A stretch of DNA of 64,000 nucleotides from Alphaproteobacteria bacterium (GCA_965216645.1 CBDCGJ010000026.1:91540-155539), one strand, 5' to 3'. Positions 1 through 64,000 are shown, numbered from the stretch's first letter. Program-made: numbers and translations. Notes: generated by a model not told the origin, from the sequence alone.

Positions 1-452
1 CCTGCGCCATGAAGTGGAGCGGCGCCTTTATCTGGGCTTGCAAGAACTACGATGGCGACGTGCAATCGGATACCGTCGCGCAGGGTTTCGGCTCCTTGGG
101 GTTGATGACCTCCGTATTGATGACGCCCGACGGCAAGACCGTCGAATCCGAAGCCGCGCACGGCACCGTGACCCGACATTATCGCATGCACCAACAAGGG
201 CAGGAAACGTCGACCAATCCGATCGCGTCGATTTTCGCCTGGACCCGGGGTTTGAAATACCGAGCCAATATGGACGAGACCCCGGCCGTCTATGACTTTG
301 CCGAAGCATTGGAAACGGTCTGCGTCAAAACCGTCGAGAATGGGCATATGACCAAAGATCTCGCGCTCCTGATCGGTCCGGAACAGAAATGGCTCACCAC
401 CAATCAGTTCCTCGATAAGCTTGACGAAAACCTCCAGAAGGCGGTGGGCTAA
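1..452 (+). CDS. icd: NADP-dependent isocitrate dehydrogenase, C-terminal fragment (5' end outside window)
   Basis: Frame is open from the window edge to TAA at 450-452. The translation (...[34 protein letters not shown]...) matches the conserved C-terminal block of homodimeric IDH. Confidence 0.9.
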
Positions 453-1633
453 GTCAAGTTGACGCCACCATCCCGCGCCCTATTTCGCGCGACCAGATGA
501 AGTTCTTCGTTCAATTCCGGCTCCACTGTCATGAGATGGTCGAGCTGGAACTTTGACAACATCATCAATCTACAATCCGACTGCGCAGTGGCTGTGGCTG
601 GGCGTTCGATATTGTAGAGCATCGATATCACGCCAAAATAGTCTCCCGGCCCAAGTTCATAAGTGTTGTCCGGCATATGGACTTCGACGGTGCCATCGAT
701 AATCACATAAAATGCGTCGGGCAAGTCGCCGCGTTGCATTATTTGGAACCCCTTTGGGACACGGCGCGCCCGTAAGGATTTAGCAACCGACTCGATGGTT
801 GAGGGAGAAAGTTTGGCAAACAACGGCACCTCCGCCACCATGCCCCAGGTGATAATGAAATCGCGGCGATAAAACTCGTTGGTAAATCCCGAGGCGACAA
901 TCGCGATTGGCAGTCCGTACATACCGATACCAAGCAACGCGACGAGACCGCCAAAAACCTTACCCAAAGGCGTTACGGGAACGATATCGCCGTAACCGAC
1001 GGTGGACAATGTCGCCAAAGACCACCACATTGCCGCTGGAATACTGGCGAAGGCTTCGGGCTGAGCGTCTCTTTCGAGGTAATACATTACCCCGGCTGTG
1101 AGTGTCAGAAGGCATAGCATGATGACCAATGCCGCTATCAACGCGCGGCGTTCCGAATATAGGACATGCCAAAGCGTTACGATCGCCGGGGAGTATCTCA
1201 CCAATTTCAACAGGCGCAAAATCCGCAGCACACGGATGATCCGCATATCACCGCCGAACACATAGAAAACAAGCGACGGCAGGAACGCGAGTAGATCGAC
1301 CAGCATAAGCGGCGTACAGGCAAAGCGAAACCGAGCCTTGGCATTGCCGTGCTGGCGTAGCGGGAGATGCTCCGGCGCAACCCATAGACGCAAGCCATAT
1401 TCGACCACGAATACGGCGACGGACATCAGTTCGAAAACCCGAAGCTCGACCGACCAACGCGCGTAGAAGGACTGTATGCTCCCTAAGGCAACAGCGGCGA
1501 CATTAGCAATGATAAGCAAGGTGAGAGACACGTCGACCATACGAGGCCATAACTGCCGACGATGTCCGCCTTCCAAAAGTACATAGATCCTGCGTCGGAC
1601 CGTTGGCGAGGATGCCGTCCCTGCCTCCGGCAT
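449..1633 (-). CDS. Cyclic nucleotide-gated potassium channel (MloK1-like: 6TM K+ channel plus cNMP-binding domain)
   Basis: Has the TVGYGD selectivity filter, an S4-like [16 protein letters not shown] segment and a C-terminal cNMP-binding fold (...[10 protein letters not shown]...). I trimmed the start to ATG 1633 because the longer ORF would overlap alaS. No clear SD, so the start is uncertain. Confidence 0.8.
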
Positions 1634-1637
1634 GGAG

Positions 1638-4301
1638 TTAAGCGGCGTCGGCCGCTTCTGCGAGCGCCGTTTCGATCGCCCCAATCGCACTGGCCGCGGC
1701 CGCGCCGTCGGGACCGCCCGCCTGCGCCAAATCGGGACGGCCGCCACCGCCTTTGCCGCCGACGGCGACGGCTCCGGACCGGACAAGTTTTACCGCGTCG
1801 ATACGATCGCACAGATCATCGGTCACACCCACAGTAAGAGCCACCTTACCGTCGTTCACGGCAACGATCGCGACAACGCCGCTGCCGAGTTTTTTCTTGG
1901 CCGCGTCAACCATGCTCCGCAATTCCTTACCCGGAACCCCGTCGAGACATTCGCCTATAAACGAAATACCGCTTATCTCTCGGGCGGATTGTCCGCCGCC
2001 GCCATCGCCGTCAAGCAAGCGTTGGCGGGTCTGCTGCAACTCCTTTTCGAGGCGCCGGCGCTCATCCAGCAACGCTTCGATACGGGTATTGATCTCCACA
2101 GGCGCGCTTTTTAGCGCGGCTGCAGCAGATTTGAGAAGGTTTTCCCTGTCGTTGATGTGGCGCAATGCCGATGCGCCGGTCAGAGCCTCGATACGTCGTA
2201 CACCGGCGGCGACCGCCGCTTCCGAGACAATTTTAAAGAGGCCGATATCCCCGGTTCTTCGGACATGGGTGCCTCCGCAGAGTTCCGTAGAATACACGAC
2301 ATCGCCATCTTGCGATCCCATGGCAACGACCCGCACTTCGTCGCCATACTTCTCGCCGAACAACGCCAATGCCCCGGCCTCGACAGCTTCCTCCGGTGTC
2401 ATCAGCCGGGTTTCGACCAGCTCATTACAGCGGATCTGCTCGTTGACATCCGCTTCGACCATCGACAATTCGCTCTCGCTTAATGCTTTTGGATGCGAAA
2501 TATCGAACCGCAACCGGTCCGGCGCCACCAGCGAACCTTTTTGAGTAACATGATCGCCAAGTTGCCGCCGCAACGCTTCATGCAATAGATGGGTGGCGGA
2601 ATGATTGGACCGTAAACGATGCCGCCGTTCCCCATCGACCTCGAGCATGATCTCATCGCCGACTTGGAGACGGCCGCTCGAAAGATTGCCGTGATGAACA
2701 TGCAAATCGCCGAGATGCTTGGTCGTGTCCGTCACGTCGAAACTCGCACCGTCGGCGTTTCGGAGACGGCCGGTATCGCCCATCTGGCCACCGGATTCGC
2801 CATAGAAAGGCGTTTGATTGACGATGACGGCTGCTTCCTCGCCGGTCTCGACCGCCTCTCGTGGTTTTCCCTCGACGACGATCGCCAGAACCTGGCCCTC
2901 CGCCCGTTCCAAGTCGTAACCCAAAAACTCCGTGGCGCCATGCCGCTCGCGAAGATCGAACCAAACCTGTTCCGTCGCTGCCTCGCCCGATCCGGACCAG
3001 GCTTTGCGCGCATCCTCCCGCTGGCGCGCCATGGCCGTATGGAAGCCGGCCTCGTCCAACGGCACCGCCTGGCTGCGTAAAACGTCCTGAGTCAAATCGA
3101 GCGGAAATCCATATGTGTCATAAAGACGGAACGCGACTTCGCCAGAAAGCGTTTGCCCGCTGCCGAGTTTTTCAAGCTCCTCTTCCAGGAGACGCAAGCC
3201 ACGATCCAAGGTTTTCTTGAACCGGCTTTCCTCCAGTTTGAGCGTTTCGGTAATCAGGGCCTCCGCCCGAGCAAGTTCCGGGAACGCATTCGACATCTGC
3301 TGGGACAACACAGGCACCAAACGCCACATCAGCGTGTCTTGATAGCCTAGCAGATGGGCGTGGCGCATGGCCCGCCGCATGATCCGGCGTAAGACGTAAC
3401 CGCGGCCTTCGTTTGAGGGCAGGACGCCGTCGGCAATCAGGAAGGACGACGCCCGGAGATGGTCGGCGATGACCTTATGTGTCGCGGCATGATCGCCATC
3501 GGGTTCCGTATTCGTCAGATGTGCCGACGCTTCGATGATCGCCCGCATTAAGTCAATGTCGTAATTGTTGTGTTTGCCCTGCAGAACAGCGGCAATCCGT
3601 TCCAATCCCATGCCGGTGTCGATGGACGGTTTGGGCAGGCTCAACCGCTCCTCCAGCGTTTGCTCATACTGCATGAACACCAGATTCCAGATTTCGACAA
3701 ACCGGTCGCCATCTTCATCTGGGCTTCCGGGCGGCCCGCCGGGGATATCCGCGCCGTGATCGTAAAAAATTTCGGAACATGGCCCGCAGGGACCGGTATC
3801 GCCCATCGACCAAAAATTGTCGGACGTCGGTATTCGAATGATACGCTCTTCCGGCAAGCCGGCAATCTTGCGCCACAGATCGAAGGCCTCGTCATCCTCG
3901 TGATACACGGTGACCAACAGCTTGTTGGAGGGCAGGCCGAACTCTTTCGTCACCAAGTTCCACGCCAATTCGATGGCCAAATCCTTGAAGTAATCGCCGA
4001 AGGAAAAATTGCCCAACATCTCGAAGAATGTGTGATGTCGCGCTGTGTAACCGACATTGTCGAGATCGTTGTGCTTGCCACCGGCCCGGACGCATTTTTG
4101 CGAGGTTACGGCCCGATTGTAGGATCGGGTTTCCACGCCCGTGAAGACATTTTTGAATTGCACCATACCGGCGTTGGTAAATAGCAAGGTCGGGTCGTTA
4201 TGCGGTACCAAAGGGCTGGATGCGACGATTTCGTGACCGTGGCCGGCAAAATAGTCGAGAAACGCGCGGCGAATTTCGTTGGTGCTCTGCATCGCTATCA
4301 T
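1638..4301 (-). CDS. alaS: Alanine--tRNA ligase
   Basis: 887-aa ORF. It has a class II AlaRS N-terminus ([40 protein letters not shown]), an editing domain (HSATHLLH) and a C-terminal DHHA1-like region. Confidence 0.97.
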
Positions 4302-4497
4302 CCGTATCCGGTGTCCGGAATTGGCGGGTTAACACCCAGCATATTCCGACCCGTTTGCGAGAAAGTGCCGGAAACTACCGTTTGCCGCCCGCCGTTGCAA
4401 GGGAGCGGCAAACAATTGATCTTGCCGGCACCCGCTCAGCGAACGCACCAACGCCGAAACGCGACTGGTTCGGATATTCTAGCGAAATTATAAGGCG

Positions 4498-5598
4498 TTA
4501 GGACTTGCCGCCAATGCTGGCGACGTCGGCATCATCGTCTTCATCTTCCACCGGGTCGCCCATGATCGCATCCGCTATCAATCCTGCATTGGCTCGGATC
4601 GCGGTATCGATTTCGCGGCAGATATCGGCATTGTCGCGTAGGAACTGCTTAGCATTCTCCCGCCCTTGTCCGATGCGTTGATCGCCGTAGGAAAACCAAG
4701 AGCCGGACTTGTCGACAACCCCGGCTTTCACGCCAAGATCAAGTATCTCGCCTGTCTTGGACACACCTTCGCCATACATGATGTCGAACTCGATTGTCTT
4801 GAAGGGCGGTGCGACTTTGTTCTTCACCACCTTCACCCGGGTCTGATTGCCAATGACCTCGTCACGGTCCTTGATGGCTCCGATACGGCGAATTTCCAAT
4901 CGAACCGACGAGTAGAACTTCAAGGCGTTTCCGCCGGTCGTCGTTTCCGGGTTACCGAACATAACGCCAATCTTCATGCGAATTTGGTTGATGAAGATGA
5001 CCATGCAGTTGGATTTCGAAATCGACCCGGTGAGCTTGCGAAGCGCCTGGCTCATCAAGCGGGCCTGCAGACCGACATGGTGGTCCCCCATCTCGCCTTC
5101 CAGCTCCGCTCTGGGCGTCAGCGCGGCGACGGAATCGATGACCAACACTTCGACGGCACCGGACCGAACGAGGGTATCGGCGATTTCCAGCGCCTGCTCA
5201 CCGGTATCCGGCTGCGAGATCAACAATTCATCCACATCGACGCCAAGCTTGCGCGCGTAAGCAGGGTCGAGCGCATGTTCGGCGTCAACAAAGGCGCATA
5301 TCCCGCCCGCCTTCTGTGCTTCCGACACCACATGGAGGGCCAAGGTCGTCTTGCCGGAACTTTCGGGTCCGTAAATCTCGATAACCCGGCCTTTCGGCAA
5401 GCCGCCGATGCCCAATGCGATATCGAGGCCGAGCGAGCCGGTCGAAATCGCCTCCACATCCACAACGGATTCGCTTTGCCCCAACTTCATGACGGAACCT
5501 TTGCCAAAGGCCCGTTCGATTTGCGTCAAGGCGGCGTCCAAAGCTTTTTGCTTATCCATTTTATCCTGTCCAACGAGGCGAAGTTTCGAGTCCGACAT
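4498..5598 (-). CDS. recA: Recombinase RecA
   Basis: Shows [26 protein letters not shown] and Walker [16 protein letters not shown] 5598 is preceded by AAGGAA 8 nt upstream. The longer TTG ORF start at 5637 lacks an SD. Confidence 0.97.
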
Positions 5599-5649
5599 CA
5601 ATCCGTTCCTTATCACATAGCCAAAATCGCGATGCAAACTACGCTAGTT

Positions 5650-5664
5650 GTACCTATTTTGTTC
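5650..5664. promoter_or_regulatory. Candidate LexA (SOS) operator of the alphaproteobacterial GTTC-N7-GTTC type, one mismatch
   Basis: The plus strand reads GTAC-CTATTTT-GTTC, about 55 nt upstream of the recA start. Confidence 0.35.
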
Positions 5665-5826
5665 TCATTTGCAAGATTTTTTTAAGCCTTTGAATTTATT
5701 GCCAAAACCCTACCATGTTTGAACTTTGTTCCAGATATAGCGAGTTGATATCGATACGCATTTAGCATGGAATCGCAATATCGGCAGAAGGTGCCATCGC
5801 GATCGGAAACATGTGGACGAAAGTCG

Positions 5827-7947
5827 TTATCGTTCCGGATCTGCCGGAAAATCTGACAACTGTTTTCTAAGGTCCGCCAGCGTGTTGACCGGCCAACGAC
5901 ATATGCGGTCGCGGCAGACATATACTGTCGGCAATTTGTCGAGCAGATGGCGCTCGCCCAGCAACAGCCAATGCTCACGTCCGCCCGAGGCAGGCCCCGG
6001 CGGTATCCAGGCGACGACGCTACCCGGCGGTTTGCGCGTCCGGATTTCATTTAGAAATGTCACAATGTTTGGGTGATCGCGGGGCCCGACGATTACGATC
6101 TCTCGCGCTCGCTCTGGGCGGAAAGCTAACGCGGCTAACATGCCGGTTGCCTGCGCAGCGTACGCCGTCAGCCGGGTGTCAATCGCGCGTAGCAACAAGT
6201 TACTGCGAGGCAGGAAACTCTTATCCGGGCCGTATAATTCCAAACGAAGCAAAGCTTCAACAATCGCCGCATTGCCGGAAGGAAGCGTTGTCTCTTTGAA
6301 CGGTGTTTGCACGGATACGGCCCGGGCCCTACCGACCGGCGTCATCTGCAGTAATCCCTCTGGCCGAGGATGAAACAACTCTAGCGCCTTGTTCGCCAGT
6401 CTTCGCGCACGATCCAACCATTGCGGATCAAAATCGCTCTCGTAAAGATCAAGCAGCGCAAGGACGGCGTAGGCGTAATCTTCCAAGAACACATCGTTTG
6501 ACGACTTATTCCGGTAACGACTCCGGCTCAAGTCAATGTCGGGCGTCGTCGCCAGCTTGAGGCCCTTAGCGATACCGCGTGCCAACTCCAAATAACGAGG
6601 TTCGCCGAACACTTGGGCCGCCCGCGCATAAGCGCTGATGGCCATCGCATTCCAAGCGGTAATAATCTTTTCATCGCGTTTCGGTGGCGCACGGTTTGTG
6701 CGAGCTTGTTTCAAAAGCTGGAACCTCTTGCTATGCCGGTCAAGGGCGGAGCCTAATTTGCCGACACCGCCACGCCAGCGCAGCACACTGCGTCCCTCCA
6801 CCAAGCCATGAATGGGGTCGACAAACTCTTCAACAAAGTTTTCGGCGGCAAGTCCCAGCACCGACTCTATCTCGTCGACTGTCCAAGTGTAATAGCCACC
6901 GTTTACGCCTTCGGCCTCGGCGTCGAGACTGCCGGCAAAAGTCCCGTCGCTTAAACGCAATGTGTCCGATAAATCATCCAGAATTGCACGGGCGATCCGT
7001 TCGAATAGGGTTCGTCTCACCGGCGAATCAGCCGCACGGTATGCATCGATGTAGAGCGTCGCAAGCAACGCATTCTCGCGCAACATGACTTCGAAATGCG
7101 GGATTTGCCAAGCTCGATCCACACAATAACGGTGGAACGCCCCGCCAAGATGGTCGCGAAGCCCGCCGGCGGCCATGGCCTCCAGCGTAAAAAACACCTG
7201 CCGCAGTTGCTCCTGATCGCCGCGTCGTCCAGCATCATTTAGGAGGAAATCGAGTACATTGACGTAGACGAATTTCGGCTGGCCACCGAAACCGCCATGG
7301 ATCGAATCGAATGCCGAAAGCCAAGATTTAGCCGCCAGCCGTTCCGTGTCGCCGCTGCTATCGCCAACGCGCCGATTCCGTGATTCCGACATGTCTTTGA
7401 GGAAAGCCTCGGCATTTGTTCGAATTCGGTTAGCGTCGTTGGCCCAATCCCGCGTAAACCGCTTCAACACCTCCGCCAATCCTTGTTGATTGGGCGCCGA
7501 TTTCGCGGACATATAGCCAGCGGCGAATATCGGCGTTAGGTTCGGCGCAAGAATGAAGTTTGCGGGCGAGCCGCTTCGACCTGTCATCGCCGCCATCGCC
7601 TCAAAGTAGTAACGAGCGATGTCAGGTCTTTCTTCCTGATCTACAAGGATTGCGACGAAGTTGTCGTTCAGGCTCGAAACGACGTCGGCGTCACGGAAAG
7701 TCGTACGCGCCATGACATGGCACCAGTGACAAGCCGCAAATCCGATCGAAAGAAAAATCGGCTTACCCTTTTCTCGTGCCTCGGCCAATGAACGGTCATC
7801 CCATTGACGCCACGCGATCGGATCATTTCGATGAGAGAGTAGGTATGGGCTGACGGCGTTATCAAGATCGCCTGCTAAGGCCTTCGAACCGACGCAATTC
7901 ACGCAGATAAAAATGAAGATCATGCATAGGAGACGAGACCTCATCAT
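5827..7947 (-). CDS. Secreted thioredoxin-fold DUF255 (YyaL/SPATA20-like) protein with a C-terminal alpha/alpha-toroid-like domain
   Basis: 706 aa. Has an N-terminal signal peptide (MMRSRLLCMIFIFICVNCVGSKALA) and the DUF255 hallmark GKPIFLSIGFAACHWCHVM. Its ATG overlaps the upstream stop (ATGA at 7944-7947). Confidence 0.85.
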   Translation of the reverse strand: MMRSRLLCMIFIFICVNCVGSKALAGDLDNAVSPYLLSHRNDPIAWRQWDDRSLAEAREKGKPIFLSIGFAACHWCHVMARTTFRDADVVSSLNDNFVAILVDQEERPDIARYYFEAMAAMTGRSGSPANFILAPNLTPIFAAGYMSAKSAPNQQGLAEVLKRFTRDWANDANRIRTNAEAFLKDMSESRNRRVGDSSGDTERLAAKSWLSAFDSIHGGFGGQPKFVYVNVLDFLLNDAGRRGDQEQLRQVFFTLEAMAAGGLRDHLGGAFHRYCVDRAWQIPHFEVMLRENALLATLYIDAYRAADSPVRRTLFERIARAILDDLSDTLRLSDGTFAGSLDAEAEGVNGGYYTWTVDEIESVLGLAAENFVEEFVDPIHGLVEGRSVLRWRGGVGKLGSALDRHSKRFQLLKQARTNRAPPKRDEKIITAWNAMAISAYARAAQVFGEPRYLELARGIAKGLKLATTPDIDLSRSRYRNKSSNDVFLEDYAYAVLALLDLYESDFDPQWLDRARRLANKALELFHPRPEGLLQMTPVGRARAVSVQTPFKETTLPSGNAAIVEALLRLELYGPDKSFLPRSNLLLRAIDTRLTAYAAQATGMLAALAFRPERAREIVIVGPRDHPNIVTFLNEIRTRKPPGSVVAWIPPGPASGGREHWLLLGERHLLDKLPTVYVCRDRICRWPVNTLADLRKQLSDFPADPER

Positions 7948-8549
7948 TCATCGGCAGATGCCGTCACTTCGTAAGACGCAATTCGAATAGATTTCGGATC
8001 GGTAACACAGGCCTGCCGGCAGAGCCCACAACCCACGCAATGTTTCCAGTCGACAAATGGCCGGATGCCCAAAAAACGGAAAGCGCCCTCGACGGGACAC
8101 ACATCTCGGCAAGCCCCGCATTCCGGCCCCAGAAAAGGTAAACAGCTGCTTTCATCAATCAAGGCCGTAGCCATGGGGCCCAGCGGGATGTCATCTTCGT
8201 CAGCCTCATCGGGGATTGATAAGGCTTTTGGCTCACATGCTTGAACGCAGGGCCAGTCTTCACACAGCAGACAGGCGTTCGACACAAGATCTAGCGCCGG
8301 CGTCCCGGCGGCGCGACGGCCATATCTTTCGTCTAACGGGATGATCACCCCTGTCGGGCAAACGCGTAAACAGTCGTGGCAACGCGTACACAAATCGAGG
8401 AAGCGCAATTCCGGCGCGGCAAATGGCGGACGAAACCAAAGTTTCGATATTTCCATCGACCTCTGATCCGAAGCTTCGGTCGCCGCCTTCAAACTCCGCT
8501 GGAAGAACTGCCGGCGGCTTAACTTTTGCGAATTTCGATCCTCTACCAT
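7944..8549 (-). CDS. NapF-like polyferredoxin (several 4Fe-4S motifs, SRRQFF pseudo-Tat N-terminus)
   Basis: Shows SRRQFFQ, RPPFA, and the cluster motifs CTRCHDCLRVCP, CLLCEDWPCVQAC, CGACRDVCP and CVGCGLCRQAC. ATG 8549 has a GAGGAGG SD that overlaps the upstream stop codon. The 8594 start would overlap the previous gene. Confidence 0.75.
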   Translation of the reverse strand: MVEDRNSQKLSRRQFFQRSLKAATEASDQRSMEISKLWFRPPFAAPELRFLDLCTRCHDCLRVCPTGVIIPLDERYGRRAAGTPALDLVSNACLLCEDWPCVQACEPKALSIPDEADEDDIPLGPMATALIDESSCLPFLGPECGACRDVCPVEGAFRFLGIRPFVDWKHCVGCGLCRQACVTDPKSIRIASYEVTASADE

Positions 8550-8557
8550 CAGCCTCC

Positions 8558-10090
8558 TCAAAACCGCATGGTCATGGGTTGCATCAGCAACCATAGGTGA
8601 AACGCGGTAACCGTGACGGCGAAAACGGCAATCGGCAGCGCCAACAGCCGAGCCTGACCTTCGTCAACTTTGGCAAGATCATGGGTCCGCCGCTGAACAA
8701 CCCTTAGCGCAATCCACAATCCGGCGACCAACAACAAGGCCTGGCAGGCATGCCAGAGTGACGGATCAAGCCAAAGGCCCATCATCCGTGCATGTTGTTC
8801 CTCCATGCTCAAAGGGACCGCATTTCGACCCAGCGGGTCGAGAAACACGGCCGATAGACCGTCGCCCTCGCGGAACAAATGGTTCAGGTTGTGCGCCAAA
8901 TGATAAGTGAAGGCGAGCGGCAGCGCGGTGAACGCGAAATGGCAAAACACGTCCCGAAACCTCGACGTCACACCGCTGCACTTGCGCGCTATCCATATGA
9001 AGCCAGCATAAATCGCCACAGGCACAACAACCGCCAGCAGGAGAGCGGCCGTGAACATCGGCAATAACACCGGGGCACCGCCAAATGCCCGAGCCGCGGC
9101 GACCTGCATGTCCTGCCAAATGGGCAGCATGGTCCAACCATGGAATTCGGTCAGGGCAAGCAATACCAGCATGAACCAAGCTTCATCCCAATGCGGTCGC
9201 GCGTCTTGAATGGCTTCAGCGGCCGGACTGCGGACCCGCCAGGCAATGTTATCCGCGGGGCAGGCCCGAGCGCAGTTTCCGCAGGAGGTGCAATAGGTAT
9301 TCTGCGTCAATCGTCCCATAACCAAGCGCGTGGGACAGGGATCGACATCTTCGGACCCGTGATAACATTCGAGACTTGTACAGGATGCGCAGATCGAACT
9401 GTCGATCGGACGTAAGGCTACCGGCGCCAGTTGGGCATACAACCCGACGGTCCGACCGACAGGACAAATGTAGTTACAAAATGCGTTGCGTTCGAACAGG
9501 GCCAAAAGGGTCGTCGCAAATACTAGCATCGCAAGTCCCATGACCGCCGTCGCAAAAGGATCGACGGTGACACCCACCCCCAGTTCCAGCCACGTCAAGC
9601 CGACGAACAAGATCAATGCCGGCCATACGCTACGTAAAGTCTTCGGGACTGGTAGACTGAGGCTGGCATCGGGATCGGCGCGGCGCCAAAGCCGACGTTT
9701 GACCAACCATTGAGCCATGCTGTTCCACGGACACACACCGCACCAAGCCGATCCCGTGAATAGGATAGCCAGGACAAGACCCGCCCACCACAAGTTCCAC
9801 GTCAGAACCGTCGCGGCGTTGCGTTCTGGAATAGGAGACCCCGACAATCCGGCAATTATGATGACAAAAAACAAAAATACGAAGATCAACTTCAGAACAA
9901 ATAAGTACCAAGGTTGCCGAAGTAATCGCCGCGCCGCGGTACCGACGAACGGCATCCGCGCGACGGACAAATATCCGCTGGCTACGACTGTCTGTCGCGG
10001 CTTCAGCGCAATCCAAACATAGGCGGCAATCATCACGACCCAGACAGCGGCGGCCCAGCCGATCGGTAAGCCTGGATGAGACATTGTCAT
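8558..10090 (-). CDS. Polytopic membrane polyferredoxin (NapH/CcoG(FixG)-like N-terminal half plus His-rich multi-TM C-terminal half)
   Basis: 510 aa. Shows CGVCPW and CNYICPVGR membrane-proximal Cys motifs, then CASCTSLEC..CP and CTSCGNCARACP. Several hydrophobic helices lie on both sides. Confidence 0.75.
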   Translation of the reverse strand: MTMSHPGLPIGWAAAVWVVMIAAYVWIALKPRQTVVASGYLSVARMPFVGTAARRLLRQPWYLFVLKLIFVFLFFVIIIAGLSGSPIPERNAATVLTWNLWWAGLVLAILFTGSAWCGVCPWNSMAQWLVKRRLWRRADPDASLSLPVPKTLRSVWPALILFVGLTWLELGVGVTVDPFATAVMGLAMLVFATTLLALFERNAFCNYICPVGRTVGLYAQLAPVALRPIDSSICASCTSLECYHGSEDVDPCPTRLVMGRLTQNTYCTSCGNCARACPADNIAWRVRSPAAEAIQDARPHWDEAWFMLVLLALTEFHGWTMLPIWQDMQVAAARAFGGAPVLLPMFTAALLLAVVVPVAIYAGFIWIARKCSGVTSRFRDVFCHFAFTALPLAFTYHLAHNLNHLFREGDGLSAVFLDPLGRNAVPLSMEEQHARMMGLWLDPSLWHACQALLLVAGLWIALRVVQRRTHDLAKVDEGQARLLALPIAVFAVTVTAFHLWLLMQPMTMRF

Positions 10091-10105
10091 CGCCCCGATC
10101 TCACG

Positions 10106-10705
10106 CTACATCTCGTCGCGGCGGCGATGGCTTGACCGGATCTTTTCGGTCACCGCCCGGCGCCGTTGTATGAGCGTGACACCAACGAGGACAATGGCCA
10201 GTGCCGCCACCGCCAATCCGATCGGTCCCCAGGGAGATGGGGCGCCGATACGGAGCGGGAAATCTATTATGTAGGGTTCGCCATCGGCCTCGAAGCTGGC
10301 CGCGATGATGAAGTCCCCGCCCCTCGAAAACTGGAAGTTCTGTCGATAGACCGCATCGTCCAATAGTTGGCGGCCGATTTCCTCTGTCTCTTCGTCGAAG
10401 CCAAACACGCCCAACCAAGTATCGTCGCGGACAGAGAACAACACCGCTCCATCGTAGGCTTGGCCGGATTGCAAATGCCTGACATACAGATTTATCCGCC
10501 CAGGCTCGCCTGGCTTGGGAAAGGCCGGGAAGATCATGTAATTGACTTCGTAGTCACCGATCACCGTTTCCACCTGCATGGCCGGCGGCGTATTCGAATC
10601 TTCGTTCAACGCATAAGATGGACGGCCCAGCACATGATGCGCTTCTAGCCGAGCTGGCAATAGAACCGCTGTTGCGACAATGAAAAGTAAGAGCGTCCGT
10701 GTCAT
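10106..10705 (-). CDS. Secreted, C-terminally membrane-anchored protein with a FixH/YtkA-like beta domain; predicted mature N-terminus His-His
   Basis: Signal peptide MTRTLLLFIVATAVLLPARLEA followed by HHVLGRPSY. A C-terminal TM helix (GPIGLAVAALAIVLVGVTLI) is followed by RRR. ATG 10705 overlaps the upstream stop (ATGA). The longer ORF to 10903 overlaps the NapG-like gene. Confidence 0.6.
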   Translation of the reverse strand: MTRTLLLFIVATAVLLPARLEAHHVLGRPSYALNEDSNTPPAMQVETVIGDYEVNYMIFPAFPKPGEPGRINLYVRHLQSGQAYDGAVLFSVRDDTWLGVFGFDEETEEIGRQLLDDAVYRQNFQFSRGGDFIIAASFEADGEPYIIDFPLRIGAPSPWGPIGLAVAALAIVLVGVTLIQRRRAVTEKIRSSHRRRDEM

Positions 10706-11301
10706 ACGCGAGCTTTCTTTTCGGGTCGTTGGACGATCCAGATCGGCAAGCTCGGATGTGGGCAAACCTCGACGCAGATCCCGCAACCGACGCAACCTTC
10801 CTTCACTGCCGGTCGATATTGATTCCACATTGTAAACGCGATCGCCCTCTCCCCTAACGGGCAAGCTACCGCGCAAGCGCCGCAAATACCCCGGTCGACC
10901 CATGGATAGCAGGCTCGCTGATCGATGAAGGCGATGCCCATGTCGACCTTCCGTATCGGTGTCGGCTCAAGCGCGCCCGTGGGACAGACTTCCATGCATT
11001 TTCCGCAAAGCGTACAGGCGGCTTCGGTCGGGTCGATATAGGGCGTGTTATGGCCGGTCCCGCCGTCGCGGCGATGAAACTTAATGCAACGCGGCGGACA
11101 GACGATGGCACAAAGGTCGCACGAGATGCAGGCCTCGATGAATGCATCGTCGTTGGCGAGAGCGCCAGGCGGACGCATATAGTTGCGCTCCGGCCGCGCC
11201 CGCGCCGGGGCCGAGAGTTGCACTAAACCGAAAGGTAAGGCGCACGCCAAGCAGGCCACCGCACCGGCGGCTGCGTATTTGCCAACCTCCCGACGGTTCA
11301 T
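10702..11301 (-). CDS. NapG/MauM-family periplasmic-type 4x[4Fe-4S] ferredoxin, second copy
   Basis: Shows RPPGAL..FIEACISCDLCAIVCP, CTLCGKCMEVCP, CGACAVACP and CVGCGICVEVCP. The N-terminus is a degenerate Tat-like motif (NRREVGKY). Start overlaps the NapH-like stop (ATGA). Confidence 0.8.
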   Translation of the reverse strand: MNRREVGKYAAAGAVACLACALPFGLVQLSAPARARPERNYMRPPGALANDDAFIEACISCDLCAIVCPPRCIKFHRRDGGTGHNTPYIDPTEAACTLCGKCMEVCPTGALEPTPIRKVDMGIAFIDQRACYPWVDRGICGACAVACPLGERAIAFTMWNQYRPAVKEGCVGCGICVEVCPHPSLPIWIVQRPEKKARV

Positions 11302-12311
11302 GATGTCGCTCCGTCAACCGCTTCGGGCCTATCAACGCGGTTCTTTTGATAAGCGCGTCCTCGATGCCCAGGTCCCTGCGGCGATAAGTCCGAAATCCGA
11401 AGCGAAAATGTCATCGCATCGACCGGGCAAATCGCCATGCAGGCTGTGCAATTGTTGCATTCCTGCCCAAACCCGTCGCGCATGGGGTCGAGCCCGAATT
11501 CGCAGATGGCATTGCATTTATTGCAGTCGTTGCAGTTTTCGACGATACGCTGGATGCGAAGTATCCGGTACCGTCCCAACAGGACATAAAGCGCGCCGCC
11601 GGGGCACAAATATCGGCAAAAACCGCGCCGTGCGACCAACAAATCGAACAACAAGGTAACGAAGAACAATACCATACCGATACCGAAACCTTGTAGAGCG
11701 ATGGCGTAAAACAGTTCTCGCCCAATGATCGCGGGCGGATAAACTCCTGCAACTAAAACCGACCCCGACAAGGCCGACAATAGTAGTCCAATGATTAGGA
11801 CGAGGTATTTCAGCCGTCGGTCGAAAAAACGATGACCGCTGCGGATTCCAACGAACCGTAGCCACGCAGCGACGTTTGAGTTCAGCTCATAGATCAAGGT
11901 GGCGGGACAAATCCAGCCACAGAAAAAACGCCCGAATAGAATAGTCAGCAAAACGGGGATAGCCGCTGTCAGGATGAAGGGCCAGTTCAAACTCATAGAC
12001 GCGGCCGCTTGACCGACCACCGCGAGCGGGTCCGATAGCTGTAGCCCCCAAAACGTGCCGGACCAAGTATTGCCTTTGATCGCGTCCAGGCCATCTGCCG
12101 GATCCTCGACAAACCGGCCGGTCAGCGCCTCGACGATGTCATAGATCCGCTTCTCACTTGGCGCCAGCAGGTCATAGGCATGGGCGGAGACAAAAGTTTG
12201 ATAGACATAGAGATAGGGCAACGCAATCAACATGGCGAAGACCAGACAGAGACTGACCCAACGCAGTTTGTTGAGATGCCGCCACAGGAAGAAGGGTTTG
12301 CGCGCGCTCAT
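11298..12311 (-). CDS. NapH/MauN-family membrane quinol-dehydrogenase subunit
   Basis: Has four or more TM helices, CGWICP and CRYLCPGG motifs, and C-terminal CNDCNKCNAIC and CNNCTACMAICP motifs. Confidence 0.85.
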   Translation of the reverse strand: MSARKPFFLWRHLNKLRWVSLCLVFAMLIALPYLYVYQTFVSAHAYDLLAPSEKRIYDIVEALTGRFVEDPADGLDAIKGNTWSGTFWGLQLSDPLAVVGQAAASMSLNWPFILTAAIPVLLTILFGRFFCGWICPATLIYELNSNVAAWLRFVGIRSGHRFFDRRLKYLVLIIGLLLSALSGSVLVAGVYPPAIIGRELFYAIALQGFGIGMVLFFVTLLFDLLVARRGFCRYLCPGGALYVLLGRYRILRIQRIVENCNDCNKCNAICEFGLDPMRDGFGQECNNCTACMAICPVDAMTFSLRISDLSPQGPGHRGRAYQKNRVDRPEAVDGATS

Positions 12312-12317
12312 GTCAAG

Positions 12318-12881
12318 CTATCCATGGCTCGGTTGTATCCTGATGGCTTGCGGCAATTGGATGCAGCTCCGTTCGCAAAGGCCGCAACCGACACAGTTTT
12401 CGAGCACATGCGGCTGTTCCAGGCGGCCCACACGGATTGCCACGTCCGGCAGCGGACATGCCCGATAACAGACGCCGCAGGTTTTGCCCTGGTAGGACAG
12501 GCAAAGTTGTTCATTGACCACCGCCCGGCCCATACGAACTTCGCCCAGAATGCTATCGATTTTGCGGGAGATCTCTCGGATCGCACCCGTCGGGCAAACC
12601 TCGCCGCATTTCATACACAGCACACAGGCTTTCTCGCGGGCGATGATGTAAGGCGTGTTGAGCGAGGCATGCCCGTTTTCCAACTCGAAGAAATTGATAC
12701 ATCGATTTGGGCAAATTTCGCCGCACTGCCCGCAATGTATGCAGGTTGCGACGAAGCTCTCTTCGGGCAAAGCGCCAGGAGGCCTCAAATATCGCAGCGA
12801 CGGCCGACCGCGTGCGGCTCGCACAGCGGTCGGTGTTACCGCGGCGGCAAATAGGGAAAACAGGAAACTTCGGCGGTCCAT
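12318..12881 (-). CDS. NapG/MauM-family Tat-signal 4x[4Fe-4S] ferredoxin
   Basis: Has a DRRSFL Tat motif, then LRPPGALPEESFVATCIHCGQCGEICP, CVLCMKCGEVCP, CGVCYRACP and CVGCGLCERSC. An AGGAA SD lies 6 nt upstream. Confidence 0.85.
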   Translation of the reverse strand: MDRRSFLFSLFAAAVTPTAVRAARGRPSLRYLRPPGALPEESFVATCIHCGQCGEICPNRCINFFELENGHASLNTPYIIAREKACVLCMKCGEVCPTGAIREISRKIDSILGEVRMGRAVVNEQLCLSYQGKTCGVCYRACPLPDVAIRVGRLEQPHVLENCVGCGLCERSCIQLPQAIRIQPSHG

Positions 12882-12936
12882 CGCTTATTCCTATCGTCCA
12901 GGAGCGGTCCGAGCACCGCTCGGTTGACTACGGCGT

Positions 12937-15645
12937 CTAGATTTTTTCGATCCTCGCGGCGCTCTTCTTGAAATCGACTTGGCCGGACACGGGGTCCCAA
13001 ATACGGCTCGTGGTGCCGTTGGCCAACCACTTGTTCTTCTTCGGATCCGCGCTGTCCGCCACCGATAAATTCCAGGGACCGAACATATAACCCCGTGGAA
13101 CGTTATTGCGGGCCGGCTTGACGAGCGAGTTCGTGCCCACCTGGGCGCGCGCTTCCAAGGAGCCGCGGCGGGTATGCACGCGCACCTTGTCGCCATCCTC
13201 GATCCCCAGATCCTTTGCGTCATCCGGGTGCATTTCGACATACATTTCTGGCACGAGACGGCGCGTCGTCGGGCTGCGGTTCGACTTCGCGGTGTGGAAA
13301 TGTTCGTAAACCACCCCGAGACCGAACCAATAGGGATACTTGTCCTCCGGCACCTCATTCCAAAGCTTGCCCCGGAAATCCTCGTCCGGCATATCCGGCG
13401 TCAAGGCATTGTCGCGGGCGGCATGTATCAGGTCCAAGTGATCGATGGTGTAGAGCCCCTCTTCGGCGCCAAACCGCATCAGCTCTTTGGTCAACTCGGC
13501 CCGCTTCGAGTAATCCTGCTTGCAGAGTTTCATGTGAACCTTGCCGTCCTTGGTGCGGAAGTAACCGTATGGACGGTTCTCCCAAGCGCCTTCTTGAGAC
13601 ATGTACCGCCGTTTGGACCCACCATTTTGGGCGATCTCATAAGTCGGCGCGGGCCACTGGATGCCGCGTAGGTCGGCCAATTGTTCGTAAAGACCGACCT
13701 CGTCTAGTTTTTCGACCTCAAGCATGCCGGTCAGATCGGTATCGGTGCCGGCAGAAGCCTTGACCACGTCACGGAATATCTCCTCGGAATCGTAGAAGCC
13801 GTCGTCCTTACGTTCGTATGGCAGCGCCTTTTTCATATCGAGGCCAAGCAGTTCGCCGATCTCCTTCGCTTTGTCGATCACCATGTCCATGTCGGGCAAG
13901 CATCCCTTTGGCGGCTCGGCTGCCTTTTGGCAGATGTTCAATCTGCGTTCCGACGAAATGTACACCCCTTCGACCTCACCCCAAGTGGCGGCCGGGAAGA
14001 TAACGTCGGCATATAGATTGTTTGGCGCGTGCCGATAAATCTCCTGCACGACATTGAACGTTTTGGCGATCGCCGGCCGCACCAGATTGTACTGATCCGG
14101 TAAGTCGATATGAGTGGCATAGACAAAGAAGAAAGCTTTGACGTCTCCTTTCAACGCCCGTTCCATCATGCCGACCGCAAATCCCGGGTTCTTCGAATTC
14201 ATGGCGTTGACGAGGTTCTGTTCGGGCACGCCCCATTGCTTCGCCATATGCTTGCGATGACTATCGTTGCTGAGCGGTTGATTGAAGGGGAGCCGTCCGG
14301 TCAATCCACCGGTAAAGCGTTCGCCCATGGCGTTCGGCTGACCGGTCATGGAAAACGGTCCACAGCCGGGCTTCGCCAGATTGCCCGTCAAGGTCAGCAA
14401 ATTGATTATCGAGATGACGTTGTATTGGCCGTGGATATGCTGGTTGTAGCCGATACCCCACATAATGATAACGCCGCCATAACCGCCTTTTTGCGTCCCT
14501 TTGGCGCGTGCCAAACGCTTGCGGGTGGCGTCGGCGAACATTTGCGCGACTTGGCGAATTTTCTCGACGGAGACATCGTGGTTGGGGCCGCCCATACGGT
14601 CCTGTACCTGCTCCGGGCCGTAATTCGCCATCACGCCATCAACATATTCCTTCCAGCCGGTGGCATGGGATTTCACAAATTCCCAGTCAATGACGTCGTC
14701 ATGCTCCTTCAGGAGCACGTGAGCGATAGCATTGAGAAAGCTGATATCGCCATTCAAGATTGGGATGTGAACGGTGTTTTTTGGGTTGATGTCCTCATAC
14801 CCCATGACCGTTCCCGTGCGGCGTGGATCGACGACGACGGTGGGAATGTCTTTCTTCTTTTTGTGATCCGCGGCGCGCCAAAAGATGATCGGGTGAGCCT
14901 CGCGTGGATTGTGACCGAAATGCATGATCATGTCGCACATTTCGATATCCTCGTAGGCCAGCGGCGGCGTATCCGAGCCGAGGGTCGCGAAATAGCCTGT
15001 GACCGCTGAGGTCATGCACATCCGCGCGTTCGCCTCGATGGTATTCGACCCCAGCACGCCTTTCATAAACAGGTTCTCTAGATACTGCCCCTCCATCGTG
15101 AGTTGGCCGGAACCGTAAAGCCCGATGGAATTGCCGCCATAGGTCTTGGCGAGATGGGCGATCTTATGGGCGACCATGTCGGACGCTTCCTTGTAAGGAA
15201 CCCTCAAGAAGTGTTCCTCGTCAAACGAGCCCTTGGTTTTCGACACGAACTCCAAATCGCCGTGATCCGGCTTCTGCCATTCGGCCCATACGTCCTTGCG
15301 GACATAGGTGTCGCCTTCCATGCGGTCGACATACATCGGCTCCGCCGCGGTCAAGCCCTTGATGCATTGCAGGCCATAATTCGTCGGATGGTCCTTGTCC
15401 GGACGCATGGAGACGATCTTGCCGTTTTCGGCCTGTATGATCGTGCCGCATCCGACCCCGCAATAGGGACATTGAGCCAATGCGGTTGTCCGATTTTCCT
15501 CACGCGCTTGCGCTTCGGCCTTTCCGACGATCTCAAGCTCGGGATTTTGTCCGCTCATAAGGCTGGCACCAGCGGCCGCACTACCAACGAAGGCGCTCGT
15601 CTTCAAAAAGTTGCGGCGGGAAAGCTTGTTCTTAATCCGTTTCAT
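12937..15645 (-). CDS. Tat-exported bis-MGD molybdoenzyme of the Nap/Nas/Fdh clade (NapA-like catalytic subunit; substrate unproven)
   Basis: 902 aa. Shows an SRRNFLK twin-arginine motif, a CPYCGVGCG-x27-C FeS motif followed by IKG, NARMCMTSAV (Cys-ligand context as I recall it for NapA), GCGPFSMTGQPNA, and a C-terminal DPVSGQVDFKKSAARIEKI. Confidence 0.88.
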   Translation of the reverse strand: MKRIKNKLSRRNFLKTSAFVGSAAAGASLMSGQNPELEIVGKAEAQAREENRTTALAQCPYCGVGCGTIIQAENGKIVSMRPDKDHPTNYGLQCIKGLTAAEPMYVDRMEGDTYVRKDVWAEWQKPDHGDLEFVSKTKGSFDEEHFLRVPYKEASDMVAHKIAHLAKTYGGNSIGLYGSGQLTMEGQYLENLFMKGVLGSNTIEANARMCMTSAVTGYFATLGSDTPPLAYEDIEMCDMIMHFGHNPREAHPIIFWRAADHKKKKDIPTVVVDPRRTGTVMGYEDINPKNTVHIPILNGDISFLNAIAHVLLKEHDDVIDWEFVKSHATGWKEYVDGVMANYGPEQVQDRMGGPNHDVSVEKIRQVAQMFADATRKRLARAKGTQKGGYGGVIIMWGIGYNQHIHGQYNVISIINLLTLTGNLAKPGCGPFSMTGQPNAMGERFTGGLTGRLPFNQPLSNDSHRKHMAKQWGVPEQNLVNAMNSKNPGFAVGMMERALKGDVKAFFFVYATHIDLPDQYNLVRPAIAKTFNVVQEIYRHAPNNLYADVIFPAATWGEVEGVYISSERRLNICQKAAEPPKGCLPDMDMVIDKAKEIGELLGLDMKKALPYERKDDGFYDSEEIFRDVVKASAGTDTDLTGMLEVEKLDEVGLYEQLADLRGIQWPAPTYEIAQNGGSKRRYMSQEGAWENRPYGYFRTKDGKVHMKLCKQDYSKRAELTKELMRFGAEEGLYTIDHLDLIHAARDNALTPDMPDEDFRGKLWNEVPEDKYPYWFGLGVVYEHFHTAKSNRSPTTRRLVPEMYVEMHPDDAKDLGIEDGDKVRVHTRRGSLEARAQVGTNSLVKPARNNVPRGYMFGPWNLSVADSADPKKNKWLANGTTSRIWDPVSGQVDFKKSAARIEKI

Positions 15646-15660
15646 GATATCGACCCCGAT

Positions 15661-16314
15661 CTAATTTTTCGCCAGGCTTCGTAGATAGACGATGATGTCG
15701 TCGATCTCTTGATCCGACAGATTGGCTAACCCTCCTGGCCCCTGGAACGGCAACATTCGCGTATTTGATCGACCTTGCTTAATGGTGACGCGGATGAAGC
15801 CATCCGAGACACTGTTAAGAAATCCAGGTAGACCGATAGCGGTTCCCGTACCCCCAGCCTCATAACCGTCGCCGTCCAAGCCATGGCAGGTGGAACAAAT
15901 ATTGTCGTACCAGAGCTTGCCGAGCCGCGGATCGCCCTGCGCGGTTGGCTGTGCGTCGATTTCCTTGGAAATGTTCTTAACATCCGTATGCGCCCGCAGA
16001 TACGTGACGATGTCACGAACGTTTTTGCGGCCTAAATGCGCAAAGGGAGGCATACCGGTATCCTCACGGCCATCTCGAATTGTCGACATGAAAAACTTGT
16101 CCGACGCGACAGAGAGTAATTCGGGATTTGTCAGCGATGGCGCGATACCCGGTTTCCCAATCGCGTCCGCCTGGTGACACATGGCGCAATTTTCAACGAA
16201 TTGCGCCTCGCCATTCTTCACTTCGGCCGGACCGGCCTTTTGCGCATCGGCGGCATTAGTAGCGCTCATGAGCGTGAATGTAATCAATCCAACAAACAAA
16301 ATATTTTTTCCCAC
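15661..16314 (-). CDS. Dihaem class I c-type cytochrome (c4/CcoP-like), secreted
   Basis: Two CxxCH sites (CAMCH, CSTCH), each followed by a distal MPPF/MLPF Met. GTG 16314 has an AAGGAGGG SD 8 nt upstream and yields a cleaner signal peptide than the TTG at 16332. Confidence 0.85.
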   Translation of the reverse strand: MGKNILFVGLITFTLMSATNAADAQKAGPAEVKNGEAQFVENCAMCHQADAIGKPGIAPSLTNPELLSVASDKFFMSTIRDGREDTGMPPFAHLGRKNVRDIVTYLRAHTDVKNISKEIDAQPTAQGDPRLGKLWYDNICSTCHGLDGDGYEAGGTGTAIGLPGFLNSVSDGFIRVTIKQGRSNTRMLPFQGPGGLANLSDQEIDDIIVYLRSLAKN

Positions 16315-16338
16315 CAGTTCACCCTCCTTCAATGCGGT

Positions 16339-17037
16339 TCAGTCACGCCGCGGTTCGTCACCCCAATCACCGTCGTCAGCCGTCGCCATGCCCTTGTGGC
16401 ATTGTTTGCACTTGATTTTTTCGTTTTCGATACGCTCGTGCAGATCGTCCATCAAAGCGTTCGGGTCGTAGTCGGACGGAAGCGAATGCGCGATCCCTTT
16501 GTGGCAATCGATGCAGGTTTGGCCCCAGTCGGCGCCAAGTCGATGGAACAGACCGGCCGAGGATTTTTGCGATTGCAGGTTCATGAACGTCTCGCCATGA
16601 CAATTGCGGCATTCGCGGGAATTCGTAAGCTTCATCACAGCCCAAACATGCTTGGCCAGCGCAGGCCGGCGTGCTTCGAACTTCTCCGGCGTGTCGATCG
16701 TACCGACAGCCCAATGATAAAGTTCGTTCGTCGCCTTAACTTTGCGGATCACTTTATGCACCCATTCCTTCGGAACATGACAATCCGGGCAGGTCGCCCG
16801 CACACCGGTGCGGTTGGTGTAGTGAATGGTTTTTTTGTATTCCGCGTAAACGTTGACCTCCATCACGTGACATGAAACGCAGAATCGCTCGGTATTCGTA
16901 AGCTCCAAACTCCAATTAAACCCGCCCCAAGCAATCACGCCGCCCAAAAAGACGAAGAGGAGCGACGTGATGGGAAAACTGACGACCGCGCTGCTTATCC
17001 AGCGAAGGCAAGATCGCAGTCGCACCACCCATTTCAA
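16339..17037 (-). CDS. NapC/NirT-family membrane-anchored multihaem cytochrome with five CxxCH sites
   Basis: N-terminal TM helix. Haem sites CVSCH, CPDCH, CRNCH and CIDCH, plus an extra C-terminal CKQCH. TTG start with an AAGGAGGGG SD. Confidence 0.85.
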   Translation of the reverse strand: MKWVVRLRSCLRWISSAVVSFPITSLLFVFLGGVIAWGGFNWSLELTNTERFCVSCHVMEVNVYAEYKKTIHYTNRTGVRATCPDCHVPKEWVHKVIRKVKATNELYHWAVGTIDTPEKFEARRPALAKHVWAVMKLTNSRECRNCHGETFMNLQSQKSSAGLFHRLGADWGQTCIDCHKGIAHSLPSDYDPNALMDDLHERIENEKIKCKQCHKGMATADDGDWGDEPRRD

Positions 17038-17129
17038 CCATCCCCTCCTTAACTATTGCACCGCGGTAAATTCGAGCCCGCATCTTCCAATGAATAAAAT
17101 GAGCTTAGCGGCCCCAGGTCGACGGCAAG

Positions 17130-17143
17130 TTGATCTCGGTCAA
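17130..17143. promoter_or_regulatory. FNR/FixK-type anaerobox (TTGA-N6-TCAA)
   Basis: TTGATCTCGGTCAA is a perfect TTGA-N6-TCAA and misses the TTGAT-N4-ATCAA form by one base. It is centred about 100 nt upstream of the NapC-like start, in the only sizeable gap upstream of the operon. Confidence 0.5.
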
Positions 17144-17215
17144 TTTTGAGAAAGGAAGTTCAATTCTTCTGCCGCGCCAGGTGTCACGGCGGCAATTGCA
17201 TTGGCAACGGAAATC

Positions 17216-17788
17216 TTAAATCGTTACCCACCCCTCCGGCGGTGATCCTTTGCCCGGATGAAGAGCGCCGCAATTCGGGCAAGTACGGGCGGCCTCGTCG
17301 GCATGAAAGGCGTCGAAGAAATCGGGAAGTTGGCTCACAATACCGTCGGCCGACGTCAATGCGCCTTCGGCTCGATGGACGAGCGCTTCACAGTCGAAAC
17401 AATACCATTCGAAGGCCTCTTTCATGCCGAACATACGAGGGCTCTCGACAACAAGCCCGATCGAGCCCACTTCGGGACGTTGCGGCGCATGGCGCACATG
17501 CGGCGGCAAGAAAAACACCTCGCCCTGCCGGATCGGAACATCATAGATTTTCCCGCGATCCGCGATCTTCAAAATCATGTTGCCGCGGTACTGATAGAAC
17601 CATTCCTCGACCGGATCGTCATGAAAATCGACGCGCGTATTGGGGCCGCCGACAACCATGACAATCATACCTGTATCCTCGTGCAACATTTTATTGCCGA
17701 CAGGCGGTTTCAGGAGATGCTGGTTTTCACTGATCCAGTTTTCGAAGTTGAAGGCGCGGAATGTTGGGTGCAATTGGTAACCGCTCAT
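17216..17788 (-). CDS. nbaC: 3-hydroxyanthranilate 3,4-dioxygenase
   Basis: Cupin core (...VDFHDDPVEEWFYQYRGNMILKI...FFLPPHVRHAPQRP...) plus a C-terminal rubredoxin-like CFDC...CPNC site. ATG 17788 overlaps the upstream stop (ATGA). Confidence 0.9.
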   Translation of the reverse strand: MSGYQLHPTFRAFNFENWISENQHLLKPPVGNKMLHEDTGMIVMVVGGPNTRVDFHDDPVEEWFYQYRGNMILKIADRGKIYDVPIRQGEVFFLPPHVRHAPQRPEVGSIGLVVESPRMFGMKEAFEWYCFDCEALVHRAEGALTSADGIVSQLPDFFDAFHADEAARTCPNCGALHPGKGSPPEGWVTI

Positions 17789-18726
17789 GTCGATGCTCCT
17801 CCGACGGCCGCCGCGGTAGCCTGGCCCAACCCGCAGCGTTCGAACGCCTCCCGGGTTAGCCGTTTTTCTTCGTCGGTTAGATTCAACATAGGACGCCGCA
17901 CAGGTCCTCCGACCTGCCCAAGTAGTTCCTGCCAATATTTTTTGTGTGCCTGCGGCTTTGCTGCGGGACGGCTGTCCTTCAGCGCTTGGCGCACCGGCTG
18001 CAAGCTTTGCCAAACCCATCTTGCTTTGGCGTGGTCGCCCTTGAAGGCCAAATCGGTATATTCACGCATCCGCAGGTCGCGCTCCGTCTGGATGAGGTAA
18101 GGCGGTGAGGAACAAAGATAAAGCCGCCAATCCAACTCGATAACATTGTCGAGCCATTCTTCTTCGGAGGCCGTACTGACTAACAGTTTGTCGCCGGCAA
18201 GATCCGTCAACGCCGCATACATGTCCCGAGGCACGCTATATTTGATAGCCACAATATTCGGCAGATCAGCGATCCGCGAGACCAGTTCGGGGCTCATCAA
18301 ATAACCGCTGTCCGGATGGCTCCACAAGGCGATTCCGATATCTAGCTGCTCGCAAAGATAGGCATAATAGCGATACAACAAATCGTCACGATCGTTCACG
18401 AAATGCAGGACTGGCGCATGGATCACGATGTAGTCCGCGCCGACATTTTGGGCGTGGTAGGCCAGCTCCAGCACCGTGTCCATGTTCTGATCCGAACAGG
18501 ACATTATGGTGGCCCCTTTTTGCCCGGCCGCTTCGACAGCGATTTCAAAGCAGCGTTTACGTTCTTCGATCGATAAGGAGAAATACTCGCCCTGCTTGCC
18601 GGCAATGAAGACCCCATCGATCTCGAGACTCTCGACCCAGTATCGGATATTGTCCCTGAAACCCTCGTCGTTCAGCGACAGATCTTCATGAAAGGGCGTT
18701 AGCGCGGCCGCCCATATTCCGCGCAT
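17785..18726 (-). CDS. Dihydrodipicolinate synthase/N-acetylneuraminate lyase (DapA) family class I aldolase
   Basis: 313 aa. The N-terminus (GIWAAALTPFHEDLSLNDEGFRDNIRYWVE..GVFIAGKQGEYFSLSIEER) is typical of the DapA family. Substrate unknown. Confidence 0.8.
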   Translation of the reverse strand: MRGIWAAALTPFHEDLSLNDEGFRDNIRYWVESLEIDGVFIAGKQGEYFSLSIEERKRCFEIAVEAAGQKGATIMSCSDQNMDTVLELAYHAQNVGADYIVIHAPVLHFVNDRDDLLYRYYAYLCEQLDIGIALWSHPDSGYLMSPELVSRIADLPNIVAIKYSVPRDMYAALTDLAGDKLLVSTASEEEWLDNVIELDWRLYLCSSPPYLIQTERDLRMREYTDLAFKGDHAKARWVWQSLQPVRQALKDSRPAAKPQAHKKYWQELLGQVGGPVRRPMLNLTDEEKRLTREAFERCGLGQATAAAVGGAST

Positions 18727-18789
18727 ATGAGCGCGGGCATAGTCCTTGGCCTCATGTTTTTGGTATTTCGGTGCGATCGGTTTTTCCCA

Positions 18790-21255
18790 TCAAGCGGTGA
18801 TATCGGCATCGCCGATAACCGCTTTCACTTTACTTGCAAGTTGATTGAGAGAAAACGGTTTCGGTAACAGGTCGAAATCGGCGTAGGGATCCAAGTTTTT
18901 CCGGAACGCATCTTCCGCATAACCAGAGATAAAAACGACTTTCACGTCCGGATGGGTTTTTCGGATATGACGGACCAAGGTCGGGCCGTCCATTTGCGGC
19001 ATGACCACATCGGTGACGATAAGGTCGACCCCATCAGGTAGATTTGCCAATTCGGCAAGCGCTGCTTCACCGCTTTCCGCTTCTATCACGGTATAGCCCT
19101 TGCTCCGCAATGCGCGCGCGGCAAATACGCGGACCGCCGTTTCGTCTTCGACCAAAAGGACCTTCCCTATGCCGGTCAAATCTTGGGACGATGGTAATGG
19201 GTGTTCGGCTACATCCTCGCGAACCGCTCGGGCCGTTTCGGTCTCTTCGTGGCGCGGCAGGTAAATCCGGAATGTTGTGCCGACACCTACGGTACTCTCG
19301 GGGAATATATAACCGCCGGTTTGCTTGATAATTCCGAACACCGTCGACAAACCCAGCCCGGTGCCGGAATTGCTGAGGCCGCTCGCGCTATGCATTTTTG
19401 TGGTGAAGAACGGTTCGAATATGCGCCCGAGATCCGCGGGCGCAATGCCTTTCCCTGTGTCTGCGACTTCGATCATGACATAGTTGCCGATCGGCATCAG
19501 CCTGTTTTTGACCTTGGCGGAATCCGCTCGACTAATGTTGCTTGTCCGAATAGCGAGTTCGCCGCCATTTTCCATGGCGTCACGAGCATTTACCGCCAGG
19601 TTGATGATCACCTGCTCCAATTGCCCTTGGTCGACCAGTACCGGCCAAAGTTCGCGACCATGGGACATATCGAAGGCGATATTCTCGCCGATCAAGCGGC
19701 GGACCAGATGCGTTAACTCCGCCAAAACATCCGTCAGAGAGAGAACCTTCGGGTGCAAGGTCTGTTGTCTGGAGAACGCCAACAACTGACGTACCAGATT
19801 GGCCGCCCTATTCGCATTTTGCTTGATTTGCATCACGTCCGGAAAAAACTCGTCACCGGGTCTCGCGCGCAATAGCAGCAGATCGCAATGGCCAATCATT
19901 GCCGTCAGTAGATTGTTGAAGTCGTGCGCCACACCGCCGGCCAGCTGACCAATGGCTTGCATTTTCTGGGACTGCGCGAATTGCTGTTCAAGATTGCGTT
20001 GTTCTGTCGTATCCACCAGCTGTAAAAGCAGACCGGAAGCTTCGCCATCGGCATCGACAAGCCGATTGGCAAACAATTGGACAAAGCGGTCACCGGACTC
20101 GATCGAAATTGTCGCTTCGATCGCGTCTTCGGTTTGCTGTCCAACTAATGTCGCTTCCAGTTTCTGACGTATTTGCGCCTGCTCATCGCTGCGGAACATA
20201 TTGTAGATCGATTGGATCGCCGGATTGTCGTCACTAGCGAAATACTGATGGAAGACCGGGTTGGCTTCCACGATCTCGCCATCCTTGCCCAGAATCAGAA
20301 CGGCAACCGGCGCGTAATTGAACAGCTGGTCGAAACGCTCCTGCGCCGCCCGCAATTGGTGTTGCAGCTCCTTGTCCAGATCAGCCGGAACCAACACCAA
20401 CAAATATCGATCCCCCAGCATCTCAGGGGACACGGTCGCCGACGTATAAACGCGGCAAGGCTGCAGCCGATCGCCCGCGACAGGCAAATCAAACTCACCG
20501 CCTCCCTGCAAAAACTCCCGGGGTAGCACTAGGTCCCCGGCGAGCTCTTCACTAGTTCTGGCGGTCAGAGCGCAAAGCTCCCGGTTGGCTGAAATCAACC
20601 GACCGTCAGCGTCGGTAACCAGCATCGGCAGCGGCACCAAATCCACAGCGGCTTGCCAACTTAGATTCTCAGCTTCAGTCGCGGATTCAAAAACCTGCGC
20701 ATCATGTTGATTTAACAGGCAAACAAACTGATTACCGTCGTCATAATCCGGACGAAGTTCCGCGTCATACCAGGTCTGCGCTTGCCCTCCAGCTGCGGTA
20801 ATGAGCAGCTCGACTTTTTCCGGCACACCATCTTCGATCGCCGACCGCAGACGATCTACGCTGGCCCGCGAGTTCTCATCGCTTGCCAACTCGGAAATAA
20901 CATCTAAGGCGGAACTTCGGCCATGCCATTCGGCGAACATGTCGACAAGGCCTTGGCTCGCGTGGATTAAGCGCCCGGTTCGATCACATACGAACCATCG
21001 CGACGTCTCCGCCAATCCAAGTTTCTTTGCCCAATCAACACGCCGCACCCGACGCCATTCCGCCAACGCAAACCCAATACCCGCACCCGAAATCGCGGCG
21101 ACGATTGGGACGAAGCGGGTCTGAAATACATCCGTCGCAAAACAAACAACTAAAAGCCCAACGCATACGGCCAACATACCGAAACATGCCAAACCATGAC
21201 TGGGCCGGAGAAACGGCAGATCTGGGCTTGTTGCATCCGATTGATTAGTGGTCAT
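18790..21255 (-). CDS. Hybrid sensor histidine kinase/response regulator with 2 TM helices and PAS domains (CckA-like)
   Basis: 821 aa. Shows the H-box GGVAHDFNNLLTAMIGHCDLL, N/G boxes (INLAVNARDAM, DTGKGI, GTGLGLS) and a C-terminal REC domain (LLVEDE..DLIVTDVVMPQMDG). Only 30 nt separate it from flhB. Confidence 0.88.
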   Translation of the reverse strand: MTTNQSDATSPDLPFLRPSHGLACFGMLAVCVGLLVVCFATDVFQTRFVPIVAAISGAGIGFALAEWRRVRRVDWAKKLGLAETSRWFVCDRTGRLIHASQGLVDMFAEWHGRSSALDVISELASDENSRASVDRLRSAIEDGVPEKVELLITAAGGQAQTWYDAELRPDYDDGNQFVCLLNQHDAQVFESATEAENLSWQAAVDLVPLPMLVTDADGRLISANRELCALTARTSEELAGDLVLPREFLQGGGEFDLPVAGDRLQPCRVYTSATVSPEMLGDRYLLVLVPADLDKELQHQLRAAQERFDQLFNYAPVAVLILGKDGEIVEANPVFHQYFASDDNPAIQSIYNMFRSDEQAQIRQKLEATLVGQQTEDAIEATISIESGDRFVQLFANRLVDADGEASGLLLQLVDTTEQRNLEQQFAQSQKMQAIGQLAGGVAHDFNNLLTAMIGHCDLLLLRARPGDEFFPDVMQIKQNANRAANLVRQLLAFSRQQTLHPKVLSLTDVLAELTHLVRRLIGENIAFDMSHGRELWPVLVDQGQLEQVIINLAVNARDAMENGGELAIRTSNISRADSAKVKNRLMPIGNYVMIEVADTGKGIAPADLGRIFEPFFTTKMHSASGLSNSGTGLGLSTVFGIIKQTGGYIFPESTVGVGTTFRIYLPRHEETETARAVREDVAEHPLPSSQDLTGIGKVLLVEDETAVRVFAARALRSKGYTVIEAESGEAALAELANLPDGVDLIVTDVVMPQMDGPTLVRHIRKTHPDVKVVFISGYAEDAFRKNLDPYADFDLLPKPFSLNQLASKVKAVIGDADITA

Positions 21256-21285
21256 TGCTCAGTCATATGCTTGGAATTGCCCCGT

Positions 21286-22404
21286 CTAATCGCCTGGCGC
21301 AACATATTCCACTTTCGGCATCGGTCCCGGCGGACCCGGTAGCCGTCCTTTCAGACGCAAGACATATCCGATGATTTCAGCCGCTGCTTTGTAAAATTGG
21401 GAAGGAATTTCCTGATCTATCTCCACGTCATTGTAGATAGCGCGGGCCAACGGCGGATTTTCGATCACCGGCACATCATTTTCTTCGGCAATTTCTCTGA
21501 TCCGGAGCGCCAGATGATCCAACCCTTTCGCGACCAACCTTGGCGCCGCCATAGCGGATTCGTCATATTGGAGGGCAACGGCGTAATGGGTTGGGTTTGC
21601 GATCACGACATCCGCGTTCGGCACCGCGGTAGTCACCCTTGCCGCTGCGCGTTCCATCCGAACCCGTCGAATACGGGCCTTGATCTGCGGATCGCCTTCC
21701 TGCTGCTTTCGCTCTTCCTTCACCTCTTGTTGGGTCATTTTATGATCTTCCGTCCATTTGTACTTCTGGAACATCATGTCCGCGACCGCAATAAAAGCCA
21801 TGACCACAATAACCGTGGCGATCATAATCATCGCCAGTCTTTCGATCAGACGAACGATATCAATCGGATCCATTGTCGGAACGATTTTCAATTCCTGCAT
21901 GTCAGGCAAGATCATCAGCCCCGCAACGGCGCCAACTACCGCCAATTTGAAAATCGCCTTGCCAAGCTCGACCCAACCACGGGAACCAAAGATTCGCTTG
22001 GCCCCTTTGATCAGGCTGAATTTGTCTAGACTGGGTTTCAGTTTTTCCGGCGACCATGTCGGTTTGGCCACAACGCTGTTCCCAATGAGTGCTGCCGCCA
22101 CAAGCACCAATATTGGCAGAAAAAGCACGATGGCCACGTTACCACCAATTTCGGCCAAGAAACCGGCAAACGTCATGTTATCGAGCCGAATGTCATGCGG
22201 ATGCTCGAGAAATTTCAAAATCAGTTGCCGCAAACCAGCGGCCACATCTCCGGCGAACACAAAAATGGCCAAACCGCCGCCCAACAACATGAACCAGTGC
22301 TTTATTTCCTGACTTTGGGGAATGTCACCCTTACGACGAGCTTCCTCGATCCGTTTCGGGGAGGGTGGATGAATTTTCTGCGATTTATCGGGTGCGTCGG
22401 ACAT
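21286..22404 (-). CDS. flhB: Flagellar export apparatus protein FlhB
   Basis: 372 aa. Shows KSQKIHPPSPKRIEEARRKGDIPQSQE and the NPTH autocleavage motif (VIANPTHYAVAL). Confidence 0.95.
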   Translation of the reverse strand: MSDAPDKSQKIHPPSPKRIEEARRKGDIPQSQEIKHWFMLLGGGLAIFVFAGDVAAGLRQLILKFLEHPHDIRLDNMTFAGFLAEIGGNVAIVLFLPILVLVAAALIGNSVVAKPTWSPEKLKPSLDKFSLIKGAKRIFGSRGWVELGKAIFKLAVVGAVAGLMILPDMQELKIVPTMDPIDIVRLIERLAMIMIATVIVVMAFIAVADMMFQKYKWTEDHKMTQQEVKEERKQQEGDPQIKARIRRVRMERAAARVTTAVPNADVVIANPTHYAVALQYDESAMAAPRLVAKGLDHLALRIREIAEENDVPVIENPPLARAIYNDVEIDQEIPSQFYKAAAEIIGYVLRLKGRLPGPPGPMPKVEYVAPGD

Positions 22405-22425
22405 ATTGGGAGACGTTCAAACTCG

Positions 22426-23187
22426 CTAATTAGCCAGCAATGATACAATAGTACTCTCGAAATGCTGCATAAACCACATTACCGAAGCGGAAGTGACCAA
22501 CATCAGCATAACGAAGCCGAGCGACATCTGTAACGGTAGGGCAATGAAAAACAGTTGAATTTGCGGCATCAACCGTTGCAGCAGCCCAAGACCAAGATAG
22601 AACATGATACCGTAAATGATAAACGGCGCGGCCATCTGCAAACCCACGGCGAATGACTTGCCCACGATGGAAATGACTACGGTGGCCAGATCGCCAGCGA
22701 TCGGCGACCGGCCCGCCGGGAATAACTGATAGCTGTCCAACAATGCCTGAAACAAAATCAGATGCATGCCGGTGATGAATATCATCGTCACGCCGATCAA
22801 ATTCAGGAATGAGGCGACCAGCGCACCTTGCTCGCCCTGATTTGGATCGACTGTCTGCGCATAAGCCAACGACGTCTGAAATGCGATGATCGTACCGGCA
22901 ATATGGAGAGCGCTTATCGCCAGCCTCGCCATGCCGCCGATAAAGAGACCGATAACGGCTTCGCCAAATACCAAGAACGCAAGCATGGCCGCTTCTGTCG
23001 GCAACGCAGGGAGTTGATCCGCAATCAACGGATAAACCAAGAGCGATACCGCGATCGCCAACCCTAGTCGGACCCACTGGGGAACATATTGCTCGCCGAT
23101 TCCAGGCATCAGCAGCAGGACCATCCCGAGACGGGTGAATATCAGCATGAAGCCGAAAATCAAATCCGGTGCGATCGCGCCCAACAT
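22426..23187 (-). CDS. fliR: Flagellar export apparatus protein FliR
   Basis: 253-aa polytopic protein with an FTRLGMVLLLMPGIGE N-terminus, positioned between fliQ and flhB. Confidence 0.9.
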   Translation of the reverse strand: MLGAIAPDLIFGFMLIFTRLGMVLLLMPGIGEQYVPQWVRLGLAIAVSLLVYPLIADQLPALPTEAAMLAFLVFGEAVIGLFIGGMARLAISALHIAGTIIAFQTSLAYAQTVDPNQGEQGALVASFLNLIGVTMIFITGMHLILFQALLDSYQLFPAGRSPIAGDLATVVISIVGKSFAVGLQMAAPFIIYGIMFYLGLGLLQRLMPQIQLFFIALPLQMSLGFVMLMLVTSASVMWFMQHFESTIVSLLAN

Positions 23188-23205
23188 CCCAATCAGACCA
23201 ATATG

Positions 23206-23472
23206 CTATTGCAATGAGGCAATGCGGTCGGCGGTGCGTTCCATAAAACCACCCAAAGTCCTGTTCATATGCGGCAGGAAGATAATAATCGAAAGAAATA
23301 TCGCGAGAATCTTGGGGACGAACGTCAACGTCATTTCTTGAATCTGCGTCAGCGCCTGAAGCAAGGCGATCAACAATCCGACGCCTAATCCCACCGCCAT
23401 AATTGGCGACGCGGTCAGTAATAATGTGAAGATAGCATCTCGAGCCACGTCGAGGGCGAGACCGGGGTCCAT
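23206..23472 (-). CDS. fliQ: Flagellar export apparatus protein FliQ
   Basis: 88 aa. Shows LLIALLQALTQIQEMTLTFVPKI. Confidence 0.93.
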   Translation of the reverse strand: MDPGLALDVARDAIFTLLLTASPIMAVGLGVGLLIALLQALTQIQEMTLTFVPKILAIFLSIIIFLPHMNRTLGGFMERTADRIASLQ

Positions 23473-23474
23473 CT

Positions 23475-23804
23475 TTAAATCGGCATGCGCATGATTTGCT
23501 GGTAGGCTTCAACCACTTTGTCGCGGACGGCAACAACCGTCTCAAGAGTGATCTCCGCGTTCGTTAGCGCCGTCACTACGTCGATAATCTCCGCCTCTTG
23601 CGCAGCGGCCTGGATCGCGGTGCCTTCCGCAGCCTTGGTATTGTCGACCACGGTATCAGCGACATCGCGCAACATCGACGCGAAATCGGGCTGCCCATTT
23701 CCGGCATTGTTGATCGCGGCGCCTTCGCTAGGCTTAATGCTGCCACCACGCTTTAAAGCATCAGCATATGCCATTGAAGCATTTATTGCTTTCGCATCTA
23801 CCAT
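23475..23804 (-). CDS. fliE: Flagellar hook-basal body complex protein FliE
   Basis: 109 aa with a C-terminal ...LETVVAVRDKVVEAYQQIMRMPI motif. Confidence 0.88.
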   Translation of the reverse strand: MVDAKAINASMAYADALKRGGSIKPSEGAAINNAGNGQPDFASMLRDVADTVVDNTKAAEGTAIQAAAQEAEIIDVVTALTNAEITLETVVAVRDKVVEAYQQIMRMPI

Positions 23805-23840
23805 TGCGTTTATCCCACCTCGTTTAAGTCGAACGGTCTA

Positions 23841-24254
23841 TTATTGGCTACGCAACAGATCCACTGTTCTGCGTACCATCGACTTCACAGCCTCGATGAC
23901 ATTGACATTGGCCTCGTAGCTGCGCTGAGCTTCGCGCATATCCATCATTTCGACCAGTGTTTTCACGTTCGGCATTTTCACATAGCCGTCATCGTCCGCT
24001 GCCGGATGGGCCGGATCGAACCGCATATTGAAGGCGCTCTGATCGGTGCGGACTTTATCGACATTTACCGTGGTTACGCCGCTGGCACGATCCAGCTCGC
24101 TTTTGAAAGTGACGATCTGCCGGCGATAGGGGTCGCCGCCCGGAACCTGTGACGTTGAATTCGCATTGGCCAGATTTTCCGCGATCACCCGCATGCGCGT
24201 GCCTTGCGCCCGCATACCGGAGGCCGAAATCATAACTGTTTTTCCGAGATCCAT
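23841..24254 (-). CDS. flgC: Flagellar basal-body rod protein FlgC
   Basis: 137 aa. Shows SASGMRAQGTRMRVIAENLANANST...MPNV....EMMDMREAQRSYEAN. Confidence 0.95.
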   Translation of the reverse strand: MDLGKTVMISASGMRAQGTRMRVIAENLANANSTSQVPGGDPYRRQIVTFKSELDRASGVTTVNVDKVRTDQSAFNMRFDPAHPAADDDGYVKMPNVKTLVEMMDMREAQRSYEANVNVIEAVKSMVRRTVDLLRSQ

Positions 24255-24256
24255 TA

Positions 24257-24688
24257 TTATCCCCTGCTGATCGCGAGACGCATGAGCTTTACGCCTTTGG
24301 CATAGACATTCGTCATCATCGTATAATCGCCGTTGGTCTTCGTGACCTTCATCATTTCTTCTTCCAAGACCACGGAGTTTTCGTTCGGCGAGGCTTCGGT
24401 CTCGCTGGGATCGGACCGAACGCCGCTGAGAATGGGCGTCGCGCCCGACGGATTGACGATATGTGCACTATGAGTGACCCGCAATTGACCCGGCATCGCA
24501 CCGGCCACCGCCGACGGCTCACGGGTTTGCCGGAGCAGTGCGCCAAAATTGGGTTGGGTCAGATCCTTCGCCTGGTAACCCGGCGTATCCGCATTGGCAA
24601 CATTTTCCGCCAGCACTTTTTGCCGATCCGCCAGCCAATGCATCCGGCTGGTCACTGCTTTGAAGAAGGACAAATTGTTGAGATCCAT
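24257..24688 (-). CDS. flgB: Flagellar basal-body rod protein FlgB
   Basis: 143 aa. Shows LADRQKVLAENVANADTPGYQAKD. Confidence 0.92.
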   Translation of the reverse strand: MDLNNLSFFKAVTSRMHWLADRQKVLAENVANADTPGYQAKDLTQPNFGALLRQTREPSAVAGAMPGQLRVTHSAHIVNPSGATPILSGVRSDPSETEASPNENSVVLEEEMMKVTKTNGDYTMMTNVYAKGVKLMRLAISRG

Positions 24689-24737
24689 GCTTCACTCCGC
24701 TACGGCTGCGCGCCGATCTTGCCGCCAGTGCTATATT

Positions 24738-24752
24738 TGGCACGAAAGTGGC
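24738..24752 (+). promoter_or_regulatory. Weak sigma54-type -24/-12 candidate facing the fliO-fliP operon
   Basis: TGGCAC-GAAAG-TGGC. GG and GC are correctly spaced, with one mismatch in the -12 TTGC. It lies 160 nt upstream of the TTG at 24914. Confidence 0.3.
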
Positions 24753-24767
24753 TAAAATTGCGTTAAA
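24752..24767. promoter_or_regulatory. CtrA-box-like element (7 of 8 of TTAA-N7-TTAA)
   Basis: CTAA-AATTGCG-TTAAAC lies in the flgB / fliOP divergent region. Reading toward flgB it would sit near -35, about 65-80 nt upstream of the ATG. Confidence 0.3.
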
Positions 24768-24858
24768 CTTCGCAAGCCGAATCGTCATTCATCTTGCGGG
24801 AAGAACCGCCTTTGAACAACGGATTTGTCTGCAAACGCTGGTTCTACCGGGTTTTGTC

Positions 24859-24873
24859 GCAAGATTTATGCCA
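24859..24873 (-). promoter_or_regulatory. sigma54-type -24/-12 candidate facing flgB
   Basis: The minus strand reads TGGCAT-AAATC-TTGC. It lies about 170 nt upstream of the flgB ATG. Confidence 0.35.
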
Positions 24874-24913
24874 CACACTGTTGGGTTTGGCTGGTTAGTC
24901 AGACGAGGCAAAA

Positions 24914-25210
24914 TTGTCGAATTTTGAATCTCTCCCGTCCCGCATGCTTCGATTGGAGCGCACAATAGACCAAGCGCGAACGAGCGTTGCAGCTGGCGGC
25001 AAAGTCGAACTTTCGCAAATGGCCGCCGAGGCAAATCTGTTGTGCCGTGAAATTCTTGCTTTGCCGGCACCGGAAGCCAAGACCCACGAAATCGGCTTAA
25101 AGAAATTATTACGTTCGCTCGATATGCTGCAGCAGTCTGTCGAACTTGAGCTGGAACAGGGAAAGAAACGGCTAGACGCCCTTGAGCCTTCGAATGGGGA
25201 TGGCGGGTAA
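24914..25210 (+). CDS. Small helical hypothetical protein, first gene of the fliO-fliP operon
   Basis: 98 aa. TTG start with a GAGG SD 5 nt upstream. Its stop overlaps the fliO ATG (TAATG). Predicted coiled-coil character (...LLRSLDMLQQSVELELEQGKKRLDALE). I recognise no family. Confidence 0.5.
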   Translation: MSNFESLPSRMLRLERTIDQARTSVAAGGKVELSQMAAEANLLCREILALPAPEAKTHEIGLKKLLRSLDMLQQSVELELEQGKKRLDALEPSNGDGG

Positions 25211-25533
25211 TGGACGTTGTCGAGTATTCCAAGTTCGTTTTCGCGCTGATCTTCGTTCTGGCATTGATTGGCGTTACGGCCTGGATTGCGCGGCGGTTCA
25301 ATTTGTTGCCGGGACCGAGCCGAAAGCTGCGACCGGGTCAACGCCTGCAGACCATCGAAATGCTGCCTTTGGATAGTAAGAGGAAGCTATTGTTGATACG
25401 ACGGGACGAACAAGAGCATCTCTTGCTGCTTGGCGCGGATCGCGAAACGGTCGTGGAGTCCTGGCCTGCTGCCGAGGTCACAGGAAACTCGGACAACATG
25501 GCTATTCAGCCAGCGGACGAGGCAAGAGCTTAA
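25210..25533 (+). CDS. fliO: Flagellar biosynthesis protein FliO
   Basis: 107 aa with a single TM helix (FVFALIFVLALIGVTAWIARRF) and ...LLLIRRDEQEHLLLLG. It sits immediately before fliP. Confidence 0.85.
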   Translation: MDVVEYSKFVFALIFVLALIGVTAWIARRFNLLPGPSRKLRPGQRLQTIEMLPLDSKRKLLLIRRDEQEHLLLLGADRETVVESWPAAEVTGNSDNMAIQPADEARA

Positions 25534-26264
25534 TGCGTGGAGCCATTCGTTTATTTGGCGTCACCGCCGTCTGTTGTTTTGTCGGAATTACCGCACACGC
25601 TCAACAGATCAATATCGACCTTGGCGAAGGCGGACAACTGACCGGCCGGATCATCCAATTATTCGCCTTGATCACTGTCTTGAGCTTGGCGCCCTCCATC
25701 CTGGTCATGGTGACGTCATTCACCCGGATCGTCGTCGTATTGTCTTTGGTGCGAAGCGCGATTGGAGTACAGCAGACACCACCTAATTCCGTCATCATTA
25801 GCCTGGCTCTATTTCTCACATTCTATGTGATGTCACCCACCCTCAACGCCGCTTACGAACAGGGCATCGAGCCACTATTGGCGGGTGAGATTACGGAGAT
25901 ACAGGCTTTTGAGCGGGCCTCGAAACCGGTTCATCAATTCATGATGACCCATGTGCGGGAACAGGAACTCGCGACCTTTCTCGACCTCGCCAAGGAAGCA
26001 CCGCCCGAAAGTCCGGAGGCAACACCATTAAAAGTCTTGATCCCCGCCTTCGTGGTTAGCGAGTTACGACGCGCCTTCGAAATCGGCTTCCTTATGTTCG
26101 TTCCGTTTTTGATCATCGACCTTGTGGTCGCCAGCGTACTGATGTCCATGGGTATGATGATGCTGCCGCCCATCATGATCTCGTTGCCGTTCAAGATCAT
26201 ATTTTTTGTCCTCGTCGATGGCTGGTCCCTCGTCGCAAGCAGCCTGGTCCGAAGTTTCGGATAG
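25533..26264 (+). CDS. fliP: Flagellar export apparatus protein FliP
   Basis: 243 aa. Shows LSLAPSILVMVTSFTRIVVVLSLVRSAIG.QQTPPN and FLMFVPFLIIDLVVASVLMSMGMMMLPP. Confidence 0.96.
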   Translation: MRGAIRLFGVTAVCCFVGITAHAQQINIDLGEGGQLTGRIIQLFALITVLSLAPSILVMVTSFTRIVVVLSLVRSAIGVQQTPPNSVIISLALFLTFYVMSPTLNAAYEQGIEPLLAGEITEIQAFERASKPVHQFMMTHVREQELATFLDLAKEAPPESPEATPLKVLIPAFVVSELRRAFEIGFLMFVPFLIIDLVVASVLMSMGMMMLPPIMISLPFKIIFFVLVDGWSLVASSLVRSFG

Positions 26265-26304
26265 CGATCGATCGAGAATCCGAACTTTACAGCAGGTTCC
26301 CCGC

Positions 26305-26997
26305 TTAGTTCAGTTGGCTAAGGCCATCCGACTTAAGCTTCTGCCGGTACTGGTCCATAAATGTCTCGAACTTGTCGACATCGGCTATTGTCGGCGCGAG
26401 ATCTCGAAAGTCGGTTTTGGACGGATCGACGGATTCGACAATGACCTTGAACATATCTTTATATTCGCTTGCCGACATCTGCTCACCAAATCGCTGCTGC
26501 AGAGATTTCAACCCTTCTTGATCCTCGGACAGGAACTCGGCCACCGCGAGCTTGATCACTTGTTGCGCTTCGCCTCGATCCAACGGCCGGCTGTCGAGCC
26601 ATCGCTGGTCGAGAAGCTTCCCCAATTCGTCCGCGGCCTCCGCCCAGCGTTGCGCGCGCCAATGAACATCCGCACGCAACGCCCCCCCGGTCTTGGTATT
26701 GTCGTCTTTCAGGAGCAAGAGCGCGCCATCGACATCTTTTTTGTAGGCCAATGCCCGGGCTCTGAGATGCCGGCGTTCCCGCGCCAAATCAGCCGGCATC
26801 GGGTCGAATTTACTTTGATCCAACGCGGCGAGCGCACCATCCGGATCCGCATCCAACAGCCGGATCACGGCAAGTCGCGCGCCAACTTTGCTCTTTTCCA
26901 CCCCGTCCAGCCGGAACTGAATTTGGTGTTCCAGCAACTCGCCCGCTTTGCCGAGCAGTTCGACATTTGCCAATCGATCGGCGAGGCGCCGGATCAT
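26305..26997 (-). CDS. Helical-repeat (TPR-like) protein, last gene of the MotB-like/AMIN-TPR module
   Basis: 230 aa. Its ATG overlaps the stop of the 899-aa ORF (ATGA). Leu/Ala-rich helical repeats. Confidence 0.6.
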   Translation of the reverse strand: MIRRLADRLANVELLGKAGELLEHQIQFRLDGVEKSKVGARLAVIRLLDADPDGALAALDQSKFDPMPADLARERRHLRARALAYKKDVDGALLLLKDDNTKTGGALRADVHWRAQRWAEAADELGKLLDQRWLDSRPLDRGEAQQVIKLAVAEFLSEDQEGLKSLQQRFGEQMSASEYKDMFKVIVESVDPSKTDFRDLAPTIADVDKFETFMDQYRQKLKSDGLSQLN

Positions 26998-29693
26998 TTC
27001 GTCGCGCGCTTGCCCACGGGCGTCAGTTCCTTAAACTCGAAATATAACCCAAGCGCCGTGACCGGGCTCATCTCATCCGCTTTGCCGTCGAGGTAAAGAC
27101 TTTCGAACGTATCGTCCATAAATGCCGCCATCACCTTGGATTTATCCCATTCGGCAAACTGAGTAACACCGTCGCGGAGAAGTAGAAGAGCATCCCGGTA
27201 CTGATTGTTTGCGACTTTCAATTTTGCCAGGCGTAGAACCAGATCCAGTTCAAACTCGTCTCCGCGCCAAGCGTAGTATAGTTTTTCCAAACTCTCGATC
27301 GCCTTGACCTCGTCGATCTGTCCGAGCGCTAGCTGGACATCGACTTTGTCCAATTGAGCGCGTGCGCGGATCGGCCGATACTGATAATCGATGGCCTGGT
27401 CGTAGAGGCCGAGGGCCGTTTCCCAACGCTCGCCCCGCGCCGCCTGCTGCCCGCGTAACCAAGCGAGAGTCGCTTCTGCCCGGCGATCCTTCTCGTCGGA
27501 ATCGAGAAGCTCGGACGCGATAATGAAGTTTCCTTCGTCCGACGTCTCCGAGGCGGCGAGCATCCAATCTTCGAGCAATCGTTGTCGAACTGGCGGAGGA
27601 ATATCCGGTAATTGATTGATGCCGCCGGGAAATTCCGCAACTGCCTTGTCATGCTCTCGGGCCCGGGTGTGATAGGCACCGCGCCAAAGCTTCATGTCAG
27701 GATAATTGTCTAGATCGGGATGAAACAGATCTTCCTGCGCCGCCGCAAGGTCGTTGCTCAAAAATTTAGCGACGCCACGGGCCGCTCGATAGACATGATT
27801 ACGTTCGAACCGGGGATCGTCGCTGTCAATAATGCGCATAAGACCCACCGCCTCCTGCGCCATTCCGTGAGACAAGTAAAACTTCGAAAGCTCAAATCTT
27901 GCTCTGTTTTTCGCTGCATCCGAAGCCCGCGCGAGATCGGCGAACAGCTTGGTTTTCGCCTCGATAAACCCGTCGCGATCAACGCCGCCCCAACCCAAAA
28001 TATCGAGTATCGGGCTACCCGAGCTGCTGGCAGCACTATCGTCGCTATCCCCCCGGCGGCCGATTGTCATAATCGGGGTCGACAACTTCAATCCGCCCGG
28101 CGCCGTCACACGTATTCGATCTCTTTCCACCTGCAAGGCAACCTCATCCTTGACGGGTCTTATGGCGATACCTTGCACGGTTGGAATAAGTTCGAACTCG
28201 ACAAACCTTTGCGGTGTACCAACGCCGGTTTTCGACAACAGCGTGGGAACCACTTGAATTTCATGTCCCGCCTCGGGTTCCACGAACGAGATACGGGAAC
28301 CATTGTCGACCGACGGCAGATAAACATGCGCGCCATCGTCGGAATTCGGTCTTGCAATAACGGCGATCTCGCGTTCGAACGGTAACGCTTTGTCGGAGAA
28401 TTCGAGGATCCACGTCGCCTGATCCCTCCGCATGGCGGCGAAGCGTTTTGGTTTGCTATCGATTTGCAAAATAGTCGCCGACGGGTGGTCGATCTGCGAT
28501 ATTTGCCCGACGGTATTTGTGTCTCCATCCGCTTGGTCGCGCTCGGCATCTAGGGCGCGGTCGAAAAACAGCCACAACTTGTCGTCGCGCGCCAACGCGG
28601 CGGCGGCCACCGGATCGCGGAAAGGAAATAATATGCGGGCTGAATTACCGCTTGATTCGACCAGCACGCGTAGCTTGGCTTCGTCTTCGTGGGGGCGCAA
28701 CGCGGCATCTTCGACCTTCGGCGGTGCCTGCGCCGCCTCTTCCTCTTTATCCTTGGTATCGGTTACCTCCGAATTGGAAGTCGTTCCATCGCTCGCCGGA
28801 GGCGGCGTCGGTTCAGACGGCTTCGAATCTTCGTTTCCACGCGCTTGATCATCGTTTTTCGGAGACGAGACGTTCTTCTCCTCGTTTGACGACACCTCCG
28901 CCTGCTGCTGCTTGGGTGATTCTTCGGTTGTCCTAGCTTCCGGTTCTGTAGGCTTAGGCGGCGACAATGCAATCGGCTTTTCTGGTTCCGGATCCGGCGG
29001 CGTATACCCTGGTTTTGGCTTCAGAATGTCGACGACAACCTTGCTGTCGACGAGCAAGTGCTCAACGGGCGACTGTGGATTTTTACTGACCCGCACTCGA
29101 CTTCCACGCGGGCTTTCAACGGCTTTTATGGTGTCAAGATTATCTAAATATGCAGGGCGAACCCGGCTCAGGTCGAAACGTGCTTCTGAATCGAATTCTA
29201 TAATAAGATTCAAACCTGTATCGATGACTTTGTAACCAACACTATTAGGCCAATCGAAAACCAACCTGGTCTTGTCGGCATGCTTTCCGGCCCGGACACG
29301 GATACGTTCCGCCGCGGTTGCACTATTTGCGTTAACAGACAGCAGTTCGACGATTACAAGATTTTCATCCCGTCTGTGTTTTATCCGCACCTTTTTTTTC
29401 AGCTCAACACGCAAAGTGCGGTGGTTCAGTTTACGCACCGCCGAAACAAGCGACGGAAGACGGCGGCGTATGACGGATATGTCGGTGGAGATTTCGCGCT
29501 GAAACAGAATATCGAGCCCGTTTGGACGTTGGCTAACGACGAACTCGACGGGTTGCGGCCACGCAAAGGTCAGCGTAGCGGTGTCGTCTTTCTGCAGGAC
29601 GCTTGTTTCAACCGCGTCGGCAAAGACGTTCGATGCGCAAGCCAACCAAACAAACGTCAGAAAGGAAAGCAGAACCTTACGGCGCAATATCAA
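26994..29693 (-). CDS. Large secreted flagellar-cluster protein: repeated beta modules (AMIN-like by eye), a Pro/Glu/Ser-rich linker, and C-terminal TPR-like repeats
   Basis: 899 aa with signal peptide MILRRKVLLSFLTFVWLACASNVFA. A low-complexity linker is encoded around 28700-29000. The C-terminal third is rich in helical repeats. Confidence 0.7.
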   Translation of the reverse strand: MILRRKVLLSFLTFVWLACASNVFADAVETSVLQKDDTATLTFAWPQPVEFVVSQRPNGLDILFQREISTDISVIRRRLPSLVSAVRKLNHRTLRVELKKKVRIKHRRDENLVIVELLSVNANSATAAERIRVRAGKHADKTRLVFDWPNSVGYKVIDTGLNLIIEFDSEARFDLSRVRPAYLDNLDTIKAVESPRGSRVRVSKNPQSPVEHLLVDSKVVVDILKPKPGYTPPDPEPEKPIALSPPKPTEPEARTTEESPKQQQAEVSSNEEKNVSSPKNDDQARGNEDSKPSEPTPPPASDGTTSNSEVTDTKDKEEEAAQAPPKVEDAALRPHEDEAKLRVLVESSGNSARILFPFRDPVAAAALARDDKLWLFFDRALDAERDQADGDTNTVGQISQIDHPSATILQIDSKPKRFAAMRRDQATWILEFSDKALPFEREIAVIARPNSDDGAHVYLPSVDNGSRISFVEPEAGHEIQVVPTLLSKTGVGTPQRFVEFELIPTVQGIAIRPVKDEVALQVERDRIRVTAPGGLKLSTPIMTIGRRGDSDDSAASSSGSPILDILGWGGVDRDGFIEAKTKLFADLARASDAAKNRARFELSKFYLSHGMAQEAVGLMRIIDSDDPRFERNHVYRAARGVAKFLSNDLAAAQEDLFHPDLDNYPDMKLWRGAYHTRAREHDKAVAEFPGGINQLPDIPPPVRQRLLEDWMLAASETSDEGNFIIASELLDSDEKDRRAEATLAWLRGQQAARGERWETALGLYDQAIDYQYRPIRARAQLDKVDVQLALGQIDEVKAIESLEKLYYAWRGDEFELDLVLRLAKLKVANNQYRDALLLLRDGVTQFAEWDKSKVMAAFMDDTFESLYLDGKADEMSPVTALGLYFEFKELTPVGKRATK

Positions 29694-30433
29694 TTCTCTT
29701 CCGTCACTGTTTCGCGCACGATGATATCGACTCGACGAGCCAGACGCATGCGATCCCGATACTCCAATTTGTCGGATAGATCATAATACTGGCTGTCCGC
29801 GCGACCAATGATTTTAACCCGCTCGACGTATCCGGCATCCGCCAAAGTCGTCGCCACCGCCCCGGCTCGGGCCAAAGACAACTCCCAATTCGACTTGAAA
29901 CGCCGTTGCACGGTGATCGGATCCGGGTCCGTATATCCAACAATGTCGACTTGATTGGCGACAAGCGCAAGCACTGAGGCCAGTTCCGCAACAGCGGTTT
30001 CCGCTTCGGGTTTGATCGTCGCGGATCCGGAAGCGAACAAAAGCTCTCCGGGTAGTGAAATCACTAAACGGTCGTCGAGCTGTTGAACGATGCTTTGGGC
30101 CAGAACCCCATCACCGCGTATTTTTTCGTCAAACACCGCATGCAAGTACCCAAGATCGCTGGCGTACCGAATATCCACCCGACCGATGGTTCTTTTGGCG
30201 GGGTTACCGGGATCCGTCCATTCGCTGGATGGATTAAGGTTTTTGGATAAGCCTTCGACCACCGACCGCCAAGCATCGAGTTCGATTTGCTTCATGGAAA
30301 ATAAAAGGACGAAGAACGCCAGCATCAAAGAAAGCAAATCGGTAAAGGTGATCATCCACGCTTGGCTATTGGAAGCGTCTCGCTGATGCCGGCCGTTAAT
30401 GTCCAGCAGACGATCAAAACCCGGATCGGTCAT
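29690..30433 (-). CDS. motB: MotB-type stator/OmpA-family peptidoglycan-binding protein
   Basis: Shows WMITFTDLLSLMLAFFVLLF (MotB TM helix with the conserved Asp) and an OmpA-like C-terminus (...GYTDPDPI....F.SNWELSLARA..V...L). Confidence 0.8.
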   Translation of the reverse strand: MTDPGFDRLLDINGRHQRDASNSQAWMITFTDLLSLMLAFFVLLFSMKQIELDAWRSVVEGLSKNLNPSSEWTDPGNPAKRTIGRVDIRYASDLGYLHAVFDEKIRGDGVLAQSIVQQLDDRLVISLPGELLFASGSATIKPEAETAVAELASVLALVANQVDIVGYTDPDPITVQRRFKSNWELSLARAGAVATTLADAGYVERVKIIGRADSQYYDLSDKLEYRDRMRLARRVDIIVRETVTEEN

Positions 30434-31176
30434 ATCCCGTCCTCCAGGCCTTCGAACGTTATGCTGGCATGGGCAAGTCGGCGGGCGTAGAAATTCAGGC
30501 GCGCCCGACCGGCGGCACCGTCACGCGTGCCCACGCTGATTGCCGATGAGGGAACCCCCAGCTCCCGCAATTTGCGCGCGAACGCACCCGCTCTCAACAC
30601 GTCCGTCGTCAATGGGCCGTTCCGACTTGATCCGCCCGCGCTCTCCGTCGGCATAAGAAACTCGGCCTCGTAACGGAGATTCGCGACTTTCAGGACCAAA
30701 CTATCGGCAACCCCGGCAAGGAGTTGATCCGATCGTGGATGAATTACGGAACTTTCGCGCGAGAAGAGGAAATCAAGCGGAATTTCGATCCGTAAAACAT
30801 TACCGTCTTCACTCACTTGAACACGCGCCACAGGTAGCCGTTCCGCGAACAGCTCTTGCAGGCCGGTGAAGAATTGTCGGCGGATCAATGCGTCGCCGCT
30901 GCGGTCCTTATCGTCTTTGTTTTGTGCGGTTATTTCGCTATTGGTTCGGAATTTATCGTTGACGCTACCCAACGCTTGGCGGATCCGCGATTCTTCGAAT
31001 GTTGTGATGCTATTGAGCAGTATGAAAATCGCCAACAAAAGCATGTATAGCGACAGGAACAGGGAAATAGCGCCGTTCGAACCGGATTTATCCCTCGCGC
31101 CCATATCCGTGAGCGGCAAGTCCGCCAATTTGTCGGCTTGGTTTAACCTACCGGCACTGTCATCGCTTTCAGACAC
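30430..31176 (-). CDS. MotB-like single-TM protein lacking the channel Asp
   Basis: 248 aa with TM helix ISLFLSLYMLLLAIFILLNSI. The C-terminal part resembles an OmpA-like fold only weakly. It has a 4-nt overlap with the downstream motB-type gene. Confidence 0.55.
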   Translation of the reverse strand: MSESDDSAGRLNQADKLADLPLTDMGARDKSGSNGAISLFLSLYMLLLAIFILLNSITTFEESRIRQALGSVNDKFRTNSEITAQNKDDKDRSGDALIRRQFFTGLQELFAERLPVARVQVSEDGNVLRIEIPLDFLFSRESSVIHPRSDQLLAGVADSLVLKVANLRYEAEFLMPTESAGGSSRNGPLTTDVLRAGAFARKLRELGVPSSAISVGTRDGAAGRARLNFYARRLAHASITFEGLEDGI

Positions 31177-31260
31177 CGCATCCCGCTACTGAAGTTTCTG
31201 GCGATTCGATACATCTTACACCGCCTGGTCACCATCGCACCGGCAAATTTCGGTTTGATA

Positions 31261-31968
31261 TCAACCGCCCGTCTTCGGCAGTTCCTTTTGTTTGGCCAAC
31301 CGAACCGTAACTTCGCGTGCTCTCTTAGAATCCATGCTTGCCAAGACGGCGGCCATTTTCTTTTCCTTCATCCGCTGCGCTACGTCGATCAAGACGGACA
31401 TCTCCAAGTTTTCGAAGATCCGGGCAGCCGCTTTCGGCTTCATGCTCTCGTACACCTTGACCAGGCTTTTGATCCGAGATTCAGCCTCTTCGTCGTGCTG
31501 ATCGATCATGCCCTGAACGCGGGTTTCCAAATCCTTCAGCTTTTTGATTTTGCCGTCGATGCGTTTCTCGGTCGCGCTAAGGATCGCTTCCCGCATCTGT
31601 AGCTCGCGCGAGCGCGCGTCGATCTTGTCACGTCGTTTGGCCAGATTTTGCAGCAGCTCGATTTCCGCCGGCGACAGATTGTTTACATTGATCGGACGTG
31701 CCGGCGTCGTTTGTTCAAGCGAAGCTGTCTGAACCGCCTTGTCCGTTCCCTTGGCAGACGCTTCATTTGCGGGATCGGTTTTGGGGATCTGGGTGATGTT
31801 GTCCTGCTTGGCCTGACCGCGCGTGGATTGAGGCTTGTCCTCCTGTTTGGCATGGGCGGAAGTAAACCCGATCCGCCCGGCATTGTTCCAAACGTCATCG
31901 ACCTTCAAGCCAAATAGCAAGCTGGCGGCAATAATCAGGACGGGAATGATACGGATTTTTTCAAACAT
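31261..31968 (-). CDS. MotE-like flagellar motility protein (N-terminal TM or signal anchor, Lys/Glu-rich coiled coil, MgtE-N-like helical end)
   Basis: 235 aa. Shows ...LSPAEIELLQNLAKRRDKIDARSRELQMREAIL...KVYESMKPKAAARIFENLEMSVLIDVAQRMKEKKMAAVLA.MD, as I recall for MotE/FlbB-type proteins. Confidence 0.55.
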   Translation of the reverse strand: MFEKIRIIPVLIIAASLLFGLKVDDVWNNAGRIGFTSAHAKQEDKPQSTRGQAKQDNITQIPKTDPANEASAKGTDKAVQTASLEQTTPARPINVNNLSPAEIELLQNLAKRRDKIDARSRELQMREAILSATEKRIDGKIKKLKDLETRVQGMIDQHDEEAESRIKSLVKVYESMKPKAAARIFENLEMSVLIDVAQRMKEKKMAAVLASMDSKRAREVTVRLAKQKELPKTGG

Positions 31969-32088
31969 ACTCGCTGGTCCGAATTAGTCGATAATACTTT
32001 GGTTAACAGAACGTTTAACTTACGTGTCGACTACTTCCTCAGTAAAACACGGGCCAGTTAAAATCCACTTAATTAATAGGATTATTTA

Positions 32089-32508
32089 TTATTTACCACG
32101 TCGCAGCGCCTTCAGTAACTCCCGCTCGCTTTCGGAACGACCGGCGTCACTATCGTCAATGTCCGACTTTATCTTGTTTCCCTCTCGACGGCGGCCGACA
32201 AGACCTTTTTCCAACCGATTGGCCAGATCGTCGCCGCTTTCGATGATGACGTGAAGTTCGTCGCTCAGTGCGCGGGCCGCCTCGACGCGTTCTTGCAGTT
32301 GGCTACCGATTTCGCGGCTGGCCTGCCGGAAGTCCGCCACGCCTTTTTCGGCCGCTTTCATGGCGGAGGAGAAGTCATCCAACAGCTTGATCATCTCATT
32401 TTGAGAGTCGCGTAACGTCGACAGCCTGCGGTTCAAGACGAAGCAATAGATCACCGTAACAAGCAGCAGCAGCGCGACAAGTGTCTCGAGTACGATTTCG
32501 ACCGTCAT
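32089..32508 (-). CDS. Small membrane-anchored coiled-coil protein of the fliL-fliM operon (DUF6468-like, from memory)
   Basis: 139 aa with an N-terminal TM helix. It overlaps the fliM stop by 4 nt. Confidence 0.5.
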   Translation of the reverse strand: MTVEIVLETLVALLLLVTVIYCFVLNRRLSTLRDSQNEMIKLLDDFSSAMKAAEKGVADFRQASREIGSQLQERVEAARALSDELHVIIESGDDLANRLEKGLVGRRREGNKIKSDIDDSDAGRSESERELLKALRRGK

Positions 32509-33602
32509 CCGCCGCTATCCAGTTGCCGCAACCTGTCTTCAACCCGGATCGCGATTTGTTGGCCGACCCTGCCCATGCGGCCCGTCAGCAGAGATACCCC
32601 ACCGCATCTGATTTTTACCGGCGATTCAGGCGTACCGTTTAACATAAGGGTTTGTCCGACTTCCAACGCCATGACGTCACGAAGGCTCAACACCTGCTCT
32701 TCCAACACCGCCTCGATATCAATGCTGGTCGACCATAACTCCGTGGCCAAATGACTTTCCCAGATCGAATCCCGCCCAAACTTTTCGCCCATGAACATTT
32801 GCAGCAGCAATTCGCGGATGGGTTCAAGCGTCGCATAGGGGAGCAACAGCTCGAGACGGCCCCCGCGGTCCTCCATATCGACCCTCAAACGGACCAATAC
32901 GGCCGCATTTGCCGGTCGGGCGATTGTGGCGAACCTAGGGTTTGTCTCCAACCTGTCGAACAAAAACCTGACAGGGCTCAACGGTTCGAACGCGGCGGTC
33001 AAGTCGTCCAACACCACCAGCACCAAGCGCTCCACTAACGTCCGTTCGATCGTCGTATAGGGACGGCCCTCGATCCGCATGGCCGCAGTTCCTCGCCGGC
33101 CGCCCAACAACACGTCGACGATGGAATAGATCAGCGAAGAGTCGACGGTCATCAATCCATAATTGTCCCACTCGTCGGCCCGAAACACGGTCAGCATGGC
33201 TGGTAATGGAATCGAATTTAGGTAATCACCAAAGCGGATTGCAGTAATATTATCGAGAGAAACCTCAACATTATCCGACGTGAAATTGCGGAGGCTGGTG
33301 GACATCATGCGGACCAGCCGATCGAAAACGACATCCAGCATCGGCAGGCGTTCATAAGACACCAAGGCCGAGTTGATAATCGCCCGCACACCGGTGGTTT
33401 CGCCTTCGTCGTCACCGGCTTCGTCAAAGCCGAGCAGGCTGTCGATTTCATCTTGATCGAGCACGCGACCGCTACCGCTGGCCGCATCATAATCCTCCGC
33501 CTCGTCGCCATCGTCGTCGACCATTGCAGCCCATTCGGCCGCAACGTCGTCATCATTAACGTCGTCGGTTGATTCGTCTTGTTCTATGTCTTGTTCTGAC
33601 AT
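32505..33602 (-). CDS. fliM: Flagellar motor switch protein FliM
   Basis: 365 aa. Acidic N-terminus with a LDQDEIDSLLGF CheY-binding-like motif, and a conserved middle domain (...LTVFRADEWDNYGLMTVDSSLIYSIVDVLLGG...). Confidence 0.93.
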   Translation of the reverse strand: MSEQDIEQDESTDDVNDDDVAAEWAAMVDDDGDEAEDYDAASGSGRVLDQDEIDSLLGFDEAGDDEGETTGVRAIINSALVSYERLPMLDVVFDRLVRMMSTSLRNFTSDNVEVSLDNITAIRFGDYLNSIPLPAMLTVFRADEWDNYGLMTVDSSLIYSIVDVLLGGRRGTAAMRIEGRPYTTIERTLVERLVLVVLDDLTAAFEPLSPVRFLFDRLETNPRFATIARPANAAVLVRLRVDMEDRGGRLELLLPYATLEPIRELLLQMFMGEKFGRDSIWESHLATELWSTSIDIEAVLEEQVLSLRDVMALEVGQTLMLNGTPESPVKIRCGGVSLLTGRMGRVGQQIAIRVEDRLRQLDSGG

Positions 33603-33672
33603 GTCGGTTACTTAAACCACTGGCGTTAGGAGTATGCCGTTCAAGATTATATTCGCACAATAGGGTTACGAT

Positions 33673-34218
33673 TTACTGAACCAACATCTCCTTGAACAAT
33701 ACATCCTTAATCTTAACAGGCTGAGCCGTCGTGTTGAGCCGAAGCAGCAGTTCTTCCTTCAGCCTGAGTAAGCCAGCGGAACCTTGCAAATCCTCTACCC
33801 GCAGCTCTCTGAGATAAATTTGGAAACTATCGACTATCCGCGGCATGATGGCTTCGAGCTCGGGGATCGCTTCCGCGGACTCCAACTCAAGCGTCACATT
33901 CACTTTGATATAGTTTTTACGTTTCGAAGAGCCGCTGTTCAGATCAACGAGCATTTCGGGCATATCGAAGAAAACGAGCTGCTTTTCTTCTTCCGCCTTT
34001 GCCTCGGCGTCGTCCGTTTTCAATTCTTCCGGTTGTGGTCGTAGAAGGAAATAGTATGCAGCGGCTCCTCCACCACCTAACAATAAAAGCGGCAGCAGAA
34101 TAAAAAGTACCAGGAACTTGCCGCTAAATCGGCGTTTCTTTCCGCCTTCGACTTCCTCACCGTTATCGTCCGTACCTTCGACATCGGCATTCTCGGCGTC
34201 GGCATCACTCATACCCAT
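33673..34218 (-). CDS. fliL: Flagellar basal body-associated protein FliL
   Basis: 181 aa with a single TM helix. Shows ...VFFDMPEMLVDLNS...YIKVNVTLE...MPRIVDSFQIYLRELRVEDL. Confidence 0.9.
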   Translation of the reverse strand: MGMSDADAENADVEGTDDNGEEVEGGKKRRFSGKFLVLFILLPLLLLGGGGAAAYYFLLRPQPEELKTDDAEAKAEEEKQLVFFDMPEMLVDLNSGSSKRKNYIKVNVTLELESAEAIPELEAIMPRIVDSFQIYLRELRVEDLQGSAGLLRLKEELLLRLNTTAQPVKIKDVLFKEMLVQ

Positions 34219-34324
34219 TACCTCGCAAGCTACTCAAGCGCTCGGCCTCGAATCATCCCGCAGTGTAACGCTGGGGCGCGGTAAAATGATACCGGCGATT
34301 GGATTTTTCTTCGATCGGCCTTTG

Positions 34325-34339
34325 GCAATCGCCTTTCCA
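34325..34339 (-). promoter_or_regulatory. sigma54-type -24/-12 candidate upstream of fliL
   Basis: The minus strand reads TGGAAA-GGCGA-TTGC. GG and GC are at canonical spacing. It lies about 105 nt upstream of the fliL ATG. Confidence 0.35.
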
Positions 34340-34428
34340 GGGCACAAAATACCCGGCAAAGCTTACCAATGATGACGTTAGCGCCGCTCAACTAGCAGAT
34401 AACTATTTGAAAATAAACAAATAATAGT

Positions 34429-34444
34429 TGGCACAGGTCGTGCA
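34429..34444 (+). promoter_or_regulatory. sigma54-type -24/-12 promoter upstream of flgF
   Basis: TGGCAC-AGGTC-GTGCA lies 36 nt upstream of the flgF ATG at 34480. Confidence 0.5.
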
Positions 34445-34479
34445 TACATTGGGGTGACGATACGGAGGTGCGAACCCTA

Positions 34480-35211
34480 ATGATTGAAAATACTGCCTAT
34501 GTCGCCCTATCCCGCCAGACAGCGTTGGAACGGGAACTGGATGTCATCGCCAACAATTTGGCGAATGTCAGCACGACCGGTTTCAAACGCCAGAGTATGG
34601 TGTTCCGCGAATATCTCACAGATATTCAAAACGCGAAGACGCCATTGTCGTTCGTCATCGATAAATCGACAACCCGCGATTTCTCGCAAGGCGCCATTCG
34701 CGCCACCGGCAACCCGCTGGATCTGACGATCTCCGGCAAGGGATACCTGACCATCGAGACGGACGAAGGCACGTTTTACACGCGAAACGGCAATCTAAGG
34801 ATCAATGAGCGGGGTGAATTGACGACAATCGACGGGCACCTCGTGTTGTCCGAGGGCGGAACTCCGATTGTCCTCGATAGTGCCGATTTGTCGCCGAATA
34901 TTGCCGCCGATGGCACGGTCTCCGATCGCAACGGCGAAGTCTTGGGACGTATCGCCCTCGTAGATTTCGCCAATGAACAGTCGCTTGAGGCGAACGCAAA
35001 CGGTTTCTTCGCAAGCGACGAAGCGCCGCAGGAAGCTGAAGAGGCAACTATTCTGCAAGGTTATCTGGAAAGCTCCAACGTTCAGCCCGTTACCGAATTG
35101 ACCCGCATGATCGACTTGAGCCGCAACTACATGGCGATGCATTCGATGATGGAACGAGAATCCGAAATGCGCAGCCGGATCATCAACCGGCTGGGCCGCG
35201 TGCACGCTTAA
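34480..35211 (+). CDS. flgF: Flagellar basal-body rod protein FlgF
   Basis: MIENTAYVALSRQ..LDVIANNLANVSTTGFK. I prefer ATG 34480 (GGAGG 11 nt upstream) to the GTG at 34468, which would sit right on the predicted sigma54 start site. Confidence 0.92.
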   Translation: MIENTAYVALSRQTALERELDVIANNLANVSTTGFKRQSMVFREYLTDIQNAKTPLSFVIDKSTTRDFSQGAIRATGNPLDLTISGKGYLTIETDEGTFYTRNGNLRINERGELTTIDGHLVLSEGGTPIVLDSADLSPNIAADGTVSDRNGEVLGRIALVDFANEQSLEANANGFFASDEAPQEAEEATILQGYLESSNVQPVTELTRMIDLSRNYMAMHSMMERESEMRSRIINRLGRVHA

Positions 35212-35241
35212 AGTGCCTAGTAAGATTAGAAGGATAGTGTC

Positions 35242-36027
35242 ATGAGAAGTTTAAATATTGCCTCCACCGGAATGTTGGCTCAGCAACTCAATGTCGAAGT
35301 GATATCGAACAATATCGCCAATATGAACACCACGGCCTTCAAGCGGCAACGGGCGGAGTTTCAAGACCTGCTTTACGAAAACATTCGCCGGCCGGGGGCC
35401 CAGTCCTCGGACACGGGAACGATCGTTCCAAGCGGCGTGCAATTGGGTATTGGCGTACGCGCCGCCTCCGTCTATCGGATCGGCGAACAAGGCAACATGA
35501 CGTCGACGCAAAATCCGCTGGACGTCGCGATCCAAGGCGAGGGTTACCTCGTTGTCGACCTACCGAGCGGTGAGCAGGCCTATACCCGGGCCGGCGTTCT
35601 GCAGTTAAGCCCGGATGGCGAAGTCGTAACCCCCGACGGCTTTACCGTATCGCCGGGCATTACCATACCCGCCGACGCCGTCGATATCGTGATCAACGCC
35701 AACGGCGAAGTGCAGGTCAAATTGGATGGGCAGACCGAAACCGTCACGGTCGGTCAGCTCGATATGGCGATCTTCTTCAACAAAGCTGGACTGGAAGCCA
35801 TTGGGGATAATCTCTTCCTTGAAACGCCGGCTTCCGGTACCGCGAATATCAGTGTGCCCGGAGACTTGGGATATGGCCGCCTTCTGCAGGGTTTCCTCGA
35901 AACGTCTAACGTCAATCCTGTTGAGGAAATCACCAATCTGATCACGGCGCAACGCGCCTACGAGATGAACTCGAAAGTGATCACCACGTCGGACGAAATG
36001 CTTCGGACGATCACGACGCTGCGCTAA
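35242..36027 (+). CDS. flgG: Flagellar basal-body distal rod protein FlgG
   Basis: 261 aa. Shows MRSLNIASTGMLAQQLNVEVISNNIANMNTTAFK...LETSNVNPVEEITNLITAQRAYEMNSKVI. Confidence 0.96.
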   Translation: MRSLNIASTGMLAQQLNVEVISNNIANMNTTAFKRQRAEFQDLLYENIRRPGAQSSDTGTIVPSGVQLGIGVRAASVYRIGEQGNMTSTQNPLDVAIQGEGYLVVDLPSGEQAYTRAGVLQLSPDGEVVTPDGFTVSPGITIPADAVDIVINANGEVQVKLDGQTETVTVGQLDMAIFFNKAGLEAIGDNLFLETPASGTANISVPGDLGYGRLLQGFLETSNVNPVEEITNLITAQRAYEMNSKVITTSDEMLRTITTLR

Positions 36028-36056
36028 ACGCTAACCGGATGATAAGGAGCCTAACG

Positions 36057-37019
36057 ATGACACAGAACCGTGTCGTACTCGCCGCCGCCGCTTTGTTGGG
36101 GGTCATCCTAACTTCGGACGCCGCGGCAATGATGCGCGGTGACGTCACCGTCGCCGGTCCGCAGATCACTCTTGGCGATCTTTTCGACGACGCCGCCGGA
36201 AAAGCGGCGACCACCGTGGCGCAAGCGCCGATGCCCGGCCAGCAGATGACGTTCCGTGTCGCCTACCTGTCCGCGTTGGCGAGCCGTCACGGCCTCGATC
36301 CCGCTCGGTTACCAGACCGCAAATATGTGTCGGTTGTCAGAGCGGCCGACATCGTGCCGACCGACCGACTGCTGAAACTAATCGCCGATGGCGTCAAAGC
36401 TTCCGGTGTGCAAGGACGCTTTGAAATAAAGCTCACCGGCAAACGCAACGACCTGCAAGTCGCCGTAGGCACCGCCGAAACCGTGCCGCTTTCGCTGGTT
36501 GGGTTTCAGATTCAGCGAGACGACGCCCGCTTCTACGCGGTTGTCGCCGCCAATGCCGGCAGCCGACATGCCCGGCAGGTAAAACTGCTCGGCCGGATTG
36601 TTGCCATCCACACCGTACCTGTTTTGACGCGTGACGTGGCGAAGGGCGAAATCATCGGCCCGCTCGACATCGACTGGATCGAGACCAACGCCAAATCCGC
36701 ACGCCGCAATATCGTCCTGGACGAACAGCGTTTGATCGGCGCGCAGGCGGCACGGCATCTCCATGCCGGCGAACCCGTGAAGCGACGAGACCTCCAAACG
36801 CCGGTCCTCGTCCACAAGAATGCGCTTGTCACGGTGTTTCTGCGGCATAACGGCCTCTCGCTCACAATGACCGGAAGAGCCCTGAGCGACGGCGGTCGCG
36901 GTGACTTGATTGCCATCATGAACCAACAAAGCAAACGCACGATCCAGGCCGAAGTTATCGGTCAGGACCAAGTTGCGGTCTTTCTCACCAAGCAGGTCGC
37001 CACGGCCCGCTCCAAGTAA
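36057..37019 (+). CDS. flgA: Flagellar P-ring assembly chaperone FlgA
   Basis: Signal peptide, then ...ITLGDLF... and a C-terminal SAF-type domain (...GEPV.RRDLQ.PVLV.KN..V..). ATG 36057 has an AAGGAG SD 7 nt upstream. The alternative ATG at 36039 lacks one. Confidence 0.85.
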   Translation: MTQNRVVLAAAALLGVILTSDAAAMMRGDVTVAGPQITLGDLFDDAAGKAATTVAQAPMPGQQMTFRVAYLSALASRHGLDPARLPDRKYVSVVRAADIVPTDRLLKLIADGVKASGVQGRFEIKLTGKRNDLQVAVGTAETVPLSLVGFQIQRDDARFYAVVAANAGSRHARQVKLLGRIVAIHTVPVLTRDVAKGEIIGPLDIDWIETNAKSARRNIVLDEQRLIGAQAARHLHAGEPVKRRDLQTPVLVHKNALVTVFLRHNGLSLTMTGRALSDGGRGDLIAIMNQQSKRTIQAEVIGQDQVAVFLTKQVATARSK

Positions 37020-37032
37020 GAAGGAGTTGACA

Positions 37033-37794
37033 ATGTTCAACTGTTTTCCTCGCACCATCTTTAACCGTATCGTCATATTGCTGGCCGTGGCGGCTTTGCT
37101 CGGCGGTTGTAATGCAGGCCGGCGTCTAAGCTCGATTGGAGCCGAACCTCAGGTCTCAAATATCGAAAACCCAGTCACGAAACAGGGTTACAAACCGGTC
37201 GCGTTGCCAATGCCGAATCCGCGAGTCGCCAAACATGCGCCGAACTCGCTGTGGCGCCCGGGTGCGCGCGCGTTTTTCAAGGATCAACGCGCCGCGGAAT
37301 TGGGAGATATCCTGACAGTGGCCATCAACATCGACGATGGCGCCAAAATCGACAACTCGACAAGCCGCAGCCGCGACAATGCCGAAGATGCTGGTCTCGG
37401 CGGCTTAATCGGCGTCGAAAAACTATTGCCGAAGGTGATCAGTGAGATCAGCGCCGCGGACCTCGCCCGGCTCGAATCCCAGTCGTTGTCCACTGGCCGC
37501 GGCAAAGTCGACCGGAAAGAAGAGATCGAACTGACCGTGGCGGCAGTCATTACGCAGATCCTGCCGAACGGCAATTTTGTGATCACCGGCAGCCAAGAAG
37601 TCGTCGTCAACTACGAAAAACGTATTCTTCAAGTCAGCGGCGTAATCCGGCCTCAAGACATCGACGCGCGTAATCGCGTCCAACATAGTCAGATTGCCGA
37701 AGCTCGCATTGTCTACGGCGGTCGGGGGATCATCTCCGATGTCCAGCAACCCCGCTACGGACAACAGATCTTCGACGTGATCTTCCCGTTCTAA
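37033..37794 (+). CDS. flgH: Flagellar L-ring lipoprotein FlgH
   Basis: Lipobox LLGGC. Shows ...NSLWRPGARAFFKDQRA.ELGDILTV.I...and ...GNFVITGSQEVVVNYEKRILQVSGVIRPQDI. A GAAGGAG SD lies upstream of ATG 37033. Confidence 0.93.
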   Translation: MFNCFPRTIFNRIVILLAVAALLGGCNAGRRLSSIGAEPQVSNIENPVTKQGYKPVALPMPNPRVAKHAPNSLWRPGARAFFKDQRAAELGDILTVAINIDDGAKIDNSTSRSRDNAEDAGLGGLIGVEKLLPKVISEISAADLARLESQSLSTGRGKVDRKEEIELTVAAVITQILPNGNFVITGSQEVVVNYEKRILQVSGVIRPQDIDARNRVQHSQIAEARIVYGGRGIISDVQQPRYGQQIFDVIFPF

Positions 37795-37801
37795 AGACGT
37801 A

Positions 37802-37838
37802 GGTGTGTTCGGGAGCGGTCGCCGGCCGCTCCCACACC
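37802..37838. terminator. GC-rich hairpin between convergent flgH and dksA (possible bidirectional terminator)
   Basis: GGGAGCGG-tcgccgg-CCGCTCCC, extended by GGTGT/ACACC. There is no clear U-tract. Confidence 0.4.
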
Positions 37839-37857
37839 AATTCGCCATGCCATCAGT

Positions 37858-38286
37858 TTAGTCGTCGCGATAGACCCGTTCGCGGCGTTCGTGCCGTTCT
37901 TGGGCCTCGATGGACAAGGTCGCAATAGGGCGGGCAATGAGCCGTTTCAGGGCGATCGGCTCGCCTGTATCCTCACAATACCCATAGCTACCGTCTTCAA
38001 CACGATTTAGGGCAGAATTGATTTTCGCCACCAGCTTCCGTTGCCGGTCTCGTGTTCGCAGTTCTAGAGAGCGCTCGGATTCGGTCGAGGCGCGGTCGGC
38101 GATATCTGGCGATTGCCCCTCGCCTTCTTGAAGATGATGTAGGGTATCCTGCGCGTCCCGCATGATTTCCGCTTTCCACTCGATCAATCGCTGACGAAAG
38201 TACTCGCGTTGCATCGGCCCCATAAACGGTTCTTTTTCGTTCGGTACATAGTCGGGCGGTAACACCACATCGTCCATTTCCGACAC
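37858..38286 (-). CDS. dksA: RNA polymerase-binding transcription factor DksA (variant without the Cys4 zinc finger)
   Basis: 142 aa. Coiled-coil tip DIADRAS (DxxDxA). The C-terminal region YGYCEDTGEPIALKRLIARPIATLSIEAQE carries only one Cys where CxxC...CxxC is expected. Confidence 0.88.
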   Translation of the reverse strand: MSEMDDVVLPPDYVPNEKEPFMGPMQREYFRQRLIEWKAEIMRDAQDTLHHLQEGEGQSPDIADRASTESERSLELRTRDRQRKLVAKINSALNRVEDGSYGYCEDTGEPIALKRLIARPIATLSIEAQERHERRERVYRDD

Positions 38287-38423
38287 CTCTGTTTGAATAT
38301 CAACCTACGCGAAAGGCGAGCGGAATATAGCCAGGGAAGTGACTGCGAGCAAGTCGCCAATTGCCAAATATTCGATATTGTTGAAACAACGAAAATCGGC
38401 TGAAAACCGGGACAAATCGAAGG

Positions 38424-38861
38424 TTATTCGCTGTCTCGCATCCGCTCGAATTTCGCCAACTCGACGGCCGCGCGAACTTCGATCTCGTTGATCGTTGCTT
38501 CTAGAATTGGATCGCTAATAGCTTCACGATGACGCTTCATCGCATTCAGGAGATTCTGGAGTTGCGCTTCCGGTATTCGACCAGTCAACAGCGCAACACG
38601 GATATTGTCCAGTAAGTCCAGTAGTTCGATACCGCGACGCACACCACCCGATTTGCCGGTCGTGGCATCATCGACTTCCTGGACACTCAGTAACGCGCCG
38701 ACAGCGTTGACAGGGCCGCTGCCGCCAACCTGCGCCGGTGCGGATTCACCATCGGTCGCCGAAACAGAGAACGCGGAACCGCTCGAACCTTCGGAACCGG
38801 CCTTACTGCGCCGGCGAACAGCCGCCTTGTTTCGGGTGTTATCGGGGCCGCCTATCTTCAT
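38424..38861 (-). CDS. fliX: Flagellar assembly regulator FliX
   Basis: MKIGGP... N-terminus and a conserved C-terminal half (LLSVQEVDDAT......ELLD.LD.IR.ALL.G.I....L..L). It is divergent from flgI, as in Caulobacter. Confidence 0.72.
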   Translation of the reverse strand: MKIGGPDNTRNKAAVRRRSKAGSEGSSGSAFSVSATDGESAPAQVGGSGPVNAVGALLSVQEVDDATTGKSGGVRRGIELLDLLDNIRVALLTGRIPEAQLQNLLNAMKRHREAISDPILEATINEIEVRAAVELAKFERMRDSE

Positions 38862-39053
38862 CCCATCGCCAAACCTGGATGAACTAAAGGCGCTACTGGC
38901 GCCATGCGCATCGACCATGCCCTATCTACAGGCGCGCGGCAAGTTCTTCCTGCGCGATGACCGTTAAGCAGGCAGGTTTTGCCCTACTCCCCTGGTATCA
39001 CCATTACTTCCATTTAACTTATTGAAATATATCATCTATTCAGAACGGGGAGT

Positions 39054-39068
39054 TGGCATGCATTTCGC
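39054..39068 (+). promoter_or_regulatory. sigma54-type -24/-12 candidate upstream of flgI
   Basis: TGGCAT-GCATT-TCGC. If it is used, the flgI start must lie downstream, which supports ATG 39130. Confidence 0.33.
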
Positions 39069-39129
39069 AGATGATTGCATGAATATATTGGATTGTTCGG
39101 AATTCATGATGATCAAAGGCCCAACACAA

Positions 39130-40278
39130 ATGCTTCAACACCGCGGTTCCCGCGTTCTCATCGACAAAGCTCGGCAATTGGTATTTGCCGCCTCCGTCGC
39201 GTTGGCCGCCTTCACCGCCGCCCCGGACCCCGCCGCCGGGGCTTCTCGAATCAAAGACATCGCAAACTTCGAAGGTATTCGCGATAACGTGTTGATTGGC
39301 TACGGCCTCGTGGTTGGCCTCAACGGAACAGGCGACAGCCTGCGTAACAGCCCCTTCACCAAGCAAAGTCTTCAAGCAATGCTGGAGCGTTTGGGTGTAA
39401 ATATCCGTGATATCAATGTGTCTGTTGCAAATGTCGCCGCTGTTATGGTCACCGGCAACTTGCCGCCGTTTGCCCGTCAGGGCAGCCGTATTGATGTATC
39501 GGTCAGTTCCCTGGGCGATGCCGACAGCCTGCAGGGCGGCGTTTTGTTGGCCACCCCTCTCCTCGCCGCGAACGGTGAAGTCTACGCCGTCGCACAGGGT
39601 CCGCTCAGCATCGGTGGATTTAGCGCCGGCGGCAAAGCCACGGAAGTCACCAAAGGTGTGCCGACCAACGGTCAAATCGCCAACGGGGCAATTGTAGAAC
39701 AGGAAGTCGCCTTCGACCTGGCCAATCTGCAATCCTTCAAAATCTCGCTCCGCAATCCCGATGTCACAACCGCGGTACGCATGAGTGAGGCCATCAACCG
39801 TCATTTCGGCGGTCCCGTCTCGCGTACCCTAGACCCGGGTACGGTGTCGGTGCAGCTTGGTAACAATCGCGATATCGTCGGTGTCCTCGCGCAAATCGAA
39901 CAGTTGCGCATCCAACCCGACCAACTTGCCCGCGTCGTCATCAACGAGAGCACGGGCGTGATCGTCATCGGCAAAAACGTGCGTATCGACGATGTGGCAA
40001 TCGCACAAGGGAATCTAACGATCCGAGTGACGGAAACGCCGCAGGTTTCGCAACCCAACCCGCTTAGCGATCGTGGCGACACCGTGGTTGTACCGCGCAC
40101 CGAGGTACAGGCCGAGGACTATGCCGATCGTAAACTGACAGCATTGAAGACCGGTGTCTCTCTTCAGCAATTGGTCGATGGCCTGAACGCACTCGGCATC
40201 GGACCGCGCGACATGATTTCGATCCTGCAAACCATCAAGGCGGCTGGCGCCTTGCAAGCCGACATCGTGGTGCAATAA
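39130..40278 (+). CDS. flgI: Flagellar P-ring protein FlgI
   Basis: Signal peptide ending ...AAPDPAAG, then ASRIKDIANFEGIRDNVLIGYGLVVGLNGTGDSL. The start is uncertain: the ORF is open from 39022 and there is an SD-preceded ATG at 39058. Confidence 0.9.
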   Translation: MLQHRGSRVLIDKARQLVFAASVALAAFTAAPDPAAGASRIKDIANFEGIRDNVLIGYGLVVGLNGTGDSLRNSPFTKQSLQAMLERLGVNIRDINVSVANVAAVMVTGNLPPFARQGSRIDVSVSSLGDADSLQGGVLLATPLLAANGEVYAVAQGPLSIGGFSAGGKATEVTKGVPTNGQIANGAIVEQEVAFDLANLQSFKISLRNPDVTTAVRMSEAINRHFGGPVSRTLDPGTVSVQLGNNRDIVGVLAQIEQLRIQPDQLARVVINESTGVIVIGKNVRIDDVAIAQGNLTIRVTETPQVSQPNPLSDRGDTVVVPRTEVQAEDYADRKLTALKTGVSLQQLVDGLNALGIGPRDMISILQTIKAAGALQADIVVQ

Positions 40279-40580
40279 TGACTATCCAACTCGGCATATC
40301 GCAAACTGAGGCTCACCAATCCTCCCTGACGGACGCCGCGAAAAAGCAAATCCGCAAAACCGCGGACGAATTCGAAGCGTTCTTCCTCAGCCAGGTTGTC
40401 GAAGTCATGCAGGCGGGTATCAAAACCGACGGCCCGTTTGGCGGCGGTAACGGCGAAAAGGTGTTTCGCTCGATGCTCAGCCAGGAATATTCGCAGGCAG
40501 CCGTGCGCTCCGGCGGGATCGGTATTGCCGACGCGGTTTATCAGGAAATGCTGAAACTACAAGAGGGAAAGACGTCATGA
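40278..40580 (+). CDS. flgJ: Rod-binding protein (FlgJ N-terminal domain / CheL-like)
   Basis: 100 aa. Shows ADEFEAFFLSQVVEVM......FGGG.GEKVFRSML.QEY. It has no muramidase domain. Confidence 0.7.
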   Translation: MTIQLGISQTEAHQSSLTDAAKKQIRKTADEFEAFFLSQVVEVMQAGIKTDGPFGGGNGEKVFRSMLSQEYSQAAVRSGGIGIADAVYQEMLKLQEGKTS

Positions 40581-41020
40581 ACCCGAATTCCATGGCTGCG
40601 GCCGTTACAGATATCACCGAGCGCTTGGCGAATCTCCTGAGCTCCGAAAATGACATCCTGGTCCGCCGTAAACCGAGAGAGTTGGCGGAAACGTTGAAGG
40701 AGAAGCAAATGTTGACCGACGATTACGAGCGCCGTATGCGAGAGATTAAACGCGACCCGAAAATGCTGGAGCGCTTGGAAAGAAGCGACATGGATCGATT
40801 GCGCGCCGCGACGGCCAAGTTTCAGGACGCGTTGGAAGATCACCGGCGCTTGATACAGGCCACCAAGTCCGTAACCGAGCGGATGGTCAAGGCGATCACC
40901 GACGAAGTCGCCGCGAACAACCGTCCGGCCCGCAGCTATGACGCAAAGGCGTTGATGACGGAACGCTTCGTCGGCCATCAGTCCAACGCCGTGACATTGG
41001 CGGTCGATCAGGCCGTCTAG
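40577..41020 (+). CDS. Helical flagellar-cluster protein (FlgN/FlbY-like, tentative)
   Basis: 147-aa predicted coiled coil. It has a 4-nt overlap with the rod-binding gene. The family assignment is from weak memory only. Confidence 0.4.
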   Translation: MNPNSMAAAVTDITERLANLLSSENDILVRRKPRELAETLKEKQMLTDDYERRMREIKRDPKMLERLERSDMDRLRAATAKFQDALEDHRRLIQATKSVTERMVKAITDEVAANNRPARSYDAKALMTERFVGHQSNAVTLAVDQAV

Positions 41021-41091
41021 CGGACCTAACTATTGAATGATTGAGTAATCCGTCCAAACATCGAAATGGGCCTCGACTTGGACGGGTCATC

Positions 41092-41135
41092 GAAGGCCGG
41101 TTTCGGATATTTCCGGAGCCGGCCTTCAGATTTTC
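41092..41135 (+). terminator. Rho-independent terminator after the flgI operon (also faces flaG)
   Basis: GAAGGCCGG-18 nt-CCGGCCTTC followed by AGATTTTCT. Confidence 0.6.
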
Positions 41136-41196
41136 TCGAACCTGAAAATTTCTTTCTCATACGAAAACGATCGATGACGCGTGAGAAAGAAATACA

Positions 41197-41580
41197 CTAA
41201 GTTTCCAGATCTAGTGCCAAACCGGCGATTTCCCGAAACTTCGAAATCATTTCCAGAACCTCGTCGGAGGGGTACTCGGTCACGACTTCGCCCGTGTTGC
41301 GATCGATGCCGCGGTAGACAAATCGCTCGGAGTCTTCGTGATACGATATCGAAAGCTTGGTATTGTCCTTAAAATCAAGACGATCGGCCAGTTTTTCCAA
41401 CTGGTCGACCACATCGCGGACTTCCGTCCGTTTGGCTTCCGTATTCCGCTCAGGTTGCCCAGCGCTGTTGTATGTCGCTTGGGTGGTGCCGGATGTACTA
41501 TTACTCTCCGACTGGCGCACCGTCTGCTGGGGGTTTGGCACCGACGGCACAATCTGAGATGTGTTATCTAGGCCGTTCAT
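41197..41580 (-). CDS. flaG: FlaG-family flagellar protein
   Basis: 127 aa. The C-terminal ...LSISYHEDSERFVYRGIDRNTGEVVTEYPSDEVLEMISKFRE resembles the FlaG core. Confidence 0.6.
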   Translation of the reverse strand: MNGLDNTSQIVPSVPNPQQTVRQSESNSTSGTTQATYNSAGQPERNTEAKRTEVRDVVDQLEKLADRLDFKDNTKLSISYHEDSERFVYRGIDRNTGEVVTEYPSDEVLEMISKFREIAGLALDLET

Positions 41581-41659
41581 TGTCCTATTCCAATACGCTA
41601 AACGCTTATCCCTTTCTTCACATAGCCTCTTGTCGTGGCCGATAGGCCGGCTTGGTCGC

Positions 41660-42064
41660 TTACGGTTGAACCGCCAGCCCTTCCATGATGGCCCGATTGA
41701 CCTGGATTAGCGGCTGCATATCCGCTTCACCATTCAATACTTTCATCGAGTGTTTGTTGACCCAAATGGCCAGGGAGATAATGCCGGCACGTGTCTGGTC
41801 AGGCAGTTCGTTATTGTCATCAGCGCAACTCATCTCCAGAACAATCCACATGCGACGGTTCCAGTCGAGAGCGTCTCGGATTTGCTGACGCTCGCCGGTC
41901 TGCGCGGACATCAAAGCGCGCGTTACTTGGGCGAACAAACGGTATTCTGTCTGACGAGGTGTTTCGGTGACGGTTTGGGTTTGCATATAGGCTTGAACGG
42001 ACACGTAAGCTCCTCCGAAAAGTGACCCAAAACCCGGATACTGGTACAGAGGGTTTTGGGTCAT
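41660..42064 (-). CDS. flaF: Flagellin synthesis regulator FlaF, copy 1
   Basis: 134 aa. Shows ...EYRLFAQVTRAL...ALDWNRRMW..L...C.DDNNELPDQTRAGIISLAIWV..H. Confidence 0.8.
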   Translation of the reverse strand: MTQNPLYQYPGFGSLFGGAYVSVQAYMQTQTVTETPRQTEYRLFAQVTRALMSAQTGERQQIRDALDWNRRMWIVLEMSCADDNNELPDQTRAGIISLAIWVNKHSMKVLNGEADMQPLIQVNRAIMEGLAVQP

Positions 42065-42111
42065 AGTGCCGAATACATAGGCTACTCATACAAGGGGTTG
42101 GGGGTGTTTAA

Positions 42112-42133
42112 TGGGGACCTAAATTGGCCCCCA
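42112..42133 (-). terminator. Hairpin between flagellin 1 and flaF copy 1 (possible attenuator)
   Basis: TGGGGACC-taaatt-GGCCCCCA (8 bp with 1 mismatch), 13 nt after the flagellin stop. No U-tract. Confidence 0.3.
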
Positions 42134-42145
42134 CCAAATCAATCC

Positions 42146-42958
42146 TTAGAACAGGCCCAGGATCAGCTGCGGCGAGGAGCTCGCAATCGACAGGGACTGG
42201 ACGCCCAGTTGCTGCTGGATCTGCAGCGCTTGCAACTTGGCGCTTTCCTCGGCCATGTCCGCATCCACCAGGTTACCGACACCGGACTGCAGAATGTCTT
42301 GCAGCTTGCCGTTGAAGGAAGCCTGGATCTCGATCTGACGACCGGAGCTGCCCAAGGCGGCAAGACGATCGTTGACCGAGTCGATGGCGCTTTCGACCGA
42401 GTCCAACGTACCGGAGGCGGTCACGTCGGTACCGGAGGCCACGCTCAAGGAGGTACTGTCAAGATTCTCACCCGTCACCGAGATGAACTGCGGCGTATTG
42501 GACGAGTCAATCCGCGACAGGACGTCAAAGTTGGTGGTCGAACCGTCGATCAGGTTGGTGCCGTTGAACTCCGAAGAGGCAACGATGTTGTCGATTTGAT
42601 CGGCCAGAGCGTTGAAGTCGTTCTGCAAAGCAGTCGTCGACGTGGTGTCGAGGCCATCCTGCTGACCGGCGACAACTTTCGCCTTCATTTCCGTGAGCAA
42701 ATCGGCAATCGCCTTGCCACCTTCGATGGCGGTGTCGGTGACGCTGCCGCCGTTGGCAAGGGCCGTGTCGATGGCGCCCAAACCAGCGATTTCAGCCCGC
42801 ATCTTCTGGGCGATCGCATACGTGGAAGCGTCGTCCTTCGGGCCGTTGACCTTCAAACCGGTCGAAATTCGATTGTTGGTAACCGCCAGGTCTTTGTTGG
42901 TCGCATTCAGGTTCTGCAACGCGATCATGGCGGGGGTGTTGGTTTTCACTGTAAGCAT
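42146..42958 (-). CDS. Flagellin (short alphaproteobacterial type), copy 1
   Basis: 270 aa. Shows MLTVKTNTPAMIALQNLNATNKDLAVTNNRISTGLKVNGPKDDASTYAIAQKMR and a C-terminal ...DADMAEESAKLQALQIQQQLGVQSLSIASSSPQLILGLF. Confidence 0.95.
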   Translation of the reverse strand: MLTVKTNTPAMIALQNLNATNKDLAVTNNRISTGLKVNGPKDDASTYAIAQKMRAEIAGLGAIDTALANGGSVTDTAIEGGKAIADLLTEMKAKVVAGQQDGLDTTSTTALQNDFNALADQIDNIVASSEFNGTNLIDGSTTNFDVLSRIDSSNTPQFISVTGENLDSTSLSVASGTDVTASGTLDSVESAIDSVNDRLAALGSSGRQIEIQASFNGKLQDILQSGVGNLVDADMAEESAKLQALQIQQQLGVQSLSIASSSPQLILGLF

Positions 42959-43033
42959 TCTAGCTCTCCATACTTTTCTAAGTGTAGTCCCGCGTTTTGC
43001 GGGCTAGCGCGTTATGCGCATGGTCTGGAGGTA

Positions 43034-43048
43034 GCAAGCCGCGTGCCA
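43034..43048 (-). promoter_or_regulatory. sigma54 promoter of flagellin copy 1 (consensus -24/-12)
   Basis: The minus strand reads TGGCAC-GCGGC-TTGC. It lies about 76 nt upstream of the ATG and has the same architecture as copy 2. Confidence 0.6.
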
Positions 43049-43147
43049 ACACCCTTCATTAGGAATTTGTAAACTCAATAAATTTCCAGATCGTTGAAAA
43101 TAGACGAATAATTCTTTTGTTTACGGCTAGTTAACCCTGAGACAAAA

Positions 43148-43215
43148 TAGGCACAATTTTCCAACCGGAAAAAATTGCCTAGTTTGATAATTTATGGAGG
43201 GAAAAATTTGCCTAG
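43148..43215. repeat. Three copies of a GGAAAAATTGCCTAG-like motif (one inverted, two direct); candidate enhancer for the flagellin sigma54 promoter
   Basis: TAGGCACAATTTTCC (43148-43162, inverted), GGAAAAAATTGCCTAG (43167-43182) and GGGAAAAATTTGCCTAG (43199-43215). They lie 100-180 bp upstream of the -24/-12 element. Confidence 0.4.
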
Positions 43216-43249
43216 CGGCTCAAGTTCGCTGGCCTAGGCACGCCGACGT

Positions 43250-43600
43250 TCAGGCGGCGAGGCCTTCCATGACCGTTTTATTGACATTGATCAGTGCGTC
43301 CACGTCGCCCTCACCGCGCAATACCATACGACTGTGGCGTTCGACCCAAATGGCCAGGGATATAATGCCGGCGCGAAGCTGCTCGGAACCGCGATTGTTC
43401 TCATCGCTGCAATCAGCCTGAAGAACTTGCCAGAGCCGCCGGTTGCGCGCCAGCGCTTTAACCAAGGAGATCCGATGTCCAACCGGGCCGCTTTTCGATG
43501 CATCGATCAACTCGCGGGTGATCTCCGCAAAGATGCGGTATTCGCGCTCGCGCGGCTGACCCGTAGAAATATGCGTTTGACGGTAAGCGTCAAGAGCCAT
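43250..43600 (-). CDS. flaF: Flagellin synthesis regulator FlaF, copy 2
   Basis: 116 aa. Shows REYRIFAEITRELI...LARNRRLWQVLQADCSDENN...LRAGIISLAIWVERH. It overlaps the flbT 3' end by 11 nt. Confidence 0.8.
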   Translation of the reverse strand: MALDAYRQTHISTGQPREREYRIFAEITRELIDASKSGPVGHRISLVKALARNRRLWQVLQADCSDENNRGSEQLRAGIISLAIWVERHSRMVLRGEGDVDALINVNKTVMEGLAA

Positions 43601-43991
43601 GACTAAGCCCCAATCTCTCGGCTTCCAGCGGAAACAGTTTTCGACAAACCGTTAGTGCTTTGTAGAAGTTGCCCATTTGCGCAAGATGAATGATTTCGAC
43701 GCAAAGGGAGACGATCTCCGGGCTGCTTACCGCGTCCATAAATTCGGACATGCGTTTCAGGAACTCGTCCTGATGACTCTTCTTACTGCCCGTTTCCATA
43801 TAGAGCATCATGATCGCGAAATAGATTCGCTTCGCCGGCGTATCAGCCTCATCCGGCTGCATGATGTCTTTCTCGCGCAAAATCGAGGCCTTGTTCTGAA
43901 TAACCAGATTGGAGCGGCGATCGCCGTTTTGCAGTACCGCTCCATTGACCACGAGTCTTTCACCCGGCTTCAACGTCAATTTCAATGACAT
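43590..43991 (-). CDS. flbT: Flagellin translational repressor FlbT
   Basis: 133 aa. Shows MSLKLTLKPGERLVVNGAVLQNGDRRSNLVIQNKASILREKDIM. Confidence 0.9.
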   Translation of the reverse strand: MSLKLTLKPGERLVVNGAVLQNGDRRSNLVIQNKASILREKDIMQPDEADTPAKRIYFAIMMLYMETGSKKSHQDEFLKRMSEFMDAVSSPEIVSLCVEIIHLAQMGNFYKALTVCRKLFPLEAERLGLSHGS

Positions 43992-43998
43992 GGCTTAC

Positions 43999-44023
43999 GC
44001 GGCGACCGTCAACCGGCCGCCGC
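43999..44023 (-). terminator. GC hairpin between flagellin 2 and flbT (possible attenuator)
   Basis: GCGGCG-13 nt-CGCCGC with internal CCG/CGG pairing, 11 nt after the flagellin stop. Confidence 0.3.
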
Positions 44024-44033
44024 CTCCATCAAC

Positions 44034-44876
44034 CTAACCCTGGAACAGGGACAGAATAATCTGCGGTGCGGAGTTTGCAATGGCCAACGACTGCGTGCCG
44101 AGTTGCTGTTTCACCTGCAACGCTGTCAAATCGGCACTTTCCTGCGCCATATCCGCGTCGACCAGATTGCCGACACCGGCGGTCAGAATATCGCGCAGCT
44201 TCGTCGTGAAGTCGTTTTGCAACTCAAGACGCTTGGCATCGCTACCAAGGAACGCTAGGTCGTTGTTCACTTCGTCGATCGCGGCGTCGATGATATCCAA
44301 CGCAGTCAGCGCGCTTGCCGGGTCCAGCAAGGAAGCCTGAGAAAGCGTTTGACCGGACGTGGATGTCGCACCGATCGCCGTGCTGCGCATGTCATGCCCA
44401 CGCACGTCGATGAAGTCGCCATCGACACTGGACAAAATGCGCAATGTGGTGATGCTGCCGTCGATCAGGTTGCTGCCGTTGAATTTCGACGCATTGACCA
44501 TCTCGTCAAGCTGCAGAACCATATTGTCGAAGTCGGCTGCGATCGCGGCTTGCGAATTGCTGTCCAGACCTTCCTGCGCGGCTTGAACGGCTTTCGCCTT
44601 CATTTCGATCAACAAATCGGAAACGGCACGGCCGCCTTCGATCGCGGTATCGGCGATGCTTTCGCCGCCCGAAAGGGACAGCTTTACCGCATCCATGCCG
44701 GCAATATCGCCGCGCATGCTTTGCGCGATGGCGTAGGTCGAGGCATCGTCCTTCGGGCCGTTGATTTTCAGACCCGTGGAAATATTGCGAGACGTGCTGA
44801 CCAAATCTTTGTTGGTCATGTTCAGGGTTTGAAGCGCGATCATCGCGCCGCGGTTCGTGTTGACGGATAAGGTCAT
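44034..44876 (-). CDS. Flagellin (short alphaproteobacterial type), copy 2
   Basis: 280 aa starting at MTLSVNTNRGAMIALQTLNMTNKDL. A GGAG SD lies 10 nt upstream of ATG 44876. The longer GTG ORF to 44945 runs into the leader. Confidence 0.95.
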   Translation of the reverse strand: MTLSVNTNRGAMIALQTLNMTNKDLVSTSRNISTGLKINGPKDDASTYAIAQSMRGDIAGMDAVKLSLSGGESIADTAIEGGRAVSDLLIEMKAKAVQAAQEGLDSNSQAAIAADFDNMVLQLDEMVNASKFNGSNLIDGSITTLRILSSVDGDFIDVRGHDMRSTAIGATSTSGQTLSQASLLDPASALTALDIIDAAIDEVNNDLAFLGSDAKRLELQNDFTTKLRDILTAGVGNLVDADMAQESADLTALQVKQQLGTQSLAIANSAPQIILSLFQG

Positions 44877-44963
44877 AGTCCAATCTCCAAATACTTTTCG
44901 GCCGGATTTTCCGCCCGCTTCGCTCGGACAGGGGTCCAAATGCACGAAGACGTAACTGGCTTC

Positions 44964-44978
44964 GCAATCCGTGTGCCA
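44964..44978 (-). promoter_or_regulatory. sigma54 promoter of flagellin copy 2 (consensus -24/-12)
   Basis: The minus strand reads TGGCAC-ACGGA-TTGC, about 88 nt upstream of the ATG. Confidence 0.6.
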
Positions 44979-45064
44979 AACGGAAACTTTGTCTAACCAA
45001 TTGAATTCAATGGAATTCTAAAATGATTGAGCAAACAGGCAGCGGTATAGGGAAAGATGTTCCC

Positions 45065-45079
45065 GGTAAAAATTGCCAG
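45065..45079. promoter_or_regulatory. Single copy of the GGAAAAATTGCC-type motif upstream of flagellin copy 2
   Basis: GGTAAAAATTGCCAG lies about 90-115 bp upstream of the sigma54 element. Confidence 0.3.
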
Positions 45080-45082
45080 CTT

Positions 45083-45955
45083 TCAGGTCAAATTGAACCC
45101 GTGCAATGGCATATGGGTGCCACGTTGTAGCCAATTGTCCGCCGGATATTCCGCCGCGCCGTCGATGGCGTGGATGACGTAGGCATGACGCGACCGGTCG
45201 GATCGGTTGGCGGCGCTGTAATGCGGAAGGCATCCGTGCAAGACCACCAAAGTACCCGTCTTTACTTCTATTGCCGCTTTCCTGGTGTCGTCGAACGGCA
45301 TGCCACTCAACTCATCTGTCGCGAACCCATCACCGTCGCGCCGAAATCGCGACCGCAGTCCCGATCGATGATCGCCTAGGGCGGCCCAAAGGCAGCCGTT
45401 CTCCAACGATGCGTCCTGTAATGCGAGCCAGAAGCCTGTAACGCTGATTGGATCTGTATAGAGAAAAGTGGCGTCTTGATGCCAATTCACCTCCCCACCG
45501 ATCCCCGGTTGCTTAAAGATATACATGCTTTGAAGCACCAGCGGATCTCGTAAGCCAAGGTCACGCGCCAAGCTGTCGAAACGACGGTCATGGGAGTAAG
45601 CGCAAAACACGGGATCCAAATCGTGCAGCGCATGGCCGATTTTGTTGATGGCTTGAGATTTAGACACCCGTAAAGACCCATTGTCGTCTATGGCATCTTC
45701 TTCGAAAAAGAATCTGATCTTGTCACCGGAACTCGCGAAGTACTCGTCTCGGCTATGACTTTGGTTTCGGGTTGAGAAGATCGTACGGTGGCTGTCCGCG
45801 TCGAAACCGTCGACCAGATCATCCGCCCGCGCCATCAGCGATTTGCAAACATCCTCCGTGGCGAAGTTTTCAAGAACTAAGCATCCGTCACGGTGGTAGG
45901 CCGACAACATTTCCGCATTCAAGCGGCCGTCGATCGACGATTGGAAGCGGATCAC
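45083..45955 (-). CDS. Phytanoyl-CoA dioxygenase (PhyH) family Fe(II)/2-oxoglutarate oxygenase
   Basis: Shows ...[20 protein letters not shown]...[15 protein letters not shown]...[15 protein letters not shown]...[17 protein letters not shown] 45955 overlaps the deoB stop (GTGA). The alternative start is ATG 45910. Confidence 0.8.
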
Positions 45956-47172
45956 GTCAGAAATCCGATGCCATGGTCTAGCGGCGAGATACCAAGATGT
46001 CCGGCGATCGACTGTCCAATATCGGCGAAACTGCCACGACGGCCGACATTGGCCGGCGAAAGGGTCGGTCCATAGGCGATTGCCGGAACATGTTCGCGCG
46101 TATGGTCGGTGCCGGGCCAGGTCGGATCGCATCCATGGTCCGCCGTCACGAAGACGATGTCCCCATGGCCGAGCTTGGCGACTAATTCCGGCAATCGCCG
46201 GTCGAACCGCTCCAGGGCAGCGGCGTAACCCGCGACATTTCGGCGATGCCCATAGAGTTGATCGAAATCGACAAAGTTGGTGAAAATCAGGCTGCCGTCA
46301 TCTGCACGCTCGACTGCTTCAAGGGTCACATCAAAAAGCGCGGTATTGCCATCCGCCTTGATTTCCTCGCCAGTGCCTTGATGCGCGTAGATATCCGCAA
46401 TCTTCCCGATGGCGAACACATCGCGTCCAGACTGCGTTATCTTATCCAACAAAGTTTCCGCTGGCGGCGGTGTCGCAAAGTCTCTGCGATTGCCGGTTCG
46501 CTCAAATGTCTCCGCCCTGTCTCCAACAAATGGGCGCGCGATCACGCGGCCGATATTCAGCGCATCGACATGACGCCGAGCATTGCGGCAAAGATCGAGC
46601 AGCCGTTCAAGGCCGAAACTTTCTTCATGGGCGGCTATTTGGAATACGCTGTCGGCTGAGGTGTAGACGATTGGTTTGCCGGTCGCCACATGCTCTTCAC
46701 CGAGTTCGCGAATGATCTCGGTTCCGGAAGCATGGCGGTTACCTAAAAAGCCAGGAAGACCATTTTCGGTGATCAGTGTTTCGATCAAGTCCGCTGGGAA
46801 GCAAGGCACCTCGCGCGGGAAATATCCCCAATCAAACATGACCGGGACGCCCGCCATTTCCCAATGTCCACTAGGCGTATCCTTGCCCCGGCTTTGCTCT
46901 ACCGCGTAGCCGTAGCGGCCCCGGCAATCCCGGTCGACAAGACCTGGCGGCAATCGGCCTGTACTCAGCCGCGCCGCGGCACCGAGACCCCAATGGCAAA
47001 GATTAGGAATCTGCAATGGTCCGCTTCGCAGACCCGTTTCGTCCGCGCGACCTGACGCGCAGGCTTCGGCAATGTGGCCCAGCGTGTCGGCACCATGGTC
47101 TCCAAATTCGCTGGCATCTGCGCTGCTGCCGATCCCCAGCGAATCCATCATCAACACGATGGCCCTGGTCAT
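45952..47172 (-). CDS. deoB: Phosphopentomutase
   Basis: 406 aa. Shows [15 protein letters not shown]...GHWEMAG...[21 protein letters not shown]. Confidence 0.95.
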
Positions 47173-48509
47173 TTGCCTGGCCTCTCGACCCGATCCAAAA
47201 CCACATTGTGCAAAGCTGGCGGTTCCTCGCCAATTTCAATAGCACCCCGTAAAGATGCGGCCGCCCTACCCGTATCCGCATCGGACGTTGCATGAACAAG
47301 CGCGAGCGGCTGACCGGTTTCAACCTCGTCGCCGATCTGAACAATTTCAGACAGACCCACGCTGTGGTCGACATCATCGCTGGACCGCCGTCTCCCGCCA
47401 CCCAACTCGACGACCGCAAGCCCTATTTTACGGGTATCCATAGCCTGCACAATGCCGCTCCTCGTAGCCGCAATTGGGCGGACCGTCGACGCCGAAGCCA
47501 GATGCCGCCCACTGTTCTCGACGAAGTCTGTGGGACCGCCTAGAGCGGCCACCATCGCTCCGAAACATTCCAGCGCTCGGCCGGAAGTCATTGCTGCTTT
47601 TGCTTTACTCCGCCCCTCTTCGACGGAAGGGGATAGATCGACAAGATGCAACAGCTCGGCACAGAGCGCCAATGTAACGTCGACGAGGCGTGGATCGCCC
47701 GCTTCGCCGCGCAGGACCGTCAAACATTCCGCGACTTCCAATGCATTGCCGGCCGTATCGCCCAAGACTTGATTCATATCGGTGATCAACGCCGAGGTGA
47801 TCGTCCCCGCGCCGTTGGCGACACGCACGATACTGGCGGCCAATTCTGCCGCCATTTCTCTGGAGGCCGCGAAGGCACCCGTGCCCGTCTTGACGTCCAT
47901 AACCAATGCATCCAGGCCAGCCGCCAGTTTCTTTGACAAGATGGACGCTGTAATGAGTGGAATAGATTCAACGGTCGCCGTAACGTCGCGGATCGCATAA
48001 AGCCGTCGATCAGCAGGAGCCAGGTCCGCCGTTTGGCCGATGATGGCACAGCCGACGTCGCCGACCACTTTTTGGAACGTCTCTAGGTCCGGTGTCGCAT
48101 TATAGCCCCGTATACTCTCCAGCTTGTCGAGAGTGCCGCCCGTATGACCTAACCCACGGCCGGAAATCATCGGCACATAGCCGCCGCACGCCGCCAGGAT
48201 TGGCGCTAGGATAAGACTGACTTTATCGCCGACCCCACCTGTCGAATGCTTGTCGAGGATCGGCCCCTGTAAGTCTGCCGATGACCAATCAATAGTCGCG
48301 CCCGACCGCGCCATCGCCAAAGTGAGGCCAACCGTTTCCTCGGCTGTCATGCCTTTGAAATACGTGGCCATGGCAAACGCCGCTGCTTGGCTATCCGTAA
48401 GACTGCCGTCCGTTAATCCGGCGACGAGGAAATCCAACTCGTCATTGGACAATGCCTCGCCATCGCGTTTCCGTCGGATAATCTCCTGTGGCAGGAAGCG
48501 GTCGCTCAT
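47169..48509 (-). CDS. deoA: Thymidine (pyrimidine-nucleoside) phosphorylase
   Basis: 446 aa. Shows [18 protein letters not shown]...G...G...D.Q.AAFAMA..FKGM and [11 protein letters not shown]. Confidence 0.95.
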
Positions 48510-48522
48510 GGCAATGTCGGCG

Positions 48523-50886
48523 CTACTCGCCGTGTGGGATCCAAATGTTTTTGACGTTTACGGCCCGACGCAAGAATGCCTTTCCGCTCGCCGTACCATC
48601 GTCCCGCCAATCGATTTCTGCTGGGTCGATCGTCCAAACAGGTTTGAGGTTGCCGGCGGATCGCTTTTCAACATTCGCACGCCCGCTGTCCGGACCTAGA
48701 TACCATAGGGCGTCCACATCGTCATGGTCAGCCAACGTCTCGCTCAACTCCCTCGCGTCACCCGTTACAATATTGAAACTGCCGGCCGGCATGTCGGAGG
48801 TTTCCAGCACCTGATAAAAGTCCGTCGCGATTAACGCATGAGCGGGCGACGGCACGAGAACGATAGAATTGCCCATGGCCAATGCCGGGGCTGCCAAAGA
48901 TATCATCGAAAGTAATGGGTCACGATCCGGGCAAACAATGCCGATTACGCCGCGCGGTTCGTGGACGGTTAGGACGAGACCGCGAATAGGTACACCATGC
49001 ACAGCGCCGTCGAATTTATCCGCCCAAGCGGCATAGTCGAACAATCGGCGAATTGCCAAATCTACTTCTGCGGCAGCGCGCCTTGCGTCATCACCGGTCA
49101 GTTGGGATAGACGACGGCGAAAGTCCTGTCGGCGCGCGTCCAAATTCTCGGCAAGATAAAAGAGCACCTGCGCCCGATTATGGGCGGAGGCACTCGTCCA
49201 GGACGATGCGGCCCGCGCTGCCTCGACAGCATTCCGTATGTCCTTGCGATTACCAAGCCCGACGGTTGCGACAACCGCTCCGCTACAGTCGTTTACGGCC
49301 ATGGTGTAGCCGGAATCCGGCCTCGCTTGCTTGCCACCGATATAGAGCTTGGCCGTCCGATCGATGCCGACACCAATCTTGCTTGTTTTCCGATTCACGG
49401 GTCTATTCGGCGCTGGTCGCGTTGGCCTGGGTTTCAGATACTCAAACATCCCTTCCCGACCGCCCTCGCGCCCGAAACCGGACTCGCGGTTACCGCCGAA
49501 CCCGGCGGCGCCATCGAACTGATTGGTACAATTTATCCAAACCACGCCGCAGTCGATTTTCCTCGCGACATCAAGAGCCAAATTGGCGTTTTCGCTCCAG
49601 ACACTGGCGGCTAGGCCGTACCGAGTATTATTAGCCAATGCCACCGCCTCGGACGGTGTCCGAAAAGTCATGGAAATGAGAACCGGTCCAAAAATCTCTT
49701 CCTGGGCGATTGTCGCCGCCGTCGACACCTCGGTGAACAACGTGGGTGGATAAAACCAGCCATCCTTCGGCGCCACCCATTTCGGTTGCCAGATTCGACA
49801 GCCTTCGGCCTTCCCCGCGGCAACCAATTCATCAACCCGCTGCAATTGCACCGGCGCAACGATAGCGCCGATGTCGACGGATTTATCCAACGGGTCGCCA
49901 ACGCGCAGCTTCGCCATCCGGTGCTTCAATCGGCGAATGAACTCATCGGCAATCGTCTCCTGCACCAGCAAACGCGAACCGGCGCAGCATACTTGGCCCT
50001 GATTGAACCAAATCGCGTCGACGACACCTTCGACCGCGCTGTCGAGGTCGGCATCGTCGAAGACCAGGAACGGCGATTTCCCGCCGAGTTCTAAGGTAAG
50101 GTGTTTGCCGCTACCGGCCGTCAATTCTCTGATACGTCGCCCAACCTCTGTCGATCCAGTAAAGGCGATCTTGTGCAATTTGGGATGCTTGACAATACGC
50201 TCACCAGTTCGACCGTCGCCGGTGACGACATTGACCACGCCTTTGGGCAGGCCGACAGCCATGCATAACTCGGCAAACCGCAACGCCGTGAGGCTCGTAT
50301 ATTCCGCCGGCTTCAAGACAACGGTGTTCCCGGCGGCCAAAGCGGGCGCCAACTTCCATGCCAGCATCAACAGCGGGAAATTCCATGGGATGATCGCACC
50401 AACGACACCAAGGGGCTGCAGACCGGCAAACTCCGTCTCCAGCAATTGTGCCCAACCGACATGATGATAGAAATGGCGCGCAGCCGCCGGCACGTCGATA
50501 TCGCGGGATTCTCGGATAGGTTTGCCATTGTCCATAGTTTCAAGGACAGCAAATATACGGGACTCGCGCTGAAGTCCTCTGGCAATGGCGTAGAGATATT
50601 TGGCGCGCTCATGTCCGGACAAATCGGACCAAGCGGCTTGCGCCCGCGCGGCGGCACGTACGGCCGCCTCGATATCCTTTTGAGAGCCAAAGGATATCTT
50701 GGCCAACTTGGCTCCGGTTGACGGATCATAACTGTCAAACCAACGGTTCCCGGCCGGCTTGTGCCATCGACCATTGACAAAATGCTGAAAGCGGCGCCCA
50801 TGGCCATCGAGCCAGTCCCGCGCGAGATCGGCGCTTTCCGGCGCGTGCCCGTAGTCCATTTTATCGAAGGCTTCGGCGACGTTCAT
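48523..50886 (-). CDS. Didomain aldehyde dehydrogenase (complete ALDH plus a second partial ALDH-like domain)
   Basis: 787 aa. The N-terminal domain has FTGSTEVG, ELGGKSP and the catalytic QGQVCCAGSR. The C-terminal ~300 aa resemble an ALDH cofactor-binding half without an obvious nucleophile motif. Confidence 0.85.
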   Translation of the reverse strand: MNVAEAFDKMDYGHAPESADLARDWLDGHGRRFQHFVNGRWHKPAGNRWFDSYDPSTGAKLAKISFGSQKDIEAAVRAAARAQAAWSDLSGHERAKYLYAIARGLQRESRIFAVLETMDNGKPIRESRDIDVPAAARHFYHHVGWAQLLETEFAGLQPLGVVGAIIPWNFPLLMLAWKLAPALAAGNTVVLKPAEYTSLTALRFAELCMAVGLPKGVVNVVTGDGRTGERIVKHPKLHKIAFTGSTEVGRRIRELTAGSGKHLTLELGGKSPFLVFDDADLDSAVEGVVDAIWFNQGQVCCAGSRLLVQETIADEFIRRLKHRMAKLRVGDPLDKSVDIGAIVAPVQLQRVDELVAAGKAEGCRIWQPKWVAPKDGWFYPPTLFTEVSTAATIAQEEIFGPVLISMTFRTPSEAVALANNTRYGLAASVWSENANLALDVARKIDCGVVWINCTNQFDGAAGFGGNRESGFGREGGREGMFEYLKPRPTRPAPNRPVNRKTSKIGVGIDRTAKLYIGGKQARPDSGYTMAVNDCSGAVVATVGLGNRKDIRNAVEAARAASSWTSASAHNRAQVLFYLAENLDARRQDFRRRLSQLTGDDARRAAAEVDLAIRRLFDYAAWADKFDGAVHGVPIRGLVLTVHEPRGVIGIVCPDRDPLLSMISLAAPALAMGNSIVLVPSPAHALIATDFYQVLETSDMPAGSFNIVTGDARELSETLADHDDVDALWYLGPDSGRANVEKRSAGNLKPVWTIDPAEIDWRDDGTASGKAFLRRAVNVKNIWIPHGE

Positions 50887-50892
50887 ATCCGA

Positions 50893-51888
50893 CTACCCGA
50901 TCGGATGCCGATGGCCAGCGGAATATCGACCGGTGACATGATGCTCCAGCTGTCGTTCGATATCGCCAAGAAGACTTGACGCGCCGAAGCGAAACAAGTG
51001 AGGTGTCAACCATTCGTCGCCCAACTCCTCCTTCATCAAAATCAGGTATGCCAGCGCGTCTTTGGCTTTGCTGATTCCGCCGGCCGGCTTAAATCCGATC
51101 TTGCTGCCGGTCAAATCATGATAGGCGCGGATCATGCGTGTCATGACCAGCGACACCGGCAAGGTCGCGTTGACGCTCTCCTTACCGGTCGAGGTTTTTA
51201 TGAAGTCCATTCCCGCCATCATCGCAACCAGGCTTGCGCGCGCGACATTGCGGAACGAACCCAGTTCGCCCGTCGCAAGGATCGACTTGATATGAGCCTT
51301 GCCGGCGGCGCGGCGGTAGGCTTTGAGTTCGTCATACAATGCTGGCCAATCTCCACCCAGAACATGGCGCCGAGAAATCACGATATCGATCTCCTCGGCG
51401 CCTGCCCGTACGGAAGCTTCAATCTCCTGCATCTTGATTTCGAAGGGATTGAGGCCCGCGGGGAATCCGGTGGAAACGGCGGCGACGGGGATATCGGTTC
51501 CTTTTAGCGCCGTCACCGCCGGCCGGATCATTTCGTGGTAAACGCAAACCGCGCCGACCGTCAATCCGCGGTCGGCCATCCCGAGGCCTTCGAGAATATC
51601 CTGTCGCACCGGTTGACGGGCCTTCGCGCAAAGTCGCCGCACACGCGGCGCTGTGTCGTCGCCGCTCAGCGTCGTGAGGTCAATGCAGGTTACAGCCTTC
51701 AGTAACCACGCGGCCTGATGCGCCTTCTTGACGGAACGGCGTGTGGTCAGAGTGGATGCCCGGCGCTCCACGGCGCTCCGGTTAATCTGTAGCTTCGAGA
51801 TGAGATCCAAATCCAAGGGCATGCCGGGATTACGAGCCGCTTGACCTGGCGATCCTTGTTCCGGCCGCAGTTTTTCTATGGTCGCCAC
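50893..51888 (-). CDS. deoC: Deoxyribose-phosphate aldolase (long form)
   Basis: 331 aa. Shows ...IDLTTLSGDDT...VAAVCVY...FIKTSTGK (Schiff-base Lys)...KPAGGI. Confidence 0.9.
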   Translation of the reverse strand: MATIEKLRPEQGSPGQAARNPGMPLDLDLISKLQINRSAVERRASTLTTRRSVKKAHQAAWLLKAVTCIDLTTLSGDDTAPRVRRLCAKARQPVRQDILEGLGMADRGLTVGAVCVYHEMIRPAVTALKGTDIPVAAVSTGFPAGLNPFEIKMQEIEASVRAGAEEIDIVISRRHVLGGDWPALYDELKAYRRAAGKAHIKSILATGELGSFRNVARASLVAMMAGMDFIKTSTGKESVNATLPVSLVMTRMIRAYHDLTGSKIGFKPAGGISKAKDALAYLILMKEELGDEWLTPHLFRFGASSLLGDIERQLEHHVTGRYSAGHRHPIG

Positions 51889-51903
51889 TCTGTCCTCCGC
51901 CAG

Positions 51904-52713
51904 CTATAGCTGCGCCACGAAGGCGCCGATCAACTCGGACAAATTACCCGCAGCAATGTTAGCATATTTCAACGTTTCGTCGTGGCTCAACGTGGCACCC
52001 GTCATACCGGCCGCGAGATTTGTAATCACCGAAATGGCGGTGACCTTCATCCCGGCATGCACGGCGGTCAAACATTCAGGCACAGTCGACATGCCGACAG
52101 CATCGGCCCCTAACACGCCGACAGCGCGTATCTCTGCCGGCGTCTCGAAATTCGGCCCGCTGAACCAAGCGTAGACCCCTTCGTGGATTTCGATAGTCCG
52201 CTCTTTCGTCACTTTGCGAAGGATATCGCGGTAGGCACCGTGGTACGCGTCACTGACATCGAAAAATCTGGGACCGACGTCTTCGTCGTTCGGACCGATC
52301 AACGGGTTGACGCCGACGAAATTGATGTGATCGCGGATGACCATGAGGCTGCCGGGGCCCATCTCCTCCCGTAAACTACCGGCCGCGTTTGTCACGACCA
52401 AGTTATCGCATCCTAGCATTCGGAGCGTACGCACCGGCGTCGCCAAGTCTTGCAAGCTATGGCCTTCATAGAAATGCAGCCGGCCCTGCATACAGGCGAC
52501 CGGATGGCCTTCCAGCATGCCGAAGACAAATCGTCCGGCATGTCCACGGACCGTCGACTGTGGGAAGTCGGGAATATTGCCATAGTCGACGATCACCGGG
52601 TTGGCTATCCGCTCCGCTAAACCGCCAAGCCCAGTGCCAAGTATCAGCCCAGTGCGAGGGACGAAGCCGTTCAATTGCGACTTGAGGTAAGCTGCGGCCG
52701 CTTGCGCCGTCAT
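51904..52713 (-). CDS. Purine nucleoside phosphorylase (trimeric PNP/XapA-type)
   Basis: 269 aa. Shows GLILGTGLG......F..STV.GHAGR.VFG...G..V..MQGR.H.YEG and GPNFETPAE...VG.LGADAVGMSTVPE. Confidence 0.92.
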   Translation of the reverse strand: MTAQAAAAYLKSQLNGFVPRTGLILGTGLGGLAERIANPVIVDYGNIPDFPQSTVRGHAGRFVFGMLEGHPVACMQGRLHFYEGHSLQDLATPVRTLRMLGCDNLVVTNAAGSLREEMGPGSLMVIRDHINFVGVNPLIGPNDEDVGPRFFDVSDAYHGAYRDILRKVTKERTIEIHEGVYAWFSGPNFETPAEIRAVGVLGADAVGMSTVPECLTAVHAGMKVTAISVITNLAAGMTGATLSHDETLKYANIAAGNLSELIGAFVAQL

Positions 52714-53111
52714 GACAGGTTATCCGGCCCGAACGAACTCGGCAGCAGTTCGTCGAGCGTAAACGTCCGTCGAATACCGTCGAGACCGCAGACATGGATT
52801 TGCGTATCCGGTTGCGCGAATTCGCGAATGCGCTGCCGGCATCCGCCACATGGCGTGCAGAGTTCGGGCCCGTCGCCAATCACCGCCATTTCCTGGATCG
52901 CCCGATCCCCCGCCATTACCATGGCAGCAATCGCGGATGCTTCCGCGCACCATCCTTCCGGATAAGCGGAGTTCTCCACATTGCCGCCAATGTAGACGGT
53001 TCCGGATTCGCCCCGAATGGCCGCGCCAACCAGAAAGTTCGAATAGGGCGCATAGGCACGGCTCCGGGCGTCCCGGGCAGCCTGAAACAATTCTGTATGT
53101 CGTTCGTTCAT
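52710..53111 (-). CDS. cdd: Cytidine deaminase
   Basis: 133 aa. Shows YAPYSNF.VGAA......G.NVENS.YP...CAE and PCGGCRQ. Confidence 0.93.
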   Translation of the reverse strand: MNERHTELFQAARDARSRAYAPYSNFLVGAAIRGESGTVYIGGNVENSAYPEGWCAEASAIAAMVMAGDRAIQEMAVIGDGPELCTPCGGCRQRIREFAQPDTQIHVCGLDGIRRTFTLDELLPSSFGPDNLS

Positions 53112-54082
53112 CGTTCTTTCACAAAAGGTATTCCGATGGCTTTCGGCGCGACCGCCTTGCCAATGAAACCCGCCAGGAGAACGACGGTCAAAATGTAGGG
53201 TAAGGCTTGTATGAATTGGACTGGGATTTCACCGACCCCCGGCACTTTAACACCTTGCAGACGATCGGATACGGCATTCAAGAAGCCGAACAGCAGACAG
53301 GCCAACATGGCCGGTATTGGGCGCCATTTTCCGAAAATCATCGCGGCAAGCGCGATATATCCCATACCGGCGCTCATATCCCGGCCGAACGCGGCATTCT
53401 GCGCCGTCGACAGATACGCACCGCCGATACCGCAAAGCGCGCCGGCGCATAGAACCGCGCGATAGCGCAACCAGCTGACCGATATCCCCGCCGTATCGAC
53501 GGCAAGCGGATTTTCCCCGACGCCGCGCAGGCGAAGCCCGAAGCGGGTGCGAAAAATCACCCACCAAGTCACCGGCACCATCAGGAACGCGACATAGACC
53601 AAAAGGTTGTGCCCACTTAACAGTTCCGAATAGATCGGGCCGATCACCGGAACTGTCGCCAATGCGTCCGCCCCCGGCCAGACAATCGCCGTGAAGCGGG
53701 CATCATTACTCAGTTGCGGGGTCTGTCCTCCACGACTGAACCAGGCTGTGCCCAACGTGATGGTCAAGCCGGAAACAATTGTGTTGATCGCGACACCGCT
53801 GACCACTTGGTTGCCACGATGTGTGATACAGGCGAAGCCATGCAGAACGGATAGACACATGCAGGTCGCGATTGCCGTGACTAAACCGAGCCAGGCCGAC
53901 CCCGAAACGGCCGCCATCGCGGCGGCGGCAAACGCGCCGGCAAGCAGTTTGCCTTCTAAACTGATGTCGATGATGCCGGAACGCTCGGAAAAAATGCCGG
54001 CCATGGCGCAGAAAACCAAAGGCGTCGAAACCCTAAGCGTGGCGTCGAGTGTTAGGATCGCAAAAGTGAACCAATCGACCAT
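53108..54082 (-). CDS. ABC transporter permease (BMP/nucleoside-type, second permease)
   Basis: 324-aa polytopic protein in the operon with the BMP-family binding protein. Typical of the YufQ/NupQ-like family. Confidence 0.88.
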   Translation of the reverse strand: MVDWFTFAILTLDATLRVSTPLVFCAMAGIFSERSGIIDISLEGKLLAGAFAAAAMAAVSGSAWLGLVTAIATCMCLSVLHGFACITHRGNQVVSGVAINTIVSGLTITLGTAWFSRGGQTPQLSNDARFTAIVWPGADALATVPVIGPIYSELLSGHNLLVYVAFLMVPVTWWVIFRTRFGLRLRGVGENPLAVDTAGISVSWLRYRAVLCAGALCGIGGAYLSTAQNAAFGRDMSAGMGYIALAAMIFGKWRPIPAMLACLLFGFLNAVSDRLQGVKVPGVGEIPVQFIQALPYILTVVLLAGFIGKAVAPKAIGIPFVKER

Positions 54083-54084
54083 GC

Positions 54085-55195
54085 CTAAGCCTCCCGCGCT
54101 TTGGCATGGTCGATGAAGAGGCCTTCGATGCGATCCTTCAACATGAACTCCAACGCGCCGCAGAACAGGATCACCAGACCTTGGATCACGACGACCAGCT
54201 CTCGCGTGATCTTCGGCATCTCGAACGCGAGAATTGTCCCGCCTTGATAAAGAGCGCCGAACAGCAGAGCCGATAATACGATGCCAACGGGATGATTACG
54301 CCCCATCAACGCTGCTGCGATACCGATGAAGCCGAAGCCGGCTGTGAAGTTCAAAAGAATACGGTGTTGCACACCCATCATTTCGTTGAGGCCGACAAAC
54401 CCGGCAAGTCCACCTGAAATGCACATGGCGAAGATGATAATCCGGGCGGGCTTAACGCCACCATAGACGGCCGCCGTTTCGTTGTGACCGACAGCGCGGA
54501 TGGCATAGCCCCAGCGGGTCCGCCAAATCAGCAGCCAGACCAGTACGCAGCATACCAGCGCCCAAATTGAATGCCGCGTTCAAAGGCGTGGCGCCGACCT
54601 TGACCCCAAACCAGCCCAGCATGTCATGGAAAAACGGTAGCCAGGCGCTCTCCGCGAATTCACGCGATTCCGGCGACATCTGACCTGGCTTGATCAGAAT
54701 GTTGACCAGCAGATAGTTCATCAGCGCACCGGCGATGAAATTGAACATGATCGTGGTGATCACGATATGGCTGCCGCGCTTAGCCTGCAGGTATGCCGGT
54801 ACGAAAGCCCAGCCCGCGCCGAATAAGGCACCGAACAGAATGCCGAGAGGCAAGATCAGAATGAAAGGCAGGTACTGGTCCGTCGCAAGGCAGATCAGCC
54901 CGACGCCGAGACCGCCAATATAAGCCTGCCCTTCGCCGCCGATATTGAACAACCCGGCATGGAAAGCGATGGCAACCGCGAGACCTGTAAAAATGATATT
55001 GGTCGCATAGTAGAGCGTGTAGCCGATCGAGTTTATCGAACCGAACGCACCCTCGACCAGAAACCCCATGGCGGTGAACGGGTTTTCGCCGATCGCGAGA
55101 ACGATCAATCCGGAGAAGAAGAAAGCCAGCATTACGTTGATCAACGGTATCAACAAATACCCGACCCAACGCGGCGCTTCCAAGTTCGATGTCAT
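54085..55195 (-). pseudogene. ABC transporter permease (first permease) interrupted by a 1-nt frameshift near 54566-54571
   Basis: The N-terminal part (MTSNLEAPRWVGYLLIPL...ATPLNAAF) lies in the frame of ORF 54452-56791. The C-terminal part (IWALVCCVLVWLLIWRTRWGYAIRAVGHNETAAVYGGVKPARIIIFAMCISGG...) continues in the frame of ORF 54085-54426, which is open from 54579. Deleting one A in TTCAATTTGG restores ...AAFIWALV... Confidence 0.75.
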
Positions 55196-56791
55196 GGCGC
55201 GGTCGCGCCTTTGGTTGGCGATTCCTTCCGGCACGATATTCGCCATCATCAAGCCCAACGCCCGCTCGTCCGCATCCGCCGCCAGGACTTCGCCGACAAT
55301 GTGACCATCGAACATCACCAATATTCGGTCGCTGAGGGACATAACTTCATCGAGTTCGACCGATACCAACAGCACCGCGCTGCCGCGATCCCGCATCTCT
55401 ATAAGGCTCTTGTGAATGAACTCGATCGCGCCAATATCGACACCCCGCGTCGGCTGTCCGACAAGAAGCACTTCCGGTGCCCGCTCCATATCGCGGGCCA
55501 GGACGATTTTTTGCTGGTTTCCGCCGGAGAAATTCGCCGTCCGAAGGTCCGGGTCTGGGGGACGAACATCGTAGGCCTGCATTTTCGCCTCGCAATCTCG
55601 CCGGACCGCGGGCAAGTCGAAAAGGACTGGGCCGTTATAAGCTGGATCGTCCTGATAGCCGAGCATGAACGATTCCATCGCCGAAAACTGGCGCACCAAT
55701 CCCATACGCAAGCGATCTTCCGGCACATGGGCAACGCCGATCTGACGCATGGCATGCGGGTCGATTGGATGTCCAGGAGTGACCTGCCGACCATTGATCT
55801 CGAACCGCCCCTGGGTAATTGGCGTGATACCGGATAGCGCGCTAAGCAATTCGCTTTGACCATTTCCCGACACGCCGGCAATGCCCACAATTTCGCCGGC
55901 GCGAACGTTGAACGTCACTTTGTCAACGCGGGGGACGTTCTTTTCGTCAACAACCGAGACCTCCGAAACATCGAGTTTCACGTCACCGATCTGGGGGTCG
56001 CTCTTCTCGACCCGTAGCAACACCTTTCGGCCGACCATTAATTCGGCTAGCTCCGATTCATTCGTCGCCTCGGTCGGGCGGTGCGCCACCATGCGACCGC
56101 CGCGCATAACCGATACCGTATCGGTGATTGCCATGATTTCACGCAGCTTATGGGTAATAAGCAGGATAGTGACACCCTGTTCCTTCAACGCCGACAGAAT
56201 TTGGAAAAGTCGGTCCGTCTCCTGCGGCGTCAGGACGCCTGTCGGTTCGTCGAGGATAAGAATGCGGGCGCCGCGGAAAAGCGCCTTAAGGATCTCCACC
56301 CGCTGCTGCACGCCGACGGGCAAGTCGCCGACGACAGCGTCGGCAGCGACCTCTAAGCCGTATTCCCGCTCCAGCCGATCGAGTTCGGTCCGCGCGGCGT
56401 CCAAGCTCTCGACCAGTAACGGTCCGGCTTCAGCCCCGAGAATGACATTCTCCAGCACCGTAAAGGTATCCACCAGCATGAAGTGCTGATGAACCATCCC
56501 AATGCCGGCAGAAATGGCGTCCTGAGTCGTTCGGATCTTCAACGGTTTGTCGCGAATTAGAATCTCGCCTCTATCGGCTTCGTAAAAGCCGTAGAGGATG
56601 CTCATAAGCGTCGATTTACCGGCGCCGTTCTCACCGATTATTCCGTGAATGACTCCCTGCTCGACTTTCAGAGAGACATCGTCGTTGGCCAAGACCGGAC
56701 CAAAGCGCTTGCTAACCCCGCGCAGTTCTATGGCTGGCGGCATGCCGGGGTGATTTACCGACACGCCGCCATTTTCAACCGTCTCGGCCAT
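54452..56791 (-). CDS. ORF as it stands: tandem-cassette ABC ATPase (residues 1-532) reading without a stop into the N-terminal part of the permease
   Basis: Two Walker A sites (GENGAGKST, GVSGNGQS) and two signature/Walker B sets (LILDEPT; NFSGGNQQKIVLAR...LLVGQPTRGVD). There is no stop codon before the permease Met at 55195. The ORF terminates at 54452 after the frameshift. Confidence 0.85.
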   Translation of the reverse strand: MAETVENGGVSVNHPGMPPAIELRGVSKRFGPVLANDDVSLKVEQGVIHGIIGENGAGKSTLMSILYGFYEADRGEILIRDKPLKIRTTQDAISAGIGMVHQHFMLVDTFTVLENVILGAEAGPLLVESLDAARTELDRLEREYGLEVAADAVVGDLPVGVQQRVEILKALFRGARILILDEPTGVLTPQETDRLFQILSALKEQGVTILLITHKLREIMAITDTVSVMRGGRMVAHRPTEATNESELAELMVGRKVLLRVEKSDPQIGDVKLDVSEVSVVDEKNVPRVDKVTFNVRAGEIVGIAGVSGNGQSELLSALSGITPITQGRFEINGRQVTPGHPIDPHAMRQIGVAHVPEDRLRMGLVRQFSAMESFMLGYQDDPAYNGPVLFDLPAVRRDCEAKMQAYDVRPPDPDLRTANFSGGNQQKIVLARDMERAPEVLLVGQPTRGVDIGAIEFIHKSLIEMRDRGSAVLLVSVELDEVMSLSDRILVMFDGHIVGEVLAADADERALGLMMANIVPEGIANQRRDRAMTSNLEAPRWVGYLLIPLINVMLAFFFSGLIVLAIGENPFTAMGFLVEGAFGSINSIGYTLYYATNIIFTGLAVAIAFHAGLFNIGGEGQAYIGGLGVGLICLATDQYLPFILILPLGILFGALFGAGWAFVPAYLQAKRGSHIVITTIMFNFIAGALMNYLLVNILIKPGQMSPESREFAESAWLPFFHDMLGWFGVKVGATPLNAAFNLGAGMLRTGLAADLADPLGLCHPRCRSQRNGGRLWWR

Positions 56792-56799
56792 CGAGGCCT

Positions 56800-57804
56800 C
56801 TAGTTCGGGCAGCTATTATCCGACATGTAGTCGTGGATCTTGATCTTGCCGGCGATGATGTCCTTACGCACGGCTTCGACCCGGGCCTTCATGTCGCCAT
56901 TGACCAGTTTGGCGTTATGTTCGTCCAAAGCCCAACCGACGCCATCCTCTGCCAAGCCGAGAACTTGAATGCCCGGTTTGAAGTTGCCGTCCTTGGCCGA
57001 CTTGAAAACATTGTAGGCCGCCACGTCGACCCGTTTCAGCATGGAGGTCAGCATCGTTCCAGGCTGCAAGTGATTTTGGTTGCTATCGACGCCAATCGCC
57101 AGCTTGCCGTTGTCTTTCGCCGCTTGATAGACGCCGACACCCGTGCCGCCGGCGGCGGCATAGACCACGTCGGCGCCGCGATCAAACTGGCTCTTGGCCA
57201 GCTCGCCGCCTTTGGTCGGATTGTTCCAAGCGCTCGGATCGGTCCCGGTCATGTTTTGCAAAACCTCGACATTCGCGTTCTGGAATTTGGCGCCTTGTAC
57301 ATAACCGCATGCGAACTTCCGGATCAGCGGTATATCCATACCGCCGACGAACCCGACCTTGCCGGATTTCGACGCCATGGCGGCGAGCACACCGACGAGG
57401 AAAGACCCTTCATGTTCCTTGAACACGATGGACTGCACATTCGGCAAATCAACCACCATATCGATGATTGCGAACCGAAGGTTCGGGAACTCCTTCGCCA
57501 CTTTCTCCAAAGCGGGGGCCTGGGCGAATCCGATCCCAAGGATCGGATCCGAGCCCTTTTGCGCCATCCGGCGAAGCGCCTGCTCGCGTTGCGTTTCATT
57601 GGTCACTTCGAACTCGGCATAGGTGATACCGGTTTCCTTGCGGAATTTCTCGACACCGTTATAGACGCCTTCGTTGAAGGACTTGTCGAACTTGCCGCCC
57701 ATGTCGAATACCACGGCAGGCGTTACGTCCGCCGCCTGCGACACGCCGACAGTCAGCGCAAGGGCGAATACGCTTGCGCTCGCAATAGAAGTCAAGGTTT
57801 TCAT
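56800..57804 (-). CDS. BMP-family ABC transporter substrate-binding protein (nucleoside-binding type)
   Basis: 334 aa with a signal peptide. Shows ...DKSFNE..Y.G......E.G........E...........R..A..G.DPI.GIGF and ...GVGVYQAAKD.GK.AIGVDSNQ. Confidence 0.9.
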   Translation of the reverse strand: MKTLTSIASASVFALALTVGVSQAADVTPAVVFDMGGKFDKSFNEGVYNGVEKFRKETGITYAEFEVTNETQREQALRRMAQKGSDPILGIGFAQAPALEKVAKEFPNLRFAIIDMVVDLPNVQSIVFKEHEGSFLVGVLAAMASKSGKVGFVGGMDIPLIRKFACGYVQGAKFQNANVEVLQNMTGTDPSAWNNPTKGGELAKSQFDRGADVVYAAAGGTGVGVYQAAKDNGKLAIGVDSNQNHLQPGTMLTSMLKRVDVAAYNVFKSAKDGNFKPGIQVLGLAEDGVGWALDEHNAKLVNGDMKARVEAVRKDIIAGKIKIHDYMSDNSCPN

Positions 57805-58162
57805 GATGCCTCCGTTTGGCTATTGATTTGAGAGTGGTTGAGAAAACTCTGGGCCAGAGCAAGTCGAGAGTCCAGTGACATGTTTCGCCACTATCGCTCT
57901 ATCGATCGAGGGTCGGGCCGGTGCTTCGCCGATTCGCCGGATCGCAACAGGCCGGCTTGCATGGCGATCTGTTTCAGTGTCGCTGCCGGGTCGCGGTGGC
58001 AGAACCCAGACGCCCATCCACCGCAAACAGAGGCACATCGAATATCCGCTAAAGTCATCCCCCGATCCTCCACGGAAAGCTGTTGCCAGCCAGAAATTGT
58101 TTTTATTGTGTCGTCAGTTCAGTCTACTTCCAGGCCAAGCATGGAACAAGCGTAAAGCCAGA

Positions 58163-58915
58163 ATGATACCCGTCACCCGACTAGGCATGTTGACCCCGTC
58201 CTCCAACACCGTATTGGAGCCGATGTCCGATCGGATATTGTCCGAGTTGACGGACGTCAGCTTGCATTTCGCGCGATTTCGGGTCCAAGAGATTTCCATG
58301 ACAGACACCGCCATACAGCAATTCGACCGCTCCGCAATCTTAGCGGCCGCAACGTTACTGGCAGACGCAAAAGTGGATTGTATAGCCTGGAACGGCACGT
58401 CCGCCGGATGGCTCGGGTTCGATAGCGATCGCCGCTTGTGCGAGGAAATCGAGGCGCATACAGGCATTCCCGCCACAACGTCGGTCCTGGCGTTGAACGA
58501 GGCTTTCGAACTTACGAAAGTTCGGCGTTTCGCTTTAGTTACGCCCTATCTCGACGAAATTCAGAATCGCATTATCGAGAACTTCCGACAAGCGGGCTAC
58601 GACTGCGTTGCGGAACGCCACCTAAATGATCGAGGAAATTTCAGTTTCGCAGATTATACAGAGTTGCAAATCGAAGAACTCGCCCGTCAAGTCACCGAAG
58701 CAAAGCCTGACGCCATCGTCATCTTCTGCACGAATTTCCGCGGCGCCCCGATTGCCGATAAGCTGGAGAAAACTCACGGCATCCCGATATACGACACCGT
58801 GTCGACGGCCATCTGGCGGAGTCTGCTGATTTCGAATGCCGACGCGGCTCGCGTCAAAGGTTGGGGAAGTTTGTTTTCCCTGCCCGGATCAGTCGAAGAC
58901 GATGACGTTGCGTAG
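58163..58915 (+). CDS. Asp/Glu/hydantoin racemase-superfamily protein (maleate isomerase / arylmalonate decarboxylase-like)
   Basis: 250 aa from ATG 58163. Shows GMLTPSSNTVLEP, ...IAWNGTSAGW... and ...AIVIFCTNFRG... The upstream part of the 346-aa ORF is Arg/Pro-rich with no homology signal. Confidence 0.75.
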   Translation: MIPVTRLGMLTPSSNTVLEPMSDRILSELTDVSLHFARFRVQEISMTDTAIQQFDRSAILAAATLLADAKVDCIAWNGTSAGWLGFDSDRRLCEEIEAHTGIPATTSVLALNEAFELTKVRRFALVTPYLDEIQNRIIENFRQAGYDCVAERHLNDRGNFSFADYTELQIEELARQVTEAKPDAIVIFCTNFRGAPIADKLEKTHGIPIYDTVSTAIWRSLLISNADAARVKGWGSLFSLPGSVEDDDVA

Positions 58916-59986
58916 CGCCGCGCCGGACTTTACGGACGCAATTGCGTCATTGATTTCCGACAACGGATAGGTCTGGCTTATCAACTCGTCGAGCAACAAT
59001 TGGCCGGACAGATAGAGTTGCGCGAATTCTGGAATGTCCCGAGCCGGTACGGACGATCCCATCTTGCTGCCGAGTACTCGGACTTCGTTATGCGCGACAC
59101 CGACCAGGCTGAGCGGTAGATTTGCGCCTTCCGCCGGCATCCCAACGACGACCATTCCGCCGCCCCGCCGCAACAGCGCCATGCCTTGCTCAAAGGCCTG
59201 AAGGTGCCCGACGGTGACGAAGACGTGATCGAAACCCAAACCTTTCGTCAACGCTCTGGCCTGTTCCACAAACGCCGCCCCGTCCGCACGTAGAACGTTC
59301 CTGGCGCCGAACTTGCGGGCGATTTCCAGTTTTTCGTCAACGATATCGACGGCGACGACGAGCTCAGCCCCCGCCAGCACCGCGCCCTGCACACTATTTA
59401 GGCCGACGCCGCCGCAACCGATGATCGCCACCGTTTGTCCAGGGGAAACTTGCGCGGTATTGCGCACAGCGCCCGCTCCCGTAATAACCCCGCAGGCCAA
59501 TAGACTTGCCGGCAACAACGCCAACTCGTTGGGAATGGGAATAGCCTGAGACTGATCCACAACCACATAGTCGGCAAACCCGCCGACGCTAATACCTGCC
59601 CTGATTGGCCTGCCCGTCTTGTCCGTCAGACGACTTTGCGAAACAAGAGAGAATTCATGGGAACAAAGATATGGCGACCCGGCGAGGCAGAATGCGCAGT
59701 TTCCGCAAGTGCGGATCAGCGTTACGACGACCCGATCACCCGGAGTTAGGCCACCCACTTCCGCACCAACACTTTCCACAGTGCCGGCCGCCTCATGACC
59801 GTAAACAACGGGCAGGTCATCCGTCCAGGCCCCGTCAATGGCGTGAATGTCGCTGTGACAAATGGCACAAGCCTCTAGCCTGACGCGGATTTCGCCTTCG
59901 CCAGGATCGTCTACCGTGATCTGCTCGATGGAAAGCGGTTCGCCGAATCGGCGGCAAACGGCGGCGCTCGCGGTTAGTTTTGCCAT
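58889..59986 (-). CDS. Zinc-dependent alcohol dehydrogenase family oxidoreductase
   Basis: 365 aa from ATG 59986. Shows ...VRLEACAICHSDIH, GHEAAG.V, the structural Zn Cys cluster C..C..C.......C, and the GCGGVGL Rossmann motif. Confidence 0.9.
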   Translation of the reverse strand: MAKLTASAAVCRRFGEPLSIEQITVDDPGEGEIRVRLEACAICHSDIHAIDGAWTDDLPVVYGHEAAGTVESVGAEVGGLTPGDRVVVTLIRTCGNCAFCLAGSPYLCSHEFSLVSQSRLTDKTGRPIRAGISVGGFADYVVVDQSQAIPIPNELALLPASLLACGVITGAGAVRNTAQVSPGQTVAIIGCGGVGLNSVQGAVLAGAELVVAVDIVDEKLEIARKFGARNVLRADGAAFVEQARALTKGLGFDHVFVTVGHLQAFEQGMALLRRGGGMVVVGMPAEGANLPLSLVGVAHNEVRVLGSKMGSSVPARDIPEFAQLYLSGQLLLDELISQTYPLSEINDAIASVKSGAALRNVIVFD

Positions 59987-59999
59987 GACGCCCGCCGAT

Positions 60000-62186
60000 T
60001 CAAGCGCCGAACTTCGCTTTCGCTTCGCGTCGCCGGGCATGCAGGATCGGTTCCGTATAACCGTTCGGTTGCTCGACGCCTTTGAACACAAGGTCGCAGG
60101 CAGCCTGGAAAGCGACGCTGCCGTCCAAGTCGTCGGACATATTGCGGTAAAGCGGGTCGCCGGCGTTTTGCCGATCCACGACTGCGGCCATACGGCTAAG
60201 CGTTTCTCGCACTTGCTCTTCGCTGCAGACCCCGTGGGTCAACCAATTCGCCAGATGTTGACTGGAAATCCTCAGCGTAGCCCGATCTTCCATCAGACCA
60301 ACGTCATTGATGTCCGGTACTTTGGAACAACCGACGCCTTGATCGATCCATCGGACCACATAGCCCAAGATACCTTGTGCGTTATTGTCCAGTTCCGCTT
60401 GGATTTCCTCCGGCGACAAGTTTTCGCCATGAGATAAAGGTATGGTCAGGATGTCGTTCAAGTCGGCCTTGTCGCGGGACGCGAGTTCGTTTTGCCTCTC
60501 TGTGACCGACACCTCATGATAATGGGTCGCATGCAAAGTCGCCGCGGTCGGCGACGGCACCCAAGCCGTATTCGCACCCGCCATAGGATGCGCAACTTTG
60601 GCTTCCAACATTTGCTTCATTTCGTCCGGCATGGCCCACATGCCCTTGCCGATCTGCGCCTTGCCCCGCATGCCCGTCTCTATGCCAACATCGACGTTCC
60701 AATCTTCGTAAGCCGAAATCCAGGGTTGTCCCTTGATCGCGTCTTTACGCAGGAACGGACCGGCGCGCATGCTCGTGTGTATCTCGTCGCCTGTGCGATC
60801 CAAGAAGCCTGTATTAATGAACATCAATCTACCGGAGACAGCGCGGATGCATTCCTTGAGATTGATGGTTGTTCGCCGCTCCTCATCCATGACGCCGACT
60901 TTGATGGTATGTCTGGCCATGCCGAGTGCGTCTTCGACGCGGTCGAACAGTTCGTTTGTGAACGCCGCTTCTTCCGGTCCATGCATCTTGGGCTTCACCA
61001 CATACATGCTTCCGGTTCGGCTGTTGCGGTACTTGCCCAGTCCTTTGAGGTCGTGGAGTGCACAGAGACCGGTGATCATGGCATCCATGATACCTTCCGG
61101 TATCTCTTTCCCGTCTTTGTCCAAGATGGCGTCATTGGTCATCAAGTGACCGACGTTGCGGACCAACAGCAAACTCCGGCCGTGCAAGACAAGCGGCTCG
61201 CCCGCCGGCGTCAAAAACTCTCGATCCGGATTGAGCGCTCGGGAGACCGTGCTCCCCCCTTTCTCGAATTGATCGGTCAACTTACCGTTCATCAATCCGA
61301 GCCAGTTGGTGTAAACGAGCGTCTTGTCTTCCGCATCGACGGCCGCGACGGAATCTTCACAATCCTGGATGGTGGTCAAAGCAGACTCCAAAACCACGTC
61401 CTTCACGCCGGACGGGTTCGAACGACCGACCGGATGATCACGGTCGATTTGAATATCGATATGCAAGCCATTGTTCTTAAGCAGGACATTGGTCAAAGCA
61501 TCGTCGCCCAAATAGCCAACGAACTTCTCCGGCTCACGCAAAGCCACAATGTCGCCATTCGCCAGTTCCGCTTCCAACTTACTCCCTGTGCGGTGATAGG
61601 AAACGACGTTCCTGTGAGAGCCGCTTGTCAAAGGCGCGGCACGGTCGAGGAAATTCGCCGCGGCCGCGATTACTTCTTCGCCGCGCCTTGGATTGTAGGC
61701 GCCACCCCGCTCGCAGCCATCGTCCTCGGCGATGACGTCGGTACCATAGAAAGCGTCATACAAACTCCCCCAACGCGCGTTGGCGGCGTTTAGGGCGTAG
61801 CGGGCATTACTGACGGGTACAACCAATTGCGGGCCGGCGACGCGCGCGATTTCATCGTCCACATTGCTGGTCGTGATGGCGAAGTCATCGCCTTCCGGCA
61901 ACAAATACCCAATCTCCGTCAAGAATGATTTGTAATTCGCCATTTCAATGGTTTGACCACGCCGGGCTTCAAGCCATTCGTCGATCCGTTGTTGCAACTC
62001 GTCCCGTTTGGCTAAGAGTTGACGGTTTTTTGAACCCAAGTCCGAAATGATCGATTCGAAAGCTTGCCAGAATCCCACCTCATCTACCCCGGTGCCCGGC
62101 AAGGCTTCTTGGGCGATAAAGTCATCCAGAATTGCGGCGACTTGAAGTCCGCCACGTTGTTTCCTTTGCATCATCTGCCTTTCCAA
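60000..62186 (-). CDS. glcB: Malate synthase G
   Basis: 728 aa. Shows ...[14 protein letters not shown]...LF...E..L........[15 protein letters not shown] and ...[13 protein letters not shown]. Confidence 0.95.
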
Positions 62187-62711
62187 TTAACCGTCAACAC
62201 GCTGCAGTTGTTCGCGAAACAACTGGCTTTTCTTGCGGTATGAGTCTGCCGACCTTCGGTTGCCGGCAATTTCCTCGTTCGACAGCATACGAACGACTTT
62301 GCCGGGCGAGCCCAGCACCATAGCGCCATCCGGTATTTCCTTACCCTCGGTCACCAGAGCATTGGCCCCGATCAAGCAGTTTTTGCCGATCACCGCTCCG
62401 TTCAACACGATCGCACCTATGCCGATCAGGCTGTTTTCTCCAATCGTACAACCGTGCAGCATCACCATATGGCCGACAGTCACATCCTCGGCAATATCGA
62501 CAGGACAGCCGGGATCCGTATGCAGGACACACCCATCTTGGATATTGCTGCCTGCACCGACCGCTATCGGTTCTCCGTCGCCGCGCAATACGGCACCCCA
62601 CCAAACGCTGCTCGCGGCAGCCAGCGACACTTTTCCCATAACCGCTGCTGTCGGCGCGACCCAGCTATCCTTATTAATCGTTGGTGAAACACCTGCGAGC
62701 GTGTAGATCAT
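62187..62711 (-). CDS. Gamma-class carbonic anhydrase family (hexapeptide-repeat) protein
   Basis: 174 aa. Shows [12 protein letters not shown]...[12 protein letters not shown]...I.VG..SNIQDG.VLH. Its stop abuts the glcB start. Confidence 0.88.
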
Positions 62712-62956
62712 CCGCTTTCCCTAAAATTCTTAATCGCCGGTTTGTATACGGAGCGAGCGCCGGAACCAAACGATTATTTGCGACGACCAACGTCGTTGGA
62801 ACGCAGGTCAAGCCAATGCCCGACTTAAGCGTTAAATCTATCGTTTGTCTTTTTTCAGGCGATCGATTATGGTTTCGCCTAATTACAAAATACGAATATT
62901 AGGAATGCTGGATCGGGCCGGTGTTCCAACACAAATTTTTACAAAGGGGATTCCGG

Positions 62957-64000
62957 ATGCGAACTCTTTCCAGGAAACAATTTACCTATGCCATTGCGGC
63001 CTGTGCCATGGCGCTAACCATGGGCTATGACGCGGCCATCGCGAAAACCTACAAACTTCGCTACTCCGACCTCGGGCCGCCCCGCGGACCGCGCGCGGAA
63101 GCGATGAAGTGGTGGGCGGACGAAATCAAGAAGCAAACCGACGGTCAGGTCGAGATCGAGTTTTTCTGGAGCCAAGCCTTGGTCAAAGGCAAGGAAACCA
63201 TGAAAGCCGTCGGCTCCGGTTTGGTCGATCTTGGCTCAATTCTCGGCGTCTACACACCTGCGGACGTGCCGATTTGGAACCTCGCCAACGCGCCTTTCGG
63301 CGGCCGGGACGCGTGGGTCGGTATGATGACTTGGCAGCAAATGCGTAAGGAACTGCCGGAACTGCGTAAAGAAACCGAGAAAAAGAATGTCGTGATCCTG
63401 TCCAATTTCACCACAGGCCCGGTCGATATTTTGTCCAAGGAGCCGGTATTGAAATTGGAGGACATCAAAGGCAAGAAATTCCGAGCCACGGGTGGCTGGG
63501 GCAGTCTTCTGAAACGACTGGGCGCCGTGCCCGTCCGGATCGGCATGGGTGAACTTTATCAAGCTCTGGATAAAGGCACTGTCGACGCCACGATCAATTA
63601 CATATACGCCGTCAAAGCCTACAAGCATTACGAAGTTTCCGGTCATTTGACGGAAATTCAGATGGGCCAGGTGTTGGGATACGGTATCGGCATTAACAAG
63701 CGGACTTGGCAAAAAATGCCAAAGGACATCCGCGACAAAATTCAGGCGGCAAGCGACGAACTGATAAACCAGTATGCCCGCCGGCTCATCGACAACACTA
63801 ATAATTCGCGCAAGGAAATGCAGGAAGGCATCGACGGCAAGAAAGTCACCTTCCACGTATTACCTGACGAAGAACGTGATCGTTGGCGAAAGGAATCGGA
63901 GTATTTCGTCGCTGAATGGTCGGAAAAAATGAAGAAAAAAGGCGTGGATGCGGAAAAGATTGTCGCCACAATGAAAGAAATCCGCGCCAAATACGAAGCC
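62957..64000 (+). CDS. TRAP transporter substrate-binding protein (DctP family), 3' end outside window
   Basis: This ORF is not in the supplied track because it has no in-window stop. ATG 62957 has an AAGGGGA SD 6 nt upstream. A signal peptide (MRTLSRKQFTYAIAACAMALTMGYDAAIA) is followed by 348 open codons to the window edge. Shows ...RATGGWGSLLKRLGAVPV.IGMGELYQALDKGTVDA... Confidence 0.8.
   Translation, partial: MRTLSRKQFTYAIAACAMALTMGYDAAIAKTYKLRYSDLGPPRGPRAEAMKWWADEIKKQTDGQVEIEFFWSQALVKGKETMKAVGSGLVDLGSILGVYTPADVPIWNLANAPFGGRDAWVGMMTWQQMRKELPELRKETEKKNVVILSNFTTGPVDILSKEPVLKLEDIKGKKFRATGGWGSLLKRLGAVPVRIGMGELYQALDKGTVDATINYIYAVKAYKHYEVSGHLTEIQMGQVLGYGIGINKRTWQKMPKDIRDKIQAASDELINQYARRLIDNTNNSRKEMQEGIDGKKVTFHVLPDEERDRWRKESEYFVAEWSEKMKKKGVDAEKIVATMKEIRAKYEA

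What the first reader, a model, noticed from the sequence alone, without database searches (positions are those of the whole stretch)
5827..17143. Ten-gene FNR-boxed operon around a Nap-clade periplasmic molybdoenzyme with a non-canonical accessory set (no NapD, no NapB, five extra redox/maturation genes)
Seen in sequence: ten same-strand ORFs run from 17037 down to 5827. Gaps between them are 6-55 nt, or they share 4-nt ATGA start/stop overlaps (11298-11301, 10702-10705, 7944-7947). This looks like one translationally coupled unit, preceded by a TTGA-N6-TCAA box. The gene order is:
- a five-haem NapC/NirT-type protein
- a dihaem class I cytochrome c
- a 902-aa Tat-signal bis-MGD enzyme with CPYCGVGCG..C, NARMCMTSAV and a NapA-like C-terminus
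- a NapG-like ferredoxin
- a NapH-like membrane subunit
- a second NapG-like ferredoxin
- a secreted protein with a C-terminal membrane anchor
- a 510-aa membrane polyferredoxin
- a NapF-like ferredoxin
- a secreted DUF255 thioredoxin-fold protein

Established knowledge: canonical nap loci carry the Tat chaperone NapD and usually the dihaem NapB. No ORF here resembles either, nor NapE or NapL. The proximal genes recall the napC-napM-napA-napD-napG-napH layout I remember for Desulfovibrio desulfuricans (a NapB-independent NapA). The distal five genes are not part of any nap, nas, fdh, psr/phs/ttr or arr/arx locus I know.

Inference: this is either an unusual NapB/NapD-independent nitrate reductase with an added redox or metal-handling module, or a Nap-clade enzyme acting on a different oxyanion.
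Basis: partly seen in the sequence, partly recalled or inferred. Interest (0 to 1): 0.75.

Follow-up and report, generated by a model that had tools for sequence, protein, structure and literature searches.

The report
Uncharacterised Nap-like molybdoenzyme respiratory operon
This is a real, anaerobically regulated ten-gene operon for a widespread but unstudied relative of the bacterial periplasmic nitrate reductase, with its own cytochrome partner and a unique conserved helper protein; its substrate (probably nitrate, possibly another oxyanion) has never been tested.

Summary
Ten tightly packed minus-strand genes (5827-17037) sit behind a 9/10 FNR-type box.

The 902-aa Tat-exported Mo-bisPGD subunit is not a canonical NapA. 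It scores 335 bits against a NapA cut-off of 904. With three deeper relatives it forms a 100%-bootstrap clade outside a 95%-supported NapA clade. It keeps the Cys-Met/Asp/Gln/Arg core shared by Nap and Nas nitrate reductases, but lacks two acidic channel residues.

Relatives at 78-88% identity occur in at least 80, and up to 266, GTDB species. These are mostly marine, from low-oxygen, vent and deep-sea settings, and include Shewanella and Photobacterium isolates. All carry only generic names.

In 53 loci with enough sequence, 52 carry the dihaem class-I cytochrome c, NapG-like, NapH-like and NapF-like genes and an orphan membrane-anchored beta-sandwich with an invariant His-His N-terminus. NapC is present in 45, the 510-aa polyferredoxin in 38, the second NapG-like gene in 36 and DUF255 in 14. 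No NapB or NapD is present.

Best reading: a new family of quinol-dependent periplasmic oxyanion reductase, most likely for nitrate. A different substrate is not excluded. I found no paper describing it.

The parts
17130..17143 (-). FNR/CRP-family box TTGACCGAGATCAA (9/10 to TTGAT-N4-ATCAA), about 100 nt upstream of g1
   Evidence: Conserved position in relatives: 24/58 loci have a match of at least 9/10, against 3% of controls.
16339..17037 (-). g1: membrane-anchored NapC/NirT-family cytochrome with five CxxCH (quinol dehydrogenase)
   Evidence: PF03264, 237 bits. TIGR02161 scores 258 against a cut-off of 310. The fifth haem motif is at least 95% conserved in 58 homologues. Present within 10 kb in 45/53 loci, either upstream or downstream.
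15661..16332 (-). g2: Sec-exported dihaem class-I cytochrome c; proposed direct electron donor, taking the place of NapB
   Evidence: Two Cytochrome_CBB3/Cytochrom_C domains and no NapB hit. Adjacent to the Mo gene in 52/53 loci, and also in the 55%- and 51%-identity outgroups.
12937..15645 (-). g3: 902-aa Tat-exported, Cys-ligated Mo-bisPGD/[4Fe-4S] catalytic subunit of a distinct family next to Nap and Nas
12318..12881 (-). g4: Tat-signal NapG-like periplasmic polyferredoxin
   Evidence: Best NCBIfam hit is NapG, 128 bits against a cut-off of 269. Present in 52/53 loci.
11298..12311 (-). g5: NapH-like membrane ferredoxin (Fer4_5), partner of g4
   Evidence: NapH scores 136 bits against a cut-off of 234. 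Present in 52/53 loci.
10702..11301 (-). g6: second NapG-like ferredoxin with an RR motif and a hydrophobic N-terminus; variable member
   Evidence: NapG scores 86 bits against a cut-off of 269. Present in 36/53 loci.
10106..10705 (-). g7: orphan secreted Ig-like beta-sandwich with a C-terminal TM anchor. The mature N-terminus His-His (HHVLGRPxYxLxEDSNTP) is invariant in the 37 aligned sequences (one Arg-His in 61 locus homologues). Core member and putative metal-binding subunit.
   Evidence: No Pfam or NCBIfam hit. The family has 906 clusters; every name given among the 120 listed is 'hypothetical'. AF2 model pLDDT 90.6. Weak Foldseek hits to CrdA, PmoD and Zcp. Present in 52/53 loci.
8558..10090 (-). 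g8: 510-aa polytopic membrane polyferredoxin. It has a NapH-like half (two CxxCP motifs plus two 4Fe-4S motifs) and an extra C-terminal helical bundle with invariant H317 and YHxAHNLxH.
   Evidence: Fer4_5 hit, and NapH at only 35 bits. The family has 937 clusters. AF2 model pLDDT 78.8. No PDB fold match. Present in 38/53 loci.
7944..8549 (-). g9: NapF/NapG-like 4x[4Fe-4S] ferredoxin. It has an RRxF motif but no hydrophobic signal core, so it is probably cytoplasmic, as NapF is.
   Evidence: NapG scores 103 against a cut-off of 269, and NapF 66 against 102. Present in 52/53 loci.
5827..7947 (-). g10: Sec-exported DUF255 thioredoxin-fold (CHWC) protein with a large C-terminal domain; occasional member
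   Evidence: PF03190, 177 bits. Present in 14/53 loci, sometimes divergently upstream.

Best explanation
The locus encodes a previously uncharacterised family of quinol-dependent periplasmic oxyanion reductase. The family branches beside, not inside, NapA within the Nap/Nas nitrate-reductase radiation. It is switched on under low oxygen by an FNR/CRP-family regulator.

Proposed electron path (inferred): quinol is oxidised by the pentahaem NapC-type protein g1 and/or the NapGH-like pair g4-g5. Electrons pass to the periplasmic dihaem class-I cytochrome c g2, which replaces NapB, and then to the [4Fe-4S] and Mo-bisPGD centres of g3. There a trigonal oxyanion, most probably nitrate, is reduced.

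g9 is a NapF-like cytoplasmic Fe-S protein that may help mature g3 before Tat export; no NapD is involved in cis.

g7 is a core, membrane-anchored periplasmic beta-sandwich with an invariant His-His amino terminus. g8 (a NapH-like polyferredoxin with an added His-rich helical bundle) and g6 accompany it in most loci. Together they form a second membrane redox module. I infer that this module binds a metal and either docks or feeds the reductase, or handles a metal or cofactor.

Shown here:
- operon anatomy
- family placement
- active-site core
- co-conservation of the genes
- the conserved regulator box

Inferred only:
- direction of electron flow
- substrate
- roles of g6 to g10
For: Anatomy:
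- Ten coupled genes.
- The FNR-type box is conserved in 24/58 loci against 3% of controls.

g3 placement:
- It has Molybdop_Fe4S4, Molybdopterin and Molydop_binding domains and a Tat signal.
- The closest solved structure is D. desulfuricans NapA, E = 4e-75.
- The Cys140, Met141, Asp155, Gln346 and Arg354 equivalents are kept, as in all Nap and Nas representatives, and unlike FDH, which has Cys-His.
- It fails the NapA, Nas and Fdh equivalog cut-offs.
- It forms a 100% clade with P0241, P0242 and P0243, outside a 95% NapA clade that contains canonical, epsilon-type and small monomeric NapA.

Partners:
- NapC family, NapG-like and NapH-like assignments.
- A dihaem class-I cytochrome is adjacent even in the outgroups.
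- Ca. Parabeggiatoa carries only napC, the cytochrome gene and the Mo gene side by side, with none of g4-g10 detected in the 8 kb downstream. This suggests they form the minimal chain.

Co-conservation across 53 loci is. No other gene family recurs in the flanks.

g7 is an orphan family with an invariant HH N-terminus, a confident beta-sandwich model, and weak similarity to periplasmic Cu/Zn-binding proteins.
Against: - No experiment exists on any member; I found no paper describing the family.
- Two acidic channel residues are replaced: Glu156 (NapA) becomes Thr, and the Glu/Asp after the substrate Arg, conserved in both Nap and Nas, becomes Phe. Met308 becomes Ile. This weakens the inference that the substrate is nitrate.
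- The partner is a class-I (typically high-potential) cytochrome, unlike NapB.
- Shewanella already carry two canonical Nap systems (abstract of PMC6308320; S. gelidimarina reference). A third nitrate reductase would therefore be redundant there.
- The metal-binding role of g7 and g8 rests on invariant His residues and on Foldseek hits at E about 1e-3 only.
- My tree is neighbour-joining on representatives chosen by similarity to the query, not a maximum-likelihood tree on curated references.
Confidence: 0.5

Rival explanations
1. Same architecture, different substrate. The family is a respiratory reductase for another high-potential oxyanion available in sea water or sediments, such as iodate, chlorate/perchlorate, selenate or bromate. 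The g6-g7-g8 module and DUF255 are adaptations to that chemistry, for example handling a reactive product or supplying a metal.
For: - The clade-wide loss of the acidic residue next to the substrate Arg, which both Nap and Nas keep, together with Glu156->Thr and Met308->Ile. One search lists Arg354, Asp155, Glu156 and Asp355 as the charged channel residues.
- About 60-75 extra residues lie within 604-763 relative to NapA representatives.
- A class-I dihaem cytochrome is the partner.
- The locus coexists with two canonical Nap systems in Shewanella.
- Identity of 78-88% across Alpha- and Gammaproteobacteria suggests a horizontally spread specialised trait.
- NapA enzymes are known to be promiscuous for chlorate and perchlorate (PMC12769810).
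Against: - The Mo ligand and the Arg/Asp/Gln core are those of nitrate reductases.
- No chlorite dismutase, peroxidase or other product-detoxifying gene recurs in 80 loci.
- Nitrate is by far the most abundant such acceptor in the habitats where the family is found (my own knowledge).
- Position 156 also varies among Nas enzymes.
Confidence: 0.3
2. The enzyme works in the oxidising direction. A periplasmic substrate (for example nitrite, or a reduced sulfur or arsenic species) is oxidised, and electrons flow to the high-potential dihaem cytochrome c and onward to a terminal oxidase or reductase.
For: - The partner is a class-I cytochrome c.
- Many hosts are sulfur oxidisers: Thiohalobacter, Thioalkalispiraceae, Sulfuriflexus, Thiogranum and Parabeggiatoa.
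- C. jejuni NapA can interconvert nitrate and nitrite (title cited).
Against: - The FNR-type box is typical of anaerobic reductases.
- Two kinds of quinol dehydrogenase module (NapC, NapGH-like) are linked to the enzyme.
- The family is also present in heterotrophs such as Shewanella, Photobacterium and Ruegeria.
- The active site resembles Nap/Nas, not Aio or Sox.
Confidence: 0.07
3. It is simply an ordinary nap operon whose genes are poorly annotated. The distal genes are unrelated neighbours.
For: - Best structural and HMM matches are NapA, NapC, NapG and NapH.
- One JGI record calls a homologue 'nitrate reductase NapA'.
Against: - All equivalog cut-offs are missed by wide margins.
- The family is excluded from the NapA clade.
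- There is no NapB or NapD.
- The layout matches none of the four described nap operon types, napEDABC, napDAGHB, napCMADGH and napAGHBFLD.
- The distal genes g7 and g9 are present in 52/53 loci.
Confidence: 0.03

Closest known systems
Periplasmic nitrate reductase NapA, especially the small monomeric, NapB-independent type of Desulfovibrio desulfuricans (napCMADGH)
   Same: - Tat-exported subunit with an N-terminal 4-Cys [4Fe-4S] motif and a conserved Lys.
- Cys-Met Mo-ligand motif, and Asp155, Gln346 and Arg354 equivalents.
- NapC-type and NapGH-type quinol dehydrogenases encoded alongside.
- No NapB.
- Best PDB match is 2jio.
   Different: - Only 32% mean identity, with a maximum of 37%.
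- 335 bits against a cut-off of 904.
- Lies outside the 95% NapA clade.
- Glu156->Thr, Met308->Ile and Asp/Glu355->Phe.
- About 60-75 extra residues in 604-763.
- No NapD.
- A dihaem class-I cytochrome instead of NapM.
- Core extra genes g7 and g9, and often g6 and g8.
Assimilatory nitrate reductases NasA/NasC/NarB
   Same: Shares the CM..D..Q..R signature and position 156 is non-acidic in both (variable in Nas, Thr here). Mean identity is about 30%.
   Different: Nas enzymes lack a Tat signal and are cytoplasmic. They keep the Arg-Glu pair. They have no cytochrome or NapGH partners.
NapGH quinol dehydrogenase, and the wider NapH/NosR/CcoG Fer4_5 membrane polyferredoxins
   Same: g4-g5 give NapG and NapH as best hits. 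g8 has the two CxxCP motifs and two 4Fe-4S motifs of NapH.
   Different: All fall below the family cut-offs. g8 has an extra N-terminal helix with an invariant HPGLP, and a C-terminal bundle of about 200 aa with invariant His residues that has no counterpart in solved structures.
Membrane-anchored or periplasmic copper-binding beta-sandwich proteins (PmoD, H. pylori CrdA, Zcp)
   Same: g7 has the same general fold. Like PmoD it has a C-terminal TM helix (that detail is my own knowledge). Foldseek gives E about 1e-3 and TM-score up to 0.75 normalised to the target. The invariant N-terminal His-His recalls histidine-brace sites, but that is inference.
   Different: No sequence similarity to any Pfam or NCBIfam family. 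Metal binding is untested. The match quality is too low to claim homology.
Cytochrome-c-dependent oxyanion reductases such as IdrAB (iodate) and SerABC (selenate)
   Same: Functionally analogous idea: a soluble class-I c-type cytochrome donates electrons to a periplasmic Mo-bisPGD reductase of a high-potential oxyanion. This rests on my own knowledge plus PMC8692401, listed.
   Different: Those catalytic subunits belong to the AioA-like and NarG-like lineages. g3 scores only 98 bits against a cut-off of 359 on the arsenite-oxidase model, and it has a Cys ligand.

Membership tests
NapA (NCBIfam NF010055 / TIGR01706 equivalogs) | Whole-protein HMM score above the curated cut-off (904 / 930.55 bits) | tested here: not met
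   335.6 and 312.7 bits. A canonical NapA representative, P0293, scores 1546.
NapA | Phylogenetic placement inside the NapA clade | tested here: not met
   Neighbour-joining with 100 bootstraps gives a NapA clade at 95% that excludes the family. Family plus NapA as sisters gets only 22%.
NapA | Active-site and channel residues Cys140, Met141, Asp155, Glu156, Met308, Gln346, Arg354 and Asp/Glu355 (D. desulfuricans numbering) | tested here: inconclusive
   Five are kept: Cys, Met, Asp, Gln and Arg. Three are changed: Glu156->Thr, Met308->Ile and 355->Phe. All 11 NapA representatives have CMDEMQR and at least 80% have Arg-Glu.
NapA | Tat signal peptide and periplasmic location | tested here: met
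   SRRNFLK motif. TIGR01409 scores 19.8 against a cut-off of 16.7.
Canonical nap operon | NapD chaperone gene, and (in heterodimeric types) NapB | tested here: not met
   No product hits NapD or NapB models. Intergenic gaps are 55 nt or less. No such family recurs in 80 loci (ORFs of 90 aa or more). A NapD gene elsewhere in the genome could not be excluded.
Canonical nap operon | Nitrate reductase activity of the product | not testable with these tools
   Needs an enzyme assay or genetics.
Mo/W-bisPGD (DMSO reductase / MopB) superfamily | Molybdop_Fe4S4, Molybdopterin and Molydop_binding domains above Pfam cut-offs | tested here: met
   56, 132 and 63 bits.
Formate dehydrogenase alpha (TIGR01591) | Score above 666 bits, and a Cys/Sec-His motif | tested here: not met
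   338 bits. The motif is Cys-Met, whereas FDH representatives have Cys-His.
NapC/NirT cytochromes | PF03264 domain; TIGR02161 cut-off of 310 bits | tested here: inconclusive
   Pfam is met, at 237 bits against a cut-off of 24. TIGR02161 scores 258, below 310. There are five CxxCH instead of four.
NapG / NapH / NapF equivalogs | Scores above 269 / 234 / 102 bits | tested here: not met
   g4 scores 128, g6 86 and g9 103 on NapG. g5 scores 136 and g8 34 on NapH. g9 scores 66 on NapF. These are best hits only, so the genes are '-like'.
DUF255 (PF03190, Thioredox_DsbH) | Pfam domain above cut-off, with a CxxC motif | tested here: met
   177 bits against a cut-off of 27. CHWC is present.
Histidine-brace / periplasmic copper-binding proteins (for g7) | Metal bound by the N-terminal His amine and side chain | not testable with these tools
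   Only an invariant HH after the predicted cleavage site and weak fold matches. Needs metal analysis, EPR or a structure.

The most novel reading that the evidence does not exclude
The family is a new class of respiratory reductase for an oxyanion other than nitrate; marine iodate is one candidate. Its universally linked g7 subunit, together with g8 where present, would be a new type of membrane redox module. In it an N-terminal His-His metal site on an anchored beta-sandwich is served by a NapH-like polyferredoxin. It would then be a missing enzyme for an ocean-scale redox process, carried by OMZ, vent and deep-sea Proteobacteria.
Probability: 0.3. Interest if true: 0.85.

Novelty: new variant of a known kind. 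Interest (0 to 1): 0.68.

Why it matters
The system occurs in at least 80, and up to 266, species-level genomes. About 900 protein clusters at 90% identity exist for each of its two private subunits. The hosts come from oxygen-minimum zones, hydrothermal vents, sediments and the deep sea.

Every copy is annotated generically, or is at risk of being counted as napA or nasA in metagenomic nitrogen-cycle budgets.

If it reduces nitrate, it is a third, mechanistically distinct periplasmic route with a different cytochrome partner, no NapD, and a new core subunit. Marine denitrification and DNRA inventories should distinguish it. If it reduces something else, it identifies an unknown respiratory process.

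It is present in cultured Shewanella (benthica, gelidimarina, abyssi), Photobacterium (profundum, indicum) and Ruegeria isolates, so the question is directly testable by genetics and enzymology.

Tried and rejected
- **FNR box in the window alone.** The window-only statistic was not significant: 2 sites found against 1.0 expected. I replaced it with a cross-locus test.
- **Foldseek of the g8 model against the PDB.** Nothing meaningful; best E = 0.03 with TM-score about 0.1.
- **g7 against the 180-aa anchored protein after NapGH in the Bacillota-like outgroup.** The hhalign comparison was not significant (probability 3%). Only the architecture and position are shared.
- **Formate dehydrogenase identity.** Rejected: the motif is Cys-Met rather than Cys-His, and the score is 338 against a cut-off of 666.
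- **AioA/IdrA identity.** Rejected: a Cys ligand is present, and the score is 98 against a cut-off of 359.
- **NapM equivalence of g2.** Rejected: g2 has two class-I haem domains.
- **Characterised relatives in B. azotoformans and Sporomusa ovata.** Both have ordinary nap clusters with NapD, so neither belongs to this family.
- **Plasmid carriage.** No plasmid in PLSDB carries a family member; all hits are below 60% identity and the best about 30%.
- **Literature.** Six full-text searches found no description of this gene set.
- **Recurrent flanking genes.** I looked for nir, nor, nos, cld and regulators. None recur. Only MoaA (9 loci), pyrophosphatase (6) and TauE (5) turn up.

Full report
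**1. Observation**

Using the biologically sensible starts, the junctions are +6, +15, +55, +6, -4, -4, +15, +8 and -4 nt. Three of them are ATGA start/stop overlaps.
- g7 starts at 10705. This is supported by 60 homologue N-termini.
- g9 starts at 8549, behind a GAGGAGG.

The region upstream of g1 contains TTGACCGAGATCAA (17130-17143), a 9/10 match to TTGAT-N4-ATCAA. In this window alone the loose pattern is no commoner than chance: 2 found against 1.0 expected. I therefore tested conservation. Of 58 related loci, 24 have a match of at least 9/10 within 260 nt upstream of the first gene, against 3% of 1,600 random windows from the same loci. The box is therefore a conserved feature. It cannot distinguish FNR from ANR, Dnr or NnrR-type regulators.

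**2. Gene products**

| Gene | Product |
|---|---|
| g1 | NapC/NirT-family cytochrome with five CxxCH. The fifth is at least 95% conserved in 58 homologues. |
| g2 | Sec-exported dihaem class-I cytochrome c, with no NapB similarity. |
| g3 | Tat-exported protein with Molybdop_Fe4S4, Molybdopterin and Molydop_binding domains. |
| g4, g5 | NapG and NapH as best hits, but below the curated cut-offs. |
| g6 | A second NapG-like ferredoxin. |
| g7 | No family hit. |
| g8 | Fer4_5 membrane polyferredoxin, only faintly NapH-like. |
| g9 | NapG/NapF-like, with an RRxF motif but no hydrophobic signal core. |
| g10 | Sec-exported DUF255 protein with a CHWC motif. |

Nothing resembles NapB, NapD, NapE or NapL.

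**3. The catalytic subunit is not a NapA**

- It scores 335 and 313 bits on the two NapA equivalog models, whose cut-offs are 904 and 930. It scores 338 bits on Fdh-alpha, whose cut-off is 666.
- An exhaustive HMMER search of 1.84 billion representatives shows a tight family. Scores drop steeply: 1041 bits (P0241, 55% identity), 775 (P0242, 51%), 476 (P0243, 40%), then about 380 bits or less.
- The next neighbours are small monomeric-type NapAs (661-765 bits on the NapA model) and Nas/Fdh-like proteins. Canonical NapA representatives score 1312-1546.
- In a neighbour-joining tree of 104 full-length sequences with 100 bootstraps, the family plus P0241-P0243 is monophyletic at 100%. A NapA clade containing canonical, epsilon-type and small monomeric forms has 95% support and excludes the family. 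Sisterhood of the two is unsupported at 22%.
- The window protein is on average 32% identical to NapA representatives, 30% to Nas and 29% to FDH. NapA and Nas are 36% identical to each other.

**4. Active site**

Aligned to D. desulfuricans NapA, the Mo-ligand Cys140, Met141, Asp155, Gln346 and the substrate-binding Arg354 are all kept. They are also kept in every Nap and Nas representative. FDH representatives have Cys-His instead.

Three positions differ:
- Glu156 becomes Thr. It is Glu in all 11 NapA representatives and variable in Nas.
- Met308 becomes Ile.
- The acidic residue after the Arg becomes Phe. This Arg-Glu pair is present in at least 80% of both Nap and Nas representatives and is Asp355 in Dd NapA. 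It is Met, Leu and Leu in P0241-P0243.

A 2026 review names Arg354, Asp155, Glu156 and Asp355 as the charged residues of the Dd NapA substrate channel (PMC13223375). So the family has a nitrate-reductase core with a less acidic channel.

It also carries about 60-75 extra residues within 604-763 relative to NapA representatives.

**5. Distribution and synteny**

Family-specific peptide patterns found 266 stretches encoding a relative among GTDB species genomes. The best 80 are 78-87% identical. The hosts include:
- Rhodospirillaceae, Kiloniellaceae, Magnetovibrio and Hyphomicrobiaceae
- Ruegeria sp. HKCCD8929
- Thiohalobacter, Thioalkalispiraceae, Sulfuriflexus and Thiogranum
- Motiliproteus and Ca. 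Parabeggiatoa
- Photobacterium profundum and P. indicum
- Shewanella benthica, S. gelidimarina and S. abyssi

Many of the MAGs come from Saanich Inlet, the Arabian Sea, Tara OMZ samples and vents.

Where a source gives a name it is mostly generic ('molybdopterin-dependent oxidoreductase'). One record says NapA and one says assimilatory nitrate reductase.

Occurrence in the 53 loci that have at least 6.5 kb downstream of the Mo gene:

| Gene | Loci (of 53) |
|---|---|
| g2, g4, g5, g7, g9 | 52 each |
| NapC (g1; upstream or downstream) | 45 |
| g8 | 38 |
| g6 | 36 |
| g10 (DUF255) | 14 |

The one exception is Ca. Parabeggiatoa, which has only napC, the cytochrome gene and the Mo gene together.

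Clustering all flanking ORFs from the 80 loci found no other recurrent family. The only extras are MoaA in 9 loci and a hemerythrin-domain gene inside the Shewanella version. No PLSDB plasmid carries a member.

The outgroups also pair the enzyme with a dihaem class-I cytochrome and NapG/H-like genes:
- P0241: cytochrome, Mo enzyme, NapH-like, ferredoxin.
- P0242, in a genome with Bacillota-like neighbours: MoCo biosynthesis genes, TatC, a ferredoxin, TatA, cytochrome, Mo enzyme, NapG, NapH, then a 180-aa anchored secreted protein.

**6. The private subunits**

g7 belongs to a family of 906 clusters at 90% identity. None of those listed has a Pfam domain, and every name given is 'hypothetical'. 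After the signal peptide the sequence A|HHVLGRPxYxLxEDSNTP is essentially invariant. AlphaFold gives a confident model (pLDDT 90.6) of a signal helix, an Ig-like beta-sandwich and a C-terminal transmembrane helix. Foldseek finds only weak matches, at E about 1e-3. Among them are the periplasmic copper proteins CrdA (TM-score 0.75 normalised to the target) and PmoD, and the Zn/Cu protein Zcp.

g8 belongs to a family of 937 clusters. It has an invariant N-terminal HPGLP, the two CxxCP and two 4Fe-4S motifs of NapH, and an added C-terminal helical bundle with invariant H317 and YHxAHNLxH. It has no counterpart among solved structures.

A metal-binding role for g7 and g8 is my inference from these invariant histidines. 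It has not been shown.

**7. Mechanism**

The best-supported reading is a quinol-dependent periplasmic reductase.
- NapC-type and/or NapGH-like modules oxidise quinol.
- The dihaem cytochrome c replaces NapB as the immediate donor.
- g3 reduces the oxyanion.
- g9 acts as NapF does.
- g7, with g8 and g6 where present, forms a second membrane module that docks or feeds the enzyme, or handles a metal.

The conserved FNR-type box and the marine low-oxygen distribution fit anaerobic respiration. Nitrate is the most probable substrate because the catalytic core is the one shared by Nap and Nas.

Four points keep a different substrate open:
- the altered channel
- the class-I cytochrome partner
- coexistence with two canonical Nap systems in Shewanella (abstract of PMC6308320; S. 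gelidimarina's two napA genes are cited)
- the near-80% identity across bacterial classes

I put a different oxyanion at about 0.3.

**8. Comparison with what is known, and novelty**

The 2026 review lists four nap operon types: napEDABC, napDAGHB, napCMADGH and napAGHBFLD. This layout is none of them.

But NapD is missing here, and the cytochrome is of a different class.

Six full-text searches and seven papers read gave no description of this family or of g7 and g8.

I rate it a new variant of a known kind. It is a distinct family of the Nap/Nas radiation with its own conserved partner set, it is widespread, and it is experimentally accessible.

Noticed in passing
Proteins P0301, P0330 and P0348: Tat-signal Mo-bisPGD proteins of about 930-957 aa and about 27% identity align along the whole of g3, including much of the 604-763 segment. 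They lack the Cys Mo ligand (Ser or Arg at that column) and the Arg. They match no NCBIfam equivalog. They may be another uncharacterised periplasmic molybdoenzyme family.
   Followed up: partly
L078:17392-18015 (Shewanella benthica); similar in L074 and L079: A 207-aa hemerythrin-domain (PF01814) gene sits between the g9 homologue and napC in the Shewanella/Colwellia versions of the operon. It may be an O2/NO-sensing or iron-centre-repair function.
   Followed up: partly
L021 (Ca. Parabeggiatoa sp. HSG14), 1-3955 and downstream: Only napC, the dihaem cytochrome gene and the Mo-enzyme gene are adjacent. No NapGH-like genes, g7, g8 or g9 lie in the 8 kb downstream. This is the single exception among 53 loci and a hint at the minimal functional unit.
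   Followed up: no
L083:3656-14744 (GCA_021608135.1): A 51%-identical relative (837 aa) sits in a cluster with MobA-like, MoeA, MobB, MoaD/E, TatC and TatA genes, a dihaem cytochrome c, NapG/H-like genes and a 180-aa secreted, C-terminally anchored protein. That protein has no detectable similarity to g7. The neighbours (LiaF-like and others) suggest a Bacillota host.
   Followed up: partly
window 37027-37040: The only other TTGA-N6-TCAA site in the window (TTGACAATGTTCAA), at the end of the ORF 36039-37019. Its context was not examined.
   Followed up: no
window 26994-29693 (minus strand): An 899-aa ORF with no Pfam hit at E <= 1e-5, lying among flagellar genes (FlhB at 21286-22404, FliM at 32505-33602).
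   Followed up: no
window 17216-18019 (minus strand): The gene immediately upstream on the same strand encodes a 3-hydroxyanthranilate 3,4-dioxygenase domain preceded by about 85 extra N-terminal residues in the longest ORF. It is followed upstream by a DHDPS-family gene and an 821-aa sensor kinase/response-regulator hybrid. No link to the operon is apparent.
   Followed up: no
One of the 41 long loci (order g1-g2-g3-g4-g5-g6-g7-g9-g9-g3-g4-g1): One genome appears to carry a second, partial copy of the cluster (ferredoxin, Mo enzyme, NapG-like, NapC) directly downstream of the first.
   Followed up: no
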